A stretch of 64,000 bases of DNA, taken from NCBI GenBank assembly GCA_937872175.1, contig CALMPI010000009.1, positions 198,343-262,342 of the forward strand. The letters run 5' to 3'. Shown one piece after another: positions 1 to 64,000 of this stretch. How positions within the stretch are numbered: the stretch's first letter is position 1; the number at the start of each line of letters is the position of its first letter. Both the position numbers and the translations under genes were made by a program. Source of the DNA: an uncultured Flavobacteriales bacterium. GTDB taxonomy: Bacteria; Bacteroidota; Bacteroidia; Flavobacteriales_F; PHOS-HE28. The notes under the pieces are model-generated. The model worked only from the letters and a program-made list of their open reading frames with translations. It searched no databases and was not told the DNA's origin.

Positions 1-2079
<2,079 letters not shown>

Positions 2080-2149
2080 CGGGCGTCAAAGATACCGGGC
2101 CGGGCCTTCGGCCATCGGGCCTTTTGTCCACACCTGTGGGATCGGGGCC

Positions 2150-4321
2150 TCAGGGCAGCTGCTCCAGGCGCACGGCGGTAGGGGTCACCCCGCCGATGGT
2201 CACCAGTACCAGGTCGCGGTCATTGCGCGAACCGGTGTACTTCACCAGCCCGTCCAGGTTCACATCGGCCTGCAGGTAGCCGCTGCTCACGGCCGTGGGC
2301 GGCGTGCCACCGATGGACACGAGCACCGCATCGCGGTCGTTACCGGCACCCACGTAGCTCACCTTGCCATCAAGGGTGGCATTGCCGGTCCACAAGGTGC
2401 GCAGGAGGCCCCGCTCGCGGCGCGGATCGGTGCCGAAGCAGGCGGTGGTCGGGTCGCGCAGGTCGAGCGACAGGGTGGAGGTACCCAGATCGAGCGGGGC
2501 GGCCGACATGAGCGCCAGGTGGTTGCGATGCCTTACGGCGACATGGGCGAAGCGCGCCGGGGCCGTCATGATCAATGGCGACACCCCGTCCAGGGAGACC
2601 ACCTGGCCGTTCCGTTGCAGGAGGGCGGGAGTGCGGTCGAGCAGCACGGTGGGGTCGGCCGCGTCGCGCAGTTCGATCAGGATCCAGTCCACCACGGCCT
2701 CGGGACCACTGTTGCTGAGCGCGCCCGGCGTCAGGGTGGCACCCGGACCTGCGGTGGGGGTGAGGCCCAGGGCGGAATAGGGCTCCTCCTCGGGGATCAG
2801 GCCCTGCACCCGCAGTTCGTCGCGCATCCAGCCGAGCAGCGGTTCGAAGGGACCGTCGAGCAACAGGTCCACGTTCATCTCCAGTTCATGCGGCAGCACC
2901 GTGACGGGGATGCTCGCGCACACCGTGGTGTCCAGCGCATTGGCCACCTGCAGCTCGGCGATGAAGCTGCCGGGACCGGTGAAGGTGTGCTGCACGGATG
3001 CCCCGGTGGAAGCCGGCTGTCCATCGGACCAGGACCAGGTGAAGGTGGGCGTGCCGCCCAAGGGGTCCACGGCCTGCGCGGTGAAGGACACGGTGAGCTG
3101 GGGTCCCACGCCCAGGGTCAGATCGGCCTCAGCGCTCACGCATTGGGGGCCGGAGGAGGGGGTGTGGATGATCCGCTTCACCGCGCCGGTGAACGCGGGC
3201 AGGTCGTAGTAAGAGAGGTAGAAGAGGTCGCCTCCGGGGCCGGGCAGCAGCTGCGTGCAGAAGTTGGCCTGGGTGCCTCCGTAGAGGGTGGTGTCCATGA
3301 AGGTCCCTTCGGCCACCACCGCGCCCAAGGCGTCCAGCTGGGCCCACTTCACCCAACCGCGGATGAAGTCGCCGTAGAAATAACGTCCGTTCCAGATGCC
3401 GGGGTAGTTGTTTCCGCGGTAGGTGGCCCCACCGGTGACGGCCGCGCCGAGGCCCAGGTGCGGGTACGTGATCAAAGGGTCGGTGAAGGCCGGGTCATCA
3501 CAGCTGCCGTCCGGCAACCGTCCGAGCTCACCGCAGAAGGGCCATCCGAAGTTGGCACCGGGTGCGGCGAGATGCACGTCCTCCCAGGCCAGCGCGTGGT
3601 TGTTGGCGCCCACGGTGCCGATGAGGAAGCGGCCGGTCTCCGGGTCCAGATGGCCGCGAAAGGGGTTGCGAAGGCCGCTGCAGTAGATGGTCTTCAGCAC
3701 CCCGTTGGCGTTCAAGGGCCCTGGTGTGGCGTCGGCGAAGGGATTGTCCTCGGGCGCTGTGCCGTCCCATCGGAAGCGGTGAAGCTTGCCGAAGGCGCTG
3801 GCCATGTCCTGTGCGTTCGCCGGGGTGTAGTCATCGCCGACGGCCAGCAGGATCGTGGTGTCCGGAAGAAAGGCAAGAGCACCACCGGTGTGGCAGCAAC
3901 CCGAATAGACCGGGGTCTCCCAGATCACCGTTTCACTGGTCACCAGCGCGTTGCCTCCGAGGTGTTTGAAGGTGGACAGGCGGTTGCGTTGGCCGCCGGT
4001 CGAGCGGTACACGAACACCAGTGAATCCGTGGCGAAGAAGGGGCTGATCCAGAGGCCCACCAGGCCATGCTCGGCGCTGTTGTCCACGGGCGCCACCAGG
4101 TAGGTGGTCAGGCTCACCGGCGCCTGGTCCACCGGGGTGGTGGAGATGCGGATGAGGCCGTCCTTCTGGCCCACGAGCATGCGGCCATCGGGCAGGAAAG
4201 CGGCGGCGGTGGGGGCGTTGATGCCGCTGGCGATGGTGGTGACGGCGAAGCCGGGAGGCTGGGCGGTCGTGGCCAGGACGGTGAGGAGAAGCGGCGTAAG
4301 GAGCAGGTGTCGAAGGGGCAT
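2150..4321 (-). CDS. Secreted PQQ-dependent sugar dehydrogenase (soluble glucose/sorbosone dehydrogenase family) with an internal PKD-like domain and a C-terminal tandem dockerin-like repeat
   Basis: The signal peptide MPLRHLLLTPLLLTVLATTAQ at an internal Met (about 4321) was preferred to the track start at 4399. The GSDH beta-propeller motifs GLVGLWISPFF and GLRNPFRGHLDPETGR...GANFGWPFCGE are present. A PKD-like segment (TFTWSWSDGQ...) follows. The C-terminus carries two related ~30-aa repeats containing NxDGxV loops. Confidence 0.75.
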   Translation of the reverse strand: MPLRHLLLTPLLLTVLATTAQPPGFAVTTIASGINAPTAAAFLPDGRMLVGQKDGLIRISTTPVDQAPVSLTTYLVAPVDNSAEHGLVGLWISPFFATDSLVFVYRSTGGQRNRLSTFKHLGGNALVTSETVIWETPVYSGCCHTGGALAFLPDTTILLAVGDDYTPANAQDMASAFGKLHRFRWDGTAPEDNPFADATPGPLNANGVLKTIYCSGLRNPFRGHLDPETGRFLIGTVGANNHALAWEDVHLAAPGANFGWPFCGELGRLPDGSCDDPAFTDPLITYPHLGLGAAVTGGATYRGNNYPGIWNGRYFYGDFIRGWVKWAQLDALGAVVAEGTFMDTTLYGGTQANFCTQLLPGPGGDLFYLSYYDLPAFTGAVKRIIHTPSSGPQCVSAEADLTLGVGPQLTVSFTAQAVDPLGGTPTFTWSWSDGQPASTGASVQHTFTGPGSFIAELQVANALDTTVCASIPVTVLPHELEMNVDLLLDGPFEPLLGWMRDELRVQGLIPEEEPYSALGLTPTAGPGATLTPGALSNSGPEAVVDWILIELRDAADPTVLLDRTPALLQRNGQVVSLDGVSPLIMTAPARFAHVAVRHRNHLALMSAAPLDLGTSTLSLDLRDPTTACFGTDPRRERGLLRTLWTGNATLDGKVSYVGAGNDRDAVLVSIGGTPPTAVSSGYLQADVNLDGLVKYTGSRNDRDLVLVTIGGVTPTAVRLEQLP

Positions 4322-4400
4322 CGGGGCAGGCAGCGGAAGGGGGCGCAAAACTACGTTGCGGAGGAGGCGCGGCCGCCTGCACGGGACGATCATGAACATC

Positions 4401-4424
4401 GAACGGCGCCCATGGGCGCCGTTC
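4401..4424 (-). terminator. GC-rich hairpin (10-11 bp stem) about 25 nt downstream of the rplQ stop; candidate intrinsic terminator of the alpha operon
   Basis: Perfect inverted repeat gaacggcgccc/gggcgccgttc with a 2-4 nt loop. Only a weak U-tract follows on the transcribed strand. Confidence 0.4.
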
Positions 4425-4448
4425 GTGCATGATGCGGGGGCGAGCTGG

Positions 4449-4940
4449 TCACTCGGCCTTGCCCTCCTCGGTCGTGGGGCCCTCGGATGCTTTGCCTTCG
4501 GCCTTGGTGGCAGCGGCGGGACGCCGGCTGCGGCGGGTCTTCTTCACTTCGGCACCGGCGGGCTTCTCCTTGGTGTACACGGTGTTGAAGTCCACCAGTT
4601 CGATCATCGCCATCTCGCTGGCATCGCCGAGGCGGTTGCCGAGCTTGATGATGCGGGTGTAGCCGCCGGGACGTTCGGCCACCTTGGGCGCCACATCGCG
4701 GAACAGGGCGGCGGTGGCCTCCTTGTTCTGCAGGTAGGTGAACACCGTGCGGCGGTTGTGCATGCTGTCGTCCTTGCTGCGCGTGATCAGGGGCTCCACG
4801 TAGCGGCGCAGGGCACGGGCCTTGGCCAGCGTGGTGTTGATGCGCTTGTGGGCGATCAGCGAGCAGGCCAGATTGCTCAGCAGGGCGTCGCGGTGGGCCT
4901 TCTTGCGGCTCAGCGCGTTGTTCTTGTTGCCGTGTCTCAT
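4449..4940 (-). CDS. rplQ: 50S ribosomal protein L17, with a Lys/Ala/Glu-rich C-terminal extension
   Basis: [24 protein letters not shown]... is a diagnostic L17 N-terminus. It is the last gene of the alpha operon. Confidence 0.95.
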
Positions 4941-4993
4941 GACTCTATTCTCTTGATCGTGCAGCAGCGGGCGGTGTTGCCACCGTCGCTACC

Positions 4994-5986
4994 TCACTCC
5001 TTGTCCAGTTTGTACTTGCTCACGTTCATGCCGAAGCTCAGGCCCTTGTTCTCCACCAGGTCCTCCAGTTCGGTGAGGCTCTTCTTGCCGAAGTTGCGGA
5101 ACTTCAACAGGTCGTTCTTGTTGTAGCTCACCAGGTCGCCGAGGGTCTCGATGTCGGCCGCCTTCAGGCAGTTGAGGGCGCGCACGCTCAGGTCCATGTC
5201 CACCAGCTTGGTCTTCAGAAGCTGGCGCATGTGAAGGCTGGTCTCGTCGAACTCCTCCTCCTGCACGCGCTCCTCGATCTCCAGGCTGATGCGCTCATCG
5301 CTGAAAAGCATGAAGTGGTGGATGAGGATCTTGGCGGCCTCCTGGAGGGCGTTCTTCGGGGTGATGGAACCGTCGGTGACCACCTCGATGGTGAGCTTCT
5401 CGTAGTCGGTCTTCTGCTCCACACGGGTGTTCTCCACGGTGTACTTCACGTTCTTGATGGGCGTGAAGACGCTGTCGATGAAGATGGTGCCCACGGGCGC
5501 GGTGCCGGTCTTGTTCTCGTCGGCGGGCACGTATCCGCGGCCCTTTCCGATGGTGAGCTCGATGGTGAGCTTCACGGAGGGCTCCATATGGCAGATCACA
5601 TGCTCGGGGTTGAGCACCTGGAATCCGGTGGTGTGCTTGCCGATGTCGCCCGCGGTGAAGGCCTCCTTGCCGGTGATGGTGAAGGACACCTTCTCGGTGC
5701 TGACGTCCTCCAGCTGGCGGCGGAAGCGCACCTGCTTGAGGTTGAGCACGATCTCGGTGACGTCCTCGATGACGCCCTTGACGGTGCTGAACTCGTGGTC
5801 CACACCGTCGATGCGGATGGCCGTGATGGCATGTCCTTCGAGACTGCTGAGCAGGATGCGGCGCAGGGCGTTGCCGATGGTGATGCCGTAGCCGGGCTCC
5901 AGGGGGCGGAACTCGAAGGAACCGCGCTGGTCGTCACTTTCGATCATCACGACCTTGTCTGGCCGCTGGAAATCAAGGATGGGCAT
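4994..5986 (-). CDS. rpoA: DNA-directed RNA polymerase alpha subunit
   Basis: [12 protein letters not shown]...[31 protein letters not shown] is an RpoA NTD signature. An internal Met at about 5986 was chosen over the 375-aa track ORF because the upstream extension is Arg/Pro-rich. Confidence 0.93.
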
Positions 5987-6015
5987 GGTGTGTCCGTTCG
6001 GTTTGGGGGAGGTTC

Positions 6016-6621
6016 TTACTTGGAGTACAGTTCCACGATGAGCTGTTCGCGGATGTTCTCCGGGATCTGGGCGCGCTCGGGCATCGCGATGAGCTTGCCG
6101 GAGAGGGTGGAGGGGTTCCACTCGAGCCAGTCGAAGCGCTTGTGCGCGGAGGACACGCTGTTGGTGATGGCCTCCAGGCTCCTGCTCTTCTCGCGCACGG
6201 CCACGCTCTGGCCGGGGCGCAGGGAATAGCTGGGCACGTTCACCACCTGTTGGTCAACCGTGATGTGGCCGTGGCTCACCAGCTGGCGGGCGGCGCGGCG
6301 GGTGGGGGCGATGCCCAGGCGGTACACGGTGTTGTCGAGACGGGCCTCGCAGAGCTGCAGCAGGGTCTCACCCGTGATGCCCTTCTTGCTCGCGGCCACC
6401 CCGAACATCTTCTGGAACTGGCGCTCCAGGATGCCGTAGGTGTACTTCGCCTTCTGCTTCTCGGCGAGCTGGAGGGCGTACTCGCTCTCTTTCTTGCGGC
6501 GCTTGGTCGGTCCGTGCTGCCCTGGGCTGTACGGCTTGCGCTCCATCCACTTGTCCTCACCGTAGATGGGTTCCTTGAACTTGCGCGCGATCTTGGTCTG
6601 TGGTCCGGTGTAACGTGCCAT
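6016..6621 (-). CDS. rpsD: 30S ribosomal protein S4
   Basis: [15 protein letters not shown]... with the S4 domain LDNTVYRLG. Confidence 0.95.
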
Positions 6622-6705
6622 CTTTCTTTGTTTTGGGTGCGGCCTTGGTTTTCCCGCACCAACACCGGGGCGCCCGTCCGCGCCCCTACAGGTTGTGGTT
6701 ATCGA

Positions 6706-7113
6706 TCAAACACGGCGTTTCTTGGGTGGACGGCAGCCGTTGTGGGGCATGGGGGTGATGTCCACGATCTCGGTGACCTCCACACCGCTGTTGTGCAGAG
6801 CGCGGATGGCGCTTTCGCGTCCGCCGCCCGGTCCCTTGACGAACACCTTCACCTTCCGCAGGCCCAGTTCGAAGGCTTCGCGAGCGGCCTCCTCGGCGCT
6901 CACCTGGCCGGCGTAGGGGGTGTTCTTCTTGCTGCCGCGGAAGCCCTGTTTGCCGGCGCTCGACCAGCTGATCACCTCGCCCTTGTTGTTGGTGAGGCTC
7001 ACGATGATGTTGTTGAACGTGGCGTGGATGTGGGCCTGTCCGAAGGCCTCCACATGCACGTTCTTCTTCTTCTTCTTGCCGGCGGCGGCGCCTTTGTCCT
7101 GCTGCTTTGCCAT
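6706..7113 (-). CDS. rpsK: 30S ribosomal protein S11
   Basis: [36 protein letters not shown] is an S11 signature. Confidence 0.95.
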
Positions 7114-7179
7114 TGTCGTGTTCGATTGGTCGGGGTACTGACCCTTGTCGCCCAGGTCGGGCGAGGCATGCCTCGCCCC

Positions 7180-7557
7180 TTACTTGGTCGCTTTCTTCTT
7201 GTTGGCCACGGTCTTGCGCTTGCCCTTGCGGGTGCGGCTGTTGGTGCGGGTGCGCTGGCCGCGCACGGGCAGGCCGCTGCGGTGGCGCAGGCCTCTGTAG
7301 CTGCCGATGTCCATCAGGCGCTTGATGCTGAGCTGCACCTCACTGCGCAGGGCACCCTCCACCTTGATGTTGTCGTTGATGAACTGGCGGATGCGCGACT
7401 GCTCATCGTCGCTCCATTCCTCCACCTGCTTGTCGGGGTCGACCTCCGCGTTGCGGAGGATCTCCAGCGCGCGGCTGCGCCCGATGCCGTAGATGTAGGT
7501 GAGCCCGATGGCCCCGCGTTTGTGCTTGGGTAGGTCGATGCCTGCGATACGTGCCAT
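7180..7557 (-). CDS. rpsM: 30S ribosomal protein S13
   Basis: [34 protein letters not shown]. Confidence 0.95.
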
Positions 7558-7570
7558 GGTGGTGCGGTTA

Positions 7571-7687
7571 TCAGCCCTGACGCTGCTTGAACTTCGGGTT
7601 CTTCTTGTTGATCACATAGAGGCGCCCCTTGCGGCGGACGATCTTGCAGTCCGCCGAGCGCTTCTTAAGGGAGGTCCTGACCTTCAT
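7571..7687 (-). CDS. rpmJ: 50S ribosomal protein L36 (38 aa; not in the ORF track)
   Basis: Reverse-strand translation gives [38 protein letters not shown], the canonical L36 sequence lying between infA and rpsM. Confidence 0.85.
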
Positions 7688-7698
7688 CGGATGGGTGC

Positions 7699-7920
7699 TT
7701 AGCTCTTGTAACGGAAGGTGATCCGGCCTTTGCTGAGGTCGTAGGGGCTCATCTCCACCTTGACCTTGTCGCCGGGGAGGATCCGGATGTAGTGCATGCG
7801 CATCTTGCCGCTGATGTGGGCCGTGATCACGTGGCCGTTCTCCAGCTCCACGCGGAACATGGCATTGCTCAGCGCCTCCTTGATGACGCCATCCTGCTCG
7901 ATGTTCCCCGTCTTGCTCAT
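7699..7920 (-). CDS. infA: Translation initiation factor IF-1
   Basis: 73 aa with the S1-like fold; [31 protein letters not shown]. Confidence 0.95.
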
Positions 7921-7977
7921 GCCTTCGTCCGTTCTTCCGTTCCCTGTACTCGTTGTCGTTCGTTCGTTCTCCTGTTC

Positions 7978-8805
7978 TTATCCGTTCACCTTCGCCTCCA
8001 CCAGCTTCACGAATGCGTCTCCCTTGGCCTCCAGCACCGCTTCGATGGCGCTGAAACTTGAGAGGACCTCCGCCTGCCCGGGCCTCACGGCCACGGTGTG
8101 CTCGAAGTGGGCGCTGGGCCGTCCGTCCTGTGTGACGATCGTCCAGCCATCATCCAACTGGTGCACCTCCTTGGTGCCCATGTTGATCATCGGTTCGATG
8201 GCGATCACCATGCCGGCGCGCAACTGCACGCCATGGCCGCGGCGCCCATAGTTCGGTACTTCCGGGGCTTCGTGCAGCTTCTCGCCCACCCCATGTCCCA
8301 CCAGCTCGCGCACCACGCCATACCCGTTGGTCTCCGCGTGATGCTGGACGGCGTACCCGAGGTCGCCCGTGCGGCGGCCGTCCACCGCCTGGGCGATGCC
8401 CAGTTGCAGGCATTCCTGGGTGACGCGCAACAGCCGCATCGCGGCAGGGTCCACCTCGCCGATGGCGAAGGTGTAGGCGCTGTCGCCGTAGAAGCCGTTC
8501 ATCAGCACGCCGCAGTCCACGCTGGCGAGGTCGCCCTCGCGCAGCACGCGGTCGCCCGGCAATCCGTGCACCACTTCCTGGTTCACGCTGATGAGCAGCG
8601 TGCTGGGGCAGCCGTACAGGCCCTTGAAGCCGGGCACGGCGCCGTGGTCGCGGATGAATGTCTCCGCCAGCCGGTCCAGATCGCCGGTGCGGACCCCCGG
8701 TCCGATGTTCCTGGCCACTTCGGCCAAGGTCCTCCCAACAAGCAAAGAACTCTCCCTTACCAGTGCGATCTCGGCATCGCTTCGCAGGTTCACGGTCTTC
8801 GCCAT
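7978..8805 (-). CDS. map: Type I methionine aminopeptidase
   Basis: 275 aa. Metal-ligand motifs are visible ([32 protein letters not shown]). Confidence 0.93.
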
Positions 8806-8808
8806 GAC

Positions 8809-10131
8809 CTACCCCGCCATGCCATAGGCCGCGTTCGTCCGTCCCTTGATCCGACCTGTTTTCATCAGGCCGTCGTAGTGTCTCATCAACAGGTGGCTTT
8901 CGATCTGCTGGAGGGTGTCCAGGAGCACGCCCACCATGATCAGCAGTGAGGTTCCACCGAAGAACTGCGCGAAGCCCTGCTTCACGCCGGCCATCTGCGC
9001 GAAGGCGGGCAGGATGGCCACCAGGCCCAGGAAGATGGCTCCGGGCAGGGTGATGCGGCTGAGCAGTTCGTCGATGTGGTCAGCGGTCTGCTTGCCGGGC
9101 TTCACCCCGGGGATGAAGCCGCCGTTGCGCTTCATGTCATCGGCGAGCTGCACGGGGTTCACGGTGATGGCGGTGTAGAAGTAGGTGAAGATCACCACCA
9201 TGAACATGAGCATCAGATTGTAGAAGAGGCCCTGGGCGTTGGCGATGGAGATGAGCCATTGGGGGGGCTCCTCGAAGGCCTGTGCCACGTACATCGGGAT
9301 CAGCACGATGGCCTGGGCGAAGATGATCGGCATCACCCCCGCCGCGTTCACCTTGAGGGGGATGTAGTTGCGCACACCTCCGTACTGCTTGTTGCCCTGC
9401 ACGCGCTTGGCGAACTGCACGGGGATCCGCCGGGTGCCCTGCACGAGCAGGATGCAGCCGGCGATGATGAGCACCCAGATGACCACCTCCACCAGGAGCA
9501 GGACGAGACCACCGCCCCCGGGGCCCATGCGGCCCACCACCTCCTGGGCGAAGCTCTGCGGGAACTCGGCCAGGATGCCGATCATGATGATCAACGAGAT
9601 GCCGTTGCCCAGACCGCGCTCGGTGATCCGCTCACCGAGCCACATCACGAAGAGGGTGCTGCAGGTCAGGATCACGATGCTGGTGAAGAGCCAGAACTGG
9701 CTGTCGGGCCGGGCGTCGGCATCGATGGTGGCGTAGATGTAGCCGGGTGCCTGGAAGATGCAGATGAGGATGGTGAGGTAGCGGGTGTACTGGTTGAGCC
9801 TGCGACGTCCGCTCTCCTCGCGCTGCATCTTCTGCACGGCGGGCACGGCGATGCCCATGAGCTGCATGATGATGCTGGCGCTGATGTAGGGCATGATGCC
9901 CAGGGCGAAGATGCTGGCCCGTGTGAAGGCGCCACCGGTGAAGATCGAGAGGATCTCCACGATGCCACCGCCTCCGGTGGAGGCCGAGGCCATCTTCAGG
10001 CTGTCCACGCCGGGCAACACGATGTAGCTGCCGATGCGGTAGACCAACAGCAGACCCAGGGTGATGAGGATGCGCGTGCGCAGTTCCTCGATCCGCCAGA
10101 TGTTCTTGATCGTGTCGACCAGGTTCTTCAT
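8809..10131 (-). CDS. secY: Preprotein translocase subunit SecY
   Basis: 440-aa polytopic membrane protein. It has a characteristic SecY N-terminus (ELRTRILITLGLLLVYRIGSYIVLPGV) and sits between rplO and map. Confidence 0.95.
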   Translation of the reverse strand: MKNLVDTIKNIWRIEELRTRILITLGLLLVYRIGSYIVLPGVDSLKMASASTGGGGIVEILSIFTGGAFTRASIFALGIMPYISASIIMQLMGIAVPAVQKMQREESGRRRLNQYTRYLTILICIFQAPGYIYATIDADARPDSQFWLFTSIVILTCSTLFVMWLGERITERGLGNGISLIIMIGILAEFPQSFAQEVVGRMGPGGGGLVLLLVEVVIWVLIIAGCILLVQGTRRIPVQFAKRVQGNKQYGGVRNYIPLKVNAAGVMPIIFAQAIVLIPMYVAQAFEEPPQWLISIANAQGLFYNLMLMFMVVIFTYFYTAITVNPVQLADDMKRNGGFIPGVKPGKQTADHIDELLSRITLPGAIFLGLVAILPAFAQMAGVKQGFAQFFGGTSLLIMVGVLLDTLQQIESHLLMRHYDGLMKTGRIKGRTNAAYGMAG

Positions 10132-10134
10132 CGC

Positions 10135-10602
10135 TTATGCCTGCTTCTCCTTCCGCTCGATGATGGTGGCCTTGCCGCCGAGGGCCTCGATGGCGGCGCG
10201 CGCACTGGCGCTGAACGCGTGCGCGGTGACGTCCAGGGCGCCCTTGAGCGCACCGCGGCCGAGCACCTTCAGCTTGTCGTTCTTGGCGATGAGGCCGTTG
10301 GTGTAAAGCACCGTGGGGTCAACGACCTTCAGGCCCTGGGTCTCCACCAGCATCTGCAGGGCGTCCAGATTGATGCCCTTGTACTCCACGCGGGTGGGGT
10401 TGGTGAATCCGAACTTGGGCACACGGCGCACGAGGGGCATCTGGCCGCCCTCGAACCCGCGCTTGCGGCTGTAGCCGGCGCGGCTCTGTGCGCCCTTGTG
10501 GCCCTTGGTGGAGGTGCCGCCCCGCTTGCTGCCTTCGCCGCGGCCGATGCGCTTCTCCTTCTTGGTGGCCCCTTTGGCGGGCTTCAATTGACTGAGGTCC
10601 AT
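10135..10602 (-). CDS. rplO: 50S ribosomal protein L15
   Basis: An internal Met (MDLSQLKPAKGATKKEKRIGRGEGS...) was chosen. The upstream part of the track ORF is Arg/Pro/Gly-rich and overlaps rpmD. Confidence 0.9.
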   Translation of the reverse strand: MDLSQLKPAKGATKKEKRIGRGEGSKRGGTSTKGHKGAQSRAGYSRKRGFEGGQMPLVRRVPKFGFTNPTRVEYKGINLDALQMLVETQGLKVVDPTVLYTNGLIAKNDKLKVLGRGALKGALDVTAHAFSASARAAIEALGGKATIIERKEKQA

Positions 10603-10625
10603 GGTGTCTCTCGGGTTCGTTCGGT

Positions 10626-10808
10626 TCAGGCCTTTTCCTCGACCGTCACCAGATGGTTCACTTTCGCCACCATGCCGCGGATCTGCGGGGTGGCCTCCAG
10701 TTCGGCGCGCTTGCCGATGCGGCCCAGGCCGAGGGCCTTGAGGGTGGCCTTCTGCCGGGCGGGGCACTTGATCTGGCTGCCGGTCTGGATGATGATGATC
10801 TTGCTCAT
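10626..10808 (-). CDS. rpmD: 50S ribosomal protein L30
   Basis: 60 aa, MSKIIIIQTGSQIKCPARQKATLKALGLGRIG. Confidence 0.9.
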   Translation of the reverse strand: MSKIIIIQTGSQIKCPARQKATLKALGLGRIGKRAELEATPQIRGMVAKVNHLVTVEEKA

Positions 10809-10829
10809 GGGGGTCGCCCGGGGCGTTCG

Positions 10830-11348
10830 TTATCCGTTGAACACTTTCTCGACCTTCACCCCGCGCATCTGCGCCACGGTGTTGGCATCGCGCATGTCGG
10901 TGAGGGCCTTGATGGTGGCCTTCACCACGTTGTGGGGGTTGCTGGAGCCCTTGCTCTTGGCCAGCACGTCCGTGATGCCCACGCTCTCCAGCACGGCGCG
11001 CATGGCACCCCCGGCGATCACGCCGGTACCATGGGCGGCAGGCTTCAGGAGCACCTCGGCGCCGGCGAACTTGCCCTCCTGGGAGTGGGGGATGGTGCCT
11101 TTTCGCACGGGCACCTTCACGAGGTTCTTCTTGGCGTCGTCGATGCCCTTGGCGATGGCCTCCTGCACCTCCTTGGCCTTGCCCAGGCCGTGGCCCACCA
11201 CACCGTTCTCGTTGCCCACCACGACGATGGCGGCGAAGGTGAAGGTGCGGCCACCCTTGGTCACCTTGGTCACGCGGTTCAGCGCCACGAGCCGGTCCTT
11301 CAGCTCCAGGTCGCTGCTGCGCACTTTCTTGACGTTAGCTCCTTCCAT
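10830..11348 (-). CDS. rpsE: 30S ribosomal protein S5
   Basis: [37 protein letters not shown]. Confidence 0.95.
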
Positions 11349-11354
11349 CGGTGA

Positions 11355-11708
11355 TCAGAATTGGAGACCGGCCTCGCGGGCGGCTTCGGCCAGGGCTTTC
11401 ACCCGGCCATGGTACACGTAACCGTTGCGGTCGAAGACGACCTCGGAGATGCCGGCGGCCTTGGCCTTCTCGGCGATGGCCATGCCCACCATGCGGGCCT
11501 GTTCCACACCGGCGGCGCCGTGGGCCTTCTTGTCCTTGAGCGAAGAGGCGCTGACCAGGGTGCGGCCCGCCTCGTCGCTGATGATCTGTGCGTAGATGTC
11601 CACATTGCTGCGGAACACCGAGAGACGGGGGCGCGCGTCGGTGCCTCGCACCTTGCGGCGCACGCGTTCGCGGATGTGGGCCCTGCGTTCGTTGCGTTGG
11701 TATGCCAT
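11355..11708 (-). CDS. rplR: 50S ribosomal protein L18
   Basis: [31 protein letters not shown]. Confidence 0.95.
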
Positions 11709-11716
11709 GGCTCTGC

Positions 11717-12271
11717 TTATTTGCCTGCGGCTTTACCGGCCTTGCGGCGGACCTCCTCGCCCACGAAACGCACACCCTTGCCCTTGTAGGGTTCCGGCTT
11801 GCGCAGTGAGCGGATCTTGGCGGCCACCTGGCCGATGAGCTGTTTGTCCGCGCTCTCCAGGCGGATGATGGGGTTCTTGCCCTTCTCCTGTGCGGCGCTC
11901 ACCTTCACCTCGGCGGGCAGTTCAAAGGTCACCTGGTGGCTGAAGCCCAGCGCGAGCTGGAGCTGCTGCCCCTTGGCGGTGGCGCGGTAGCCCACGCCCA
12001 CCAGTTCCTGTTCGATCACGTAGCCCTCGCTCACGCCCTTCACCATGTTGGCGATGAGCGCACGGTAAAGGCCGTGCTTGGCGCGGTGGGGTTTGGCGTC
12101 GCTGGGACGGGCCACGGTCACCGTGCCGTTGTCGTTCTTCACGGCGATGGCCGGGTCGACCACCTGCTCGAGGGTGCCCTTGGGACCCTTGACGATGATC
12201 TTGTTCTTGTCGCTGATGCTGATCTCCACCCCCTTGGGCAGGCTGATCGGCGCTTTTCCGATGCGTGACAT
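11717..12271 (-). CDS. rplF: 50S ribosomal protein L6
   Basis: [34 protein letters not shown]. Confidence 0.95.
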
Positions 12272-12285
12272 GGCTTCTCGTGGGA

Positions 12286-12684
12286 TTAGCTCACGGTGCA
12301 GATCACCTCACCACCCACGCCGAGGCTGCGGGCCTCCTTGTCGGTGACGACACCCTTGCTGGTGCTGATGATGGCCACGCCGAGGCCGTTCATCACGCGG
12401 GGGAGCTCCTCCACGTGGGCGTACTGGCGCAGACCGGGGCTGCTGACACGGCGGAGCTCCTGGATGGCGTTCTGCCGCGTCTGCGGGTTGTACTTGAGGG
12501 CGATCTTGATGATGCCCTGCTTGCCGTCGTCCTCCAGCTTGTAGGACAGGATGTAGCCCTTGTCGTAGAGGATGCGCGTGATGTCCTTCTTGAGGCCGGA
12601 CGCGGGCACCTCCACCACTTTCTTGCGCGCCAGGATGGCGTTGCGCAGACGGGTCAGGTAATCGGCGATGGGATCGGTGGTCAT
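12286..12684 (-). CDS. rpsH: 30S ribosomal protein S8
   Basis: [35 protein letters not shown]. Confidence 0.95.
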
Positions 12685-12703
12685 GGTCGATCGATGCGTT
12701 GAC

Positions 12704-12973
12704 TTACCAGCTGGACTTGGTGACGCCGGGGATCTTGCCCTCCAGGGCCATCATGCGCAGCATGTAGCGCGAGATGCCGAAGAGGCGCACATAGCCCTTG
12801 GGGCGGCCGGTGATCTGGCAGCGGTTGTGCATGCGCACGTAGCTGGAGTTGGCGGGCAGCTGCTGGAGCTTGTCCCAATCGCCGGCGGCCTTGAGGGCGG
12901 CGCGCTTGGCGGCGTACTTCTCCACCATGCGCTTGCGCTTGCGCTCGCGGGCCTTCATGCTTTCCTTGGCCAT
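12704..12973 (-). CDS. rpsN: 30S ribosomal protein S14
   Basis: 89 aa; [19 protein letters not shown] is an S14 signature. Confidence 0.93.
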
Positions 12974-12995
12974 GGTCTGGTCGGTGTCTGGTCGG

Positions 12996-13556
12996 TTATT
13001 TCTTGTCGGCGAACGGGAACCCGAACTCGCGCAGAAGGGCCTTGGCCTCGGCGTCGGTGCGGGCGGTGGTCACGAACGTGATGTCCATGCCGCGGATCTT
13101 GGCCACCTTGTCGATGTCGATCTCCGGAAAGATGATCTGCTCCTTCACTCCGAAGGTGAAGTTGCCGCGTCCGTCGAATCCCTTGGCGGGCACGCCACGG
13201 AAGTCGCGGGTGCGGGGAAGGGCCACGGCGATGAGGCGGTCCAAGAACTCGTACATCTTGTCGCCGCGCAGGGTGACGCGGGCGCCGATGGGCATGCCGC
13301 GGCGCAGCTTGAAGTTGCTGATGTCCTTCTTGGAGACGGTGGGCACGGCCTTCTGGCCGCTGATGGTGGTCATCTCCACCACGGCGTTGTCCACGATCTT
13401 CTTGTCGCCGACCGCATCGCCCAGGCCCTGGTTGAGGTTGATCTTCACCAGGCGGGGCACCTGCATGGAGCTCTTGTAATTGAACTCCTTCTGCAGGGCG
13501 GGGGCCACCTCCTTGACGTACTTGGCTTTGAGCCGGGGGCTGTAGGTGCTCATCAC
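12996..13556 (-). CDS. rplE: 50S ribosomal protein L5
   Basis: 186 aa with L5 N- and C-domains ([19 protein letters not shown]...). Confidence 0.95.
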
Positions 13557-13876
13557 TTGGCGGCTGATCTCTTGGTCTTCACGTAGCGTTCCAGCTTGCC
13601 CTCCTTGGTGAGGCGGCGCCCCACGCGGCCGGGCAGGCCGCTCTTGGCGTCGATCAGCATGAGGTTGCTCAGGTGGATCGGGCCCTCCTTGTCCACGATG
13701 CCGCCCTGGGGGTTGGCGGTGGTGGGCTTGGAGTGCTTCTTATTGATGTTGAGGCCTTCCACGAGGGCGGCGTTGCGTTCGCGCATCACTTCCAGCACGC
13801 GGCCTTCCTTGCCGCGGTCCTCGCCGGCGATCACCTTCACCAGGTCGCCTTTCTTGATGTGTGTCTTCTTCTGCAT
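13553..13876 (-). CDS. rplX: 50S ribosomal protein L24
   Basis: KOW motif [24 protein letters not shown]. Confidence 0.95.
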
Positions 13877-13889
13877 GGCGCGGTGTGGG

Positions 13890-14258
13890 TCAGAGCACCT
13901 CGGGTGCCAGGGAGATGATCTTCATGAACTTCTTCTCGCGCAGTTCCTTGGCCACGGGGCCGAAGATGCGGGTGCCCTTCATCTCGCCGGCGGCGTCCAG
14001 CAGCACCACCGCATTGTCGTCGAAGCGGATGTAGCTGCCGTCCTTGCGGCGCAGTTCCTTGCGGGTGCGCACCACCACCGCTTTGTGCACGGTGCCCTTC
14101 TTGGCGCTGCCGTTGGGCATGGCGTCCTTGATGGACACCACGACGGTGTCACCGATGCGCGCATAGCGGCGGGCCGTGCCGCCGAGCACACGGATCACGA
14201 GCACCTCCTTGGCGCCGCTGTTGTCGGCCACGTTGAGCCTGGATTCCTGTTGGATCAT
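13890..14258 (-). CDS. rplN: 50S ribosomal protein L14
   Basis: [27 protein letters not shown]. Confidence 0.95.
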
Positions 14259-14270
14259 CGTTCGGGTGCG

Positions 14271-14525
14271 TTACTTGGCGCGTTCGACCACCTCCACCAC
14301 GCGCCAGCACTTGTTCTTGCTGATGGGGCGGGTCTCCATGATGCGCACGGTGTCACCGATGTGGGCCTCCTGCTTCTCGTCGTGCGCCATGAACTTGCTG
14401 CTGCGCTTGACGAACTTGCCGTACTTGGGGTGCATCACGCGGCGCTCGACGGTCACCACCACGCTCTTGTCCATCTTGTCGCTGGTGACGATGCCGATGC
14501 GTTCCTTCCTGAGGTTGCGTTCCAT
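14271..14525 (-). CDS. rpsQ: 30S ribosomal protein S17
   Basis: 84 aa; [31 protein letters not shown]. Confidence 0.95.
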
Positions 14526-14528
14526 GGC

Positions 14529-14738
14529 TTAGTTCGATTTGGCGTTCAGTTCGCGGGCGCGCAGCTCGGTGAGCACGCGGGCCACTTCGCGGCGGCGGCT
14601 GCGCAGGAGCATGGGGTTCTCCACGGGGCTCACGGCGTGGTCGAAGCGGAGCTTGGCCAGTGCGCTGCGTTCCTCCTGCAGCTTGTCCTGCAGTTCCTGG
14701 ACGGTAAGGTCCCTGAGGGTGGTGCCTTTCTTCTTCAT
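14529..14738 (-). CDS. rpmC: 50S ribosomal protein L29
   Basis: An internal Met (MKKKGTTLRDLTVQELQDKLQEERSALAKLRF...) was chosen. The upstream 52 aa of the track ORF overlap rplP and are Arg-rich. Confidence 0.9.
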   Translation of the reverse strand: MKKKGTTLRDLTVQELQDKLQEERSALAKLRFDHAVSPVENPMLLRSRRREVARVLTELRARELNAKSN

Positions 14739-14746
14739 GGCTTCGC

Positions 14747-15169
14747 TTATTGGCCGTCGTAGTCCTCGCGCACGACGAACTTGGTCTTGATGGGCAGCTT
14801 CTGGGCCGCCAGGCGCAGGGCCTCCTTGGCGGTGGCCATCGGCACACCGTCGGCCTCGAAGATGATGCGTCCGGCGTGCACCACGGCCACCCAATGGTCC
14901 AGGGCGCCTTTGCCCTTACCCATGCGCACCTCGGCGGGCTTGGCGGTCACGGGCTTGTCCGGGAACACCTTGATCCACACCTGGCCTTCGCGCTTCATGT
15001 GGCGGGTGAGGGCCACACGGGCGGCCTCGATCTGGCGGCTGGTGAGCCACACGCTTTCCATGGCCTTCAGGCCGAAGGAGCCCAGGCTCACGCGGTGTCC
15101 GCGCTGGGCCACGCCCTTCATGCGGCCCTTGTGCATATTGCGGCGCTTGCTGCGCTTCGGTTGCAACAT
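14747..15169 (-). CDS. rplP: 50S ribosomal protein L16
   Basis: [24 protein letters not shown]... Confidence 0.95.
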
Positions 15170-15174
15170 GGCGA

Positions 15175-15963
15175 TCAGTTGTTACTGCGGTTACCTCCTC
15201 CACGACGCTCTCCACCCGGCCGGCGGTCACCACCGCCACCGCGACGCTCACCGCCACCGCGGCGTTCGCCCATGGGCCGCGGACCGCCCGGGCCCTTGGC
15301 GCCCTTCTGCTGGCCCACGTTGGGGCTCAGGTCGCGCTTGCCGAAGACCTCACCACGGCAGATCCAGCACTTCACCCCGATGCGACCCATCTTGGTGTGC
15401 GCCTCGCTGATGGCGAAGTCGATGTCGGCGCGCAGGGTGTGCAGGGGCACACGGCCCTCGCGGTAGCTCTCGGTGCGCGCGATCTCGGCCCCGTTGAGGC
15501 GGCCGGCGACGGTGAGCTTGATGCCCTCGGCGCCCATGCGCATGGTGCTGGCCACGGCCATCTTCATGGCGCGGCGGAAGCTGATGCGGCCTTCAAGCTG
15601 GCGGGCGATGCTGTCGGCCACGAGCTTGGCGTCGAGCTCCGGGCGCTTGATCTCGAAGATGTTGAGCTGGACGTCCTTGCCGGTGAACTTCTTGAGCTCC
15701 TCGCGCAGCTTGTCCACCTCGGCGCCGCCCTTGCCGATGATCACGCCGGGGCGGGCGGTGTTGATGGTGACGGTGACGAGCTTCAGGGTGCGCTCGATGA
15801 TGATCTTGCTGACACTGGCCTTCTTCAGGCGGGTGATGAGGTACTGGCGGATGCGCTCGTCCTCGACGATCTTGTCGACGTAGTTGTCGCCGCCGTACCA
15901 ATTGCTGTCCCAGCCCTTGATGTAGCCGAGGCGGGAGCCGGTCGGGTGTGCTTTCTGTCCCAT
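15175..15963 (-). CDS. rpsC: 30S ribosomal protein S3 with a roughly 45-aa Gly/Arg-rich (RGG-type) C-terminal tail
   Basis: KH and S3-C domains are present ([24 protein letters not shown]...). The tail reads [31 protein letters not shown]. Confidence 0.93.
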
Positions 15964-15980
15964 GGTCCGAGGGTACGGTC

Positions 15981-16379
15981 TTAGTTGTTGGCGGTGTCGA
16001 CGATGAGCGTGACGTGGTTCGAGCGCTTCTTCATGCGGTAGGCACGTCCCTGCGGGGCGGGCAGCATGCGCTTCAGGCCACGGGCCTCGTCCACCATGAT
16101 GCTGCGCACGATCAGCCCGGCCTCGTCGGCGCGCTGACCCTCGTGCTTGGCCTCCCAGTTGGCGATGGCGCTCCGCAGCAGCTTGTACATCGGCTTGCTG
16201 GCATGGCGGGTGCTGAACTGCAGGATGCTCAGCGCCTTTTCCACGCCGAGGCCGCGGATGTTGTCGGCCACCTGGCGCATGCGGCGGGGGCTGGTGGGCA
16301 CGTTCCGCAGGCGGGCGATGGCCACTTCCTTCATGGCCTCCTTGCGCTTATCGGCGCTCAGTTTCTTACGCTGTCCCAT
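15981..16379 (-). CDS. rplV: 50S ribosomal protein L22
   Basis: 132 aa, [29 protein letters not shown]. Confidence 0.93.
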
Positions 16380-16385
16380 GGGCTA

Positions 16386-16655
16386 TCACTGCTTCTTGTT
16401 GCCGGAGTGGCCGCGGAACGTGCGGGTGGGGGCGAACTCGCCCAGCTTGTGGCCCACCATGTTCTCGGTCACGTACACGGGGATGAACTTGTTGCCGTTG
16501 TGCACCGCGAGCGTCAGGCCGACGAACTCGGGGGTGATGGTGCTGGCGCGCGACCAGGTCTTCAGCACGGCCTTCTTGCCGGACTTCTGCATGTCGGTGA
16601 CGCGCTTCGCCAGTTTGTAGTGGACGAACGGCGGTTTCTTGAGGGAGCGGCTCAT
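16386..16655 (-). CDS. rpsS: 30S ribosomal protein S19
   Basis: [19 protein letters not shown]... Confidence 0.95.
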
Positions 16656-16664
16656 GACTGGCTA

Positions 16665-17504
16665 TCAGATCGAGGCGGCCTTGCTGTTGCGGCGCGCGAT
16701 GATGAACTTGCTCGTGGTGCGCTTGGGGTGGCGCGTCTTCTTGCCCTTGGCCAGCAGGCCCTTGCGGCTGCGGGGGTGACCGCCGGAGGCACGACCCTCC
16801 CCACCACCCATGGGGTGGTCCACCGGGTTCATGGCCACCGCACGGGTGCGGGGACGCCGGCCCTGCCAGCGGCTTCGACCGGCCTTGCCGCTCTTCTGCA
16901 GCATGTGTTCGGCGTTGCTCACGGTGCCCACGGTGGCCAGGCAATCGCAGAGCACCATGCGGAGCTCGCCGCTGGGCATCTTCAAGGTGGCGTAGCGGCC
17001 CTCACGCGCGCTCAGCTGGGCGAAGGTGCCGGCGCTGCGCGCCAGTGCACCGCCCTTGCCGGGCTGCAGTTCCACGTTGTGCACAAGGGTGCCCAGCGGG
17101 ATCTCGGCCAGGGGCAGGGTGTTGCCCACTTCGGGGGCCACGCCCTTGCCGCTCAGCACCTGCTGGCCCACCTTCAGGCCGGTGGGGGCGAGCATGTACC
17201 GCTTCTCGCCATCGGCGTAGACCAGCAGGGCGATGCGGGCGCTGCGGTTGGGGTCGTACTCGATGGTGCGCACCGTGGCGGGGATGCCGTGCTTGTTGCG
17301 CTTGAGGTCGACCGTGCGGAAACGCTGCTTGTGACCGCCGCCGATGTAGCGCATGGTCATCTTGCCCTGATTGTTGCGGCCGCCGCTCTTGTTGCGGCCC
17401 GTGGTCAGGCTGGGCTCGGGAACGTTCGTGGTGACGCCCTCGAAATCGGTGATCACCCGGTGGCGGGTGCCGGGGGTGACGGGGTTCAGCTTGCGGATGC
17501 CCAT
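16665..17504 (-). CDS. rplB: 50S ribosomal protein L2
   Basis: 279 aa, [23 protein letters not shown].... Confidence 0.95.
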
Positions 17505-17525
17505 GGGTCGTTCGGTGCTGCGGGA

Positions 17526-17819
17526 TCAGATGCTGCTGTACAGGTCGATGGTCTCGCCGGCCTTGAGGGTGACGATGGCCTTCTTGTAGGAGGCGCTGGA
17601 CCCGCGCAGGATGTTGGTCTTGGTGTAGCGGGTGCGGTGCTTGCCGCGCACGATCATGGTGCGCACGCTGTCCACCTCCACGCCGTATTGCTTTTTCACC
17701 GCGTCGCGGATCTGGAGCTTGTTGCTGTCGCGGGCCACCACGAAGCCGTAGCGGTTCTCCTTCTCGCCTTGGGCGGTCATCTTCTCCGTGATGATCGGTC
17801 GGATGAGGATCTGGCTCAT
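17526..17819 (-). CDS. rplW: 50S ribosomal protein L23
   Basis: MSQILIRPIITEKMTAQGEKENRYGFVV. Confidence 0.93.
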   Translation of the reverse strand: MSQILIRPIITEKMTAQGEKENRYGFVVARDSNKLQIRDAVKKQYGVEVDSVRTMIVRGKHRTRYTKTNILRGSSASYKKAIVTLKAGETIDLYSSI

Positions 17820-17822
17820 GGC

Positions 17823-18452
17823 TTACTTGGTGAGGGTGGCCTCCAGGGCGGCGATCGCGTCCTTCACGATCAGCACCTTGTTGGCGTTCATGATGTCGTA
17901 GGTGTTCACCTCGCTGGCGGTGACCACGCGGGCGCCCTGGATGTTGCGCGCGCTGAGCAGCACGTTCTCGTCCTTGGTGGGCAGCACCACGAGGGCCTTG
18001 CGGTCGTTGAGGCTGAAGGCCTTGAGCATGCCGGCGAAGGCGCTGGTCTTGGGGGCCTTGATGCCGGTGCCGTCGAGCACGGCGATGGCGCCGTCCTTGG
18101 CCTTGTAGGTGAGGGCGCTGCGACGGGCAAGGTCCTTCACCTTCTTGTTGAGCTTGAAGGAATAGTCGCGCGGTTTGGGGCCGAACACCCGGGCGCCGCC
18201 CTTGAACAGCGGGCTCTTGATGGAGCCCTTGCGGCTGCCGCCGGTGCCCTTCTGGCGGTGCAGCTTCTTGGTGCTGCCGCTCACCTCGCTCTTCTCCAAG
18301 GTCTTGTGGGTGCCCTGGCGCTTGTTCGCCAGGTGCTGCTTCACGTCCAGCCAGATGGCGTGGTCGTTGGGCTCCACGGCGAAGACCGCGTCGTTGAGCT
18401 TGGCCTTCTTGCCGGTGGCCTTGCCGTCGGTGCTGTAGATCTCGAGCTCCAT
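17823..18452 (-). CDS. rplD: 50S ribosomal protein L4
   Basis: 209 aa, LHRQKGTGGSRKGSIKSPLFKGGARVFGPKPRDY. Confidence 0.93.
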   Translation of the reverse strand: MELEIYSTDGKATGKKAKLNDAVFAVEPNDHAIWLDVKQHLANKRQGTHKTLEKSEVSGSTKKLHRQKGTGGSRKGSIKSPLFKGGARVFGPKPRDYSFKLNKKVKDLARRSALTYKAKDGAIAVLDGTGIKAPKTSAFAGMLKAFSLNDRKALVVLPTKDENVLLSARNIQGARVVTASEVNTYDIMNANKVLIVKDAIAALEATLTK

Positions 18453-18453
18453 C

Positions 18454-19071
18454 TTACTTCCAGATGATCACCATGCTGCCCTTGGCACCGGGGATGGCGC
18501 CACGCAGCACGAGGAGGTTCTTGTCCTTGTCGATCTTCACCACCTTGAGGTTCTCGGTGGTGTACTGCTCACCGCCCTTGCGGCCGGCCATGCGCAGTCC
18601 CTTGAACACGCGGGCGGGGTAGGAGCTTCCACCCAGCGAACCCGGGGCGCGGCTGCGGTCGTGCTGACCGTGAGTGGTCTCGCCCACGCCGTTGAAGCCG
18701 TGGCGCTTCACCACCCCTTGGAAGCCCTTGCCCTTGCTCTTGCCCGTCACGCTCACGAAGGTGCCTTCCTCGAAGAGGTCGACGCCGACGGTGTCGCCGA
18801 GCTTGAGGTCCTGCTCGAACTCCTTGAACTCGTGGGCTTTCACCTTGGGAGTGGTGCCGGCCTTCTTGTAGTGGCCGCTCAGGGCCTTGGTGGCGTTCTT
18901 CTCGCCGCGCTCACCGTAGGCGAGCTGCACGGCCTCATAGCCGTCCTTCTCGGTGGTCCGCACCTGGGTCACCACGCAGGGACCTGCCTCGATCACGGTG
19001 CAGCCCACGAGCTGCCCGTCCGTGTCGTACAGGCTGGTCATTCCGATCTTCTTGCCGATCAAGCCGCTCAT
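18454..19071 (-). CDS. rplC: 50S ribosomal protein L3
   Basis: [37 protein letters not shown]. Confidence 0.95.
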
Positions 19072-19091
19072 TGTGCAGTTCGTTTACTCGG

Positions 19092-19397
19092 TCAGACCTT
19101 GATCTCCACGTCCACGCCGCTGGGGAGCTCCAGTTTCATCAGGGCATCGATCGTCTTGCTCGACGAGCTGTAGATGTCCATCAGGCGCTTGTAGCTGCAG
19201 AGCTGGAACTGTTCGCGGGCCTTCTTGTTGACGTGCGGGCTGCGCAGCACGGTGAAGATGCGCTTGTGGGTGGGCAGGGGGATGGGACCGCTCACCACGG
19301 CGCCCGTGCTCTTCACGGTCTTCACGATCTTCTCGGCGCTCTTGTCGACGAGGTTGTGATCGTAGGACCTCAGCTTGATGCGGATCTTTTGGGTCAT
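19092..19397 (-). CDS. rpsJ: 30S ribosomal protein S10
   Basis: An internal Met ([25 protein letters not shown]) was chosen. The 11-aa upstream extension in the track would overlap fusA. Confidence 0.92.
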
Positions 19398-19410
19398 CGC
19401 AGTTGGGGGG

Positions 19411-21516
<2,106 letters not shown>

Positions 21517-21534
21517 GTGGCTGTGCTCGTTGGC

Positions 21535-22005
21535 TTAGAAGCGGAAGTGGCTGAAGGCCTTGTTCGCTTCGGCCATTTTGTGGACTTCTTCTTTCTTTTT
21601 GAACGCGGCGCCCTCCTCCTTGCTGGCTGCGAGGATCTCGTTGGCGAGCTTCTGGGCCATGCTGCGCTCATTGCGGCCGCGGCTGTAGCCGATGAGCCAC
21701 TTCATGGCCAGGCTGCGCTTGCGGTCGTCGCGCACCGGCTGGGGGATCTGGAAGTTGGCACCGCCCACCCGGCGCGTGCGCACCTCCACCTGGGGGGTCA
21801 CGTTCTGCAGGGCCTTGCGCCACACCTCCAGGCCGTCCTCTCCGCTCTTCTCACCCACGATGTCGATCGCGTTGTAGAAGATGTCGAAGGCCTTGTTCTT
21901 CTTCCCCGAGTACATCAGGTTGTTCACGAACTTGGTCACCAACACATCGCCGAACTTGGGGTCGGGCAGGGTGGTGACGTACCGGTTGGTCGTGGTCTTG
22001 CGCAT
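21535..22005 (-). CDS. rpsG: 30S ribosomal protein S7
   Basis: 156 aa, LPDPKFGDVLVTKFVNNLMYSGKKNKA. Confidence 0.95.
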   Translation of the reverse strand: MRKTTTNRYVTTLPDPKFGDVLVTKFVNNLMYSGKKNKAFDIFYNAIDIVGEKSGEDGLEVWRKALQNVTPQVEVRTRRVGGANFQIPQPVRDDRKRSLAMKWLIGYSRGRNERSMAQKLANEILAASKEEGAAFKKKEEVHKMAEANKAFSHFRF

Positions 22006-22011
22006 GACAGC

Positions 22012-22410
<399 letters not shown>

Positions 22411-22696
22411 CGGCTCGTTTTCTCTTGTCTTTCAGTTGTTTCCGCCCAGTTTGGGCGCGAAAAACGGGCTGCAAAGGTAGATATCCCGGCCTTTCAACCA
22501 ACTCCTGTTGAAGGAATTTTCCGCACGGGGCCCGGGTCGGTACCCCTCACAGGCGCCGGACCCATCGGGTGGATTGTTTATAACTAGCTGAAAGACAGGG
22601 TATAGTACGCGGTCGGCGTTGGGCCGGTCCTTCTCTTCCCGGGGCCTCCGCGCGGGTCGTCGGCCGGTGCCGTTCGTTGTGTTCGTTTAGCTTTGT
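22411..22696. promoter_or_regulatory. Divergent non-coding region containing the str-operon (rpsL) promoter/leader and the Fic-gene promoter; there is a relatively AT-rich patch at about 22575-22610 and a TAnnTTTG-like element (tagctttg) at about 22688-22695
   Basis: 286-nt gap between genes that start in opposite directions. It is the only low-GC patch (ttataactagctgaaagacagggtatagtac). The call rests on motif resemblance only. Confidence 0.3.
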
Positions 22697-23686
22697 ATGG
22701 TATCAAATGATCTTATCGTGATCTCATCCGCTTACACCTTTTACACCTTCCACAGCCGGATGCTGAACCTGCTGACGACCATCCACCACCGGCTGGGCGA
22801 AGTACAGGCCCGGCACCTGCACACTCCGCTTCCCGAGCTGTCCAAGGCCTACCGGGTCAGCGCCGTGCATGCCATGTTGGGCTTGGAGGGCAGCGTGCTG
22901 GACCCGCTCCCCGTGGCGGAGCTGGTGAGCCGACCGTTGGATGGTCAGGACCAGTCCGCCTTGGAGGTGGTGAACACCCACCGGGCGTTGGACCTTCTGC
23001 CAACGCTGGACCCGCACGCGATCGGCGACCTCAGGCAGGCGCACGGTGTGCTGATGCATGGCCTGGCCCTCGATGCCGGGCAGTTCCGCACGGGCCCCAT
23101 GGATGTGCTGTACGGCGATCCCCCCCCCTTGCGCAGAGCTCCGGCGGACGACCTTCCCGTTCAGGTGGCGGAGCTGCTGCACATCGTGGAGAACGACGAC
23201 ACCCCTCCGGTGATCGTAAGCTGCATGTTGCACTTCGCCTTGGTGTACCTGCGCCCCTTCAGCGCGGGGAACGGTCGTCTGGCGCGGCTGTGGCAGCGAC
23301 GGGTGCTCATGCGTCATTGGCCCGTCTTCGCCTATCTGCCCGTGGAGGCCTTCATCCACCGCACGCAGCCGGCCTACTATGCGGCGTTGGAGTATGCGGA
23401 CCGCCAGGGTGATTGCGGCGGTTTCATCGCGTACATGCTGGAACGCATCGATGAGGCCCTGGCCGAGCTGCTGGCCATGCCTGATCCCGTACGCGGCGGG
23501 TCCGAGCGGGTGGCCATCTTCCTGCAACAGGTGCCCGCGAGGTGGTTCCATCGGAAGGACTACCGGTCGCGGTTCCCCGAGCTCAGCACGGCCACGGCCA
23601 GTCGCGATCTGCGCGAAGCGGTGGTCCAGGGGCGGTTGGTGCGGAACGGCGACGGCCGCAATGCCCGCTACAGGGAGGCCGGTTGA
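22697..23686 (+). CDS. Fic/DOC family protein with a C-terminal winged-helix domain; the active-site motif is degenerate (RPFSAGNGR instead of HPFx[DE]GNGR)
   Basis: Fic-fold core (…VIVSCMLHFALVYLRPFSAGNGRLARLWQ…). The catalytic His is replaced by Arg and the acidic residue by Ala. The C-terminal wHTH-like region is …SRFPELSTATASRDLREAVVQGRLVRNGDGRNARY. An alternative start is at Met22 (about 22760). Confidence 0.75.
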   Translation: MVSNDLIVISSAYTFYTFHSRMLNLLTTIHHRLGEVQARHLHTPLPELSKAYRVSAVHAMLGLEGSVLDPLPVAELVSRPLDGQDQSALEVVNTHRALDLLPTLDPHAIGDLRQAHGVLMHGLALDAGQFRTGPMDVLYGDPPPLRRAPADDLPVQVAELLHIVENDDTPPVIVSCMLHFALVYLRPFSAGNGRLARLWQRRVLMRHWPVFAYLPVEAFIHRTQPAYYAALEYADRQGDCGGFIAYMLERIDEALAELLAMPDPVRGGSERVAIFLQQVPARWFHRKDYRSRFPELSTATASRDLREAVVQGRLVRNGDGRNARYREAG

Positions 23687-23692
23687 CCGGCA

Positions 23693-26188
23693 TCACCGCA
23701 CGATCGTGCAGCGCCCGACCCCGCGTTCAAGCCCCTGCGGTCCCACAACGGTCACCTGAACGGTCTGTGCCGGCAGGTCCTCCACGGAAACGTGGGTGAA
23801 CGGTTGCACGAGGGCGGCTTCACGGAGGAGGCGACCGGCTTGGTCGCGCAGCCGGACCACGGTTCCGCGGGGCGGATCGCCGGGCCAGGCGATCGTCAGC
23901 TGCTCCGAGGTGGGATCCGGCCAGGTGCGGACGCCCGGTATGCCCGGGACCGGAGGCAGACCCACCGCGCTGGTCCGGCGCGCCAGGGTGTAGTCACCGG
24001 GTTGCAGGCCTTCGGCCTCGATGCGACCGGTGCGGTCCGTGGGGCTGTTCAGGGTGGTGCGGGTCTGCTGCGGCCAGGGGCTCCAGGGGAAGTGGGCGTT
24101 GGGCCGGTGAAGCAGCAGCACGCTGTCCTCGTGGAAGGGCAGGCCAGGCAGGTCCGCCATCAGGCCCACATCCAGGCCCCCGGCGCTGTTGGCACGCCCA
24201 TCGTAGGTGATGCGGGCGCGGATCTGTGTGCCGGTGGGAAAGCTGCCATGCACACGCCACCACCGGTCCGGTGACAGCATGTAGAGGAAGGGAGGGTCCG
24301 TCCATGCATCGGCCGCGGTCCAGTATTGCTCCACCCGCAGCGGGGTGGGGGTGGGGATGCTCTGGGCGATGAGCATCACGTCGGCCTGCTGGAGGTTCAC
24401 CGTGCCCGGCCCGTTCAGCGTGTCCTCCACGGCGGTGACGGCCTGGCTGATGCGGTCGTCGGCGTTGAGCAGGACGTCCACCGGAGCGAACGGCGCGTCC
24501 ACGGTGAAGGTGGTCTGCGCACCGCCCAAGGGTATGGGATCGCCCGGGCTCCAGCGATCGCCCGTCGCGCTCACGAAGGTCACCGACATGGGCACATCGG
24601 AATAGAGGTGTTGCGCGGCCCGGAGCTTCTGTTCGACATGCACCGTGGTGCTGAACACAGCGCCCTGCGGCACCACGGCGAAGGAGTCCACTTCGAAGCC
24701 GGCCCATCCGGGTTGCAGGATCCAGTCGTCGAAAAAGGCCGTGAGGTCCTGCCCGGTGGCGGCGGAGAGGTGGTCGCGCAACTGCGTCGTGGTCACGGGC
24801 TGAAAGGCGTAGGTGTCCAGAAAGCTCGTGAGCCCGCTGCAGAAGGCCGCATCGCCGAGGTAGCTGCGGAGCGTGTGCAGCACGTCGGCGCCCTTGTTGT
24901 AGCTGTGCTCGCCGTAGGTCCATTCCTGCGGCACCTCCGAAAGGGCGTAGTGTTCGCCACCGTCCTCCCAATGACAGCGGCGCAACATGGCGTAGTGGTT
25001 GGCGCGCACGGTGTTCCGGTAGCGTCCCGGCCCATGCACCGCTTCCAGGAAGAGATAGCTGAGGTACTCGGCGAAGCCCTCGTTGATGTACATCTCCTCG
25101 GCCCGTGCGCACGTGACCAGGTCGCCGAACCATTGGTGGGCCAGTTCATGGGCCATGGTGGCCTCGTATTGGGTGGAGCCGTCGGCGATGAAGTCGGGGT
25201 AGGTGATGTTGGTGCTGTGCTCCATGGCACCGCGGCTGGCCAGGTGATATCCGATCCGGTTCCATCGGTAGGCGCCGAAGCAGCTCTCGAACCGATCGAA
25301 GGCGTTCTGAAGGTGCACGAAGGAGGCGCGGAGCTGGGCGGTGTCCGCGGGGAGGGCCACGAGGTCCACCGGCACGGTGTCACCGTCGATGCTCGTGAAG
25401 GCCAGGTGGACATTGCGGTAGTTGCCGGCGGCCACCGAGGCCAGGTAGCCCGGGATCGGCTCCAGCAGTTCCCATTCGGTGAGGAGGGTGTCACCGCCGA
25501 GCGGGGTGGTGCCCAGCAGGCGGCCGTTGCACCATGCGCTTCGTGGCCCGTTGGTGGTGATGTGGAAGCTGAAGGAGGAGCGCTCCACGAAGTTGTCGAA
25601 GCAAGGGAACCAGCTGCGGCCGTAGCTGTGGGGTTGGCTGGTGAAGGCCACGCCCAGGTTGTAGAGGTATTGGCTCTCCAGATAGAAGCCTCCGAAGTTG
25701 CTGGGGTCGGTGGCGGGTTCGCCCTGATAGTGCACGGCGATCTCCACTTCATCCCCGGGGCCGTAGGGCTGGCCGAGGTCCACGAGCAGGGTTCCGCCGC
25801 TGTGGATGAACCCCAGGCCAAGGCCGTTGGCGTCCCGCACCGAATCGACCGTCAGGTCGATCAGGTCCAGGCGGATGGCGTCCACACCGGGCACGAGCGG
25901 AGCGAAGCGCAGCACGGTGCGGGCCGAGATGCGATCGTTCGCCCATGCGGTGAGGTCGAGGTGGATGGCGGTATGGAGGATGTCGATGCTGTCGCTGCGC
26001 TGGTCCTGCAGACCGCTGCGGTGCGGGGAGGCGTCACCTGGTCGTTTGGCCTCCAGGCACGTGGTCTGTGCGGTCGCGGAGGAGAGGGCGATGAGGCTGG
26101 CGATCAGGGGCGGCAGGCGCATGGGCGGGAGGTGCGAACGAAGGGTCGGGCTGGTCTGTTCCATCCTCGGTGCAGGGGCCTTCGTCAC
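23693..26188 (-). CDS. Secreted M1-family zinc aminopeptidase (aminopeptidase N-like) with a probable T9SS type-A C-terminal sorting domain
   Basis: GAMEH plus HELAHQWFG-x18-E gluzincin motifs. A signal peptide (MRLPPLIASLIALSSATAQ) begins at an internal Met near 26122; the track start at 26188 is a non-ATG codon. The ~80-aa C-terminus (…LTIAWPGDPPRGTVVRLRDQAGRLL…VTVVGPQG…) resembles a Por secretion tail. Confidence 0.8.
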   Translation of the reverse strand: MTKAPAPRMEQTSPTLRSHLPPMRLPPLIASLIALSSATAQTTCLEAKRPGDASPHRSGLQDQRSDSIDILHTAIHLDLTAWANDRISARTVLRFAPLVPGVDAIRLDLIDLTVDSVRDANGLGLGFIHSGGTLLVDLGQPYGPGDEVEIAVHYQGEPATDPSNFGGFYLESQYLYNLGVAFTSQPHSYGRSWFPCFDNFVERSSFSFHITTNGPRSAWCNGRLLGTTPLGGDTLLTEWELLEPIPGYLASVAAGNYRNVHLAFTSIDGDTVPVDLVALPADTAQLRASFVHLQNAFDRFESCFGAYRWNRIGYHLASRGAMEHSTNITYPDFIADGSTQYEATMAHELAHQWFGDLVTCARAEEMYINEGFAEYLSYLFLEAVHGPGRYRNTVRANHYAMLRRCHWEDGGEHYALSEVPQEWTYGEHSYNKGADVLHTLRSYLGDAAFCSGLTSFLDTYAFQPVTTTQLRDHLSAATGQDLTAFFDDWILQPGWAGFEVDSFAVVPQGAVFSTTVHVEQKLRAAQHLYSDVPMSVTFVSATGDRWSPGDPIPLGGAQTTFTVDAPFAPVDVLLNADDRISQAVTAVEDTLNGPGTVNLQQADVMLIAQSIPTPTPLRVEQYWTAADAWTDPPFLYMLSPDRWWRVHGSFPTGTQIRARITYDGRANSAGGLDVGLMADLPGLPFHEDSVLLLHRPNAHFPWSPWPQQTRTTLNSPTDRTGRIEAEGLQPGDYTLARRTSAVGLPPVPGIPGVRTWPDPTSEQLTIAWPGDPPRGTVVRLRDQAGRLLREAALVQPFTHVSVEDLPAQTVQVTVVGPQGLERGVGRCTIVR

Positions 26189-26286
26189 CGCCCAAAGCTA
26201 ACCGGGCGAAAGCGGACGTTCGCATGACCAATGGTGGCTGACGGGATCCCTACATTTGAGAATCATCCTTGTGATCCCACGGACGT

Positions 26287-27831
26287 ATGAAGCCGAGCAC
26301 CGAACTGCATGACCTGGTCCGCTCCCTCACCAAGAGCGAGAAGCGCTTCTTCAAGCTGCACAGCACCCTGCAGTCGGGCGACAAGAACTACCTGCGGATC
26401 TTCGATGCGGTGGACAAGCAGCGCACCTACGATGAGGATGCGCTCAAGCGGCAGTTCGCCAAGGAGACCTTCATCCGTCATTTCCCCTCGGAGAAGAACC
26501 ATCTGTACAAGCTGATCCTGAAGGCCCTCCGCGCCTATCACGCGGAGAGCACCATCAGCGGGATCCTGAAGCAGGAGATCAAGAACATCGAGATCCTCTA
26601 CGACAAGGCGCTGTACAAGGAGTGCAACAAGCTGCTGCACCGGGCCAAGCGGATCGCGCGGGAGAACGAGAAGTTCTACTACCTCTTCGAGCTGCTCAAC
26701 TGGGAGAAGATGCTCCTGGAGGAGGCCTATGAGAGCGGGGAGTTCACCAAGGACCTGGATGCCTTGATCGCCGAGGAGAGCGAGGTGTTGGAGAAGCTGC
26801 GGAACCTGGCGGCCTATCACATCCTGTACAGCAAGATCAACTACGTGTTCCGAAGTGGCGGGTACGTGCGCAGCGAGGAGGAGCACGCCATGGTGGAGGA
26901 GATCGCCCAGCATCCCTTGATCGTGGGGAAGAACACGGCGTTGAGCCATCGGGCGGCCACCATCTGTTACTACACCCAGGGGTTCTGTGCCTGGGCCAAG
27001 CGCGATTGGCGGACCAGCCTCGCCAAGTTCCTTCGGGTGAAGGAGATCCTGGACCGGGAGAAGGCCCTGCGGGCCGACCTGGCCAAGCGATACATCCGCA
27101 CCCTGCACTACATCATCAACGCGCAGATCGAGCTTGGCGAGTTCAAGGGTGCACGGGAGCACATCAAGCTCATGCGGGCCATGACGGACGAGCCGGCCTT
27201 CGGGGGCATCCAGATCGCCGTGCAGGTCTTCAACGCCAGCTACCTGAGCGAACTGCGGTTGCTGGACCGGATGGGCGAACATGACAAGGCGCTGGAACTG
27301 GTTCCGGCCGTGCTGTCGGGCCTTGAGGAGGAGGGGCCGAGGCTGCACAAGGAGCAGGAGCTGGAGTTCTGGTGGGCCCTGAGCTGCGCGTATTTCGGTG
27401 CCGGCGAGATGAACAAGGCGCTGTTCTGGCTGAACAAGCTGCTGAACGACACCGAACCCACCCTTCGCCAGGACCTCTTCACCTACGCGCGGCTGTTCAA
27501 CCTGGTGGTGCACTATGAGCTGGGCAATTTCGACCTGCTCGAGTACATCGTTCGCAGCACGCACCGGTTCCTCAGCAAGCGACAGCGGGCGAATGAGACG
27601 GAGACGGTCCTGATCGACCACGTGAAGCGGCTGGCGCGCGCCACGCAACCGGGGGCCCGCCGTGATCTTCATCGGAGCCTGCACGAGCGGCTCAACGAAC
27701 TGATGGAGGATCCACAGGAGCGACTGGCCTTGAACTACTTCGATTTCATGGCCTGGAGCCTGTCCAAGGTGGAGGGCATCACGTACAGCGAGGCGGTGCG
27801 GCGGGGAAAGCGAACAGGTGTCCGGGCCTGA
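26287..27831 (+). CDS. Hypothetical protein (514 aa), predicted all-alpha with helical-repeat-like organisation; function unknown
   Basis: Clean ORF with native codon usage (high GC3). It is charged and helical with no signal peptide. The antisense 473-aa ORF was rejected because it is Leu/Gln/Val-rich and low in complexity. Confidence 0.7.
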   Translation: MKPSTELHDLVRSLTKSEKRFFKLHSTLQSGDKNYLRIFDAVDKQRTYDEDALKRQFAKETFIRHFPSEKNHLYKLILKALRAYHAESTISGILKQEIKNIEILYDKALYKECNKLLHRAKRIARENEKFYYLFELLNWEKMLLEEAYESGEFTKDLDALIAEESEVLEKLRNLAAYHILYSKINYVFRSGGYVRSEEEHAMVEEIAQHPLIVGKNTALSHRAATICYYTQGFCAWAKRDWRTSLAKFLRVKEILDREKALRADLAKRYIRTLHYIINAQIELGEFKGAREHIKLMRAMTDEPAFGGIQIAVQVFNASYLSELRLLDRMGEHDKALELVPAVLSGLEEEGPRLHKEQELEFWWALSCAYFGAGEMNKALFWLNKLLNDTEPTLRQDLFTYARLFNLVVHYELGNFDLLEYIVRSTHRFLSKRQRANETETVLIDHVKRLARATQPGARRDLHRSLHERLNELMEDPQERLALNYFDFMAWSLSKVEGITYSEAVRRGKRTGVRA

Positions 27832-27867
27832 TCGGGAAGAGCGGTCATCCGAGGAGCTTCCTCATCA

Positions 27868-28395
27868 TCACTGACCGTTGGCGCCTTGTGCGGCGCGCCG
27901 CAGCTCGTTCCAGTACCGGTGATGGATGCGCCGTGCGAGGTCCAGCAGATCGTCCGCACCGATGCGTGCACCATGCAGTTGGATGGGCCGCTTCTCCTCG
28001 AACACACGCCCTTCGTCATCCACCGTATACACCCCGGCATAGGGCGGCAGCGCGATGGGCTGCGGCTTCCGGTACACGTCGCAGGGCATGGCGAAGCAGA
28101 AGTAGTTGGGGCGTCCGCAGGCGACCTCGCCGCGTGCGTGCCGATCCAGTTCACGGGCTTCGGAAGGAGTGGGGCGCACGCCTTCCGACTTTTGCGGAAA
28201 GGCCCCGTTCAGCAAGATGCCCCGGCTGTGCTTGGGCTTCAACAGGTCGTTGCGCAGGTCGTTGCGGCTCACCTTGATCTCCACCTCGCACACGAACCCT
28301 TCACGGGTAACGGTCAGCAGATCGCTCTCCCAGGCGTAGTAGGTCACGTTGGGCGTGATCCATTGGTGCCCCAGGCCATGGGCGAACAGGCGCAT
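27868..28395 (-). CDS. Hypothetical protein (~175 aa) with a PD-(D/E)xK-like motif (WESD…EVEIK); possibly MmcB-like
   Basis: An internal Met (MRLFAHGLGHQWITPNVTYYAWESDLLTVTREGFVCEVEIKVSRNDL…) was chosen. The upstream 150 aa of the 327-aa track ORF are Pro/Arg-rich and overlap the divergent cyclase gene. Confidence 0.55.
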   Translation of the reverse strand: MRLFAHGLGHQWITPNVTYYAWESDLLTVTREGFVCEVEIKVSRNDLRNDLLKPKHSRGILLNGAFPQKSEGVRPTPSEARELDRHARGEVACGRPNYFCFAMPCDVYRKPQPIALPPYAGVYTVDDEGRVFEEKRPIQLHGARIGADDLLDLARRIHHRYWNELRRAAQGANGQ

Positions 28396-28478
28396 GTGCC
28401 AGGCGATGTCGGTGGCGGTCAGCACGTGCACAAGGCTACGAAGCCATCCGGTTGCGCGGGGCCCCCTACCTTTTCGCC

Positions 28479-30566
28479 ATGCCCGGCAAGCACATCCTAC
28501 TGTGCCTCGCACTTTCCTGGGCCCAGGTCCCCCTTGGGGCACAACCTGTGGATGTGGTCGTGGACGAGGTGGACACCCTGATCCGAGCGGCCGAGGTCGT
28601 GTCCTTGCGTGAGCTGCGCGAGCTGCGGACGGAGGTGCCCGGGGTGGGCCATGAGGTGCCGGGCATGGACCTGATGGAGGAGTGCTCTCCGGTGCACACC
28701 GCGTTGGATGATGCGTCGAACGCCCTGCGCGATCTTGAGGACAGCACTTGGGCCGCTGTGTCCCGCGTGGAACGTGATGACCTGCGTTCCATGACCGGTG
28801 TGCACTGGGTGCGCCTTCACCTCGTCGCACGTCCTGAGCTGAAGGGCGCATCCCTACTTCTGCGCGTGGTCTCCAGGGTCCCGTTCGAGGTGTTCGTCAA
28901 CGGCGTGCGGACGGGCGCGATCGATGAGCTGCCGCGGTCGAGCATCGGTTCCTTGATGCCACGCTCGGACTCGGTGCCCGTGGTGGAGGTGCCGGTGCGT
29001 TTCGCGGCCGATGGTGAAGTGGAGGTGATCGCGCTGCGCCTGACGGGAACACCGGGAGACGCCCTTCAGCAACTCGGCTTGCGCGTCACCCTGCACGCGG
29101 CGGACCGGGCGTATGCCGTGCAACGGACGACCTTCCACTACGGCATCTTCATCGGCATCAATGCGATCATCCTCCTCCTGTCCCTGTTCATCTGGGCGGA
29201 CGACCGGCGGGATCGGGGCTGGGGCCTGCTGGCCCTGCTGTCGCTGGCCTCGGTGCTGGACACGGTGGCCGAGGTCGGAGGGGAGCAACGCCTGCTGGGG
29301 CTTCAGGATGGCACTGCGGACATGCTCGATGCGATGGCCACCGTGCTTGTTCCCTGGCCCCTCTTCCTGTTGATCATGGTCCTGCGTCATCTGCGCGGCG
29401 ACGCGGACGCTCGGGGATCGCGCCGGTTCACCTGGATGGTGATGGCCATGACGGTGACCCTGCTGGCCTTTGTGGCCGCGGTGCAGGGCGGTCTGGCCGA
29501 CACCACGAACGGCCTCAGCTTCACCAACACAAGCATCCCCCTGGTGGTCGGCGCTCTTCTTGGAGGGCTCGTCATGGCCGTCGGCATGGTTTGGTTCACC
29601 ATCGAGGTGGTGCGATCAGGGGTCCGGCTGCTGAGGTCCGGAGGTTATGAACGCTGGGTGGGTGCCGGCGCGGTGGCCTCGTTGCTGCTCACGCTCGTGC
29701 TGCAGATGGGCAGTGAGTTCACCGGCATGGCGTTGAGCGGTTGGTTGTCCACCCTGGCGGATTATTGCGCGTACGTGGCCGTCCCCGTGAGCGTCGCGGT
29801 CTATCTCGGCATCCGGTCGGCGCACCACAACCGCCTGGTGGCCCGTCAGCGCGATGAGCTGGATGCGGAGGTGAAGGAGCGCACGGCCGAGCTTCGCACC
29901 GAGAAGGAACGGTCCGACGCGTTGCTGCTCAACATCCTGCCCGCCGAGGTGGCCGAGGAATTGAAGGCGAAGGGCGCCGCGGACGCCCGCCACTTCGACA
30001 GGGCCACGGTGCTGTTCACGGACTTCCGGGGGTTCACGCAGCTCAGTGAGCGGGTGGGGCCGGCCGAGCTGGTGGCGGAGCTCAACGCGTGCTTCAAGGC
30101 CTTCGACGCCATCATGGAACGGCACCGTGTGGAGAAGATCAAGACCATCGGTGATGCATACATGGCCGCCGGCGGCCTGCCCGATCCGGCGCACGGCTCA
30201 CCGGCCGATGTGGTGCATGCGGCACTGGAGATGCAGGAGTTCATGGTGCGGCACAAGGCCGATCGGGAAGCGCAGGGCCGGCCGTGGTTCGAGATGCGTG
30301 TGGGGATCCACAGCGGCCCGGTGGTCGCCGGCATCGTGGGGGTGAAGAAGTTCCAGTACGACATCTGGGGCGATACGGTGAACACGGCTGCGCGCATGGA
30401 GAGCAGCGGCGAGGTGGGCCGGGTGAACATCAGCGGGGCGACCCATGCCCTGCTGAAGGAGGTGCCGGGCCTGGTCTTCACCCCGCGCGGAAAGGTGCAG
30501 GCCAAGGGCAAGGGCGAGCTGGAGATGTATTTCGTGCACCGCAGTGCCGACGCGATCTCAGCCTGA
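28479..30566 (+). CDS. Membrane receptor-type class III adenylate cyclase: signal peptide, periplasmic sensor domain (7TMR-DISMED2-like), 7TM region (7TMR-DISM-like), coiled-coil, cytoplasmic cyclase homology domain
   Basis: Seven hydrophobic helices lie between about aa 230 and 480. The catalytic domain reads ATVLFTDFRGFTQL…KIKTIGDAYMAAGG…RVGIHSGPVVAGIVG…YDIWGDTVNTAARMES. The Lys and Asp specificity residues indicate ATP as substrate. The start was taken at the Met of MPGKHILLCLALSWAQ. Confidence 0.85.
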   Translation: MPGKHILLCLALSWAQVPLGAQPVDVVVDEVDTLIRAAEVVSLRELRELRTEVPGVGHEVPGMDLMEECSPVHTALDDASNALRDLEDSTWAAVSRVERDDLRSMTGVHWVRLHLVARPELKGASLLLRVVSRVPFEVFVNGVRTGAIDELPRSSIGSLMPRSDSVPVVEVPVRFAADGEVEVIALRLTGTPGDALQQLGLRVTLHAADRAYAVQRTTFHYGIFIGINAIILLLSLFIWADDRRDRGWGLLALLSLASVLDTVAEVGGEQRLLGLQDGTADMLDAMATVLVPWPLFLLIMVLRHLRGDADARGSRRFTWMVMAMTVTLLAFVAAVQGGLADTTNGLSFTNTSIPLVVGALLGGLVMAVGMVWFTIEVVRSGVRLLRSGGYERWVGAGAVASLLLTLVLQMGSEFTGMALSGWLSTLADYCAYVAVPVSVAVYLGIRSAHHNRLVARQRDELDAEVKERTAELRTEKERSDALLLNILPAEVAEELKAKGAADARHFDRATVLFTDFRGFTQLSERVGPAELVAELNACFKAFDAIMERHRVEKIKTIGDAYMAAGGLPDPAHGSPADVVHAALEMQEFMVRHKADREAQGRPWFEMRVGIHSGPVVAGIVGVKKFQYDIWGDTVNTAARMESSGEVGRVNISGATHALLKEVPGLVFTPRGKVQAKGKGELEMYFVHRSADAISA

Positions 30567-30596
30567 GGGCAGGCGGGATCGGGAGGGGCGATCGTG

Positions 30597-31238
30597 CTAC
30601 ACCAGGCCCTCCCGCAATGCCACGCTGATCGCACCGGCCATGCCCTTCACCTGAAGCTTCTCGTAGATGTGGCTCACGTGCGTGTTCACCGTGGCATACG
30701 AGATGCCGCAACGGTCGGCGATCATCTTGTAACTGTACCCGTCCACCAGGTAGCGCAGGATCTCCAGCTCGCGCTCGGTGAGGTTGAAGTCGACGGACCT
30801 CAGGGCGACATTGCCGCGTTGTGCGAACAGCTGCAGCACCTTGGCGGCCACCACCGGGGTCATCGGAGCGCCACCCTGGGCCACTTCGATGATGCCATCG
30901 ATCAGCTTGGTCGGCGTGGTCTGCTTCAAGAGGTAACCGTTCGCTCCGGCGAGGATGGCATGGAAGATCTTGTCATTGTCCTCGAAGACCGTCTGCATCA
31001 GGATCTTCACATCCTTGAACTGTTTTCGGATGAGCGACACGCCGGTGATCCCGTCCACGTGCGGCATGTCGATGTCCATGAGCACGACGTCGGGGTCGGT
31101 CTCCGCGATGTGGCGGACCACCTGACGGCAGTCGGGCCAACTGCCCGCGAAGGTCAAGCCCTCCGTGGAGTCGATGAGCAGCCGAAGCCCGTCGCGTCGT
31201 TTGGCATTGTCATCGAAAATGGCCACACGAAGGTCCAT
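30597..31238 (-). CDS. Two-component response regulator, NarL/LuxR family (REC + LuxR-type HTH)
   Basis: The phospho-acceptor region VVLMDIDMP and a C-terminal LuxR HTH (LTERELEILRYLVDGYSYKMIADRCGISYATVNTHVSHIYEKL) are present. Confidence 0.9.
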   Translation of the reverse strand: MDLRVAIFDDNAKRRDGLRLLIDSTEGLTFAGSWPDCRQVVRHIAETDPDVVLMDIDMPHVDGITGVSLIRKQFKDVKILMQTVFEDNDKIFHAILAGANGYLLKQTTPTKLIDGIIEVAQGGAPMTPVVAAKVLQLFAQRGNVALRSVDFNLTERELEILRYLVDGYSYKMIADRCGISYATVNTHVSHIYEKLQVKGMAGAISVALREGLV

Positions 31239-31247
31239 GACGCGAAG

Positions 31248-34200
31248 CTATCCGACCGGCTGGCCATCCTGCCTCATTGGTTCCAATGACCTTCTGCCGG
31301 AGGTCGGATCGAACCGGAGCTCCACCGTGGTGCCCTGTCCCGCTGCGGAGGTGATGGTCAGGGTCCCGGGCAGTTCGGCGGCGCGCTGGCGCATGTTGAT
31401 CAGCCCGTTCCCCCCTCCGGGGCTGTGGCCGTTCGAGCCCGGGTCGAACCCGACCCCGTCATCGTTCACGCGCAAGACGATGCATCGGCCATCGCGGGAC
31501 AGCTCGATCCGCAGGTGCGCGCAGCCGGAATACTTCACGGCGTTGTTCACCGCCTCCTTGAAGATGAGATACAGGTTCTTGCGCTGGGCCATGCCCAGGC
31601 GCCAGGTCTTCAGGTCCTCCTCTGCCTGGAAGGACAGGACGCACTCCCGCGCTTCGGTCACGCCCACGGCAAAGGCCATCATGCGCTTGACCACGCTGGC
31701 CATATCGTCGTTGTCCGCGTTCACGGCCCACACGATATCGTTCATCACCTCCATCACCTGTGTGGTGCTCTCCGTGATGCGACCGAGGAGATCGCTGGCT
31801 TCGGGTGCCCTGCCCCCCACCTTGCGTTGTGCCACGGTGCTCAGCAGGGATACGCTGCTCAGTGTGGACCCGATCTCGTCGTGCAGGTCCCGTGCGATGC
31901 GCTCACGCACATGGACCACTTCCACGGCGCGGTCCAGGCGATAGCGGTAGATCGAATACACAGCGGCGAGCGCAGCGAGCGCCGTTGCGATCCGGAACCA
32001 CCATGTCCCCCACCACGGAGCATCGATCTCCACCCTGAGGCTGGCCCCGTCACGGTCCCACACCCCCTTGCTGTTCCGTCCCTGGACCTGGAACGTGTAC
32101 CGCCCAGGGTCGAGGTTCGTGAACGTCGCGGTGCGCTCGGTCCCTGACTCCACCCATTCGTCGCTCAGGCCGACAAGGCGGTATCGGAACGTATTGCGCA
32201 TCGGATCGGACAGGTCCATGCAGCTGAACTCGAACGTGAGCATGCGTTCGTCATACGGGAGAGCGATGGATGATGAAAGGTGGACGGGTCGGTCGAGGAC
32301 ATCCGGATGGCTTGCCTCGCTCACGCGCTTGTTCATCAATCGAAGGCCGGAGATCAGGGTCGGTGATGGCTCTTCCGTACCATGGAACCGCTCCGGGTCG
32401 AACCAGGTGATGCCCTCCATGCCGCCGAAGAACATCAGGCCGTCAGCGCTTCGTTCGGCACTGTACCGATTGAATTCGTTGCCGGCGATCCCGTCGGACG
32501 AGGAGTAGGTCCGGGTGGTTCCGGTGCGCGGATCGAACCGGCAGAGCCCCCTGTTCGTGCTGATCCAAAGATGACCTCGGCGGTCGCTCAGAATGCCGTA
32601 GATCACATTGTTCGGCAGGCCATCGGCCATCGAGAACCGCTCACATTGCCCGGTGGTCATGTCCATCTTCGCCAATCCGCTTCCGGCCGTGCCGACCCAG
32701 ATGTAGCGCTCCGGCGCTTCAGGGTCGAGATGAAGGGCGAACACGACATTGGAGGGGAGTGACGTGGGATCCCCGGGGACCACCGTGAACCGCCGCCACT
32801 CACCGGTCGAGGGCCGCAGGGAAAGCACGCCGAGGTCCGAACCCATCCAGATCGACCCCCCCGGGGCCACCTGCCAGCTGGAGATGCCTCGACGTGTGCT
32901 TCCTTTCACTGGCGCCGGGAGCATGAAGTGGGCCAGGCGCTCTCCCGTTCGAGTGTCAAAGGCCGAGAGGGCGGTGTCCTTGTCCGTTGTTCGGTCCGCT
33001 GTGCACACCCAGATCGTGTCGCCAACACCGGGGAACAGGTTGATGAAGTAGTCGTCCGGGCCCTTGGTCATCGGGGTGACCGATCCATCCGCGGGATCAT
33101 GGCGGTACAGGTGGCGCACATTCGACGCACCGCGCCGGATGCCACAGAACCAAAAGCGACCCTGCGGGTCGCGGACGCATCGTTTCCAATCCGCCTGAAG
33201 TCCATGGTTCGCCAGTGCTTCTGCCAGCCCGGTGGACCGGAGCGGCTGCACCGTGTCGTTGAGGACCTTGAACTCGTCCGCATTGACCAGCATCCGGCCC
33301 CCCAGATCGCAACTGACGATCTCCGTGCAGCCGACCTCCCCGGTGTCGTCGCTCCATCGATGGAACCGTTCGGCCAAGGGGTCGTACTTCACCAACCCAT
33401 GGCCCGTGGTACCACACCACAGGATGCCCATGCGGTCCATGGCCCATGAGGCGAACCACGCCAGGGAGAGGATCCGGCCGTTCTCCAGGACCGGTTGCAG
33501 GAAGGTGGTGGTCCGGTCACGCAGATCCGTTCTGAACCACGAGCCCTGACCAGTGAGGCCCCAAAGCCGGTCCTTGTTGTCCAGGAACAACCGGGACTCC
33601 CTGCTCTGCATCTGTTCGATGAGGATGGTGTCCGTCGCGGAACGGTCCGCGGCATTGAAGACCACGATGCGATGGTCCCAGGAAAGCAGGATGCGGTCCG
33701 CCCCATCGTTGGTCACGAGCTCCGGGAAGAACGAATTGTCGTCGTGGGGCCAGTGGATGGGAACGGTGATGCGCTCGGTCATTCGGCCGTGGACCCAGGA
33801 TAGCACCGACAGGTGCTGCTTGCCAAGCAGCCACACGTCGCCGTTGGCCGCGATCTCCATGTCCCGGAGCCCAGCCGTGCTCACTTCCCCGTGCACGTCA
33901 CCGAGCCGCAGAAGTCGTGGAGCTCCGTTCATGGCTGCGGCATCGGCCGGGACGATGAACACGGTCCCGAAGAAGCAGTGGATCCAGATGTCGCCGCTCG
34001 GATGCTCGGCGATGTGCACGACGGTCGGAACGGTCTGGTCCTCGGCGGATACCGGGACATGCGTGAACCGGCCTGTGGCGGGGTCAAGGACATCCACGCC
34101 CTTGCTGTCCGTTCCGATCCAGATCCGCCCGCGCTTGTCCTGCATGAGACTTGTGACGTGGCTCTCGGAGATGGTCGAGCTGTCCTCGGGATCATGCCGA

Positions 34201-34415
34201 TGGACCACATGCTCATATCCGTCGAACCGGTCGAGGCCATCCTTCGTGGCGAACCAGAGGAAACCGGACCGGTCCTGAAGAATGGCCCACACCATGCCCT
34301 GTGGCAACCCATCGTCCACGGTGATCAGCTCCGCCGGGACCCTTCGGGCGGGTGCCGATGGTCGTTGCGCCACGGCCAGGGTGGCGAGCAGGTATGCGGC
34401 GATCGCGAGTCGCAT
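31248..34415 (-). CDS. Sensor histidine kinase with a periplasmic two-component-regulator beta-propeller array and Y_Y_Y domain, one TM helix, and HisKA_3 + HATPase_c
   Basis: The signal peptide MRLAIAAYLLATLAVAQ is at an internal Met (about 34415). There are many Reg_prop-like repeats. The TM helix is WWFRIATALAALAAVYSIY. The H-box reads ERIARDLHDEIGSTLS and the ATPase carries the G-boxes VNDDGVGF…GGNGLINMRQRA. Confidence 0.88.
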   Translation of the reverse strand: MRLAIAAYLLATLAVAQRPSAPARRVPAELITVDDGLPQGMVWAILQDRSGFLWFATKDGLDRFDGYEHVVHRHDPEDSSTISESHVTSLMQDKRGRIWIGTDSKGVDVLDPATGRFTHVPVSAEDQTVPTVVHIAEHPSGDIWIHCFFGTVFIVPADAAAMNGAPRLLRLGDVHGEVSTAGLRDMEIAANGDVWLLGKQHLSVLSWVHGRMTERITVPIHWPHDDNSFFPELVTNDGADRILLSWDHRIVVFNAADRSATDTILIEQMQSRESRLFLDNKDRLWGLTGQGSWFRTDLRDRTTTFLQPVLENGRILSLAWFASWAMDRMGILWCGTTGHGLVKYDPLAERFHRWSDDTGEVGCTEIVSCDLGGRMLVNADEFKVLNDTVQPLRSTGLAEALANHGLQADWKRCVRDPQGRFWFCGIRRGASNVRHLYRHDPADGSVTPMTKGPDDYFINLFPGVGDTIWVCTADRTTDKDTALSAFDTRTGERLAHFMLPAPVKGSTRRGISSWQVAPGGSIWMGSDLGVLSLRPSTGEWRRFTVVPGDPTSLPSNVVFALHLDPEAPERYIWVGTAGSGLAKMDMTTGQCERFSMADGLPNNVIYGILSDRRGHLWISTNRGLCRFDPRTGTTRTYSSSDGIAGNEFNRYSAERSADGLMFFGGMEGITWFDPERFHGTEEPSPTLISGLRLMNKRVSEASHPDVLDRPVHLSSSIALPYDERMLTFEFSCMDLSDPMRNTFRYRLVGLSDEWVESGTERTATFTNLDPGRYTFQVQGRNSKGVWDRDGASLRVEIDAPWWGTWWFRIATALAALAAVYSIYRYRLDRAVEVVHVRERIARDLHDEIGSTLSSVSLLSTVAQRKVGGRAPEASDLLGRITESTTQVMEVMNDIVWAVNADNDDMASVVKRMMAFAVGVTEARECVLSFQAEEDLKTWRLGMAQRKNLYLIFKEAVNNAVKYSGCAHLRIELSRDGRCIVLRVNDDGVGFDPGSNGHSPGGGNGLINMRQRAAELPGTLTITSAAGQGTTVELRFDPTSGRRSLEPMRQDGQPVG
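31274..31289. promoter_or_regulatory. Perfect 16-bp palindrome TCATTGG-TT-CCAATGA (7-2-7) within the last ~15 codons of the kinase gene, ~35-50 nt upstream of the response-regulator start; candidate operator
   Basis: Read directly from the sequence. The same 7-2-7 palindrome recurs at 34636-34651. NarL/LuxR-family regulators classically bind 7-2-7 heptad inverted repeats. The coordinate may be off by 1 nt. Confidence 0.4.
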
Positions 34416-34635
34416 CGATGGCGGAAGTTCGGGAATATCGGGCCGCCCGCGCTGATGCCCTGTCCTGTTCCCGCGGCACGCACGCCGTGCCCACGACCGA
34501 CCGGCCGGCAGCTGGGCGCCGAGCGTGCGGCACCGCAAGGGATAGGGCCGGTGGACCGTCACAGGTCCGGGCCGCGCCCGAACGGCCTTCGGGGACCGGC
34601 TCCGTTCGCCGGCCACCTCAAGCCGCCCATCTGTC

Positions 34636-34651
34636 TCATTGGGACCAATGA
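34636..34651. promoter_or_regulatory. Second copy of the palindrome TCATTGG-GA-CCAATGA plus an extra half-site TCATTGG at about 34669-34675, in the divergent intergenic region about 100 nt upstream of the T9SS cargo gene and about 220 nt upstream of the kinase gene
   Basis: Read directly from the sequence (…ctgtctcattgggaccaatgatggaccatgccgaaggtcattgggatgg…). A TTCTTTTG element sits about 35 nt upstream of the cargo-gene ATG. Confidence 0.4.
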
Positions 34652-34751
34652 TGGACCATGCCGAAGGTCATTGGGATGGAGGATGGACGCCGCGCCGGGG
34701 CTGGGGTTCTTTTGCCGCGTGGCTTCACGATCAACGCTTGACCCTTGCACC

Positions 34752-36461
34752 ATGAGAACACTTCGTACCCCGCTCTTTTTCTTCATCCTGCTGCTCCGCA
34801 TGTCATCGGCTACCGCCCAATGGACGGATGTGGTGAACAACAACATCAACTTCGAGTTCCGCTCGGACCAGACCAGCTTCACGGGAAGCGACGACGGGTT
34901 CCCCACCTACGATGCCGAACCCACCGTGCGCAATGATTTCTGGGTGAGCAGCCTTGGTTGGTACGGATGGGTGTGCTCGAACTGGTCGACGTCCTCGGTA
35001 CCCTATCAGGGTGACCCGAGCGGCACCTATTTCTGGGGGACCAACCATCCGTTCACCGCGGAATTCCAGATCACGCTCCAGGCATGGGAATCGGACAACT
35101 CGGACCCGTGCAGCTACACCTCCGGCGATGACGATTTCTGGAACGGGAACGCCATCCTTCGTGACGGGAACATCCAGATGCCCGTGGTGTACCCCAGCAC
35201 GGATTTCAGGCCTTGCGCCTGGAACCCCTGGCTGGCCTCCGGCACGGGCTGGATCTTCCCGAACGCCGGGGTCTGGAACCAGATCTGGTCCGAGACGTGG
35301 CGCTATTCCGCCGGCGATGTGGCCTCCGATCCGCTCAGCTTCGGCACCATCACCACAGGTCAGACCAAGGCTGACATCAACGCGAACCGATCCGTTCCCG
35401 TGTCCAGCAGTGCGCCGCTCCAGTATGGGGACACCTACGGGGAGTCATCCGCTGACGTGTGGTACTCCTTCACACTGGATCAGGCCGCCACCGTCACCAT
35501 CAGCACGGATGATCCGGTGACCGACTTCGATACGAAGGCCTATTTGTTCTACGACTTCGGGAACATGATCGCCTCGGATGACGATGGCGGCACGGGCGCC
35601 ACATCGCTCATCACCACCGCTCTTTGTGCCGGCACCTACAAGGTGTGCGTCGAGGGCTTTTCGTCCAGCACGGGCCTGTTCCGCTTGTCGGTCACGGCGG
35701 GATCATTGAATGCGCTGTCGCTGGCCACCACGAACATCACGCCGGTGAGCTGCGCGAGCGCGACCGATGGGGCCGCCAGCTGGGCGACCGGGGGCGGAGT
35801 GGCCCCGTTCGAGTATGTGCTGGACGGGAACAACATCGGTGGAGCGACCTCGGGCGGTTCGCTCGGGTTGGGTGCGCACACCGTGATGGCCGAGGATGCA
35901 TGCGGATCGACGACCAGCATCACCTTCCAGGTCGACAATGGTGACAGCACCCCGCCGACGGCCGTATGTCTGGGCGCGCTCGCGGTGGATGTGATCGACC
36001 AGCAGACCACGATGCTCGATCCGGCGGAGGTGGACAATGGAAGCACGGATGACTGCGGTCCCGTCGATCTGAGCGTCTCGCCGGCCGCATTTGATGTGGA
36101 CGATGTCGGGTTGGTGGATGTGACCCTGACGGTGACCGATGGGAACGGGAACACCAGCACGTGCATCTGTGTGGCCGTGGTGCAGAACGTGACCGCGATC
36201 GGGGAGCCCGGCTCGGACGGTCGGATCCTCGCCGTACCCAACCCGACCGACGGTCAGGTCCGCCTCGATCTTTCGGCACTTGCGGTCGGCAGCGACACCC
36301 GATTGGAGCTTCTGGATGCGCTCGGTCGTTCGGTGCATGGTGTCCGGCCCGCCAGTTCCATCATGGACCTCGATCTGGGGCAGCTGGCCGACGGTGTGTA
36401 CACCGTGCAGCTCGTCGACCCGAACTGGCGGTCATCGACGCGTCTGGTGCTGCGTCGGTGA
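34752..36461 (+). CDS. T9SS-secreted multidomain protein: signal peptide, about 230-aa N-terminal domain of unknown family, PPC-like (pre-peptidase C-terminal) domain, SprB-type repeat, HYR-like domain, and a C-terminal Por secretion-tail (type A CTD)
   Basis: The start MRTLRTPLFFFILLLRMSSATAQ lies inside the 882-aa track ORF. The PPC-like segment (…VWYSFTLDQAATVTISTDDPV…YLFYDF…) is followed by a SprB-like repeat (SCASATDGAASWATGGGVAPFEYVL…). The CTD reads ILAVPNPTDGQVRLDL…GVYTVQLVD. Confidence 0.85.
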   Translation: MRTLRTPLFFFILLLRMSSATAQWTDVVNNNINFEFRSDQTSFTGSDDGFPTYDAEPTVRNDFWVSSLGWYGWVCSNWSTSSVPYQGDPSGTYFWGTNHPFTAEFQITLQAWESDNSDPCSYTSGDDDFWNGNAILRDGNIQMPVVYPSTDFRPCAWNPWLASGTGWIFPNAGVWNQIWSETWRYSAGDVASDPLSFGTITTGQTKADINANRSVPVSSSAPLQYGDTYGESSADVWYSFTLDQAATVTISTDDPVTDFDTKAYLFYDFGNMIASDDDGGTGATSLITTALCAGTYKVCVEGFSSSTGLFRLSVTAGSLNALSLATTNITPVSCASATDGAASWATGGGVAPFEYVLDGNNIGGATSGGSLGLGAHTVMAEDACGSTTSITFQVDNGDSTPPTAVCLGALAVDVIDQQTTMLDPAEVDNGSTDDCGPVDLSVSPAAFDVDDVGLVDVTLTVTDGNGNTSTCICVAVVQNVTAIGEPGSDGRILAVPNPTDGQVRLDLSALAVGSDTRLELLDALGRSVHGVRPASSIMDLDLGQLADGVYTVQLVDPNWRSSTRLVLRR

Positions 36462-36563
36462 CCGGAAGCGGAACACAGGGGGAAGGCCCCGGTCGGCTGA
36501 CCGGGGCCTCCCCCCTGTGTTCCGCCGGAAACCCCGACCTTTGCGGCCCGAATTCCCTGGTGC

Positions 36564-37004
36564 ATGAAGGAGATCGCCGAAAGCCGCGCCCTGTTGGGGG
36601 CCACTGCGGACCTGTCGTTGAAGGAGCTGAACAGCCTGTACAAGGGGTTGATGAAGCGGCACCACCCCGACCGGTTCACGGACGAGGTGGAACGCACGTC
36701 GGCCGAGGCGATGAGCCAGCGGATCATCGCAGCCTACAAGCTGCTCGAGGGTCTGCATCCGGAGACAAGGGCCGCACGGGCGGAGGAGTTCGAGCGCACC
36801 CTCGCCAGCGGCATTGCCGGCTGGAACTACAAAGGGCGGGTGCTCAGCCTCACCTTCGGCGATGGCAGCGAGCATGCCTTCGTGGGTGTGCCGGCCAACA
36901 CCTACAACAAGTTCGTGGCCACGGACGCGACCCCGCGCTTCGTGCGGCGCCATCTCATCGGGGCCTATCCGCAGCGTCGCGTCAGCAGCGCGGTGGCGGT
37001 CTGA
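36564..37004 (+). CDS. J-domain (DnaJ-like, HPD motif) protein fused to a C-terminal KTSC-like domain
   Basis: LYKGLMKRHHPDRFTDEVERTSAEAMSQRIIAAYKLLE is a J-domain helix II/III carrying HPD. The C-terminal part (GWNYKGRVLSLTFGDGSEHAFVGVPANTYNKFVAT) resembles a KTSC domain. Confidence 0.6.
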   Translation: MKEIAESRALLGATADLSLKELNSLYKGLMKRHHPDRFTDEVERTSAEAMSQRIIAAYKLLEGLHPETRAARAEEFERTLASGIAGWNYKGRVLSLTFGDGSEHAFVGVPANTYNKFVATDATPRFVRRHLIGAYPQRRVSSAVAV

Positions 37005-37263
37005 TCGGGCTTTTCGACCACGGCATCGGCATATGTCGCCCCGGCGCCTATATTGGGGGCATGCCACGGTCCGCCACGGGATCATTTCAGCACCGCCGAA
37101 CGGTCAGGGCGACGATGGAACGCGTGACCAGGCTGCGCGGCGGTCGGTCGCGTGCAAGGCGTGTGGCCTTGCAGTGGCGTGATGGGGCCGGCGAGCTCCA
37201 CATCGCCGAACTGTCAGCAGCCCAGAGCTGGCCGTTCCTGCGGCGTACGGTGATGGCCTGAGC

Positions 37264-39162
37264 CTATCGGCCGATGGAGGCTTGATCGGCCTTCACGACC
37301 TTGAACTCGGTGCGCCGGTTGGCCTGGTGCTCCTCTTCAGTGCACTTCACGCCATCGCCGCATCCGTTGACCAGCCGTTCCTCGCCGTATCCCATCGCAT
37401 GGACGCGCACGGGGTCGGCGCCACGACGGATCAGGTAGTTCACCGCGCTGTTCGCGCGCGCGTCGCTCAACACCAGGTTGTACGGCACGCTGCCACGGGC
37501 ATCGGTGTGGGCGCTGAGCTCGAAGCTCAGGTGCGGATTGTCGTTGATGAGCTGCACCACACGGTCAAGCTCCTTCGCGGCGTCCAGGCGGATGTCCCAT
37601 TTGTCGTAGTCGTAGTAGATGTTGTTGAGCACGAAGCTCTGCCCCACCTGGGCCCCTTGCAGTTGGATGCCATGGTGCAACGTGTCGGAGCGCAGCAGGC
37701 CTTTGGTGCTCACCTCGATCGAGCGGGTCAGGTGATCGGCATGCGCGGCCTTGATGCGGTAGTCGGTGTTCGGCTTCAGGGGGAACGAGAAGGCCCCGTT
37801 GGGACCGGTGATGGCCGTGACATCCTCGTTCAGCGTCAGGTCGGTGAGCGTCACATGGACGTTCGGCAGGAACAGGCCGGAATCGCCCGTCACCTCGCCT
37901 TCCACGAAGAAGGTGGGCTCATAGGCCCAGAACACGTAGACCTGATCGCTGCCTTCGCGGTTGCTGCTCAGATAGCCGCCCTGTTCAGTGCTGTCGAGCA
38001 CCAGGCCGAAGTCGTCGAACGGTGTGTTCAGCGGAGCGTTGAGGTTGCGCGGCGTGCTCCAGCCTTCGTTCTCCGGATGCGTCTCGAACACGTCCAGCCC
38101 CCCCATGTTGCGGTGCGCGGTGGAGGAGAAATAAAGCGACTTTCCGTTCACCACGGGGAACAGCTCATTGCCGGGGGTGTTCACCGTGGGCCCGAGGTTC
38201 ACCGGTGCGGTCCACCCGGCGCCGCGATCCTCGCTCATCCAGATGTCGGTTCCGCCAAGCCCCCCGGGACGGTCGCTCACGAAGTACATCGTGCGTCCAT
38301 CGGCGCTCAGCGCCGGATGCCCGGTGCTCCAGTCGGGACTGTTGTAGGGGAAGTCGATCAGGTCGCCCCATTGCCCTGCACTGTCCAGCGTGGCGCGGAA
38401 CAGCATCAGATGGCTCGTGTTGGCGTCGTCCTTCATGAGCCGGCGCTTCAAATAGTCGCTGCGGGTGAAGTAGAGCGTGCGTCCATCGGGGGAGAGCACG
38501 GCCGGCCCTTCGTGATAGGGACCGTTCACGGCGCCGGGGAGCGGTACGGCCTCGGTCCAGGTCACCACCGTGCGCTTCTCCACGGTATAGAGGTCCATGT
38601 ATGAGAGTCCGTCCCAGGGATCGGCCTTGGCGGCCGGCGCGGGCCGTTCACCCACCAGCAGAAGGCCCTTGCCATGGGGCCGTGGGCTGAAGGCCGTGGT
38701 GAGGCCGGGCAGGGTGAGGCGGTTGACGATGTAGCGGGCGCTGTCCGTGTAGAACAGGGCCACATCGCGGGTGGAGGCGAAGAGGTCCTGTGCCCGCCGG
38801 TCCTCGGGTGTCTCTTCCAACACGCGCAGGAAGAGCGCGGCCGCGGCATCGGTGCTCCCCGAGGAAAGCAGCACCTGTCCGTAGTGCAGCGCGGTGTCGC
38901 CGCTCAGGCGGAGCGTGGCGTCGGCGAGCGCATAGAGCTCGCGGGCCCTATGCGGGTCGTTCTGCCGGAAGAGCGCTTCGGCGAGCCGCACCTGCACGTG
39001 ACGGACCGGGGCACTTCGCAGGGCGCGGTCGAAATGGTGGGAGGCCTTGCGGTATTGCATCAGGTCGAAGGCCTTGTCGCCCTTGTGCAGGTGCAGGCTC
39101 GCGCAGGAGGTCAGCAGGGCCGCGCCGGCCAGAAGGAAGGTGTGGCGCACGGTTGGGCTCAT
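37264..39162 (-). CDS. OmpA-family peptidoglycan-associated lipoprotein with PorE-like architecture: lipobox signal, TPR region, TolB-like PD40 beta-propeller repeats, carboxypeptidase-regulatory-like domain, and a C-terminal OmpA_C domain
   Basis: The signal LLAGAALLTSC has a lipobox. PD40 repeats are present (LSPDGRTLYFTRSD, LSADGRTMYFVSDRPGGLGGTDIW). The OmpA_C motif reads NNIYYDYDKWDIR…LSAHTDARGSVPYNLVLSDARANSAVNYL…MGYGEERLVN…RRTEFKV. Confidence 0.85.
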   Translation of the reverse strand: MSPTVRHTFLLAGAALLTSCASLHLHKGDKAFDLMQYRKASHHFDRALRSAPVRHVQVRLAEALFRQNDPHRARELYALADATLRLSGDTALHYGQVLLSSGSTDAAAALFLRVLEETPEDRRAQDLFASTRDVALFYTDSARYIVNRLTLPGLTTAFSPRPHGKGLLLVGERPAPAAKADPWDGLSYMDLYTVEKRTVVTWTEAVPLPGAVNGPYHEGPAVLSPDGRTLYFTRSDYLKRRLMKDDANTSHLMLFRATLDSAGQWGDLIDFPYNSPDWSTGHPALSADGRTMYFVSDRPGGLGGTDIWMSEDRGAGWTAPVNLGPTVNTPGNELFPVVNGKSLYFSSTAHRNMGGLDVFETHPENEGWSTPRNLNAPLNTPFDDFGLVLDSTEQGGYLSSNREGSDQVYVFWAYEPTFFVEGEVTGDSGLFLPNVHVTLTDLTLNEDVTAITGPNGAFSFPLKPNTDYRIKAAHADHLTRSIEVSTKGLLRSDTLHHGIQLQGAQVGQSFVLNNIYYDYDKWDIRLDAAKELDRVVQLINDNPHLSFELSAHTDARGSVPYNLVLSDARANSAVNYLIRRGADPVRVHAMGYGEERLVNGCGDGVKCTEEEHQANRRTEFKVVKADQASIGR

Positions 39163-39164
39163 GA

Positions 39165-40088
39165 TCAGAAGTAACGGGGTGACTTGATGCGGATGGGGTC
39201 CTTGCCAAGGTCGATGCCGAGCATCACCTCATGCGATCCTCCACTGAAACGGCGCAGGCGTGAGGTGGTCATGTCGTAGGCATAACCCACCCGGAACACC
39301 GGCGTGATCTGGTATTCGACCATGGCGATGGCGCCGTCGCCGGTGCGGTAGCCAGCGCCCACCCAGAGCCGTTCGCGGAACAGGACGTTGCAGTTGATGT
39401 CGGCCTGGGGCGGCGCGGCGGTCTCCACCTTGATGAGCACCGAGGGCTTCAGGTCGATGCTCTCGCTGACGGGGAACACGCGTCCGGCGTGCAGATAGAA
39501 GTGACGCGTGAAGTAATCGTCCACCACGGTGGCGTTCGCCTGGCTCACCTGATCGTCCGCGCTGTAGAGGTTCGGCACGGACAGTCCGACGTAGGTGCGT
39601 GGGTCGTGCCAGTAGAGGCCGAAGCCGAACTTGCCCACGAGGGCGTTCCTCAGGTTCTGGGCATACACCGCATCGTCCTCATCCCAGTAGGTGAGTTCGC
39701 TGAGGCGTGCCGAGTACACGGATAGGCCGGCGCGCAGACCGAAGGCCAGGCGGCTCGATCCGCCGGTCCGGATGCTGTAGGCATAGTGCCCTGAGATGTC
39801 CAGGTCGCGGCTGATGCCGATCTGGTCGTGGACCACGGAGAGCCCGAGGCCCATGCGGTCTTTCCAGACCGGACCATCCACTGCGGCCATGCTGGTGCGC
39901 GGCGCGCCGGGCATGTTCGTCCATTGCTCGCGGTGCAGCAGGCTGCCGCTCACGTACGGATGGCTTCCGGCGTAGGCGGGGTTCAGGAAGAGCCCGTTGA
40001 ACATGTACTGGCTCACCATCACCTCCTGTTGCGCATGCGCCGATGCGCAGGCGAGCAGGATGAACAGCAGAGGTAGGATGCGGTGCAT
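39165..40088 (-). CDS. sprF: Type IX secretion system membrane protein, PorP/SprF family
   Basis: The signal peptide is MHRILPLLFILLACASAHAQ. The PorP/SprF signature QYMFNGLFLNPAYAG follows, with a beta-barrel-like remainder. The gene lies immediately 3' of the type-B CTD giant gene. The track start at 40127 is an alternative. Confidence 0.9.
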   Translation of the reverse strand: MHRILPLLFILLACASAHAQQEVMVSQYMFNGLFLNPAYAGSHPYVSGSLLHREQWTNMPGAPRTSMAAVDGPVWKDRMGLGLSVVHDQIGISRDLDISGHYAYSIRTGGSSRLAFGLRAGLSVYSARLSELTYWDEDDAVYAQNLRNALVGKFGFGLYWHDPRTYVGLSVPNLYSADDQVSQANATVVDDYFTRHFYLHAGRVFPVSESIDLKPSVLIKVETAAPPQADINCNVLFRERLWVGAGYRTGDGAIAMVEYQITPVFRVGYAYDMTTSRLRRFSGGSHEVMLGIDLGKDPIRIKSPRYF

Positions 40089-40123
40089 GGCGGAAGGTGT
40101 TTGCGTTCGTTCCGAGTTCGCGT

Positions 40124-43100
40124 TCATCGGCGGAGGTCCACGTAGTTCTGCATGGGAGCTCCATCGGGTGTCAGCGTGAGCACCACGAAGTAGGTGCCGT
40201 TGGGCAGCGGCTCGCCCTGCAGGTTCTCCCCGCTCCAGTCATTGGTGTAGCGCACACGGTCGTACACCACGTTGCCCCATCGGTTGTAGATGATGATGCG
40301 GTTGTCCGGATAGGCCTCGAGCCCTTGCACGACAAAGCTGTCGTTGCTTCCGTCCCCGTTCGGTGTGTAGCCGGTCGGCATCACCACGTCCATGGGCTGG
40401 TCGAGCGTGAAGGAGACGGTGATGCTGCAGCCGTTCGCATCGGTGATCGTCACGGTGTACGTGCCGGCGGCGAGCCCTTGCACCGTGGCCCCGTCGGCGC
40501 CGTTGCTCCAGGCGAAGCTGTACGGTGCCGTGCCGCCATCGGGTGTGATGGTGATGCTGCCGTCGTTGCTTTGGTGACCGCTGAGGTTGTATCCATTGGA
40601 GTAGGTCACCACCAGGCTGTCCAACGTCAGTGTGGCGCCATCGTTCACGGTGAAGGCGCTGTTCCAGGTGCATCCTGCGGCATCGCTCACGGTCACCGTG
40701 TAGGTGCCTGCGGCAAGCCCGCTCATGTCCTCGGACCCGGAGCCCGTGTTCCACAGGAAGCTGTATGGCATCGTGCCGCTGGTCACGCTGAGGTCGATGG
40801 AGCCGGTCGCGCCGGCCAGGCAGCTGGCATTGGTCACGACAGCCTCGGCGCTCAGGGCCGGCCCGCCCTCCACCTGCACAGGCAGCGTGGCGATGCAGCC
40901 GTTCAGGTCCGTGATGCTCACTTCGTAGGTGCCTGCGGTCAGGCCGGCGATGTCCTCGGTCGAGCTGCCATGGGCCCAGGCGAACGTGTAGGGAGCACCG
41001 CCGCCCGTCACGCTCACATCGACGGCGCCGTTGGCCTGGCCGCAGCCGGCCGCGGTGGCTGTGAACGTGGCGTCGATCGCGCTTGCCGCGATGAGGTCGG
41101 TGCAGGCCTGTGCCGAGCATCCGTTCGCGTCGGTCACCGTGAGGCAGTAGGTGCCCGCGCCCAGTCCGGCGATGCTGTCGGCGTTGCTGCTGAAGCTGCC
41201 CGGACCGGTCCAGAGGTAGGTGTACCCGCCCGCACCACCGCCGGCCAACGCGATGAGGAGGCCATCGTTGACACCGGCGCAGCTGGTGTTGCTGCCGCTC
41301 GGGTAGGTGAAGGCGACGGGCTGAGGATCCACCGGGTCGGGCGCGGTGATCACCACGTCCTGCAGGCTGACGCAGCCGTTCATGTCGGTCACGGTCAGGG
41401 TGTACGACCCTGCGGCGAGGCCGGTGAGGCTGTCGGCCGTGCTGGCAAAGCCGTTGGGGCCGCTCCAGTTGAGCTGTGCTCCGCCGTTGCCCCCGGTCAC
41501 GGTGGCGACCAGCACGGCATCGCCGACCCCGTCGCAGCTCGTGTTGAAGCCGTTGTAGGTGCTGATGTCCAGGACCGCCGCAAGTGCGCTATCGGGCTCG
41601 GTGAGCGTGATGGTGAGGAGGGTGGCGCATTGGTTCGCATCCGTGATCACCACTTCATAGTCACCGGCGATCACGCCGTTGAGGTCCTCGCTGGAGTAGT
41701 TCGTGCTGTCCGGTCCGCGCCAGTCGAAGGTGTACGGCCCTGAGCCACCACTGATGGTGAGGTCGATGCTGCCGTCGCTTCCGCCCAGGCAGCTGATGTT
41801 CGTGCCGCTCGGGAAGGCTTGGGCCGTGAGGCTGCCGTCGATCGGCTGCGCGGGTTCGGTCAGGGTGAAGCTCGTGTCGCGTTGACACCCGTTGGCATCG
41901 GTCACGCTCAGCATGTAGGTGCCGGCCACAAGGGCGGTGAGCGTGTCCGCACCGCTCGCGGTGAACCCGTTCGGTCCGCTCCAGAGCAGGTCCAGCGGTC
42001 CGGACCCTCCGGTGGCCAGCACCGCGATCACCCCGCTGCTGTCGCCGGTGCAGGCGATGTTCGTGGTTCCTGTCAGGCTTACATAGGTGCTGAGCTCGAT
42101 CGGTGCGCTGGCGGTCATGGTGGTGCTCCAGCTTCCGCTGCAGGACCCGGCATCGAGCACGGTCACGCTGTACGTGCCTCCGACCAGTCCGGAGAGGTCC
42201 TCGCTCGAGGCGCTGAATCCACCGGGGCCTGTCCAGGTGTAGGTGTATGGAAGCACCCCGCCGCTCACCTCCAGGTCGATCGTCCCGTCACTGCCGCCGT
42301 CGCACACGGTGCCGCTGTTGCTCAAGGCGGCCTGCAGCGGCTGGGGCGCTGTGAGCACGGCCTGCTCCGTGGCGATGCAGCCATTGGCATCCACGAGGGT
42401 CGCTACGTATGTGCCCGCCGCAAGGGCGTTCAGGTCCTCGGTGGCCGCCGTGAAGCCGTTGGGGCCGGTCCAGTCGATCTGGTAGGGGGCGAGGCCACCG
42501 GTGATGGTGAGGTCGATGCTTCCGTTCGCCGCCCCGCAGCCCACTTGGTAGCCATTGCCGGCATCGCTCAGCACCAGGTCGCCATCGAAGGCGGGTGGTG
42601 CGCTCAAGGCGAGGGCCTGCGTCACCGAGCATCCGGCGTCGTCGCTGACGATCACGGTGTAGGTCCCTGCGGCCGATCCGTTGATGATCGGTGTGGATGC
42701 CGTGAAGCCGCCCGGTCCGGTCCACGCATAGTGAAGCGTACCGAGGCCACCGGTGACGGTCGCCGTGATGCTGCCTTCCTCGCTGCCGGCACAGGGCAGG
42801 GTGTAGCCACCGCCGAACAGGGCGGCTTGAAGGTCCAGTGTGATCGGTGCCGGCGCCGTGAGCGTGGCGGTGATGGTTCCGGTGCACCCGTTCATGTCGG
42901 TGATCGTCGCCGTGTAATCCCCGGCCCCAAGGCCGCTGGGATCCTCGTCATTGCTCATGAAGCCGTTCGGTCCGCTCCAGATCACGCTGTACGGCGCCGT
43001 GCCGCCCTGCGCGGAGAGGTCGAGGGATCCGTCGCTGGCACCATCGCAGCTTACACCCGTGCCACCACCGAACACGCTCGTGGTGATGCTTCCATCCACC

Positions 43101-46100
43101 GGAGCTGGTGCTGTGAGCGTGACGTTCTCCTGCGCGGTGCAGCCCGCGATGTCGGTCACCTGGATCGCGTACGTGCCGGCCGCCAATCCCGTGGGGTCCT
43201 GCATGGAGGCGCTGAATCCGTTCGGACCGCTCCAGCTCACCGTGTACGGGGCCAGTCCTCCTGCGATGGTGGCATCGATGGAGCCGGTGGTCGCGCCGTC
43301 ACAGCTGGTGTTGGCGCCGCCGGGCCAGACACTGGCCAGCAGGCCTACGTTGAGCGGAGCAGGGGCCACGAGCGAGTATTGCTCGAGGTGGCTGCATCCG
43401 TTGACGTCGGTGATGATCACGAAGTAGTTGCCCGCAGGGACACCCATGATGTCCTCATCGTTGCTGGCGTATCCGTTCGGGCCTGTCCAGCTGTACTGGT
43501 AGCCGGGCGTGCCTCCGGTCACCCCGATGTCAAGGGATCCGTTCGAGGCACCTGCACAGCTCACCTGGTAGCCGCCCGGGTAGCCGCTCATCAACGAGCT
43601 CACCACGAACATGCCGGGTTCCTGCACGTTCACAGGCTGCGTCAACGTGCAGCCGTTCGCGTCGGTGATGGTGGCGACGTACACGCCGGCGTGCACGTTG
43701 GCGATGTCCTCGCTCGACGCACTGAAACCGTTCGGACCGCTCCAGCTGAAGGTCATGGGGGCGATGCCGCCGGCCGGGGTGAGGTCGATGGAGCCATCGG
43801 CGTTGCCCTGGCAGAGCGCGTCCTGTACCTGCTGCGTGGTGGTGAGGGCCGCCGGCTCGTCAAGCAGGAAGCTCGCCGATGCGGTGCATCCGTTGGCATC
43901 GAGCACGCTCACGGTGTATGTGCCTGCGGACAGACCGGAAGGGTCTTCCGCGGTGGCGACGAACGCGTTGGGGCCCGTCCATTGAAAGGTCGCGCCCCCG
44001 GCGCCACCATTGATGTCAAGGTCGATGCTGCCATCGGATCCGCCCGCGCAGGAGATCGCCGTGCCCCCCAGTGTGCTGCCGGGTGTGCCCGTGAGCACAA
44101 GCGCATCCGGTTCGGTGAGCGTGGCGCTGGCGTTCGCCACACAGCCGTTCGCGTCGACCACGGTGGCCGTGTAGGTCCCCGCCATCAGGTTGCTGAGGTC
44201 ACTGCCCGTGGCCGTGAAGCCGTTCGGGCCGCTCCAGGAGACGGACAAGGGAGCGCTGCCTCCGGAGAGGCTCAGGTCGATGGAGCCGTCGTTCGCGCCA
44301 TGGCAGGATACGGCATCACCGCTGGCGGTCTGGCTTAGCGCGAGGGTGGAGGTGATCGCTGCCGGTTCTTCGAGGACGACGGTCGCCATGTCGGTGCATC
44401 CGTTCGCGTCCGTCACGGTCAGGGTGTAGGTGCCCGCCGTCAGACCGGAGATGTCGTCGCTGCCGGACGTGTATCCGTTCGGTCCGGACCAGGCGTAGGA
44501 GAACGGCGCGGTGCCACCGAAGACCGTCGCATCGATGGCGCCGTCCGATCCGCCTACACAGCTGATCTCGCTGCCGTTGTGTTTGGGAGCGATGACCACC
44601 ACGTTGATCGTGGCCGGTGCGCTCAGGGTCCAGGCCTCTGCTGTGGAGCAGCCGTTCGCGTCGGTCACGGTCACGGTGTATGAGCCTGCGGCGAGGTTCG
44701 TCAGGTCCTCGTCCGTGCTCGTGAAGCCGTTGGGTCCGGACCAGGCGAAGGTGTAGGGCGCCGTCGCACCCGATACGCTGAGGGCGATGCTTCCGTCGGT
44801 GGCACCCGCGCAGCTTACACCGGAACCGTTGAGGTCGCTCAGGATGGCGGTGATGGTGAAGAGACCGGGCTGCATCACGCTGTAGGTGCGCTGGATGCTG
44901 CATCCGTTCGCATCGGTCACGAGCACGGTGTACGCACCGGCCGCCAGCCCGCTCAGATCGGCGGTGGTGGCGCTGAAGCCGTTGGGCCCGGACCAGCTCA
45001 TCAGATAGGGCGCGGTGCCCCCGGTCACGTTCAGGTCGATGGCGCCATCCGCTGCGCCCTGACAGGCGGCGGGGCTGATGCCGGCCGTGGCATCCAGCGC
45101 CGCAGGCTCGGTGAGGGTGAAACCCGCGGTCGTGGTGCAGCCGTTGCCGTCGCTCACCATCAGGGTGTAGGCACCGGCGCTCAGGCCCGTCACATCCTCA
45201 AGTCCGGTCTGGTTGCCCCACTGGTCCGACCAGAAGTAGTTGTACGGCCATGTACCACCGCTCACCGTTACATCGATCGCTCCATCGTCGCCGCCGTTGC
45301 AGGAGACGTTCGTTCCGGAGTGGTCGCTCAGCAGTCCGGTGATCGCGAGCGGTGAGGCCGGTTGCGTGATGGTGACCGGCATCTGCTTCGGGATCGCACA
45401 TCCGTTGTTGTCCACGACCGTGGCGGTCCAGGTCCCGGCGGCAAGGCCGGTCGCAAGGGCTCCGGTCTGCACCGGATTGGTGTTCCAGGTGATGCTGAAG
45501 TTCCCGCTGCCGCCCGTCACCTCGATCTCTGCGAAGCCATCGCTGCCGCCATGGCAGCTCACCATACCGAGGTTCTCCACGTAGGGCACGATGGTGGCGG
45601 CGGGCTGTGTGATCGTCACCACGGTGCCGGTACTGCAACCGTTCGCATCCTGCACGCTGGCGGTGTAGCTGCCGGCGATGAGGTTGGATGCGGTGCCGCC
45701 CGTCTGCACGGGTGTCGAGTTCCATGTGATGGAGTACGGCGCCGTGCCACCTGCGGCGATCACCGTGGCGGTACCGGTATTGGCCCCATGGCAAAGGACG
45801 TCCGTCACCGTGGATGCCGTGAGCGAAAGGGGGGCCGCAGGTCCGCCGATGGTCACGGTGGTGGATGCCGTGCATCCGTTGGCGTCCGTCGCGGTCGCCG
45901 TCCAGGTCCCTTGTGCGAGTCCGTTCGCCGTGGCACCGAACTGGATCGGCGTGGTGTTCCACGCATACGTGTAAGGCGCGGTTCCGCCCGTGGCGTTCAC
46001 CGTGGCCTGACCGTTGGCGCTGCCGAAGCAGCTCTGGTCCGTCATGGATATGGTGGTGAGCCCAAGGGCGACGGCCGGCGCGGTCACCACGGCCTGAGCG

Positions 46101-49100
46101 GTGGCGGTGCATCCGTTGGCGTCCGTGGCGGTCACCACGTAGGTCCCTGGGCCCACGTTCTCCAGGGTCGCCCCGGTCTGCACGGGGACGCTGTTCCAGC
46201 TGTAGCTCACGCCGCCCGTGCCACCGGTGGCGGCGGCCTCTGCCGCGCCATCGGTCAGTCCGAAGCAGCTCGCTCCGTCCAGGTGGATGATCGATGTCGC
46301 CAACGCGGTGGCCGGTGCATGGATGGTGGCACTGACCAGTGCGGTGCAGCCGTTGTCGTCGATCACCGTGCACAGGTAGGTGCCGGCAGCGAGCCCCGTG
46401 GCCTGTGGTGTGTGCTGCGCGGGCGTCGTGTTCCAGGCGTAGGAGTATGGCGCGGTGCCCAGAGTGGCGGCCACCTCCGCCGCGCCGGTGGCCTGGCCGA
46501 AGCAGCCCACATCGGTGGTGGAGATGAGAGCGGCCGTGAGGGTTCCCGCCGGTGCACCGATCGTCGCGTCCACCGTCGTGATGCACCCGTTCGCGTCCGT
46601 GACGGTACAGGTCCACGTGCCGGCGGACAGGTCGGTCGCCGTGGCGCCGGTCTGCACCGGGGTGGTGTTCCAGCTGGTCGCATAAGGGGCGGTGCCCCCG
46701 CTGACGTTCACGGTGGCGCTTCCGGTGTTGCCGGCGCAGGCCACGTCCGTGGTGCTGCCGATCACTGCGGTGAGGGAGGCGGCAGGCTGTGTCATCGGAA
46801 CGCTGGCGGTCGCGATGCATCCGTTGGCATCGGTCACCGTGCAGGTCCACACGCCAGCGGAAAGCCCGGTGGCCGTGGCCGAGAGTTGTGCAGGCACGGT
46901 ATTCCAGCTGTACGAATAGGGCGCGGTCCCACCGGTGGCGTTCACCACGGCGGAGCCGTCGTTGCCGCCATGGCAGGCCACCGCATCGAGCAGGGTGGCG
47001 GTGGCGTTCAGCGCAAGCGCCGGTTCACCGATCGTGACGCTCACCGCCGTGGAACAACCATGGTCATCGGTCACCGTGCACGTCCAGGTGCCGGCGCCGA
47101 GCCCGGTCGCCGTGGCGCCGCTCTGAACAGGCACCGTGTTCCAGGTGTAGGTGTACGGAGCGGTCCCGCCCGTGGCGTTCACGGTGGCGCTTCCGTTGCC
47201 GGCTCCCAGGCAGCCGGCATCGGTCTGGCTGTCGATCGTCGCGCTCAACGCGGCGGCCGGCTCTCCGATCGAGGCGATGGCCTGGGCGGCGCATCCGTTC
47301 GCATCCGTCACCGTCACGGTCCAGTTGCCGGCCGCAAGACCGGCAGCGCTCGCGGAGAGCTGTGCCGGTGCGGTGTTCCAGGCGAACTGATGAGGGCCCA
47401 CACCGCCGGTGACCGTGGCCGTGGCCGCGCCGGTGGCTCCGCCATGGCAGAGGGCATCGGCGGTGGAGGACACGGACGGAACGAGCGCCGCAGGTTCGGT
47501 GAGCACCACCGCGGCGTTCGCCTGGCATCCGTTGGCATCCGACACGGTCAGGGCGTACGCTCCGGCTGCAAGTCCACCGATGTCCGGCGTGTTCGCGGTG
47601 AAGCCGTTCGGTCCGGTCCACAGCACGCCGATCGGGGCCACGCCGCCCAGGATGGTGGCATCGACGCTGCCATCCATGGCGGCGAAGCAGGACACTCCGA
47701 AGCCATTGCCCAGATCGGCCGCCACAAGCTGGATCTGCACCGCCGGGGGTGGGCTGAGCGTGAAGGTCTCCGCCGTGGCGCAACCATTGTCGTCCGTGAC
47801 GGTGAAGGTGTATGTGCCCGTGCTGAGCCCACTGATGTCCTCGGCCGTGCTCGTGAACCCGTTCGGTCCCGTCCATGCGAAGGTGTATGGCGGTGTGGCG
47901 CCGCTGACGGTCATGGCGATGCTGCCATCCGCCGCTCCGGGGCAGCTCACATGCGCACCGCCGGGATAGGTGGTCGCCGCTCCGTTCACACTGAAGAGCC
48001 CGGGTTGGTTCACGTTCCAGCTGCTGGTCCCCACGCAGCCATTGGCGTCGGTGACGGTGAGCTGGTAAACACCTGCGGCAAGGCCGCTGATGTCGGCCGT
48101 CGCGGCGGTGAAGCCGCCAGGACCGGTCCAGTCATGCGTGTAGGGAGCGGTGCCACCGGTGGTGGTGATGTCCACGGCGCCGTTGTTCGCGCCCTGACAA
48201 GCGGCCGCGGTGATCGTAGCCGTGGTGCCGAGGGCGGCCGCTGGTTGACCCACGGTCCCCTGGGCGCTGCTCACGCAGCCCTGCGCATCGGTCACCGTGC
48301 ACGTCCAGGTGCCGCTGGCGAGGCTCGTGGCCGTGGTGCCCGACTGCACGGGATTCGTGTTCCAGCTGTACGAATAGGGCGTCGTTCCACCGGTCGCGCT
48401 GACCGTGGCCGTGCCGGTGGCATCGCCGAAGCATGCGGCCGGCGTGGTGAGGTCGATGGCGGCGGCGAGGGCAGCGGCGGGCTGGGTGATGGTCACCGGA
48501 CCGACGGCCGTGCATCCGTTCGCATCGGTCACCGTGCATGACCAGGTGCCCGCGGGCAGGTTGTTCGCCGTCGCTGCCTGCTGCGCCGGGCTCGTGTTCC
48601 ATGCATAGGCGTATGGCCCGGTGCCCCCGGATGCGCCGACCGTGGCGCTGCCATTGGAGCCGCCGAAGCAGCTCACGGGCATGCTCGTCGTCGTGTTCAC
48701 GGACACCGGAGCGGCGGGTTGTCCCACGGTCGCGCTTACGGTCGTGGTGCATCCATGCGCATCGATCACCGTGCAGGTCCAGGTGCCTGCGCTGAGGCCC
48801 GATGCGGTGGCGGTGTTCTGCGTCGGGCTCGTGTTCCACTGAAAGGTGTAAGGTGCTGTTCCCCCGCTGGCTCCGGCCGTGGCGCTGCCCGTCGCACCAC
48901 CATGGCACGTCACCGCGGTTTGCGCGGTGATGGAAGCGTTCAGTTGAGCGGGTTCGGAAACGGTCCAGCTGGCGGAGAACGAACAGCCGTTGGCATCGCT
49001 GAGCACCAGGGTGTACGCGCCGGCGGCGAGTCCGGTCAGGTCCTCCGCAGTGCTGGCGAACCCGTTCGGTCCGCTCCATGCGTAGCCGTATGCGCCGGTG

Positions 49101-52100
49101 CCCCCTGAAGCATCGATCGCGATCGCGCCCGAGGCGTCACTGCGACAGGTGAGGTCGGTCACGGTCGCCGTGGCGCTCAAGGCGGTGGGCTGACCCAGGA
49201 TCCAGTTCGCGTTCGCCGTGCAGCCATGAGCGTCGGTGACGGTCACCGCGTAGGTGCCGGCGATCAGGCCACCGGCAAGGTCGGCGCTGGTGCTGCTGAA
49301 ACCGCCCGGACCGGTCCACGCGTAGCTCATCGGTGCCGTGCCACCGCTGACGGTGAGGTCGATGCTGCCCGTGGTGCCACCGGCACAGCCGGGCGCGACC
49401 GTGCTCGCGCTCAGGGCGAGCGCCGCGGTCGGCCCTCCGATGGTGGCGTTCACCGTCGCGGCGAGCGGACATCCGTTCTGATCGCTGATGGTGGCCGTGT
49501 AGGTGCCGGCCGCCAGGCCGGTCGCCATGAGGCCGTTCTGCGGTGGGACCGTGCTCCAGTTCACCGCATAGCTCCCGCTACCCCCGGTGACGCTCAGCAC
49601 CGCGGTGCCCTCGAGGTCGCCGAAGCAGTCCTCCGGAGTGGTGCTGAGCAGATCCGCCTGCAGCGGTGCGGCCGGTTGTGTGATGGTGACCTGCGCCGTG
49701 GTCGTGCATCCGTTGGCATCGGTCACCGTGCAGGTCCAGGTGCCTGCGGCGAGGTCGCTTGCGGAAGCCGTGCTCTGCACGGGGCTCGTGTTCCAGGAAT
49801 AGGTGTACGGGCCGGTTCCGCCGGAAGCGCTCACGGTGGCACTGCCCGTGCTCGCACCATGGCAGAGCACGGGTGTGCTCGTCGCGATGACGGCAGTGAG
49901 CGCGGTGGCCGGTTCGCCGATGGTCACGTTCACGGCGGTGGTGCACAGGTTCACATCGGTCACCGTGCAGGTCCATGTCCCGGCCGGCAGGTTGAGGGCG
50001 GTGGCACCGTTCTGGGCCGGTGTGCTGTTCCAGCTGTAGGCATAGGGTCCCGTGCCTCCGGAGGCGGCCACCGTGGCGCTGCCGCTGGTGTTGCCGTGGC
50101 AGAGCACATCGGTGTGCATGTGCTCCGTGGCGCTCAAGGCGGCTGCCGGCTGGTTGATGGTCACGCTGTGCTGGGCGGTGCAGCCGTTGCCGTCGGTCAC
50201 CGTGGCGGTCCATGTGCCGGCCGGTAGGTTGATGGCCGTGGCACCGCTCTGCGCCGGAACCGTGTTCCAGGCGATCGCGTGCGGTGGTGTGCCACCGCTG
50301 ACCGCCACGGTGGCGCTGCCTGTGCTGGCGCCGAAGCAGCGCACATGGGTCACCATGTTCGTGGTGATGGTGATCGGGCTGGTGGGACCACCGATGCTGG
50401 CGGTCGCCGAACCGGTGCACCCGTAGCCGTCGCTCACCGTCACCGTCCAGGTCCCGGGGGTGAGCGCGGTGGCCGTGGCGGCGGATTGAGGGGGCGTGGT
50501 GTTCCACGCGTAGCTGTAGGGCGGGATGCCGCCGACCGCAGAGGCCGTCGCGCTGCCCGAACCATCGCCGGAACAGACCACGGCCGTGGTCTGGGCGATG
50601 GAGGCCACCACGGGGGTCGCTTCCACGAGGGTCACGTTGGAAGAAGCTGTGCAGCCGTTCGCATCGGAGACGTTCAGGGTGTACGTGCCGGCCATCAGTC
50701 CGGAGAGATCGGCCGATGTGCTGGTGAAGCCGTTCGGCCCGGACCAGCTTGGCGCGTAGGGTCCGGTGCCGCCGGTGATCGTGGCATCGATGGCCCCGTC
50801 GCTTCCGCCATGGCAGCTGATGTTCTGCCCGAAGGCGAGCACGGCCGGTTCAAGGTCCACCACCAGGATCCCGGGCTCCAGCACGGTGAAGCTCTGGGTG
50901 CGCGTGCACGCGTCATCCGTCACCGTCACGGTGTATGTGCCCGCAGAGAGGCCGGTGAGGTCCTGCGTGCTGGCGGTGTAGCCGTTCGGGCCGACCCAGC
51001 TGTAGGTGTACGGGGCCACACCACCGGTGGTGCTCAGGTTGATGGCACCGTTCGACTGGCCGTTGCAAAGCGGCGCGGTGATCACGGCGCTCAGCGCGAG
51101 GTTGCTCACGCGCACCTGCCGGCCCACGCTGCGGGTGCAACTGCCATCCGAGATGGTCACCACATAGGTGGTGGTGCTGGTGGGCGAGGCCGCGGGGTTC
51201 GGACAGTTCGTGCAGCTGAGGCCGGTGGTGGGGCTCCAGCTGTAGGCGCTTCCACCGGTGACCTGCAGCGGCCAGGAGCCGCCCGCGCAGATGGTCCCAC
51301 CGGGCGAGACGGTCGCGAACAAGGTGTCGAGCAACGGGAAGCTCAGCGAGTCGAGGTTCTGCGCCGGGCAGAAGGGATTGCCCAGGATGAAGAGCAGTTC
51401 CTCGGTGTTCTCGTTGAGGCCATCGATCAGGGGGCTCACCGCACGGTCCACGTACGTCTGGTTCGCGGGGATCACGATGGACTTCGGAAGCAGGGGGTTC
51501 ACGGGCGGGATGGCCGTGTAGTCCGCGCCGTTGGTGGCGCTGCCCTGGATATAGTACTGGATGCTGAGCGGCGTGGGTTGTGCGAAGGGACGTTCGAAGC
51601 GCACCCAACCCGGGTTGCAGCCCTCGACGAGCTCTGGGGTGCCATTGGCCGTGAAGGCCTGCATGGTCACGTTGTTGCTCTCGATCTTCTCGATGAAGAC
51701 ACCGGAGTCGTATTTGCGGTCCGACGCGTCGGCGATGATGAGCTTCAGGTGGTAGGTCTGGCACGGGGTCACCGCACTGCGCGCCACCAGGTCCTGTGTG
51801 AAGCCGTCGTATTGAATGGTGGCGCCACCGGCATTGTCGAAGTAGTGGGCGGAGTTGCTGCCGTTGTTGACGGTGTTGATCGTCACCGGTTGGTTGCCGC
51901 CGGGGATGAGCGCGATGTTCTTCTCACTGCCCGCATTGGGGTCGCCCACGATGCCGGGACCGCTGATGTAGAACCCGAACACATCGTTGTACTGGGATCC
52001 CACCCACTCATTGTACTCCTCGCTGGCGAACACGAAGTTGAACGAGAGGCTGTCCCCGGTGGGGATGATGTCGAACTCGAACTTGCACGCGTCCATCGTG

Positions 52101-52465
52101 GTGCGCCCGGTGACGGCGTTGAGCACGGGGTCGCCCGGTGTCCCTTGGGCGAACCAGTTGCCGCCGCCACCATTGTTGTTTGGACCGATGGCATCGGTGA
52201 TGCGCCCTGTGGTGAGGATCACGCCCTCCTCGGCGGAGAGCGCGCTCCCGCTGTAGCTGAACTCGCCGTAACCCAGGCCATGGCAGGTGATCACCGGGTT
52301 GCTGATGGTGACACCGGGACCGGTGATGCTGGCCGCGAGCTGCTGCAGATCGGTCTGCGCGTTCACCACCAGCTGGGCGTTCGCGGACGGGGTGATGACG
52401 CACAGTGCCGCGACGACGAGCGTCGCGGCGGCGGAACGGCGGCGATCGTGGCGCATCGTGCTCAT
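40124..52465 (-). CDS. Giant cell-surface adhesin (4113 aa), SprB-like: signal peptide, N-terminal choice-of-anchor-L-like domain, about 40 tandem SprB-type repeats, and a C-terminal gliding-motility-associated type-B T9SS sorting domain
   Basis: The N-terminus is [31 protein letters not shown]. The repeats have the form …C.G..[ND]G.[IA].[LV]..[ST]GG..PY.[YF].W.GP.G[FY]…GL.AG.Y.[LV].V.D.NGC…. The C-terminus [36 protein letters not shown]…[20 protein letters not shown] is a CHU_C/type-B CTD. Confidence 0.93.
   Translation of the reverse strand: [4113 protein letters not shown]
40408..51058 (-). repeat. In-frame tandem array of about 40 degenerate SprB-type repeats, each about 250-270 nt (about 85 aa), inside the giant adhesin gene; this is coding sequence, not CRISPR
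   Basis: The TGG[ST]xPY / GPNGF / NGC motifs recur at regular ~85-aa spacing through the protein. At the DNA level the copies have diverged and the spacers are not unique, so this is not CRISPR-like. Confidence 0.8.
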
Positions 52466-52839
52466 TGGTTGCGGGCGTTGGCGCAGCGGGCTTCGACCTG
52501 CTGCTGGGTCAGCGTCTCTTCATGGATGCGGGCGCTGGTCACTGTGCGCGCAATGCTCGCGGCGGCGGCGCTGCGCGGATCGATCCCGCTCTGCGGGTCC
52601 ACTGGAGCGAGCACCAGCAGACCGGCAGGTACACAGGCGTAGGCCAGCTTGACGCCGGTACCGTTCTGTAGGTCCTGGGCAAGCGCATCACGTTCTTGTA
52701 CCGTGAGGCCGTCCACGCGCAGCGCCAGGGTCGTTGCCGGGTTGGACTGTGCCTGCGATCCGATGGCGCTGGTCAGCAGAAGGATGCTGAGCGTCAGGCC
52801 TTTGAAGAAGGCGTTCCGTTCCATGGTCCGTTCATTCAC
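52462..52839 (-). CDS. Small secreted hypothetical protein (~120 aa) translationally coupled to the giant adhesin gene (4-nt ATGA overlap)
   Basis: Signal peptide MERNAFFKGLTLSILLLTSAIGSQAQ. The stop codon overlaps the adhesin start. There is a single Cys pair and no recognisable family. Confidence 0.55.
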   Translation of the reverse strand: MNERTMERNAFFKGLTLSILLLTSAIGSQAQSNPATTLALRVDGLTVQERDALAQDLQNGTGVKLAYACVPAGLLVLAPVDPQSGIDPRSAAAASIARTVTSARIHEETLTQQQVEARCANARNQ

Positions 52840-52963
52840 ACGAGCCTCCGGGATGAGTGGTCCCGGGGTTCGCGGCCCTTTCTACCGGACCATGGGCGGA
52901 AAGGTTATCGACCGGTGCGAACGGATGTTCGACGAGCGGCGGGGACCGACCGCCCGAACCGGC

Positions 52964-53713
52964 TTACCGGGGGGGCGCGTTGCGCGCGATGAGGGCGGCG
53001 TAGAGCGCGATGCCGGCCGCCACACTGACGTTCAAGGAGCCCAACCGACCGGCCATGGGAATGCGCACAAGGGCATCGGCCAGGCGCAATACCCGGTCGC
53101 TCACCCCGGTGTCCTCGGCGCCCAGCACCAGCACCAAGGGTCCGGCGAGGTCGGCGCCCTGGATGTCCACAGCGGCTTTTTCGGTGCAGGCCACGATGCG
53201 AAGGCCGTGCGCCCGTGCCACGTGCAGGCCGTCCACCAGCATGCGGGTGCGGCACACGGGCAGCCGCATCAGGGCTCCGGCCGAACTTTTCACCGCATCG
53301 GGCCCCAGCCGGGCGGATCCGCTCGAGGGCACCAGAAGCCCGTGAGCGCCCAGGCATTCGGCGCTGCGGGCCACGGCGCCCACGTTGCGCACATCGGTCA
53401 CACCGTCCAACGCGACGATCAGCGGTCGCTCCCCTCGTTCGTAGGCCATGCTGATCACCTCATCGAGGTCCTGACGGCCCACGGGGCTGACAAAGGCCAC
53501 CACCCCCTGGTGTTCGCCACGGACCAGGCGGTCCAGCTTCTCGGTCGGCACCATCTGCACCGGCACACCCTGCCCTTGGGCGGCCAGCCTCACGGTGCGC
53601 GGCCCTTCTCCCGTGGCATCGCGTTTCATCAGCACGCGCTCCACCGTGGCGCCCGATCGCAGGGCCTCCAGCACTGGGTGCACGCCGTAGAGTATGCCGT
53701 CCTGGCCAGCCAT
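52964..53713 (-). CDS. rlmB: SpoU/TrmH-family RNA 2'-O-methyltransferase, most like 23S rRNA (Gm2251) methyltransferase RlmB
   Basis: An N-terminal substrate-binding domain (ILYGVHPVLEALRSG) is followed by the SPOUT core (LIVALDGVTDVRNVGAVARSAECLGAHGLLVP … LVLGAEDTGVS). Confidence 0.75.
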   Translation of the reverse strand: MAGQDGILYGVHPVLEALRSGATVERVLMKRDATGEGPRTVRLAAQGQGVPVQMVPTEKLDRLVRGEHQGVVAFVSPVGRQDLDEVISMAYERGERPLIVALDGVTDVRNVGAVARSAECLGAHGLLVPSSGSARLGPDAVKSSAGALMRLPVCRTRMLVDGLHVARAHGLRIVACTEKAAVDIQGADLAGPLVLVLGAEDTGVSDRVLRLADALVRIPMAGRLGSLNVSVAAGIALYAALIARNAPPR

Positions 53714-54996
53714 CAGTTCTGCAGCACCCGGCCGTTGCGCCAGCTTTCCACGTTGCGGTACCAGGCTCCCTTGAGCAACGGATCGCGCTCCAGCACCAGG
53801 TCATTGTCCGAAAAGGGCGAGCCGCGGCGGATGAAGGTGAAGGTCGTGCTCATCAGGTTGCTCTCATCGCCGTAGATCCACGTCTCCTCGCGTGCGCTGC
53901 GGTAGATGGTGGTCGGTGTGCCGAAGATGATGTGGACCAGGCCGCGGTCCGTGCGCCAGCCTTCCACATGGGCGGTGAAGTACCGGTTGGCGCTTTCCAC
54001 ACGCTGGTAGTAGGCGCGGATAGCGGCCCTTGCGCGTTCACGGTCCCCGGCGGCATCCAGCCAGAACCGCTCCACGGCCTGCCGGACGTTCCCGGCGTTG
54101 CTGATGCGGTCGAACTCCTGCATGGAGGTGATGTAGCGTAGGGGCGGCACCATGCTCTCCGCATCGGCCACATAAGGATGACCCTCACCGAGGACGAACA
54201 CGCTGTAGCCTTCGCTCCGGCTGCTGTCCGGGCGCAGGTGATAACAGCCGGGCCGGTTCAGCTCCAGGAGCAGGTCGCCCCGCTCATCCACCCGCACGGC
54301 AAAGGTCGTATCGGGCCTGAGGTCCAGGTTGGAGGCGCCCTGCTCGGTGAACACCGGGGACGGAAGCCGGTGGTCCTGCTGGTAGTGTGCGGCCATCAGG
54401 GTCCGGCCTGCGTACCGGGGACAGTGGACACGCAGTGAGGTGGGCCCGCCGAAGTGGTCGCCGAAGTAGGGTAGATCGCGGTCCCGCTCCATGGGCAGGA
54501 AGTCCTGCCGGACGCTCCCGTTGGCGCGGTCCACGTCGATCAATACCGTGCTGCGTGTGTTGCGGTTCAGGTCGTGGGCGGTGATGCGCAGCACGAAACT
54601 GCTTCGTTCGTTGCGCCGCAGGTCCATCCGTCCGATCAGTTCATGGTCGCCACCCTGACCATCGCCGGCATCCCGCACCAGCGTGCTGGCGCTGTCCAGC
54701 AGGGTGCGGGTGTTCCAGTCGCTCAGCGCTTCGTAGGTGACCCGCACGGCGGCGCGAAAGGGCGGGCCGTCCCCGTCACCCTTGTAGAGCAGGTCGCGCG
54801 TCCGGAGGTTGAAGAAGATGACCGAGGCCTCGTCCGGCAGATGATGCACCCGGGCCTTGAACTCCAGGCTGGACGATTCCTGGCCGTAGAGGTAGGCCAG
54901 GTTGTCCGCACGGCCTGTCCGTGCCGGCGGTCGACTGCCGCAGGCCGAGAGCAGGGCAAGGACCACAACGAGGGATGGGGATGGGCGGTTCCTCAT
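53713..54996 (-). CDS. GWxTD domain-containing lipoprotein (function unknown)
   Basis: Lipobox signal (VVVLALLSAC). The GWxTD motif HVEGWRTDRGLVHIIFGTPT sits near the C-terminus. Confidence 0.8.
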   Translation of the reverse strand: MRNRPSPSLVVVLALLSACGSRPPARTGRADNLAYLYGQESSSLEFKARVHHLPDEASVIFFNLRTRDLLYKGDGDGPPFRAAVRVTYEALSDWNTRTLLDSASTLVRDAGDGQGGDHELIGRMDLRRNERSSFVLRITAHDLNRNTRSTVLIDVDRANGSVRQDFLPMERDRDLPYFGDHFGGPTSLRVHCPRYAGRTLMAAHYQQDHRLPSPVFTEQGASNLDLRPDTTFAVRVDERGDLLLELNRPGCYHLRPDSSRSEGYSVFVLGEGHPYVADAESMVPPLRYITSMQEFDRISNAGNVRQAVERFWLDAAGDRERARAAIRAYYQRVESANRYFTAHVEGWRTDRGLVHIIFGTPTTIYRSAREETWIYGDESNLMSTTFTFIRRGSPFSDNDLVLERDPLLKGAWYRNVESWRNGRVLQN

Positions 54997-56396
54997 TCCG
55001 AAGGAAGTTCTGAGCGGACCTCCGCGGCGCGGTTCAACAACTTCTCGTGGAGGCTCTTGTTGGTCTTGGCCCCCAGCTCCTTGAGCATTTCCACCTGACG
55101 AACGAGGTTGCCCGGGCCTTCGCTCAGCTTGGCCACCGCCTTTTCATAGCTCTCACGCGCATCGTTCACATGCTTTCCGATGCGGCCAAGGTCCTCGGTG
55201 AAGCCGACGAATTTCTCGTAGAGCGCACCCGCCCGTTCGGCGATGGCCAGGTGGTTCCGGGCGATGCGCTCATGCTTCCAGATGCCGTGGATGGTGCGCA
55301 GGGTGGCCATCAGGGTGCTGTGGGTCACCATCACCACCTGCCGGTCGTACGCCTCCTGAAAGATCTCAGGCCGTTCGCGCAGGGCCAGCAGGAAGGCTGG
55401 TTCGATGGGCACGAACATGAGGACGAAGTCGACGCTACGCACCCCATAGAGCTTGGTGTAATCCTTCTCCGAAAGCCCTTTGGCGTGGGCCCGCAGGCTT
55501 TCCACATGGAGCTTGAGCAGGCGGTCGCGCTCCGGCCCTTCCGCCGAGGCGGCGAAGCGCTCGTAATGCAACAGACTGACCTTGCTGTCGATCACCAGGT
55601 GTTTGTCGTCCGGCAGCATCACCACGGCATCGGGACGCAGGCGGCTCCCATCGGCCAGGGTGGTGCTCTCCTGCATGGAGTATTCCTGCCCCTTCACCAG
55701 GCCGGAGCTGCTCAGGAGCTTCTCCAGGATCATCTCCCCCCACGCCCCCTGGGCCTGCGCATCGCCCTTCAGCGCACGGGTCAGGTCGTTCGCCTCCTGG
55801 CTGAGCCGTTGGTTCTGCTCAACCAGCTTCACGATCTCGCTTTTCAGGGCGAATCGCTGGCGACCTTCCTCGTCGTAGGCCTTCTGCACCTTGTCCTCGA
55901 AATCCTTGATCCGCTCCTGGAGGGGTTTGAGCAGGGAGCCCAGCCGCTCCTGCTGCAGTTCGTTCAGGGCCTTACCGCGCTCGGCCAGCAGCTTGTTGGC
56001 AATGTTCTCGAACTGGGTGGTCATCTGCTCATGGAGCTTCTCGAGCTCGGCCTTCTGCTCGCCGAGCTTGGTCTCCAGTCCGCGCGCGCGCTGCTGTTCG
56101 CGGGCCAGTTCGGCGTTCACGCGCATCAGCTCGGCGCTCCTGTGTCCCTGGTCCTGTTCTCGCGCGTCCAGGGTGGCCTTGTGCTCGTTGAGGAGCTGCG
56201 ACAATTGCTCGGTCCGCTGCTTCAGCGCTTCTTCCAGGCCGGCCAGCCGTGGCTCCAGCTGACCGCGCTGTTGCTCCAGTTCCAAGGCGTGGCGTGCCTG
56301 CAGGGTCCGGAGCGTACCCCGCCACCAGGCCCAAAGGATGCCCGCACCGGCCGACAGCCCGAGCAGCAGACCCAGGAGCAGGGACCCCAACGCCAT
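54993..56396 (-). CDS. rmuC: DNA recombination protein RmuC
   Basis: N-terminal TM helix, long coiled-coil, and a conserved RmuC C-terminal domain (…DAVVMLPDDKHLVIDSKVSL…YVLMFVPIEPAF…). Confidence 0.85.
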   Translation of the reverse strand: MALGSLLLGLLLGLSAGAGILWAWWRGTLRTLQARHALELEQQRGQLEPRLAGLEEALKQRTEQLSQLLNEHKATLDAREQDQGHRSAELMRVNAELAREQQRARGLETKLGEQKAELEKLHEQMTTQFENIANKLLAERGKALNELQQERLGSLLKPLQERIKDFEDKVQKAYDEEGRQRFALKSEIVKLVEQNQRLSQEANDLTRALKGDAQAQGAWGEMILEKLLSSSGLVKGQEYSMQESTTLADGSRLRPDAVVMLPDDKHLVIDSKVSLLHYERFAASAEGPERDRLLKLHVESLRAHAKGLSEKDYTKLYGVRSVDFVLMFVPIEPAFLLALRERPEIFQEAYDRQVVMVTHSTLMATLRTIHGIWKHERIARNHLAIAERAGALYEKFVGFTEDLGRIGKHVNDARESYEKAVAKLSEGPGNLVRQVEMLKELGAKTNKSLHEKLLNRAAEVRSELPSE

Positions 56397-56423
56397 GCGC
56401 CGAAGGTACGGCCGAGGCCCGCC

Positions 56424-57047
56424 TCAGTTGTCCAGGATCACCACCAGCGCGCCCACGGGCACCTGCTCGAACAAGGCTACGATGTCGGCGTTGCCCATGC
56501 GAATGCAGCCGAGGGAGGAGGGCCGGCCGAGCGACGCCTCATCACCGGTGCCGTGGAGGTAGATGTACCGGTCATGGCTGTCCACCATGCCACCGCGATT
56601 GGCGCCTTCCTCCAGCCCTTCCAACCAAAGGATCCGCGAGGTGATCACATCCTGCGCGCTGTCCGCACGGGCCAGGTCGGCCACCTCCCCGGTGGGTCGT
56701 CGGTCCTTCAGCACGGCGCCGAGGGGCAGGCCGGCACCGATCTTCTCGGCCACGCGGTGCAGGCCCGGCGGGGTGCGATAACTGTCCACGGTGCAGCCGA
56801 GACCGGCCTTGGCGGTGGCGATCGGGTAGCAGCCCTGCATGCGGCCGTCCATCACCAGGAAGAGACGCTGGCGCGCAGCGGAGACGTACAGGATGTGTCC
56901 GTCGAGCGGTGTACCGGGGTAGCGGGCGGCCAGGTACTCCAGCAACATGTCCGCCAGCCCTTGTCGGGGTGGGTCCGTGGCAGGAACGGACGGGAGCACT
57001 GCCAGGGTCAGGCCGAGCGCGAGGACCCTCCGGGCCCGTTTCGGCAA
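56424..57047 (-). CDS. L,D-transpeptidase (YkuD-fold) domain protein, secreted; probable TTG start
   Basis: The catalytic region reads …YIYLHGTGDEASLGRPSSLGCIRMGNADIVALF. A signal peptide (M)PKRARRVLALGLTLAVLPSV begins at a TTG at about 57047. The 306-aa track ORF would overlap the upstream gene by about 290 nt. Confidence 0.7.
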   Translation of the reverse strand: MPKRARRVLALGLTLAVLPSVPATDPPRQGLADMLLEYLAARYPGTPLDGHILYVSAARQRLFLVMDGRMQGCYPIATAKAGLGCTVDSYRTPPGLHRVAEKIGAGLPLGAVLKDRRPTGEVADLARADSAQDVITSRILWLEGLEEGANRGGMVDSHDRYIYLHGTGDEASLGRPSSLGCIRMGNADIVALFEQVPVGALVVILDN

Positions 57048-57057
57048 CGCGCCCGGA

Positions 57058-58797
57058 TCAGAACAAGCTGGTGAAGCCGAAGTGCACCTTGCCATCGCGC
57101 AGGTCGAAGGGGTTGTTGAACTGGCTCCCAAGGGCGTAGGTGAGGCTGAAGATACCGGCCTTGGTCTCGAAGTTCGTGCCGATGCCGAACCCGATCGGAT
57201 CGTCCGCGAGCGGTTCCGCTCGGCTGCGGTCCTCCCACCAGGCCTGGTCCACGAACACGAAGGCATTGCTGTTCTCCTCCAGCAACAACCGGTACTCCAG
57301 GGTGCCGATCGCAAAACTGCTCGCATAGATCGAGGCCTCGTCAACCCCGCGCAGGTTGCGGATGCCGCCCAAGCGGTAGAGCTCGTTCAGGAAGAGCCGG
57401 TCGTTGATCATGGCTCCGCCCTGGGCCGCCAGTCGCACCGTCCCCCGGCGTCCCAGTGCCCAGTGCACCACCACATGTCCATCGATCTGCACCTGCAGCG
57501 ACCTGGTGGTCACGGTGAGCGTATTGTCGTTGGGGTCAGGCACCCTGCTTTCCTTGTTCCCGGCCGATCCTTCCAGGATGATGGAATGGCCGCGTTGCGG
57601 GTTCAGTCGATAGTCGAACCGTTGCCGTTCGATGCCCAGGCCGTAGGTCAACAACTTCACATTGCCCAGCCCGGGCAGAAGCGTGGTGCTGCGCCCAAGT
57701 GCACGGGAGGACTTGCTGTTGACGAACACGCTCATCACATCGCCCTGGCGCAGGGCGAGTTGAAGCGCCCCCCGACCGTTCACCTCCAGGAACGAGGTGT
57801 CGCGCCGGAAGAGCTTCAACGACAGGTCGATGCCGAAGGGGGTTTGGAACAGGAAGGGTACGGCGGTGCGCACTTTCAGGTCCTGGGTGCGGTCCTTCAG
57901 GCTCCGCCAATTGAGGTCGATGGACTCGCCGCGGCGCAGGGCGTTGCGCAGCCGCAGGTCCACGTCGCCGGTGAAGGCCACACGCCCGGTGGCGGCATCG
58001 GGCAGCACGCCGAGGATGCCGTTGATGGAGCTGGCGCGGCGCGGTTCCAGGAAGAGGTAGAGCTTGGTGCGTTCCGGGGCGAAGAGCACATAAGGTCTCT
58101 GCCGCTGGGTCACGAAGGGCAGTTCACGGATGCGCCGGTCCAGGGCCAGGATGAGCGACTCGTCGTACACATCGCCCGGCCGGATCCCGATGTGCTGATG
58201 CAGGTAGCGGGGTGAGATCCGCGCGGTCCCTTTCACCACCACGCTGTCGATGCGCACCAACGGCCCGAGGTCCACGTGCACGGTGGCCAGGAGCCCGTCG
58301 CCGGTGGAGCGCAGGCTGTCCAGTCTTACACTGGCGAACGGATGTCCATGATCCTCGGCATCGCGGAGCAGGTCGTCCAGCAACTTCACGGTGCGGTTCG
58401 GCGAGATGGCCTTGCCGGCGTGCGCGCGCTCCCTGAACCGGGTGCGGCCGGCCATATCGTGGGGGATCCCTGAGCCCGAGAGCACGGCCCATCGATGGTC
58501 GGGCCCGCGGTGCAGGGCGCAGCGCAGGGTGTCGTTCAGCAGGATGCAGGTGTCGAGGGAGGCTTCGAGCGCCCCTTGCGTCCACAGGTTCTTCACCCAG
58601 GCCTCAGCCCGCGCCTCGGCTTCAGGAGGTGTGTCGAAACGCTCGGCGCGGAGAGCGCCTTTCGGCACGGGGCCGTCCGCGGTCATCACCAGCACGGTGC
58701 GCTGGGCCTCAGCGCGGGTGAGGGCGCACAGGCAGGTGGTCAGGAGCAGGGTCCTGAAGGTCACCAGGCCGGGTGGGGACAAGCAGGCCCTCATCAC
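57058..58797 (-). CDS. Omp85 (BamA/TamA) family outer-membrane protein
   Basis: Signal peptide, POTRA-like N-terminal region, and a surface-antigen beta-barrel ending …[11 protein letters not shown] with a terminal aromatic residue. Confidence 0.75.
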
Positions 58798-59486
58798 GGT
58801 CGCCAGTCGATAGGGCGCAAGCCTTGCGCCTGCAGGATCTCATTGGTGTACGAGAAATGGCCGCAGCCGATGAAGCCCCGGTGGGCGGACAGCGGACTCG
58901 GGTGCGGGGCCTTCAGCACGTAGTGCCTCTCCGTGGGGATCAATGCTTCCTTCTGCTGGGCATGCCGGCCCCAAAGCAGGAACACCAGGCCGCTGCGCTC
59001 GGTGGCCAGGGCGCGGATGGCCGTGTCCGTGAAGGTCTCCCACCCCCGGCCGTGGTGCGATGCGGCCTGTTCGGCGCGGACCGTGAGGGTGGCGTTGAGC
59101 AGCAGCACCCCCTGGTCGGCCCACCGGCCCAGATCGCCATGCACGGGCCGATCGACGCCGAGATCGCGTTGCAGTTCAGCGAAGATGTTCACCAGGGAGG
59201 GTGGCGGGGGGACGCCCTGCGGCACGCTGAAACAGAGCCCATGGGCCTGACCGGGCCCGTGATAGGGGTCCTGCCCCAGAATGATGACCCGGACGTCCTC
59301 GAACGCCGTTCGTGCGAAGGCATGGAAGATGTCGCGCCCGGCCGGATACACCGTATGGCCGGCCCGCTCCGACAGCAGAAAGCCCTTCAGCGCCTGGAAG
59401 TAGGGTTTGCCGAACTCCGGACCGAGCACGCGCGACCATCCGGGGCCGAGCTCGGCGGTGCGTTGGGCTGAGTTGGCCGTGGTCAT
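58794..59486 (-). CDS. ung: Uracil-DNA glycosylase (family 1)
   Basis: [22 protein letters not shown] … [11 protein letters not shown] … HPSPLSA are UNG motifs. An internal Met (MTTANSAQR…) was chosen. Confidence 0.9.
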
Positions 59487-59614
59487 CGGGTCCGCCAAGA
59501 TCGCCAACGGATCGTTGAAACTTTTTCCGGGTGGCTCCCGTTCCACGCGATAACTTTGGACGACCTGGATCGTTCTATCTGCGTCCAAGGAACGTAGCAA
59601 ACGAACGCACAACG

Positions 59615-59743
59615 ATGAAAAAGGTGCTTCTGGTATTGGCGGTGGTGGCGATGGGCGCGGTGCTCTTCAGCTCCTGCGGTTCTAGCCACAGCTGTCCGGC
59701 CTACTCCAAGACCCATCCGGTGAAGGCCGAGCGCCCCGCCTGA
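59615..59743 (+). CDS. Mini-lipoprotein (42 aa) with a lipobox
   Basis: [42 protein letters not shown]. The lipobox is LFSSC. A hairpin follows the stop. Confidence 0.5.
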
Positions 59744-59765
59744 TCTTCCTGAGCACATTCCCCGA

Positions 59766-59795
59766 GCCCGGCCATGAGGACCGGGCTTTCGTGTT
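59766..59795. terminator. Hairpin (gcccgg…ccgggc) followed by a T-rich tract; candidate intrinsic terminator in the convergent gap between the mini-lipoprotein gene and the OsmC-like gene
   Basis: gagcccggccatgaggaccgggctttcgtgttcc, a 6-7 bp GC stem followed by TTTCGTGTT. Confidence 0.45.
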
Positions 59796-59801
59796 CCTTC
59801 C

Positions 59802-60209
59802 TCATCGGTAGGTGAAGCGAAGGACCTGGACAAGGTCCTCCCGCAGGCTCAGGGCCACCGGGCAGGTGCGCGCCACCTCCTCCAGCTCCTCCCGCATCAC
59901 AGGGTCCAAGCCTGTGCCGTCCATGGTGATGTCCACCTCGATCCGGGAAACACGTCTCGGGTCGGCGGCCATGTGCTTGGTCACCTGCGCCGCGAGTCCG
60001 TTCAAGGGATATCCCTTGTCGCGCGCCCGGATGCCCATCACGGTCATCAGGCAGCAGGCCAGCGCCGTGCTCATCAGGTCGGTCGGGGAGAAGGACTCCC
60101 CACGCCCACGGTTGTCCGGTGGAGCATCGGTGACCAGGGTGACACCGCTGCGGGTGTGCGTGGCCTCGGTGCGCAGATCGCCGAGGTAGCGGACAGTGGA
60201 TGTGCTCAT
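59802..60209 (-). CDS. OsmC/Ohr family peroxiredoxin-like protein
   Basis: An internal Met (MSTSTVRYLGDL…) was chosen. The OsmC fold motifs SPTDLMSTALACCLMTVMG are present. Confidence 0.8.
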   Translation of the reverse strand: MSTSTVRYLGDLRTEATHTRSGVTLVTDAPPDNRGRGESFSPTDLMSTALACCLMTVMGIRARDKGYPLNGLAAQVTKHMAADPRRVSRIEVDITMDGTGLDPVMREELEEVARTCPVALSLREDLVQVLRFTYR

Positions 60210-60258
60210 GAACCGGGGTCGGCAAGGTAGCGTTGTCTTCGTAGCTTTGACAGCTTCC

Positions 60259-61005
60259 ATGCGAGGATCGACCCTTCTGTGGCTTTGGCTGCTGCCGGTA
60301 GTGCTGGCGGCCCAGCAGACGGTGTACGATGAGACGCGGATCCTGTACAAGAAGGAGGTACATGGCGGTCTCATGGCCCATGGTGACGGGTGGGGCGTCA
60401 ACTTCTTCCACGGAAAGCACCGCACCGCCCGTTCGCGGCGGATGATCGGCATCGAGATCGTGGGCATGAAGCACCCCAAGGAGATCAAGAGCTTCAACCC
60501 GTATTACGAGGATGCCCGCGGCTACTTCTACGGGAAACTGAACAGTGTGCTGCTGTTCCGGCCCACCTGGGGGCGCAAGGAGCTCATCACCGACAAGCTG
60601 CGCAAGAGCGGTGTGGAGGTGAACTACGTCTGGGGGATCGGGCCGTCCTTCGCCATGCTGAAACCGGTGTATCTGCAGATCGGCAAGCCCAGTCTGCCGT
60701 ATGAGACGATCGCGGTGGAGCGCTATGACCCGGAGGTGCACTATCCCGATGACATCTTTGGTCGGGCCTCCTGGTTCAAGGGCATTGAGGAGTCGCGGTT
60801 CCGTGTGGGCGGCTTCGCGCGCTTCGGGCTCAACTTCGAGCACTCCGGCTCGGCGGCGGGCATCAAGGCCCTCGAAGTGGGGGGCACCGTCGACGTGTTC
60901 CCGGAGCGCCTGCCCATCATGGCCGAATTGGACGGGGTGGAGAACAAGCAGGTTTTCCTGGAATTGTACATCAGTATTCAGTTCGGCAAGAAGTTCGTGC
61001 GATGA
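60259..61005 (+). CDS. Secreted hypothetical protein (~248 aa), possibly an outer-membrane beta-strand-rich protein; its stop overlaps the lipA start by 4 nt
   Basis: Signal peptide [20 protein letters not shown]. The composition alternates hydrophobic and polar residues and is aromatic-rich. No family was recognised. Confidence 0.6.
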
Positions 61006-61874
61006 GCGTGGAGGATGGCGTAGCGGGGGTGAGGCCCGCCCGGCGACCCGAATGGCTGAGGGTGAAGCTGCCCACCGGTGAGAATTACCGGAAGGTCCGG
61101 TCCATCGTCAGTGAGCACAAGCTCCACACCATCTGCCAGAGCGGCAACTGCCCCAACATGGGCGAATGCTGGGGCGAGGGCACGGCCACCTTCATGATCC
61201 TGGGCAACGTGTGCACACGGAGCTGCGGGTTCTGTGCCGTGGCCACCGGCCGCCCCGAACCGGTGGACCCGTTCGAGCCGGCCCGCGTGGCGCGCAGCGT
61301 GGAGCTGATGGGGGTGAAGCATTGCGTCATCACCAGTGTGGACCGGGACGACCTGGAAGATGGCGGTGCGGATACCTGGGCCCGGACCATCCGGGCCGTC
61401 CGGCGTCGCTGTCCCGGCAGCACGATGGAGACCCTGATCCCGGATTTCAAGGGGCGCTGGCAGGACCTGGCCGTGGTGCTGGAGGCTGCTCCGGACGTGC
61501 TCTCCCATAATCTGGAGACGGTAAGGCGCCTTTCCAAGCAGGTCCGTGTACAGGCCCGGTACGACCGAAGCCTCGAGGTGCTGATGCGGGCCAAACGGGC
61601 GGGTCTGCGCACCAAGAGCGGCATCATGCTGGGCTTGGGCGAGACCGACCAGGAGGTGCTGGAGACCATGGACGACCTGCGTGCCGTGGGAACGGATGTG
61701 ATGACCATCGGGCAGTACCTGCAGCCGACCAAGGACCATCTCAGCGTGCAGGAGTTCGTGCATCCCGATCGCTTCGCGCGGTTCAGGGAGGAAGGGCTGG
61801 CCCGCGGATTCCGGTTCGTGGAGAGCGGGCCGCTGGTGCGCTCCAGCTATCACGCCGAGCGCCACGTGGGGTAG
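61002..61874 (+). CDS. lipA: Lipoyl synthase
   Basis: The radical-SAM and auxiliary-cluster cysteine motifs [13 protein letters not shown] … [10 protein letters not shown] are present. Confidence 0.95.
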
Positions 61875-61992
61875 GTCGGACCGGTATAGGATCGACGGAA
61901 TTGTGACCGAGGTGCGCGTGGGAACGGAACCGTGCCGACTATCTTTGTGTTCCTTCGTCAACGAACCCCAACCGGCCATTCCGACCACTCCC

Positions 61993-64000
61993 ATGACCCG
62001 AGCAGTACGCAACGGCCTCCTGGCCACCACCACCGCCGCCATCGCCGTCGGCGCCATTTGGATCGGCGAGCAAGGGCGTCGCTACACCCCGCGTCCCGAG
62101 GATGCTGCGGCGAGCAGCGCACGGGGAGCGATGGAGTACCTCGCTGCCATCCGCGGGAACCTGGCCACCGGTCGGATCGAACCGGGCGACCGCATCGCGA
62201 TGGAAGCCGCCGTCAATGCCTATGGCGGCCCCAAGAGCGTCGGCTTGGAATGGGTGGAGATGGGCCCTGACAACGTGGGTGGCCGGATCCGTACGGTGCT
62301 GGTCGACCCATCGAACCCCCAGGTGATCTGGTGCGGTGGTGTATCCGGTGGACTGTACAAGTCGACCAATGGCGCCAACACGTGGGAGAAGATGTCCGCG
62401 TTCAATGAGAACCTCTGCATCAGCAGCATCGACATCCTGGGCAACGGTCACCTGTATGTGGCCACCGGGGCCACCCCGGAGGGACAGTCGGGGTCTGGTG
62501 GCAGTGGGTTCATCGGAGACGGCCTGTTCATGAGCACCGACGGTGGAGCGAGCTTCACGCAGGTCTTCGGGACCAGCACGAACTGGAACACCAATGACGA
62601 TTGGGCCATTGTGGACAAGATCGTGGCCCATCCCACGGAACCCACCAAGCTGTGGGTGGCCCATAACAACGGACTGACCCTTTACGACGAGAGCAACAAC
62701 AGCCTCACCCCCGCCCCCGGTCTTCCGACCTCCCGCTGTCGCGCATTGGAGGTGAGCACGGACGGCTCCGTCGTCATCTGCAACATTGGAAGCAACTGCT
62801 GGCTCAGCCGGGACGGTGGTGCGGCTTTCCAGCAGATGACCCTGGGCAACAACGGCTTCCCCAACAGCCAGATCGGACGCATGGAGTTCGCCATCTCCCC
62901 CGACGACAACAACTACCTCTACTGCATGATCGCCACCGGTGGTGGCCAGATGAACGGGGTTTGGGCCTCCACGGATAAAGGCTTCAACTGGTCCCGCATC
63001 TGGCCGGCCGGCTTCGGTACGAACGGTGTGCCCGAGCTCGACATCTTCGGAGACAACAGCCAGGGATGGTGGGACAATGTGTTGGCCGTGGTTCCCGGCG
63101 AGCCGGACCGGATCTGGCTCGGTGGGGTTTCCCTCTGGACCACCAGCCTCAACGCGCAACCGGTGCAGTTGGCGCTGGCGTTCGACTTCCCCGGTTGCTT
63201 CAATTGCGTACACGCCGACGTGCATGACATCACCTTCGCGCCGGATGGCCAGACCGCCTACGTGGCCTGCGATGGTGGCATCTACGTGAGCCCTGACAAG
63301 GGCGGCGTGTTCTACGCGGCCAACCGCTTCCTGAACATCACCCAGTTCTACTCCCTGGCCTATTCGCCCAAGGGCAAGGTGATGGGCGGAACGCAGGACA
63401 ACGGGACCCAGTACATCCGCCTCAGTGGAGGAACCACGGCGGAGGAGGCGATCGAGGTGAGCGGCGGTGATGGCTTCGACAGCGAGATCTCGCAGATCGA
63501 TCCCAACATCATGTTCTCCACGGTCTACTTCGGCTCCGTGGCCCGCTCCGCGGATGATGGCACCAACTTCGGTGACTTCTACGATGCACGGGTTCTGGCG
63601 CTGGGCACCCCCGGTGAGCTGGGTGGCAACGGCCTCGGCGATTTCTACACCAACATCCGCCTTTACGAGAACTGGAACGATGTGAACAGCCAGGACAGCG
63701 TGAGTTGGCTCAACACCACCGGGGACACCCTCTTCTTCGGCGAGACCATCACGTACAAGGGGCGCATGCCGCAGGTCGATCAGTTCCACACGATCACGCA
63801 GGCGTTCGTGGCTCCCGATGAGGAGCTCCGTCTTCAGGATCGGGTGCAGACCCTCTTCGCGGTCGGCTTCTCCGGGGCCCAAGGCGTATGGGTGACCCGC
63901 GATGCCTGCCAGTTCGTCGAGAACCCGCAGTGGTGGAAGGTGGCCAACAGTGCCGGAGGTAACGTGAACGTACTGGAGTGGTCCGCGGACGGTGACCGGT
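61993..64000 (+). CDS. BNR/Asp-box repeat beta-propeller protein (sortilin/Ycf48-like glycoside-hydrolase-type fold), N-terminal ~670 aa; it continues past the window end
   Basis: A signal/TM N-terminus (MTRAVRNGLLATTTAAIAVGAIWI) is followed by repeated Asp-box motifs (STDGGASF, SRDGGAAF, STDKGFNWSRI, SPDKGGVF). It is absent from the ORF track because there is no in-window stop. The antisense 647-aa ORF was rejected. Confidence 0.7.
   Translation, partial: MTRAVRNGLLATTTAAIAVGAIWIGEQGRRYTPRPEDAAASSARGAMEYLAAIRGNLATGRIEPGDRIAMEAAVNAYGGPKSVGLEWVEMGPDNVGGRIRTVLVDPSNPQVIWCGGVSGGLYKSTNGANTWEKMSAFNENLCISSIDILGNGHLYVATGATPEGQSGSGGSGFIGDGLFMSTDGGASFTQVFGTSTNWNTNDDWAIVDKIVAHPTEPTKLWVAHNNGLTLYDESNNSLTPAPGLPTSRCRALEVSTDGSVVICNIGSNCWLSRDGGAAFQQMTLGNNGFPNSQIGRMEFAISPDDNNYLYCMIATGGGQMNGVWASTDKGFNWSRIWPAGFGTNGVPELDIFGDNSQGWWDNVLAVVPGEPDRIWLGGVSLWTTSLNAQPVQLALAFDFPGCFNCVHADVHDITFAPDGQTAYVACDGGIYVSPDKGGVFYAANRFLNITQFYSLAYSPKGKVMGGTQDNGTQYIRLSGGTTAEEAIEVSGGDGFDSEISQIDPNIMFSTVYFGSVARSADDGTNFGDFYDARVLALGTPGELGGNGLGDFYTNIRLYENWNDVNSQDSVSWLNTTGDTLFFGETITYKGRMPQVDQFHTITQAFVAPDEELRLQDRVQTLFAVGFSGAQGVWVTRDACQFVENPQWWKVANSAGGNVNVLEWSADGDR

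Follow-up and report, generated by a model that had tools for sequence, protein, structure and literature searches.

[quoted passage not shown] All characterised Fic enzymes depend on the His of the HPFx[DE]GNGR signature as base and on its Asp/Glu to coordinate the metal (PMC4454073). CccR of Yersinia pseudotuberculosis, a T6SS effector and transcription factor, represses itself at a palindromic operator that has ATCAT/ATGAT in its half-sites, and this repression does not depend on AMPylation (PMC9755527); like the protein described here, it is a class II Fic protein with an N-terminal inhibitory motif and a C-terminal wHTH. SoFic and EcSofic, the anti-phage abortive-infection toxins of Shewanella and E. 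coli, share the same domain order (bioRxiv 10.64898/2026.07.09.737422; PMC12249575), and the DNA bound by the SoFic dimer is the 100 bp that immediately precede its own start codon (bioRxiv 10.64898/2026.07.09.737422). The closest solved structure is that of Dde_2494 from Desulfovibrio alaskensis G20 (PDB 4rgl), which is similar in length (325–343 residues) and architecture, with about 28% identity (250 aligned residues, E 5e-38; full-length Foldseek match, E 8.5e-18).

The gene studied here lies in a 64,000-nucleotide stretch of DNA from an uncultured Flavobacteriales bacterium, which is called the window below. The sequence-only reading had placed the gene at 22697-23686. This mechanical ORF of 329 aa on the plus strand, counted from ATG 22697, does exist, but the start comparison makes GTG 22718 the probable true start, which would give a product of 322 aa. 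The first residue of 93 of the 116 homologues fell on query position 8, the ATG of the closest relatives aligned exactly with GTG 22718, and 322-aa gene calls were present in 7 of 10 near-identical contigs. Residues 1–9 were disordered in the AlphaFold model (pLDDT <50). The genome has a high GC content, which gives rise to many spurious ORFs. The translated product matched the Fic family PF02661 with 39.7 bits (E 9e-10) against a gathering threshold of 24.

At the place where HPFxDGNGR is expected, the protein has RPFSAGNGR, with Arg186 standing for the catalytic His and Ala190 for the metal-binding Asp/Glu. The register was given by phmmer, where the query segment vylRPFSAGNGRLARLW was paired with fiHPFADGNGRMGRLW of 4rgl (E 5e-38) and the same query signature with the FICD segment HPFIDGNGRTSR. 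Both alignments agree with the register read earlier from the letters, and an intact HPFx[DE]GNGR was looked for elsewhere in the protein and was absent. The catalytic signature HxFx(D/E)GN(G/K)RxxR is broken at two positions, since 4rgl and FICD have His where the query has R186 and Asp where it has A190; R197, the second Arg, and the GNGR anion nest are retained. With these His and Asp residues missing, established Fic enzymology predicts that AMPylation is lost in the Arg-type protein.

The search for homologues returned 462 proteins at E ≤1e-5, and R186/A190 was found in 118 of the best 120 of these 462, which were 60–90% identical to the query. The same pair was present in each of the 79 genomic loci in which the motif could be read, so the exchange of His for Arg and of the acid for Ala, noticed in a single sequence, is real and conserved. 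Arg186 was encoded by all six codons (CGC, CGG, CGA, CGT, AGG, and AGA) and Ala190 by all four, and the identities at the three codon positions (0.90/0.95/0.70) are typical of purifying selection. Both residues are kept by such selection, which answers in the affirmative the question whether the orthologues retain Arg. The Arg clade spans more than 100 Flavobacteriales species with full-length orthologues (108 genomic loci), and an alignment of 60 members (A1) had 63 invariant columns. A sharp identity gap separates this clade (≥55%) from the other relatives (≤36%), nearly all of which have HPFxDGNGR and are called His-type here. His-less variants within the His-type clade (L, Q, E, Y, and K) were sporadic singletons. 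The His-type relatives occupy varied genomic contexts, and rpsL was not found within 3 kb of them.

The differences between the two clades are not confined to the signature. Further clade-specific switches (E181G, L113R, H145L, the new R146, and R250) are clustered round the motif and the flap, and the flap signature His145-x-x-Pro148 of the His-type relatives is replaced in the Arg clade. In the alignment compared, E64, H116, R131, H179, P187, F188, GNGR, and R197 were invariant in both clades; in part of the Arg clade the anion nest is eroded, one subclade having GNAR or SNAR and one genome GTGR. Judged from these alignments, the active-site change is a coordinated remodelling and not a two-residue lesion. 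The inhibitory helix has the clade consensus TLAIEG, with T60 in 106, E64 in 117, and G65 in 115 of 117 members, and E64 is invariant across the Arg-type and His-type clades. The query has MLGLEG, which keeps the Glu and the Gly with Met for Thr and places the protein in class II, whose motif (S/T)xxxE(G/N) precedes the Fic core and pairs its Glu with the second Arg of the signature. Because this motif sits in cis, a separate antitoxin ORF of the kind seen in class I FicTA modules is not expected. None was found adjacent to fic: no conserved ORF lies upstream, and downstream only 6 nt separate the fic stop from the end of a convergent gene, which leaves no room. The missing antitoxin ORF reported by the sequence-only reading was therefore confirmed for the adjacent DNA, but its absence is what such a protein would lead one to expect.

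The structure used was that of the alignment-based AlphaFold run (pLDDT 93.8, pTM 0.90); a single-sequence run gave a pLDDT of 36. Foldseek matched it over the full length to the Fic-wHTH structures 4rgl, 8cil, 3eqx, and 7cb8, with a probability of 1.00 against 4rgl, FICD, SoFic, and CbFic2, the SoFic matches being 3eqx and 3zec. The C-terminal wHTH consists of helices at residues 268–278, 286–292, and 298–310 and strands at 314–317 and 324–327. The predicted recognition helix (approximately residues 298–310, STATASRDL) is followed by a beta wing, and S297, A299, R303, D304, and L305 are invariant in A1 and also kept in the His-type relatives. Pfam, phmmer, AlphaFold, and Foldseek all bear out the Fic domain, and AlphaFold and Foldseek the C-terminal wHTH.

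Most of the 79 Arg-clade loci have a TAyCTTTG sequence a few nucleotides 5′ of a palindrome, as do the His-type relatives. This sequence fits the consensus TAnnTTTG, which we take to be the Bacteroidota −7 promoter box. The palindrome, a putative operator, extends over the short fic leader and the point at which transcription is predicted to start. Its core was exact in 70 of the 79 loci, had at most one mismatch in 78, and its position was unchanged. In 864 kb of related loci, 72 of the 75 exact core matches fell at the fic promoter, and the three matches away from it are at chance level. The outer arms co-vary with the symmetry kept: positions −3/+12 were complementary in 77% of loci versus 34% in shuffled pairings, and the observed symmetry was reached by none of 2000 shuffles. 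The −7 box and the palindrome also stand upstream of all seven closest His-type relatives, in unrelated contexts without rpsL. No second operator copy, with up to one mismatch allowed, was present in the 64-kb window, and none was seen close to the rpsL promoter or over the 6 kb of operon sequence examined. An inverted repeat in the own promoter, the feature by which the Fic-wHTH autoregulators CccR, SoFic, and CbFic2 are recognised, is present here as sequence. The suggestion that this is a repurposed Fic protein with a DNA-binding or regulatory role gains support from this conserved dyad, which is common to the catalytically intact relatives.

The fic gene stands head-to-head with rpsL, as had been noticed before; rpsL is the first gene of the divergent rpsL-rpsG-fusA-rpsJ operon on the minus strand. 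The fic gene was divergent from rpsL in all 76 informative species-level loci, that is, those with enough flanking sequence, down to 55% protein identity, and this neighbourhood was also found in all 10 contigs with an identical S12. The downstream neighbours of fic belong to at least 33 unrelated families across the loci; here, the convergent gene is that of an M1 peptidase. The description of fic as an accessory gene does not hold in this lineage, where every related genome with sufficient flanking sequence carries it in syntenic position. A near-invariant block upstream of rpsL is read as its putative promoter, with a −7 box of its own and a second dyad over the presumed −33 region (Table 1).

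Table 1. Coordinates of the features at the fic–rpsL locus (positions in the window)
Feature	Position	Strand	Basis
rpsL (ribosomal protein S12)	22012-22410	-	translation; Pfam of orthologous neighbours
Conserved rpsL promoter block, putative	22466..22516	-	near-invariant in 79-locus alignment
Putative -7 box TACCTTTG of the rpsL block	22472-22479	-	
Dyad TTTCAAC-N8-GTTGAAGG of the rpsL block	22492-22514		
Spacer, rpsL promoter block to fic promoter	22520..22687	.	alignment of loci
Putative Bacteroidota-type -7 box TAGCTTTG of fic gene	22688..22695	+	conserved TAyCTTTG
Dyad-symmetric putative operator ATGGTATCAAATGATCTTAT	22697..22716	.	core ATCAwwTGAT at 22702-22711
Arg-type Fic-wHTH coding sequence, probable	22718..23686	+	start comparison, Pfam, phmmer
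Class II inhibitory-helix motif, MLGLEG in query	22874..22891	+	aligned to SLAIEN (4rgl), AIEGN (FICD)
Degenerate Fic signature RPFSAGNGRLAR	23252..23287	+	alignment; codon usage; clade conservation
C-terminal wHTH	23498..23683	+	AF2 secondary structure; full-length Foldseek matches

The spacer between the two promoters is about 165 nt long and its sequence identity is at chance level, with a weak central island near 22580-22605 of weak information content. Its length is constrained: the operator lay 235–237 nt from the rpsL −7 block in 54 of the 79 loci, with length classes of about 222, 236, and 246, and the fic-uvrD intergenic distance, taken for comparison from the same species, ranged from 28 to 260 nt. 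A WW periodicity of ~11 bp was seen when the spacer alone was measured. Spacer divergence was 1.6–3 times that of fourfold sites of the neighbouring genes; hypermutation was rejected, as this divergence fits a sequence under no constraint when the GC3 bias of the genome is strong. A small ORF in the spacer was rejected because lengths of 162, 163, and 164 nt break the frame, and a conserved RNA structure because the RNAalifold energy was 0 on both strands and single-sequence z values were about −0.3 to −0.4. An Rfam search of 22300-22800 at a permissive threshold gave chance-level matches only. The sigma-70 promoter and terminator scan gave one weak match each, under a model that is not relevant to Bacteroidota promoters.

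Considering these results, we think it on balance probable that the gene encodes a catalysis-dead, autoregulated class II Fic-wHTH protein that acts as a sequence-specific DNA binder. Lacking both the catalytic His and the metal-binding acid, the protein would have its nucleotidyl-transfer chemistry switched off, and a dimer would occupy the 20-bp dyad. Since this putative operator lies just 3′ of the own −7 box and over the transcription start, we propose that the protein represses its own transcription, as do CccR and SoFic, both of which are catalytically active. The Fic domain would be kept as a dimerisation or sensor module and not as an enzyme. The phosphate nest GNGR..R and the inhibitory Glu are kept in a pocket predicted to be far more basic (H186R, D190A, E181G, L113R, R146, and R250), so an anionic ligand or partner is probably bound in the Arg-type pocket without the help of Mg2+; this is weakened by the GNAR, SNAR, and GTGR variants, because the nest is not universal. 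The gene may descend from SoFic-like toxin or defence genes, which are scattered among Bacteroidota; it would have brought its promoter-operator module along to the site next to rpsL and then become fixed across the Flavobacteriales clade, which suggests a toxin-type enzyme turned housekeeping regulator. The geometry of the operator differs from that of CccR, where the half-sites are 26 bp apart and the wHTH domains 70 Å apart; here the half-sites abut, so that the dimer would have to be arranged differently or bind in some other mode. Alternatively, the palindrome may belong to another regulator, and the Arg that invariably replaces the His could serve other chemistry instead of mere binding.

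The universal linkage to rpsL and the fixed spacer length are not explained by autoregulation alone. They would be explained if the operator and the rpsL promoter communicated, with the Arg-type protein regulating the str operon (the rpsL-rpsG-fusA-S10 genes) in cis as well as itself, by looping, wrapping, or bending over ~236 bp. A length-held but sequence-free spacer hints at such an architectural coupling of two divergent promoters; rearrangement has been one-sided, affecting only the downstream side of fic, the spacer shows its ~11-bp periodicity, and divergent pairs of a transcription factor and its target gene are common in bacterial genomes. Nevertheless, we consider str-operon control unlikely: the rpsL side has no second operator in the 6 kb examined, the length classes are not integral helical turns apart, the fixed length may stem from phased upstream DNA of each promoter separately, and the His-type relatives use the same operator with no rpsL nearby. 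If the coupling were true, the protein would be a new regulator of ribosomal-protein genes in Bacteroidota, a group for which little is known of how these genes are controlled. Less likely still, the protein would sense a ligand in a metal-free, strongly basic pocket and regulate the synthesis of ribosomal proteins and EF-G, being mechanically coupled to the str promoter through the spacer when bound at its operator; the ligand could be a nucleotide, an alarmone, or an anion of the polyphosphate type. Such a sensor would represent a new control circuit of the translation machinery in Flavobacteriales derived from a domesticated defence toxin.

That the protein is still an enzyme seems improbable to us, more so than either form of str-operon regulation. 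Arg186 and the new basic residues would then replace the general base and Mg2+ in a transfer or hydrolysis that needs no metal; its target would be a nucleotide or else a modified protein, perhaps a translation factor, given that SoFic and Doc act on EF-Tu. Such a function would agree with the near invariance of Arg186 and Ala190, which show no drift, with the selection on GNGR..R, the inhibitory Glu, and the flap region, and with the fact that the Arg form founded a large clade, whereas the His-less variants of His-type relatives remained singletons. Precedents are the AMPylation of EF-Tu by SoFic (bioRxiv 10.64898/2026.07.09.737422) and the residual activity of IbpA His mutants (PMC4454073). 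However, the base and the metal holder of all characterised Fic enzymes (PMC4454073) are gone here at once, the flap signature is also replaced, and the anion nest is further eroded in some members. The loss of two hallmark catalytic residues, in a high-GC genome that breeds spurious ORFs, could also point to a decaying remnant or a mis-called ORF that lies beside rpsL by chance. This was rejected on the comparative data and keeps hardly any probability, given the full-length orthologues in more than 100 species, the 63 invariant columns among 60 members, the codon pattern with all six Arg codons at position 186, the confident predicted fold, and the conserved promoter and operator.

The closest described systems share some features with the Arg-type protein and differ from it in others. 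The PADLOC SoFic model matched the query (E 9.4e-22, 75.9 bits; the model has no curated cut-off), which lacks the catalytic residues and is encoded at a fixed place beside rpsL, unlike the scattered His-type relatives, and the score against the SoFic equivalog NCBIfam NF046030 was 26.7 bits versus a cut-off of 550. SoFic is catalytically active, AMPylating and deAMPylating EF-Tu, and is toxic when deregulated, and EcSofic has a small downstream antitoxin, AS1. CccR, a distant homologue only, differs in its intact HPFxDGNGR, its AMPylation of FtsZ, its widely spaced half-sites, and its nature as a secreted accessory effector. Dde_2494, a structural-genomics protein, is a canonical class II Fic with HPFADGNGR and SLAIEN. 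AvrB and Bartonella BepC, which has a non-canonical FIC motif, are motif-degenerate Fido proteins. Clade D2 of Doc has Gln in place of the His (PMC4454073). In these proteins, as in ours, the signature is altered yet conserved, and they are thought to act by binding or other chemistry, but none of them combines Arg for His and Ala for Asp with a wHTH and an autoregulatory operator, and none is encoded by a core chromosomal gene linked to an operon for ribosomal proteins. In the Arg clade, a mobile toxin-type gene appears to have been domesticated beside one of the most conserved operons of bacteria. The clade represents a natural separation of function, in which the catalytic residues are gone and the wHTH, the operator, and most of the pocket are under selection in more than 100 species; it may therefore offer a clean system for the non-catalytic role of Fic-wHTH proteins.

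The product of fic passed the Pfam Fic threshold (39.7 bits, cut-off 24), and among solved structures the closest relative was 4rgl, a Fic protein of Desulfovibrio (E 5e-38), with FICD next. Its score against the NCBIfam SoFic equivalog lay below threshold (26.7, cut-off 550), and the SoFic defence model of PADLOC was matched only partially. The structure predicted from an alignment of 141 sequences (pLDDT 93.8, pTM 0.90) has a helical core of the Fic type whose flap is a beta-hairpin (E135-137, E146-148), while the C-terminal helices H268-278, H286-292 and H298-310 together with two strands form a predicted winged helix-turn-helix. In Foldseek the alignment with 4rgl covered the full length of the model, and further Fic-wHTH proteins were matched as well, namely M. 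marinum FIC (7cb8), Coxiella Fic2 (8cil) and SoFic (3eqx/3zec); the C-terminal winged helix proposed in the sequence-only reading was thus borne out. The true start is likely the GTG at 22718, giving a product of 322 aa: the first residue corresponded to query residue 8 in 93 of 116 full-length homologues, the ATG of the closest relatives aligned with this GTG, the gene calls on near-identical contigs were mostly 322 aa long, and low confidence in the model was confined to residues 1-9 (counted, as throughout, from the ATG at 22697).

The degenerate signature had been read in the correct register, since the query YLRPFSAGNGRLARLW aligned on FIHPFADGNGRMGRLW of 4rgl and on YIHPFIDGNGRTSRL of FICD. 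Therefore, the catalytic His has given way to Arg186 and the metal-binding Asp to Ala190; Asn192, Arg194 and Arg197 are kept. The N-terminal GLEGSVL aligned with the inhibitory-helix motif AIEGNTL, which places the protein in Fic class II, where the inhibitory helix is part of the same chain, and this helix explains the lack of a cognate antitoxin ORF, which had likewise been noticed correctly. By fold, the protein belongs to the Fic/Fido superfamily and has the class II wHTH-bearing architecture, with the defining catalytic signature absent.

The Arg is retained in the orthologues: of the 120 database proteins closest to the query, which are 60-90% identical and come from Flavobacteriales MAGs, 118 read RPF[TSAG][AS]GNGR. 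When 50%-identity cluster representatives were searched, identity fell abruptly from 56% to ≤36%, and below this gap nearly every protein carried HPFxDGNGR, most had (S/T)xxxE(G/N), and many shared the length and C-terminus of the fic product. Over 78 genomic loci Arg186 was encoded by CGC, CGG, CGA, CGT, AGG and AGA, and Ala190 by all four Ala codons. Compared with a relative of 90% identity, the fic gene of the window had codon-position identities of 0.90/0.95/0.70, and 63 columns across both domains were invariant in the 60-member alignment A1. The clade-wide motif and these three lines of evidence therefore indicate a functional protein under purifying selection and exclude a decaying pseudogene. 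Most relatives were annotated as Flavobacteriales or Bacteroidota MAGs, and the informative sample names were mainly activated sludge, bioreactors and lakes; the closest contig, JADJXH010000004.1 (GCA_016715895.1), matched the window at 95% of nucleotides in fic and at 99% in rpsL.

The former active site was compared between 60 Arg-type sequences and 81 His-type ones, that is, the relatives at ≤36% identity. E64, H116, G128, R131, H179, P187, F188, G191-N192-G193-R194 and R197 were constant in both clades, whereas H186R, D190A, E181G, L113R, H145L, P148A, A94T and N52Y had changed together in the Arg clade, where R146, R250, Y139 and W208 became newly invariant. On balance, two acidic residues have been lost and several basic ones gained around the target-docking flap and the former active site, from which we infer that the Mg-ATP site was converted to a metal-free anion-binding site. 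One subclade (L066, L067, L068 and L075) reads RPFSAGNAR or RPFSASNAR (motif near 6511-6540 and 5934) and one genome (L042) RPFTAGTGR; these variants are further erosion of the phosphate-binding nest, which is thus not absolutely required. The four-member subclade is without a clear TAnnTTTG box, and its start codon lies farther from the palindrome in L066-L068.

The rpsL-fic intergenic region was aligned over 79 loci, comprising the window, 76 of the 80 GTDB species-level loci, and a single locus for each of the database homologues P0032 and P0102.

Features of the rpsL-fic region and its surroundings
Feature	Position	Strand	Remarks
ORF	19375-22587	plus	1070 codons, antisense to fusA, rpsG and rpsL; rejected as a gene, high-GC artefact
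rpsL	22012-22410	minus	rpsG and fusA likewise on minus strand
rpsL-side block			about 110 nt; holds the -7 box and the dyad
Putative Bacteroidota-type -7 box of rpsL, TACCTTTG	22472-22479	minus	
Dyad TTTCAAC-N8-GTTGAAGG	22492-22514		over presumed -33 region of rpsL promoter
Spacer	~22520-22687		~165 nt between promoter blocks
Weak semi-conserved island	22580-22605		mid-spacer; minus-strand reading CTG-N3-TTC-N6-TT-N2-A
Putative TAnnTTTG box of fic, TAGCTTTG	22688-22695		fic side
fic ORF	ATG 22697 to stop 23684-23686	plus	329 codons
Putative operator core ATCAwwTGAT	22702-22711		6 nt after TAnnTTTG box; start codon few nt further
M1-family peptidase-like gene	23693-26188	minus	831 aa; convergent on fic, ending 6 nt past fic stop

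The ATCAwwTGAT core was exact in 70 of the 79 loci and had at most one mismatch in 78, always at the same position. Among 75 exact matches in 864 kb of related loci, 72 lay at the fic promoter, and the other three equal the chance expectation. The whole element spans about 20 bp (wTnrnATCAwwTGATnynAw), and its outer positions co-vary in a way that keeps the dyad symmetry: positions -3/+12 were complementary in 77% of loci vs 34% in shuffled pairings, and the total symmetry was reached by none of 2000 shuffles, the loci being phylogenetically non-independent. Such a pattern is typical of DNA that a symmetric dimer recognises. The element overlaps the predicted transcription start of fic, the classical position of a repressor site. 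A metagenome scan with His-type relatives yielded 80 loci, the seven closest of which were from low-GC Bacteroidota with intact HPF[MIL]DGNGR. A TAyyTTTG-ATAGTATCAAATGAT arrangement, the same as at the fic promoter, preceded all seven genes, no rpsL was found within 3 kb of them, and their neighbours were unrelated to each other; the recognition helix STATASRDL is kept in both clades. Since the operator moves with the gene through unrelated contexts, it is most simply the putative binding site of the gene's own product. One His-type relative (L094, ~2900-3010) carried two operator copies upstream of the gene, ATGATAGTATCAAATGAT... and ATGATAGCATCATTTAATACTATC.

Considering these results, we favour, with reasonable though not high confidence, a model in which the fic product, devoid of catalysis, would bind the dyad operator as a dimer and repress fic transcription, and the remodelled Fic pocket would probably be a ligand- or partner-binding module; autoregulation is the stronger part of this proposal. 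A non-canonical enzymatic activity via Arg186 appears quite improbable. Control of the str operon in cis, as the main rival or as an addition, is somewhat less doubtful but still unlikely. It would fit the linkage, as rpsL was the divergent neighbour of fic in all 76 species-level loci (of 80) whose upstream sequence was long enough for a verdict, in those of the two further homologues and on 10 contigs encoding an identical S12, whereas the downstream neighbours belong to 33 or more unrelated families, UvrD, ABC ATPase and M1 peptidase among them; rearrangements thus occurred repeatedly on one side of fic and never on the other. The fixed spacer length also speaks for it: measured from the -7 block of rpsL, the operator lay at 235-237 nt in 54 of 79 loci, at 238-240 nt in 9, at 220-224 nt in 10 and at 245-246 nt in 5, and indels are not generally rare, as the fic-uvrD intergenic region of the same species varied from 28 to 260 nt. 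However, no operator copy is present near rpsL.

Spacer identity among relatives was at chance level, even where the Fic proteins were 86-90% and S12 100% identical, which fits near-saturated fourfold sites; in closer pairs the rate was 1.6-3x that of fourfold sites. Conserved RNA structure, an Rfam match and a reading frame were sought in the spacer and none was found. WW dinucleotides showed a periodicity of ~11 bp (z 5.6, with mononucleotide shuffles as the sole control). The spacer length may be explained in two ways, namely by upstream DNA that is phased or curved and serves each of the promoters on its own, or by architectural coupling of the operator-bound fic product with the rpsL promoter. 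From the central island it is ~100 nt to the start site of fic and ~120-130 nt to the -7 block of rpsL, and ATCA was enriched at its offset in 21 of 79 loci. GATC- and GGATCC-rich motifs and a recurring GGATCCGTYCGATCAACGGCT element occur in the spacers of L012-L017, L022, L059, L066 and L082, in several lineages 40-60 nt upstream of the palindrome; the window is without them. The rpsL-promoter dyad is altered in other lineages and often still symmetric (CCAACCAATTGGTGTT, GATCCCCGGGGGATG, GGCGAACGATCGCC), which hints at a co-evolving binding site or hairpin. The M1 peptidase-like neighbour is also present in a few species-level relatives (L008-L011, L019, L020) and in L168-L177, the near-identical contigs; elsewhere in the clade its place is taken by UvrD, an ABC ATPase or further genes.

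Clades of Fido proteins without the His were known earlier, such as the Doc D2 clade with Gln (PMC4454073), and SoFic-type proteins are abortive-infection toxins (PMC12249575). In the literature searched, no description was found of the Arg/Ala Fic-wHTH clade, its operator or its rpsL linkage. Regulation of translation-machinery genes by the fic product would be less likely, but of greater interest. Repression by CccR of its own promoter acts through AGATAATCAT-N26-ATGATAATCT and does not depend on the AMPylation activity of CccR (PMC9755527), and dimeric SoFic binds the 100 bp that precede its start codon (bioRxiv 10.64898/2026.07.09.737422). The half-site core of CccR resembles that of the fic operator, but the half-sites are spaced by 26 bp in CccR and abut here, a difference that is a real uncertainty on the binding geometry of the fic product. 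CccR and SoFic, which are more distant Fic-wHTH proteins, provide the functional precedent for the proposed fic autoregulation.

Follow-up and report, generated by a model that had tools for sequence, protein, structure and literature searches.

The window, which is the whole 64-kb stretch of DNA that was analysed, carries on its minus strand a sensor histidine kinase gene followed by a response regulator gene, and on its plus strand a gene encoding a secreted protein (the cargo gene). The genes and the predicted sites of this locus are as follows.

30597-31238, minus strand: response regulator of the NarL/LuxR family, 213 aa, with Response_reg and GerE
31243-31250, minus strand: inferred sigma-A -7 box of an internal promoter of the regulator gene, TAGCTTCG (consensus TAnnTTTG)
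31248-34415, minus strand: sensor histidine kinase, 1055 aa, with signal peptide, Reg_prop beta-propellers, Y_Y_Y, HisKA_3 and HATPase_c
31274-31289, no strand: candidate operator O_RR, perfect 7-2-7 palindrome TCATTGGTTCCAATGA, exact match
34416-34635, minus strand: GC-rich spacer of 220 nt from O1 to the kinase ATG
34636-34651, no strand: candidate operator O1 (upstream site), perfect palindrome TCATTGGGACCAATGA
34668-34683, plus strand: candidate operator O2 (promoter-proximal), TCATTGGGATGGAGGA, outer half conserved and inner half degenerate
34707-34714, plus strand: inferred -7-like box of the cargo promoter, TTCTTTTG, 23 nt past O2
34752-36461, plus strand: secreted protein, 569 aa, with signal peptide, PPC and T9SS type-A C-terminal sorting domain (Por_Secre_tail)

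For the regulator, Response_reg (1.1e-21) and GerE (4e-18) were identified by Pfam. The translation showed the residues D9/D10, D55 and K105, with D55 located in the REC domain, and the recognition helix of the GerE helix-turn-helix was ATVNTHVSHIY. Among solved structures the full-length regulator matched VraR best (E = 1.6e-29; closest structures 5HEV, 7VE6 and 4GVP), and NarL at 6.7e-25. It was not an orthologue of NarL or NarP, with NCBIfam scores far below the equivalog cut-offs (NarL 121.7 bits, cut-off 250; NarP 98.6, cut-off 343). The kinase contained HisKA_3 (2.4e-10) and HATPase_c (7.7e-14), and its H-box histidine H845 was invariant in 16 orthologues. No Response_reg, HTH_AraC/HTH_18 or HisKA was found in the kinase by the Pfam search, and its hybrid two-component relatives were distant matches only (27-30% identity). 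The kinase ATG was at 34415, so the intergenic region was 34416-34751, and 9 nt lay between the stop of the kinase gene and the start of the regulator gene. The gene calls of an earlier sequence-only reading, namely a periplasmic beta-propeller/Y_Y_Y kinase, a LuxR-type regulator and a T9SS cargo, were backed by these Pfam domains. The same reading had described the cargo as a PPC/SprB/HYR protein; PPC was present, together with the T9SS C-terminal domain, while neither SprB nor HYR had a Pfam match at E <= 0.001.

The 16-bp palindrome TCATTGGnnCCAATGA occurred exactly twice in the whole window, at 31274-31289 with the spacer TT and at 34636-34651 with the spacer GA, and the exact-match scan agreed on this point with what had been noticed before. 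It is a heptamer inverted repeat with a 2-bp spacer, TCATTGG-nn-CCAATGA (family consensus TCATTGGAnnCAATGA). The pattern TCATTGGNNCCAATGA gave 2 matches in the window and 0 in 100 dinucleotide-preserving shuffles, so a chance origin of the two exact copies is excluded. When up to 3 mismatches were allowed, just two more weak matches appeared in the window, which is the chance level. Elsewhere in the window only isolated half-sites existed, as had also been reported: TCATTGG at 23314, 40239, 52462 and 58840 (about 2.6 expected from composition), and CCAATGA at 24968 and 62591 (about 1.4 expected). The promoter architecture of the candidate operators was absent at all six. The left flanks of the two palindromes were alike, with the form CCATC(C)TGyC.

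The same 16-mer was found at the same places in at least 20 loci of high-GC Flavobacteriales MAGs with an orthologous kinase-regulator pair, in which the regulator (71-84% identity) was far more conserved than the kinase (35-53%). Six loci (L001, L003, L004, L008, L009 and L012) had been fetched purely by kinase homology and thus carry no motif bias; in all six the kinase 3' end contained the motif, as did every divergent region that was present. Loci L089-L138 were picked with the motif itself, so their upstream sites are not independent evidence, but their regulator-proximal sites are, and each of the nine pattern-fetched loci that included the kinase 3' end had the regulator-upstream copy. 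In total, 37 sites with one mismatch or none were counted in the 228.5 kb of family loci, every one of them at a canonical place, and 0 sites were found in 555 kb of paralogous kinase loci of other clades. The paired-site scan of the collection, which ran on species representatives with the source genome not among them, returned 50 matches including the approximately 20 high-GC Flavobacteriales MAG loci, nearly all of which adjoined a kinase-regulator pair. The matches outside Flavobacteriales (Proteobacteria, Algoriphagus, Methanosaeta and others) had no kinase/regulator homologue near and no second site, and were taken as chance; about 8 chance matches were expected by our own estimate under uniform base composition. 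In an Acidobacteriota MAG (L134), 4-5 related palindromes were observed within an AT-rich spacer, in 42-bp phase and in an unrelated context.

O_RR lies within the last kinase codons, in a non-conserved C-terminal tail, at -36 to -51 from the regulator ATG. The sequence-only reading had placed it there, and only its span of 35-50 nt had to be corrected. A common layout was observed in 15 loci, in which the 16-mer (no more than 1-2 mismatches) was followed by 23 nt, TAGyTTTG, 4-19 nt and the regulator ATG. The 23-nt gap was exact in all 15 loci, and TAGyTTTG was present in 13 of them, 31 nt from the palindrome centre. A copy kept at this place in 15 loci is consistent with the autoregulation suggested earlier. 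In the window, the -7 box TAGCTTCG had 5 of the 6 specified bases, one mismatch from consensus, and the kinase stop codon TAG (31248-31250) was part of it. Since the ATG is only 4 nt past this box, the regulator mRNA is predicted to be leaderless, with a transcription start at 31238 (-). None of the 15 regulator promoters had the -33 TTG, which would fit, without proving it, a dependence on an activator. All promoter boxes were assigned from consensus only. The sigma-A -7 box TAnnTTTG of Bacteroidota occupies -12 to -5 (PMC9723704), which together with the fixed 23-nt distance would place the operator centres at about -43.5. Such centres, at a fixed distance from the -7 boxes, would favour activation over repression, the sign of regulation being read from site position alone.

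In the divergent region, the extra half-site reported beside the second palindrome was present, but it began 16 nt after it (34668-34674) and not 20 nt. Read as a 16-mer it is 32 bp from O1, centre to centre, and it would be the promoter-proximal site (O2) of the predicted cargo promoter, with the perfect palindrome O1 as its upstream partner. The cargo ATG was 37 nt downstream of the -7-like box; the transcription start is predicted at about 34719 (+), and the O1 centre, about 32 bp upstream of O2, would be at roughly -75.5. Eighteen promoters shared the order 16-mer, TTG, 20 nt, TTnnTTTG, 19-41 nt and the ATG of a signal-peptide protein, with the proximal site 23 nt from TTnnTTTG. The -33 TTG with its 20-nt spacer existed in 16 of the 18, the upstream site was perfect or had 1 mismatch in all 18 paired-site promoters, and the paired sites were 32-34 or 41-42 bp apart, equal to 3 or 4 helical turns. 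The family consensus of the proximal site was TCATTGGAnnCAAsGA-TTG, of which the window copy was the most degenerate. The cargo promoter of the window was the weakest of the family, with a degenerate inner half-site, TGG adjoining O2 where orthologues show the -33 TTG, and TTCTTTTG as -7 box.

On the kinase side, the L008-type orthologues had no 220-nt spacer, and the palindrome was 21-22 nt before a kinase -7-like box TAAGTTTC. Its weak counterpart in the window was GATATTCC at 34432-34439 (-). The 220 nt lying between palindrome and kinase start make it doubtful that the kinase promoter receives feedback in the window. The spacer was also considered as a structured RNA or repeat and rejected, the fold being not significant (z = -1.63) and further copies absent. 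A duplicated kinase C-terminus at the second site was likewise rejected: the minus-strand 'SLVPMRQMGG' resembles the kinase tail 'SLEPMRQDGQ', yet the likeness spans the palindrome and about 10 nt only. It comes from the shared DNA motif, and the kinase tail was not conserved as protein in orthologues.

The cargo varied among genomes, that of the window being the only one in which a T9SS C-terminal domain was detected. Candidate targets were GEVED-domain proteins, a putative glucoamylase, Sortilin/BNR-type proteins and the PPC protein with the T9SS sorting domain. Paired-site promoters were also found far from any kinase-regulator pair (L118, L119 and the second site in L124), and genomes with such remote sites also had a motif-bearing kinase-regulator locus (L108 with L118, L136 with L119). 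The regulon would thus reach beyond the locus in some genomes, so that the sensory module is less strictly self-contained than the earlier reading had it.

The palindrome sequence co-varied with the recognition helix of the regulator between clades, as would be the case for an operator and its regulator. The helix ATVNTHVSHIY was invariant in every locus with the TCATTGG palindrome. Other palindromes were present instead in the clades with HTVNxHLKxIY (CCTAATATTAGG), DTVRFHIKKIY (CTACATn4ATGTAG) and DGIRYHIRHIY (CCGCATn4ATGCGG). In most loci of these clades the palindrome centre was 30-31 nt before the -7 box, with three CTACAT-clade loci showing 22-24 nt to poorly matching boxes, and several loci had second palindrome copies.

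It is probable (about 0.78) that the palindrome is the operator of the adjacent NarL/LuxR-type regulator, which would activate its own gene and the secreted-protein gene. The sequence-only reading had named it as a candidate operator, and the conserved positions, the clade restriction, the 7-2-7 geometry and the helix co-variation argue for it. In the proposed circuit, the periplasmic beta-propeller/Y_Y_Y kinase would sense an extracellular ligand, possibly a glycan, and autophosphorylate on the HisKA_3 histidine, and the phosphate would pass to D55 of the regulator. The phosphorylated regulator would dimerise and bind TCATTGGnnCCAATGA. At the kinase 3' end, a dimer centred at about -43.5 of the internal sigma-A promoter would recruit RNA polymerase, and this promoter without a -33 element would give a leaderless or near-leaderless regulator mRNA, which would be positive autoregulation. 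Two dimers are envisaged for the divergent region. One would occupy the perfect palindrome and the other, on the same DNA face, the half-degenerate site three helical turns (32 bp) off, directly against the -33 position; jointly they may activate the secreted-protein gene. In many relatives, the palindrome 21-22 nt before the kinase -7-like box would feed back on the kinase too.

The same regulator might use the same sites as a repressor, which would occlude the internal promoter or block read-through, and silence the cargo promoter until the signal is removed. NarL-family repression does occur at some 7-2-7 sites, such as that of frdA (PMC4549865), the -33 TTG of the orthologue cargo promoters could let them fire without an activator, and a roadblock could arise from the site that lies within the kinase-regulator transcription unit. 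But the frdA repressor site is at -4/+6 (PMC4549865), while the sites here end at -36, beside the -33/-7 elements and the start and not covering them. Their -43.5 centre equals that of the activating napF and yeaR sites, and the lack of a -33 element in 15/15 regulator promoters is again what an activator-dependent promoter would show, so repression is considered unlikely.

Very little weight is given to the reading that the palindrome is bound by some other dimeric transcription factor, with its gene elsewhere in the genome, and co-occurs with the pair only incidentally. Such a factor could account for the paired-site promoters away from any pair (L118, L119 and the second site in L124), but the genomes of L118 and L119 hold the motif-bearing pair as well, every locus has a copy at the regulator's own promoter, and the motif is strictly tied to one regulator clade and changes with the recognition helix. 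Least credible of all is that the repeats bracket the kinase as recombination sites, delimit a small mobile element or act as RNA hairpins on the kinase-regulator transcript. One gene is indeed flanked by two identical inverted repeats with resembling left flanks, but the genes called in the fetched loci included no recombinase, remote copies exist without a kinase gene, and the promoter-box spacing is constant to the base. As an RNA hairpin or attenuator the site was rejected: its fold was just -4.8 kcal/mol, inside the shuffle range, a stem of 7 bp closed by a loop of only 2 nt is sterically unfavourable, and the sequence is kept and not the pairing, as substitutions occur at position 10 with G7 unchanged and one arm is lost in proximal sites. 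An Rfam search of 30400-35000 gave no match even at E <= 1.

Activation by the adjacent regulator has a close parallel in NarL and NarP of E. coli, with their 7-2-7 operators at class-II-like activated promoters (napF, yeaR), which share the NarL/FixJ-family regulator (REC with LuxR/GerE helix-turn-helix) and the HisKA_3 kinase partner. The 7-2-7 site consists of inverted heptamers 2 bp apart, with TACCCCT as heptamer of the engineered narG site, and NarL activator sites lie at -40 to -49 in napF and -38 to -47 in yeaR (PMC4549865). The 16-bp 7-2-7 operator predicted here for a dimer is similarly centred at about -43 to -44, by the upstream promoter element, and the earlier comparison of the heptad repeat with NarL-family architecture is strengthened by this geometry and by the full-length NarL/VraR-type regulator. 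The half-site is TCATTGG in contrast to TACCCCT, the promoters are Bacteroidota sigma-A promoters (-33 TTG / -7 TAnnTTTG), a periplasmic beta-propeller/Y_Y_Y kinase takes the place of NarX/NarQ as sensor, and the candidate targets are secreted proteins and not respiratory enzymes.

In Bacteroides, hybrid two-component systems act as Reg_prop/Y_Y_Y sensors of polysaccharide utilisation loci and are encoded near the secreted or surface proteins thought to be controlled. The locus resembles them in having such a periplasmic sensor beside a putatively controlled secreted protein. The hybrids join kinase (HisKA, PF00512), receiver and AraC-type DNA-binding domain in one polypeptide, whereas the kinase here has HisKA_3, without receiver or AraC, and the LuxR-type regulator is separate. 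VraSR and LiaSR are systems whose NarL-family regulators activate their own operon from inverted-repeat sites, and among solved structures VraR was the best sequence match of the regulator. These Firmicutes systems have intramembrane-sensing kinases and autoregulate from the upstream promoter of the operon, whereas here only the regulator gene seems to be served by the internal promoter embedded in the kinase stop codon. The circuit logic is textbook, being that of a two-component system which regulates itself through a 7-2-7 operator, and this particular circuit appears not to have been described before.

More tentatively, and with somewhat less than even odds, the window may exemplify a design shared across the whole family of Bacteroidota Y_Y_Y/HisKA_3 and NarL-type pairs. 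Such a design may combine a leaderless regulator mRNA from an internal activator-dependent promoter whose -7 box includes the kinase stop codon, a clade-specific palindrome centred at -42.5/-43.5, and positive feedback through which regulator levels may go up independently of the kinase. The kinase-regulator-operator cassette may be portable, acquiring different secreted-protein genes in each genome. If so, the helix/palindrome pairs (N-T-H-V-S, N-x-H-L-K, R-F-H-I-K and R-Y-H-I-R) would be a readable specificity code, which could predict operators and regulons of hundreds of uncharacterised systems.

Classical Reg_prop/Y_Y_Y kinase and LuxR-type systems are common in Bacteroidota; no regulator-operator pair for a non-hybrid one was found in a full-text literature search, and none appears to have been described before. 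The result supplies a concrete candidate operator, base-precise promoter models and candidate targets, and gives a rule for related systems: the palindrome should be sought about 31 nt before a -7 box at the kinase stop codon. The host organisms are uncultured high-GC Flavobacteriales, many of them represented by MAGs from wastewater plants.

The kinase and its response regulator were encoded on the minus strand, and the cargo, the secreted-protein gene behind the divergent paired-site promoter, on the plus strand. The elements of the locus were as follows.

30597-31238, minus strand: regulator gene, 213 aa, with Response_reg and GerE domains
31248-34415, minus strand: kinase gene, 1055 aa, with Reg_prop, Y_Y_Y, HisKA_3 and HATPase_c domains
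34416-34635, minus strand: GC-rich spacer of 220 nt, extending from the kinase start to the perfect palindrome
34668-34683, plus strand: proximal site of the cargo promoter, TCATTGGGATGGAGGA, followed by TGG, not TTG
34707-34714, plus strand: -7-like box of the cargo promoter, TTCTTTTG
34752-36461, plus strand: cargo gene, 569 aa, with signal peptide, PPC domain and T9SS sorting domain

The kinase start ATG was at 34415 and was followed by a signal peptide. In the 64-kb window, whose G+C content is 65.5%, TCATTGGNNCCAATGA was matched exactly at 31274-31289 (spacer TT) and 34636-34651 (spacer GA), and not at all in 100 dinucleotide-preserving shuffles. Two more matches found at up to three mismatches were weak and at chance level, and lone half-sites were about as many as expected from composition, which agrees with the sequence-only reading that two identical perfect palindromes occur here with only isolated half-sites elsewhere. 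The first site was located within the final kinase codons, as had been claimed, its offset from the regulator ATG being -36 to -51 instead of 35-50 nt; the kinase C-terminal tail holding it was unconserved among orthologues. The second lay in the 336-bp divergent intergenic region, where an additional TCATTGG started 16 nt past it, so that the extra half-site reported there was real and its distance of 20 nt was not. No other site with paired or promoter architecture was present in the 64-kb window.

Conservation was first assessed on loci collected without the motif, namely the contigs of six kinase homologues and 80 loci from a kinase-profile scan of metagenomes. The kinase homologues formed a graded series of 37-53% identity. 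In all six loci with a regulator at least 71% identical (L001, L003, L004, L008, L009, L012), the 3' end of the kinase gene carried the 16-mer, exact or with a single mismatch, and the 16-mer was also found in the divergent intergenic region wherever the upstream region was present. In addition, 185,579 species-representative genomes were scanned for the paired arrangement, a palindrome followed 10-40 nt later by TCATTGG, and 50 stretches matched. About 20 of these came from Flavobacteriales MAGs of high GC (0.60-0.66), in which the gap was always 16-18 nt. Nearly all of these loci directly adjoined homologues of the kinase (35-45% identical along its whole length) and of the regulator (72-83%). 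The other matches, spread over unrelated phyla and lacking the kinase and regulator genes, were taken as chance. The regulator-proximal site, which was outside the search pattern, was present in 9/9 pattern-selected loci that included the kinase 3' end. Over 228.5 kb, loci with an orthologous pair and the TCATTGG-type 16-mer (the family) contained 37 sites that were exact or one mismatch off, every one at a canonical position, while paralogous kinase loci of other clades held none in 555 kb. One contig labelled as a Lysobacteraceae MAG (L102, SSEV01000172.1; 63% GC) carried a Flavobacteriales-type paired site, a kinase homologue and GEVED/glucoamylase cargo, and was probably mis-binned because its content matches the Flavobacteriales loci.

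Base-precise promoter architectures were obtained by aligning the sites on their flanks. Before the regulator the layout was TCATTGGAnnCAATGA, 23 nt, TAGyTTTG, 4-19 nt and ATG. TAGyTTTG fits the consensus TAnnTTTG of the Bacteroidota sigma-A -7 box, and its first three bases, TAG, serve as the stop codon of the kinase. The -7 box occupies -12 to -5 in Flavobacterium psychrophilum (PMC9723704), so the 16-mer would lie at -51 to -36, with its centre at -43.5. The -33 TTG was absent from every family regulator promoter aligned. The box was separated from ATG by 4 nt in the window and in four family loci (L001, L004, L009, L095), where the predicted start is the A of ATG, thus implying a leaderless regulator mRNA. 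This repeated arrangement is notable since only 5.5% of mRNAs are leaderless in Flavobacterium psychrophilum (PMC9723704).

The divergent region contained two sites, a promoter-proximal one and an upstream perfect palindrome. The consensus of the proximal site was TCATTGGAnnCAAsGA, conserved in its outer half and degenerate in its inner one; it was directly followed by TTG, 20 nt, TTnnTTTG, 19-41 nt and the ATG of a signal-peptide protein. The cargo promoter is thus predicted to be a complete -33/-7 promoter, with the proximal site abutting -33 and centred at -43.5. The perfect palindrome was 32/34 or 41/42 bp upstream of the proximal site, equal to 3 or 4 helical turns, which places both sites on the same DNA face. 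In loci of the L008 type the palindrome was also 21-22 nt before a -7-like box, TAAGTTTC, itself 11 nt before the kinase ATG, and there would then be one site for each of the back-to-back promoters. The cargo promoter of the window was the most degenerate of the family, owing to its degenerate proximal site with TGG, its box TTCTTTTG and its 220-nt spacer.

This spacer was missing from the orthologous L008-type loci. Its fold was not unusual (z = -1.63), no repeat copy of it was found (0) and it had no Rfam match. In L116, another Flavobacteriales MAG locus, a different insertion, a CT-rich imperfect tandem repeat (ctctcactctttcaccctctcac...), occupied the same spot (about 5700-5800), with the palindrome on one side and the -7-like box of the kinase on the other. 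The junction may be an insertion hotspot.

The genes under the paired-site promoter varied from genome to genome, and all of their products carried a signal peptide. They were of the following kinds.

GEVED-domain proteins
GEVED proteins with PF10091 'putative glucoamylase'
Sortilin-Vps10/BNR/PKD proteins, 1,340 aa
'NFSGFSYQAVVRD' proteins, followed by a subtilase
PPC protein with T9SS sorting domain (window)

Among these targets a T9SS sorting domain was detected in the window's protein only. The window also differed in cargo from L095 and L110, its closest relatives (83% identity in the regulator), where the promoter drives a 'NFSGFSYQAVVRD' protein. Three paired-site promoters were remote from any kinase-regulator pair: L118 (same MAG as L108), L119 (same MAG as L136) and a second one in L124, 2.7 kb downstream of the first. 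In each, a terminator-like hairpin occupied the flank on which the kinase gene lies in other loci. The predicted regulon therefore reaches beyond the locus in some genomes, and the upstream palindrome is a part of the cargo promoter in its own right. The proposed self-contained module held in that the kinase-regulator pair adjoins a secreted-protein gene, and failed in that these remote promoters are not confined to the locus. The genes driven by the two copies in L124 (4445-4494 and 7176-7225) encode, in order, a GEVED-domain and a Sortilin/BNR-type protein, and it seems that the promoter module as such was duplicated.

As for the protein reading the site, the regulator was a full-length NarL/VraR-type protein (VraR 1.6e-29, NarL 6.7e-25), and HisKA_3 of the kinase is the domain that partners this regulator class. 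NarL output domains bind as dimers to inverted heptamers with a 2-bp gap, and the 7-2-7 sites at the activated napF and yeaR promoters are at -40 to -49 and -38 to -47 (PMC4549865). The geometry and position found here correspond to these, in keeping with the NarL-family heptad inverted repeat suggested before. Among orthologous loci the regulator was far more conserved than the kinase, and its recognition helix ATVNTHVSHIY was invariant in 14/14 aligned loci with the TCATTGG motif. The helix ATVNSHVTHIY (L006) went with yCATTAnnnTGAATGA, and ...HVHHIY (L007) with TCAATGAatTCATTGA. In more distant clades, palindromes upstream of the regulator gene were CCTAATATTAGG for HTVNxHLKxIY, CTACATn4ATGTAG for DTVRFHIKKIY and CCGCATn4ATGCGG for DGIRYHIRHIY. 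In most loci their centres preceded the -7 box by 30-31 nt. Within the CTACAT clade, L034, L082 and L088 departed from this, with 22-24 nt to boxes that match poorly. Second copies occurred in several loci, with nearly no background elsewhere. Of the computational arguments that the adjacent regulator would read the site, this co-variation of helix and site is the strongest, and it makes binding by a different factor very improbable.

Two observations concern related palindromes. In L007 (51% GC lineage, regulator 68% identical, about 9160-9185) the half-sites at the operator position upstream of the regulator were order-swapped, TCAATGA-at-TCATTGA versus TCATTGG-nn-CCAATGA, accompanying a Ser-to-His change in the recognition helix; this may reflect a different dimer geometry. 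In L134, an Acidobacteriota MAG (JBCCGX010000252.1, 1540-1740), an AT-rich intergenic region contained 4-5 TCATTGGnnCCAATGA-like palindromes, of which three were spaced at exactly 42 bp. This array had no homologue of the kinase or the regulator nearby and resembles the operators or iterons of some unrelated system that has the CCAAT/ATTGG core in common.

In the proposed mechanism, a signal would act on the periplasmic propeller/Y_Y_Y domain of the kinase, and the HisKA_3 histidine would donate its phosphoryl group to D55 in the regulator. A regulator dimer at -43.5 could then recruit RNA polymerase; the internal promoter of the regulator gene would provide positive feedback, and two dimers on the same face could cooperatively activate the secreted-protein promoter. 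The sequence features with their spacing and conservation, and the co-variation, were observed; binding, the sign of regulation, the start sites and the signal are inferred. The same regulator might act at the same sites as a repressor, but this is unlikely: activation is favoured because the sites flank the core elements instead of covering them, and because the regulator promoter has no -33 element. Recombination sites, mobile-element ends and RNA hairpins were rejected on four points together, as the RNA fold was weak, sequence and not pairing was conserved, Rfam matched none, and the distance to the promoter boxes was fixed to the base.

The way of working proposed here resembles that of NarL/NarP at napF and yeaR, with a 7-2-7 type operator and a regulator of the NarL/FixJ family. 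The window regulator is not an orthologue of NarL, since its half-site differs and its equivalog score was under the cut-off. Nor is this a Bacteroides hybrid two-component system, as the kinase has no fused receiver or AraC domain. In a full-text literature search, no account of a kinase of this type coupled to a LuxR regulator was found. The circuit is ordinary. What is new, and open to direct test, is the candidate operator, the set of promoter models and a rule for the whole family, by which each clade has its own palindrome about 31 nt upstream of a -7 box that incorporates the stop codon of the kinase.

Beside the regulator, a class III adenylate/guanylate cyclase gene (28452-30566, plus strand; 704 aa, Guanylate_cyc 2.4e-55, HNOBA-like linker) was convergent with the regulator gene and ended about 30 nt from its stop. 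Three minus-strand ORFs adjoined the cargo gene, of which the OmpA-type protein alone was run against Pfam.

37264-39162, minus strand: OmpA/TPR/PD40/CarboxypepD_reg protein
39165-40127, minus strand: ORF of 320 aa
40124-52465, minus strand: giant ORF of 4,113 aa

A single TCATTGG at 52462, without promoter architecture, overlapped the start codon of the giant ORF. The layout of the three ORFs recalls T9SS adhesin clusters.

Follow-up and report, generated by a model that had tools for sequence, protein, structure and literature searches.

[quoted passage not shown] The locus studied here, on the minus strand of a 64-kb stretch of DNA from an uncultured Flavobacteriales bacterium (the window), holds the gene for a giant cargo of this kind together with a small coupled gene of no named family, and raises the question of which class the giant protein belongs to and what the small gene contributes. 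The original prediction labelled it a gliding adhesin locus. We favor a different reading, with a probability of roughly 60%: a self-contained operon that builds a very long, probably non-motile surface fibre tied to the cell wall. The features on which the argument draws are as follows.

52880-52906, minus strand: bipartite promoter-like element AACCTTT-N14-GTAGAA (-35-like part 52900-52906, -10-like part 52880-52885)
52848-52866, minus strand: candidate leader stem-loop CCGGGA-CCACTCA-TCCCGG
52462-52824, minus strand: small secreted protein gene (ATG start, 120 aa; 52462-52839 if the start is GTG)
40124-52465, minus strand: giant adhesin gene (4,113 aa; 19.3% of the 64-kb window)
51686-52345, minus strand: choice-of-anchor L head of the adhesin, predicted beta jelly-roll (residues 41-260)
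51326-51673, minus strand: Calx-beta-like domain of the adhesin (about residues 265-380)
40436-51268, minus strand: stalk of the adhesin, SprB-type Ig-like repeats
40127-40381, minus strand: type-B T9SS C-terminal sorting domain of the adhesin (residues 4029-4113)
39165-40127, minus strand: PorP/SprF-family barrel gene (alternative start ATG at 40088)
37264-39162, minus strand: PorE-like OmpA lipoprotein gene

These coordinates reproduce almost to the base the four minus-strand open reading frames originally placed at 37264-52839, and the measured length and share of the giant gene agree with the 4113 aa and about 19% of the window first given for it. Upstream of the small gene lie rlmB, a gene for a GWxTD protein and rmuC, all co-directional with the adhesin genes, their earlier identifications having been recovered by profile search. 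Overlaps of 1-4 nt had been claimed as well; one exists between the small gene and the adhesin gene, where stop and start share the sequence ATGA, but rlmB and the small gene are 139 nt apart, and porP and the porE-like gene do not overlap, having 2 nt between them. The porP gene may start at the internal ATG at 40088, since its homologues are about 310 aa in length, in which case 36 nt would separate it from the adhesin gene. The unit of small gene, adhesin gene, porP and porE-like gene is kept in about 80 species-level metagenome-assembled genomes (MAGs) of a clade of uncultured high-GC Flavobacteriales, all of whose members are MAGs. No tRNA or tmRNA genes were found in the window, and a search of its whole length against Rfam gave no match at gathering thresholds.

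The giant protein carries sequence features of a type-B T9SS cargo. A signal peptide can be recognized in the sequence itself, with predicted cleavage near residue 30 (ANA|Q; MSTMRHDRRRSAAATLVVAALCVITPSANA|Q). The choice-of-anchor-like N-terminal domain that had been suspected proves to be of the choice-of-anchor L family (NF038133 / PF26766), NF038133 scoring 248 bits (cut-off 27) over residues 41-260 (model positions 1-216 of 219), and this head is strongly conserved, with mostly 60-90% identity across the clade. The stalk gave 40 stretches matching the SprB repeat model PF13573, with a total score of 1066 bits, in line with the early count of about 40, while a period of 78-85 aa with paired cysteines and NGC motifs in the protein sequence suggests about 44. 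No tandem repeats were detected at the DNA level within the gene (TRF), from which it follows that the repeats are old and that assembly collapse is unlikely. The protein contains 108 cysteines but only 8 lysines, and its net charge is close to -250. The C-terminal sorting domain was recognized in a scan of the full protein by CHU_C (E 1e-22) and by the type-B model TIGR04131 (46 bits; cut-off 35). When the last 120 aa were searched alone, TIGR04131, the check proposed with the prediction of a CHU_C/type-B ending, rose to 53.8 bits and the type-A model TIGR04183 gave 27.8; CHU_C scored 87.9 bits while Por_Secre_tail, at 21, fell under its cut-off of 27. With a sorting domain above the type-B cut-off and closer to that model than to the type-A model, and with an N-terminal Sec signal peptide, the protein can be classified as type-B cargo.

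On comparative sequence grounds the small gene is real, conserved and translationally coupled to the adhesin gene, and its product represents an unnamed family. The ATG at 52824 is a likelier start than the GTG, the resulting 120 aa agreeing with the homologues, and cleavage of a signal peptide is predicted at A25|Q26. Two cysteines of the mature protein, C64 and C114, are near-invariant, and its sequence includes the motif ACVPAG. As first described, it is a secreted protein of about 120 aa without a recognizable family: no Pfam, NCBIfam or PHROG family was matched, nor did any of the 93 homologues scanned have a Pfam match. About 110 cluster representatives of the family, all about 115-125 aa in length, were found among 1.84 billion proteins. 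In the 80 species-level MAGs the gene is single-copy and always lies between rlmB and the adhesin gene, the stop-start overlap or a near-abutment being conserved, and a dN/dS of 0.21-0.28 indicates purifying selection. An AF2 model (pLDDT about 88 over residues 30-120) predicts a beta-alpha-beta-beta-alpha-beta fold followed by a helix, for which the best, though weak, PDB matches are HMA domains (E 8e-3; TM 0.45 by query and 0.68 by target). Where HMA domains carry GMTCxxC, however, the small protein has a conserved loop GLT..ERD; a metal-binding HMA role was rejected because the beta1-alpha1 loop lacks CxxC and there is no Pfam HMA hit.

We think that the small protein is a dedicated periplasmic accessory, for example a holdase or an assembly factor that acts on the adhesin or on the complex of carrier and anchor, and regard this as the weakest step of the mechanism set out below. 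A possible but rather doubtful alternative is that the small open reading frame encodes an independent periplasmic protein, or acts mainly as a translational-coupling or leader device, and merely shares the transcript. Triads of cargo, PorP and PorE-like genes occur in Chitinophagales without the small gene, and one contig retains it, as a fusion, after loss of both the adhesin gene and porP; moreover, the protein diverges quickly (30-45% identity within the clade, where the adhesin head has the much higher values given above) and resembles no known chaperone family or fold. What speaks for an accessory is the constancy of the arrangement, each of the 80 genomes having a single copy in the same position beside the adhesin gene with the junction preserved, while purifying selection, invariant residues and a confidently predicted fold argue that the frame is more than a spacer.

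Two further genes follow the adhesin gene. The first of these encodes a full-length member of the PorP/SprF family, as the original prediction held in naming it the adjacent partner of the type-B cargo: TIGR03519, the model proposed for checking it, gave 266.4 bits against a curated cut-off of 90.55 (model positions 2-291 of 292), and PF11751 an E value of 2.3e-72. A search for homologues returned matches from the same clade only, and no solved structure related by sequence was found. The barrel is presumed to be the dedicated carrier of the adhesin, whose reliance for secretion on a PorP/SprF partner, in place of PorV, is likewise presumed, by analogy, from the adjacency of the genes. In SprF itself, Cys324-x-Cys326 in the periplasmic C-terminal tail is needed for movement, not for export, and provides the disulfide to Cys343 of GldK in the gliding track (PMC12635249). 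The tail of the present carrier, GKDPIRIKSPRYF (...IRIKSPRYF), has no cysteine in its last 40 residues and is conserved and cysteine-free in all 18 complete orthologues, so that the Cys-x-Cys that marks SprF proper is missing throughout.

The second gene encodes a lipoprotein, its lipobox LLTS|C being readable in the sequence, with the four-domain PorE layout that had been predicted: Pfam recognizes TPR, PD40 beta-propeller, CarboxypepD_reg (CRD) and OmpA_C domains. The PorE model NF052230 aligns from end to end (positions 5-598 of 648) at 346.8 bits, below its cut-off of 600, and the CHU_0125 model NF053607, also aligned end to end, reaches 393.3 bits against a cut-off of 620; falling under both curated cut-offs, the protein is a paralogue rather than an equivalog of either. 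Its best PDB match is the peptidoglycan-bound OmpA_C domain of Porphyromonas gingivalis PorE (6TOP, E 1.6e-17), and the OmpA-type peptidoglycan-binding motif N..LS..RA..V can be read in the alignment of the two. This likeness lies behind the presumed role of the lipoprotein as the link from the carrier to peptidoglycan.

The significance of such a neighbor comes from studies of other organisms. A PorE-PorP-PG1035 complex has been described, and with it a postulate that separates mobile from anchored cargoes (PMC9143113). Five operons of Flavobacterium johnsoniae combine a cargo, a shuttle and a PorE homologue, and one of these cargoes, Fjoh_3952, appears static, while the mobile cargoes of that organism have no porE-like neighbor (PMC12618676, PMC9143113); the rule that a PorE-like neighbor signals a static cargo comes from this one postulate and the one imaged F. 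johnsoniae cargo. The competing view, that the giant protein is a gliding adhesin of the SprB type with its PorP/SprF partner as the link to the moving track, while the PorE-like protein serves a general T9SS function, draws on its 40 SprB repeats, its type-B sorting domain, the adjacent PorP/SprF-family gene, and a size and repeat build like those of SprB; in addition, some type-B cargoes, such as Fjoh_1123, are a mixture of static and mobile (PMC12618676), and relatives bear the name 'gliding motility-associated-like', which is merely a generic label. We nevertheless consider it unlikely. The Cys-x-Cys required for SprF-driven movement (PMC12635249) is absent from the carrier and all its examined orthologues, a porE-like gene stands next to it as it does not for the known mobile cargoes of F. 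johnsoniae (PMC9143113, PMC12618676), and the lipoprotein is a cargo-linked paralogue below the PorE cut-off. Nor is there an sprC or sprD: as had been noted, the gene order is unlike that of sprCDBF, the small protein gene, rlmB, the GWxTD gene and rmuC lying upstream instead. The label of gliding adhesin is accordingly not supported, and a wall-anchored fibre is preferred.

The original prediction allowed for co-transcription with rlmB, the GWxTD gene and rmuC; the shared direction of these genes stands, but the 139-nt gap after rlmB contains a promoter-like motif that makes joint transcription, which could come about by read-through from rlmB, doubtful. Promoters of extracytoplasmic function (ECF) sigma factors have an AAC-containing -35 element, a spacer of about 16-17 nt and a short -10 element. 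The bipartite element in the gap resembles these in geometry, and we infer that it acts as a promoter. The motif, conserved across the clade as AACCTTT-N14-GTAnAA, has its only match in the window here, where 0.03 would be expected by chance. In 1.36 Mb of related loci it has 61 matches, all but one of which (60) precede the small gene by 20-140 nt, against 0.07 expected. In the window no ECF sigma gene was found, and a generic scan for sigma-70 promoters and terminators yielded nothing useful.

Between this element and the small gene lies the candidate leader hairpin, whose loop is conserved and whose stem varies. RNAalifold predicted no pairs from the gap-rich leader alignment, and a stem named by the analyst was therefore tested instead. 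Across 37 hand-picked leaders, 80% of the cells were paired, compared with 60% after shuffling, and 39 double changes were counted against 14, with every slid control much lower, figures that carry a selection bias from the naming of the stem. An unselected set of 72 leaders had a mean MFE z-score of -1.64, and in 44 of the 72 an ACWC motif stood in a hairpin loop; Rfam matches in the 139-nt gap were at chance level only. Since the gap holds both a clade-conserved ECF-sigma-like motif and a co-varying leader hairpin, the adhesin genes probably have a promoter of their own.

That rmuC, the GWxTD gene, rlmB and the adhesin genes instead form one long transcript, the motif in the gap being a regulator-binding or RNA-processing site, would fit with the common direction of all the genes, with the synteny of rmuC, GWxTD gene, rlmB, small gene and adhesin gene conserved across the clade, and with the lack of any terminator-like site after rlmB in the scan. 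We judge it improbable, however, given that in nearly all loci the motif, with its AAC-type -35 and a spacer fixed at 14 nt, stands 44-82 nt ahead of the start codon, and that gap and motif persist where rmuC is missing from the locus, as it is in some genomes. More speculative still, and in our estimate quite improbable, is the combined proposal that the small protein is a new dedicated component of the type-B T9SS, either an adhesin holdase or a disulfide-linked adaptor between carrier and anchor (the latter on the model of the disulfide bonds of SprF-GldK and PorG-GldK), in a module that an ECF sigma factor would activate by way of a new structured leader RNA. A polymorphic toxin, of the TANFOR type (PMC7073777), was dropped as a reading, the protein being filled by repeats, ending in a T9SS sorting domain and containing no toxin domain, and the position of the small gene upstream of the adhesin gene also counting against it.

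The wall-anchored fibre that we favor may be assembled as follows. Transcription would begin at the ECF-sigma-like promoter after rlmB and proceed through the structured leader. All four products have signal peptides readable in their sequences and are predicted to cross the inner membrane by Sec; predicted cleavage leaves a glutamine at +1 in the small protein, the adhesin and the carrier, and the product of the porE-like gene has a lipoprotein signal. The small protein, made in step with the adhesin by way of the ATGA overlap, lacks a T9SS signal and should therefore stay in the periplasm. The T9SS would recognize the adhesin, as its homologues are recognized, by the type-B sorting domain detected in it, and would hand it to the PorP-like barrel, to which it may remain bound in the manner of SprB-SprF, Fjoh_3952-Fjoh_3951 and PG1035-PorP. 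The PorE-like lipoprotein is proposed to use its TPR and propeller domains to bind the barrel and its OmpA_C domain to bind peptidoglycan, so that the fibre would be held at the wall instead of moving along the gliding track. The approximately 44 SprB repeats would then hold the jelly-roll and Calx-beta head at a distance from the cell that we estimate at roughly 150 nm, and this head of choice-of-anchor L and Calx-beta domains is the likely ligand-binding tip.

If this reading is correct, the locus would give the wall-fixed class a natural example that is clean and found throughout a clade, with an extreme fibre of 4,113 residues. Several isolate names in the clade point to activated-sludge samples, and a long fixed adhesin could matter there for attachment in flocs or biofilms. 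The small coupled protein is the one component without precedent, and the type-B pathway would gain a part if it is needed for export or anchoring; otherwise, the operon is an ordinary one for a T9SS adhesin, though well annotated. The conserved promoter-like motif and the leader hairpin may offer a handle on the regulation of such adhesins.

Comparison with known systems helps to separate what is shared from what is particular to this locus. The small protein has the predicted topology of HMA domains such as that of ZntA (1MWY), but differs from them in lacking CxxC, in its additional C-terminal helix and in having its two conserved cysteines elsewhere. For the lipoprotein, the best-scoring NCBIfam model is that of CHU_0125 of Cytophaga hutchinsonii, an OmpA-like lipoprotein of outer-membrane integrity (PMC5891637), although the present protein is under the equivalog cut-off and is encoded in a cargo operon. 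Two Chitinophagales loci (L089 and L090) also have a choice-of-anchor L head and a CHU_C sorting domain followed by PorP and PorE-like genes, yet the cargo there is only 614 aa, without an SprB stalk and without a small upstream gene. In P. gingivalis the same three classes of protein are found in PorE, PorP and PG1035, with the four-domain layout of PorE and the OmpA_C domain nearest to ours, whereas PorP and PorE are there single-copy core parts of the T9SS, porP lying with porKLMN, and both are here cargo-linked paralogues. The sprCDBF locus of F. johnsoniae shares the giant SprB-repeat protein, the type-B sorting domain and the downstream carrier of the PorP/SprF family; the present locus departs from it in the absence of sprC and sprD (judged from the identities of the upstream genes), in a carrier tail without Cys-x-Cys, in the PorE-like gene, in the choice-of-anchor L head and in its predicted static behavior. 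The F. johnsoniae operon Fjoh_3952/3951/3950 and four others like it have the same order of cargo, PorP/SprF-like barrel and PorE-like lipoprotein (PMC12618676; PMC9143113) and, compared by description, the same predicted dedicated shuttle and static wall-anchored complex, but the present cargo is of much greater size and bears a choice-of-anchor L head, and the locus has an extra coupled small gene and a distinctive promoter-like element and leader. The arrangement is thus not new in kind but is a known type of type IX secretion locus, in which the only new parts are the small unnamed coupled periplasmic protein and the locus's own conserved promoter-like element and leader.

Four open reading frames of coding type (GC3 0.78-0.86) occupy the minus strand at 37264-52839 of the window, whose overall G+C is 65%, and profile searches of the four reproduced all the domain calls of the original prediction, which had described a small secreted protein, a giant adhesin, a PorP/SprF-family barrel (here the carrier) and a PorE-like OmpA lipoprotein (the anchor).

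Features of the locus and its flanks (positions within the window)
52880-52906, minus strand: bipartite motif AACCTT[TC]-N14-GTAnAA, its sole match in the window
52848-52866, minus strand: leader hairpin with co-varying stem and conserved loop C(C/T)ACTCA, seen in the leaders of related loci L004-L086
52462-52824, minus strand: small ORF, ATG start, 120 aa
40124-52465, minus strand: giant ORF (adhesin), 4,113 aa, 19.3% of the window
51686-52345, minus strand: choice-of-anchor-L head of the giant protein, compared across related loci L001-L087
39165-40127, minus strand: PorP/SprF-family ORF (carrier), 320 aa
39165-39200, minus strand: extreme C-terminus of the carrier, past the end of the PorP/SprF profile
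37264-39162, minus strand: PorE-like lipoprotein ORF, 632 aa
52747-52749 (small protein), 52375-52377 (adhesin) and about 40028-40030 (PorP-like), minus strand: predicted signal-peptidase-I +1 Gln codons
about 34650-36461, plus strand: PPC-domain protein gene, Por_Secre_tail 25.3 bits, just under the cut-off

By domain searches, the small gene is preceded by rlmB, a GWxTD-domain gene and rmuC, and the predicted run of 1-4 nt overlaps holds at rmuC/GWxTD (4 nt), GWxTD/rlmB (1 nt) and small gene/giant ORF (4 nt, ATGA) and fails between rlmB and the small gene, which are separated by 139 nt. Further on, the giant ORF overlaps porP by 4 nt, or is followed by a 36-nt gap if porP begins at an internal ATG, a start suggested by homologues of about 310 aa, and 2 nt separate porP from the porE-like gene. 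The functionally unassigned GWxTD-domain gene (53713-54996, minus strand) sits between rmuC and rlmB, beside the adhesin operon, in nearly all genomes of the clade.

The locus lies in the core chromosome. A cluster of ribosomal-protein genes with rpoA and EF-G, identified by the order and size of its genes and by scans of L17, RpoA, S11 and S13, is found at about 4.4-22.4 kb, and lipA, UDG and YkuD genes are found upstream of the locus. On the far side, convergent with the operon, are a small DnaJ/KTSC gene and the PPC-domain protein gene, which our GC3 filter passed over because its GC1 is atypically low; the type-A T9SS tail of its product, taken with the type-B adhesin, indicates that the organism has T9SS cargoes of both types. 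About 3 kb past the operon end, at 28452-34616, are genes for a class III adenylate/guanylate cyclase, a LuxR-type response regulator and a 1,122-aa sensor kinase (Reg_prop, Y_Y_Y), with no evident link to the operon.

The giant protein opens with a choice-of-anchor L domain (residues 41-260; NF038133, 248 bits, cut-off 27) and closes with a domain matching CHU_C and TIGR04131. A scan of the whole protein also gave a cumulative type-A score, and the last 120 residues were therefore rescanned alone; they scored 53.8 bits against the type-B model and 27.8 against type-A, with CHU_C at 87.9 bits and Por_Secre_tail under its cut-off. The sorting domain is a type-B CTD, as had been proposed. Between head and tail, residues ~400-4010 show a period of 78-85 residues with paired cysteines, amounting to about 44 Ig-like units, 40 of which Pfam detects as PF13573 SprB repeats. 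No tandem repeats are detectable in the DNA of the gene, so the stalk units are old and diverged. The protein is extreme in composition (8 Lys, 26 Arg, 210 Asp and 71 Glu among its 4,113 residues, net charge near -250) and has 108 cysteines, regularly patterned at two to three per repeat. At ~4 nm per Ig-like unit we estimate that the fibre is about 150 nm long, its tip being formed by the jelly-roll and Calx-beta domains.

The adhesins of the related loci are between about 2,200 and about 4,200 residues long. Identity of the head to that of the window is 60-94% in all loci but one (L087, 46%), compared with 59-93% for rlmB and 45-91% for GWxTD, and in most loci the head is better conserved than either. 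An exposed adhesin tip that is better conserved than the housekeeping genes beside it is unusual. In one long-read MAG (GCA_016703685.1, L005:10369-20363) gene calling splits the orthologous adhesin into two overlapping ORFs (2,337 and 1,787 aa), which reflects a frameshift or pseudogene or else an error in sequencing.

The carrier is a PorP/SprF-family barrel, as predicted (TIGR03519, 266 bits, cut-off 90.6). Its C-terminus, GKDPIRIKSPRYF, ends in a motif IK(T/S)PRYF that is almost invariant across the clade (orthologues in loci L021-L085) and may serve for docking in the periplasm, the PorE-like protein being one conceivable partner. The PorE-like protein has a lipobox (LLTS|C) followed by TPR, PD40, CarboxypepD_reg and OmpA domains. 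Its alignments to the NCBIfam models PorE and CHU_0125 run from end to end and score 347 and 393 bits, under the curated cut-offs of 600 and 620. The closest solved structure to its OmpA_C domain is the peptidoglycan-bound OmpA_C of Porphyromonas gingivalis PorE (6TOP, E 1.6e-17). Signal-peptidase-I sites are predicted in the small protein (AQA|Q), the adhesin (ANA|Q) and the PorP-like protein (AHA|Q); Gln at +1 in all three fits the Bacteroidota 'Q-rule' of N-terminal pyroglutamate.

In a scan of one genome per species the small gene was found in 80 genomes, one copy each, all of them uncultured Flavobacteriales or Bacteroidota MAGs. Searches with the window proteins (tblastn) recovered the order rmuC, GWxTD, rlmB, small gene, adhesin head in essentially all loci, rmuC going undetected at 8 of the 80 genome loci with an upstream flank long enough to contain it, and the type-B CTD, porP and the porE-like gene come next wherever the 10-kb flank is long enough. 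Among 78 non-redundant loci, the adhesin's first in-frame ATG shares 4 nt with the stop of the small gene in 39 and 1 nt in five more, and in a further 14 it lies 2-12 nt downstream. Beyond this clade, one locus from Chitinophagales combines choice-of-anchor-L and CHU_C domains in a 614-aa protein, has PorP and a TPR/PD40/OmpA gene next to it on the downstream side, and lacks a small gene upstream; another relative is an orphan with no adjoining carrier. Head, CTD, carrier and anchor thus make up a widespread core, to which this clade has added the SprB stalk and the small gene.

The original prediction that the small protein belongs to no recognisable family stands: neither it nor any of 93 relatives matches Pfam, NCBIfam or PHROG. 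That it is a real gene is borne out by its dN/dS of 0.21-0.28 against the closest orthologues, by its conserved residues and by a family of 110 clusters, recovered when 1.84 billion representatives were searched exhaustively with a profile; nearly all are 110-136 aa long, the outliers being fragments or chimaeras. Close homologues (68-96% identity) occur only in 'Flavobacteriales bacterium' MAGs, and beyond the closest relatives identity to the window falls to 30-45%. The family shares a signal peptide with a near-invariant A|Q end, an invariant Cys-x-Pro within an ACVPAG motif, a GLT..RD loop and near-invariant R45, D46, E111, C114 and R118. An AF2 model (pLDDT ~88, residues 30-120) shows a beta-alpha-beta-beta-alpha-beta fold with a C-terminal helix, whose best PDB matches are weak (E 8e-3) and are to HMA domains, the metal-binding CxxC being absent. 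The protein is Sec-secreted, conserved, folded, single-copy, always beside the adhesin gene and tightly coupled to it, and since it has no T9SS CTD it should stay periplasmic; we infer that it serves there as an accessory, either to the adhesin or to the complex of carrier and anchor. Two loci speak against a strict need for it: the Chitinophagales triad of cargo, shuttle and anchor, which does without it, and L091 (GCA_003359175.1, MAG contig PVMK01029418.1; L091:3761-4763). In L091, GWxTD, rlmB and an inserted PMT_2 glycosyltransferase gene precede the small gene, whose 3' end continues in frame into the final eight porP codons (...KIKSPRYF), with the porE-like gene directly after; it seems that the adhesin and most of porP have been deleted, or the contig may be misassembled.

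Aligned across loci, the rlmB-small gene gap contains one block better conserved than its flanks, which resolves clade-wide into three elements: nnAACCTTT, 14 nt and GTAtAA; the hairpin; and a conserved GAACGAAnnGGACC abutting the ATG of the small gene. With spacers of 13-19 nt allowed, the spacing is 14 nt in almost every locus. The motif AACCTT[TC]-N14-GTAnAA has 61 matches on both strands of 1.36 Mb of loci, 60 of them 20-140 nt upstream of the small gene, where base composition predicts 0.07. Its AAC-type -35 and spacing resemble ECF-sigma promoters (sigW and sigE consensus sequences), and the motif is unlike the Bacteroidota housekeeping type (TTG / TAnnTTTG); no ECF sigma gene lies in the window. 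In the five-pair hairpin stem, 80% of cells are paired and 39 double changes occur, against 60% and 14 in shuffles and much lower values in all slid controls, a count biased in that the 37 leaders were picked by eye. When all 72 non-redundant leaders are taken together, their MFE z-scores average -1.64 and 44 of them have an ACWC motif in a hairpin loop. No Rfam family matches, and the hairpin is a candidate new cis-regulatory RNA. The adhesin genes probably have a regulated promoter of their own. Read-through from rlmB is also possible, because no terminator-like site was found after that gene.

Whether the cargo glides can be judged by comparison with studied systems. Gorasia et al. (2022) showed that PorE, PorP and PG1035 of P. 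gingivalis form a complex and that SprB is bound to SprF, and noted that six porP-like genes of Flavobacterium johnsoniae adjoin porE-like genes and that sprB/sprF do not. In their proposal the carrier by itself retains mobile cargoes, and non-mobile ones are also tied to the wall through PorE-like proteins (PMC9143113). Paillat et al. (2025) reported five operons of F. johnsoniae in which a cargo and its shuttle are joined by a PorE homologue; Fjoh_3952 was seen to behave statically, while SprB, Fjoh_4750 and part of Fjoh_1123 moved, none of these three having a porE-like neighbour (PMC12618676). [quoted passage not shown] Unlike SprF, the carrier here has no cysteine in its last 40 residues, as is true of 18/18 complete orthologues; sprC and sprD are absent from the locus, and a porE-like gene adjoins. 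The observation behind the original prediction is confirmed and its interpretation supported in part, and we drop its label of SprB-like gliding adhesin. With a probability of about 0.6-0.65, a figure that reflects a static/mobile rule based on few experimental cases and an analysis of this locus, it is best placed in the static class, where cargo and shuttle come with a PorE-like anchor, and not among the SprB orthologues. Its core, a type-B cargo with PorP-like shuttle and PorE-like anchor, is already known; the additions of this clade are the extreme SprB-repeat stalk, the small coupled periplasmic protein from a family without description and a conserved, putative ECF-like promoter with a structured leader.
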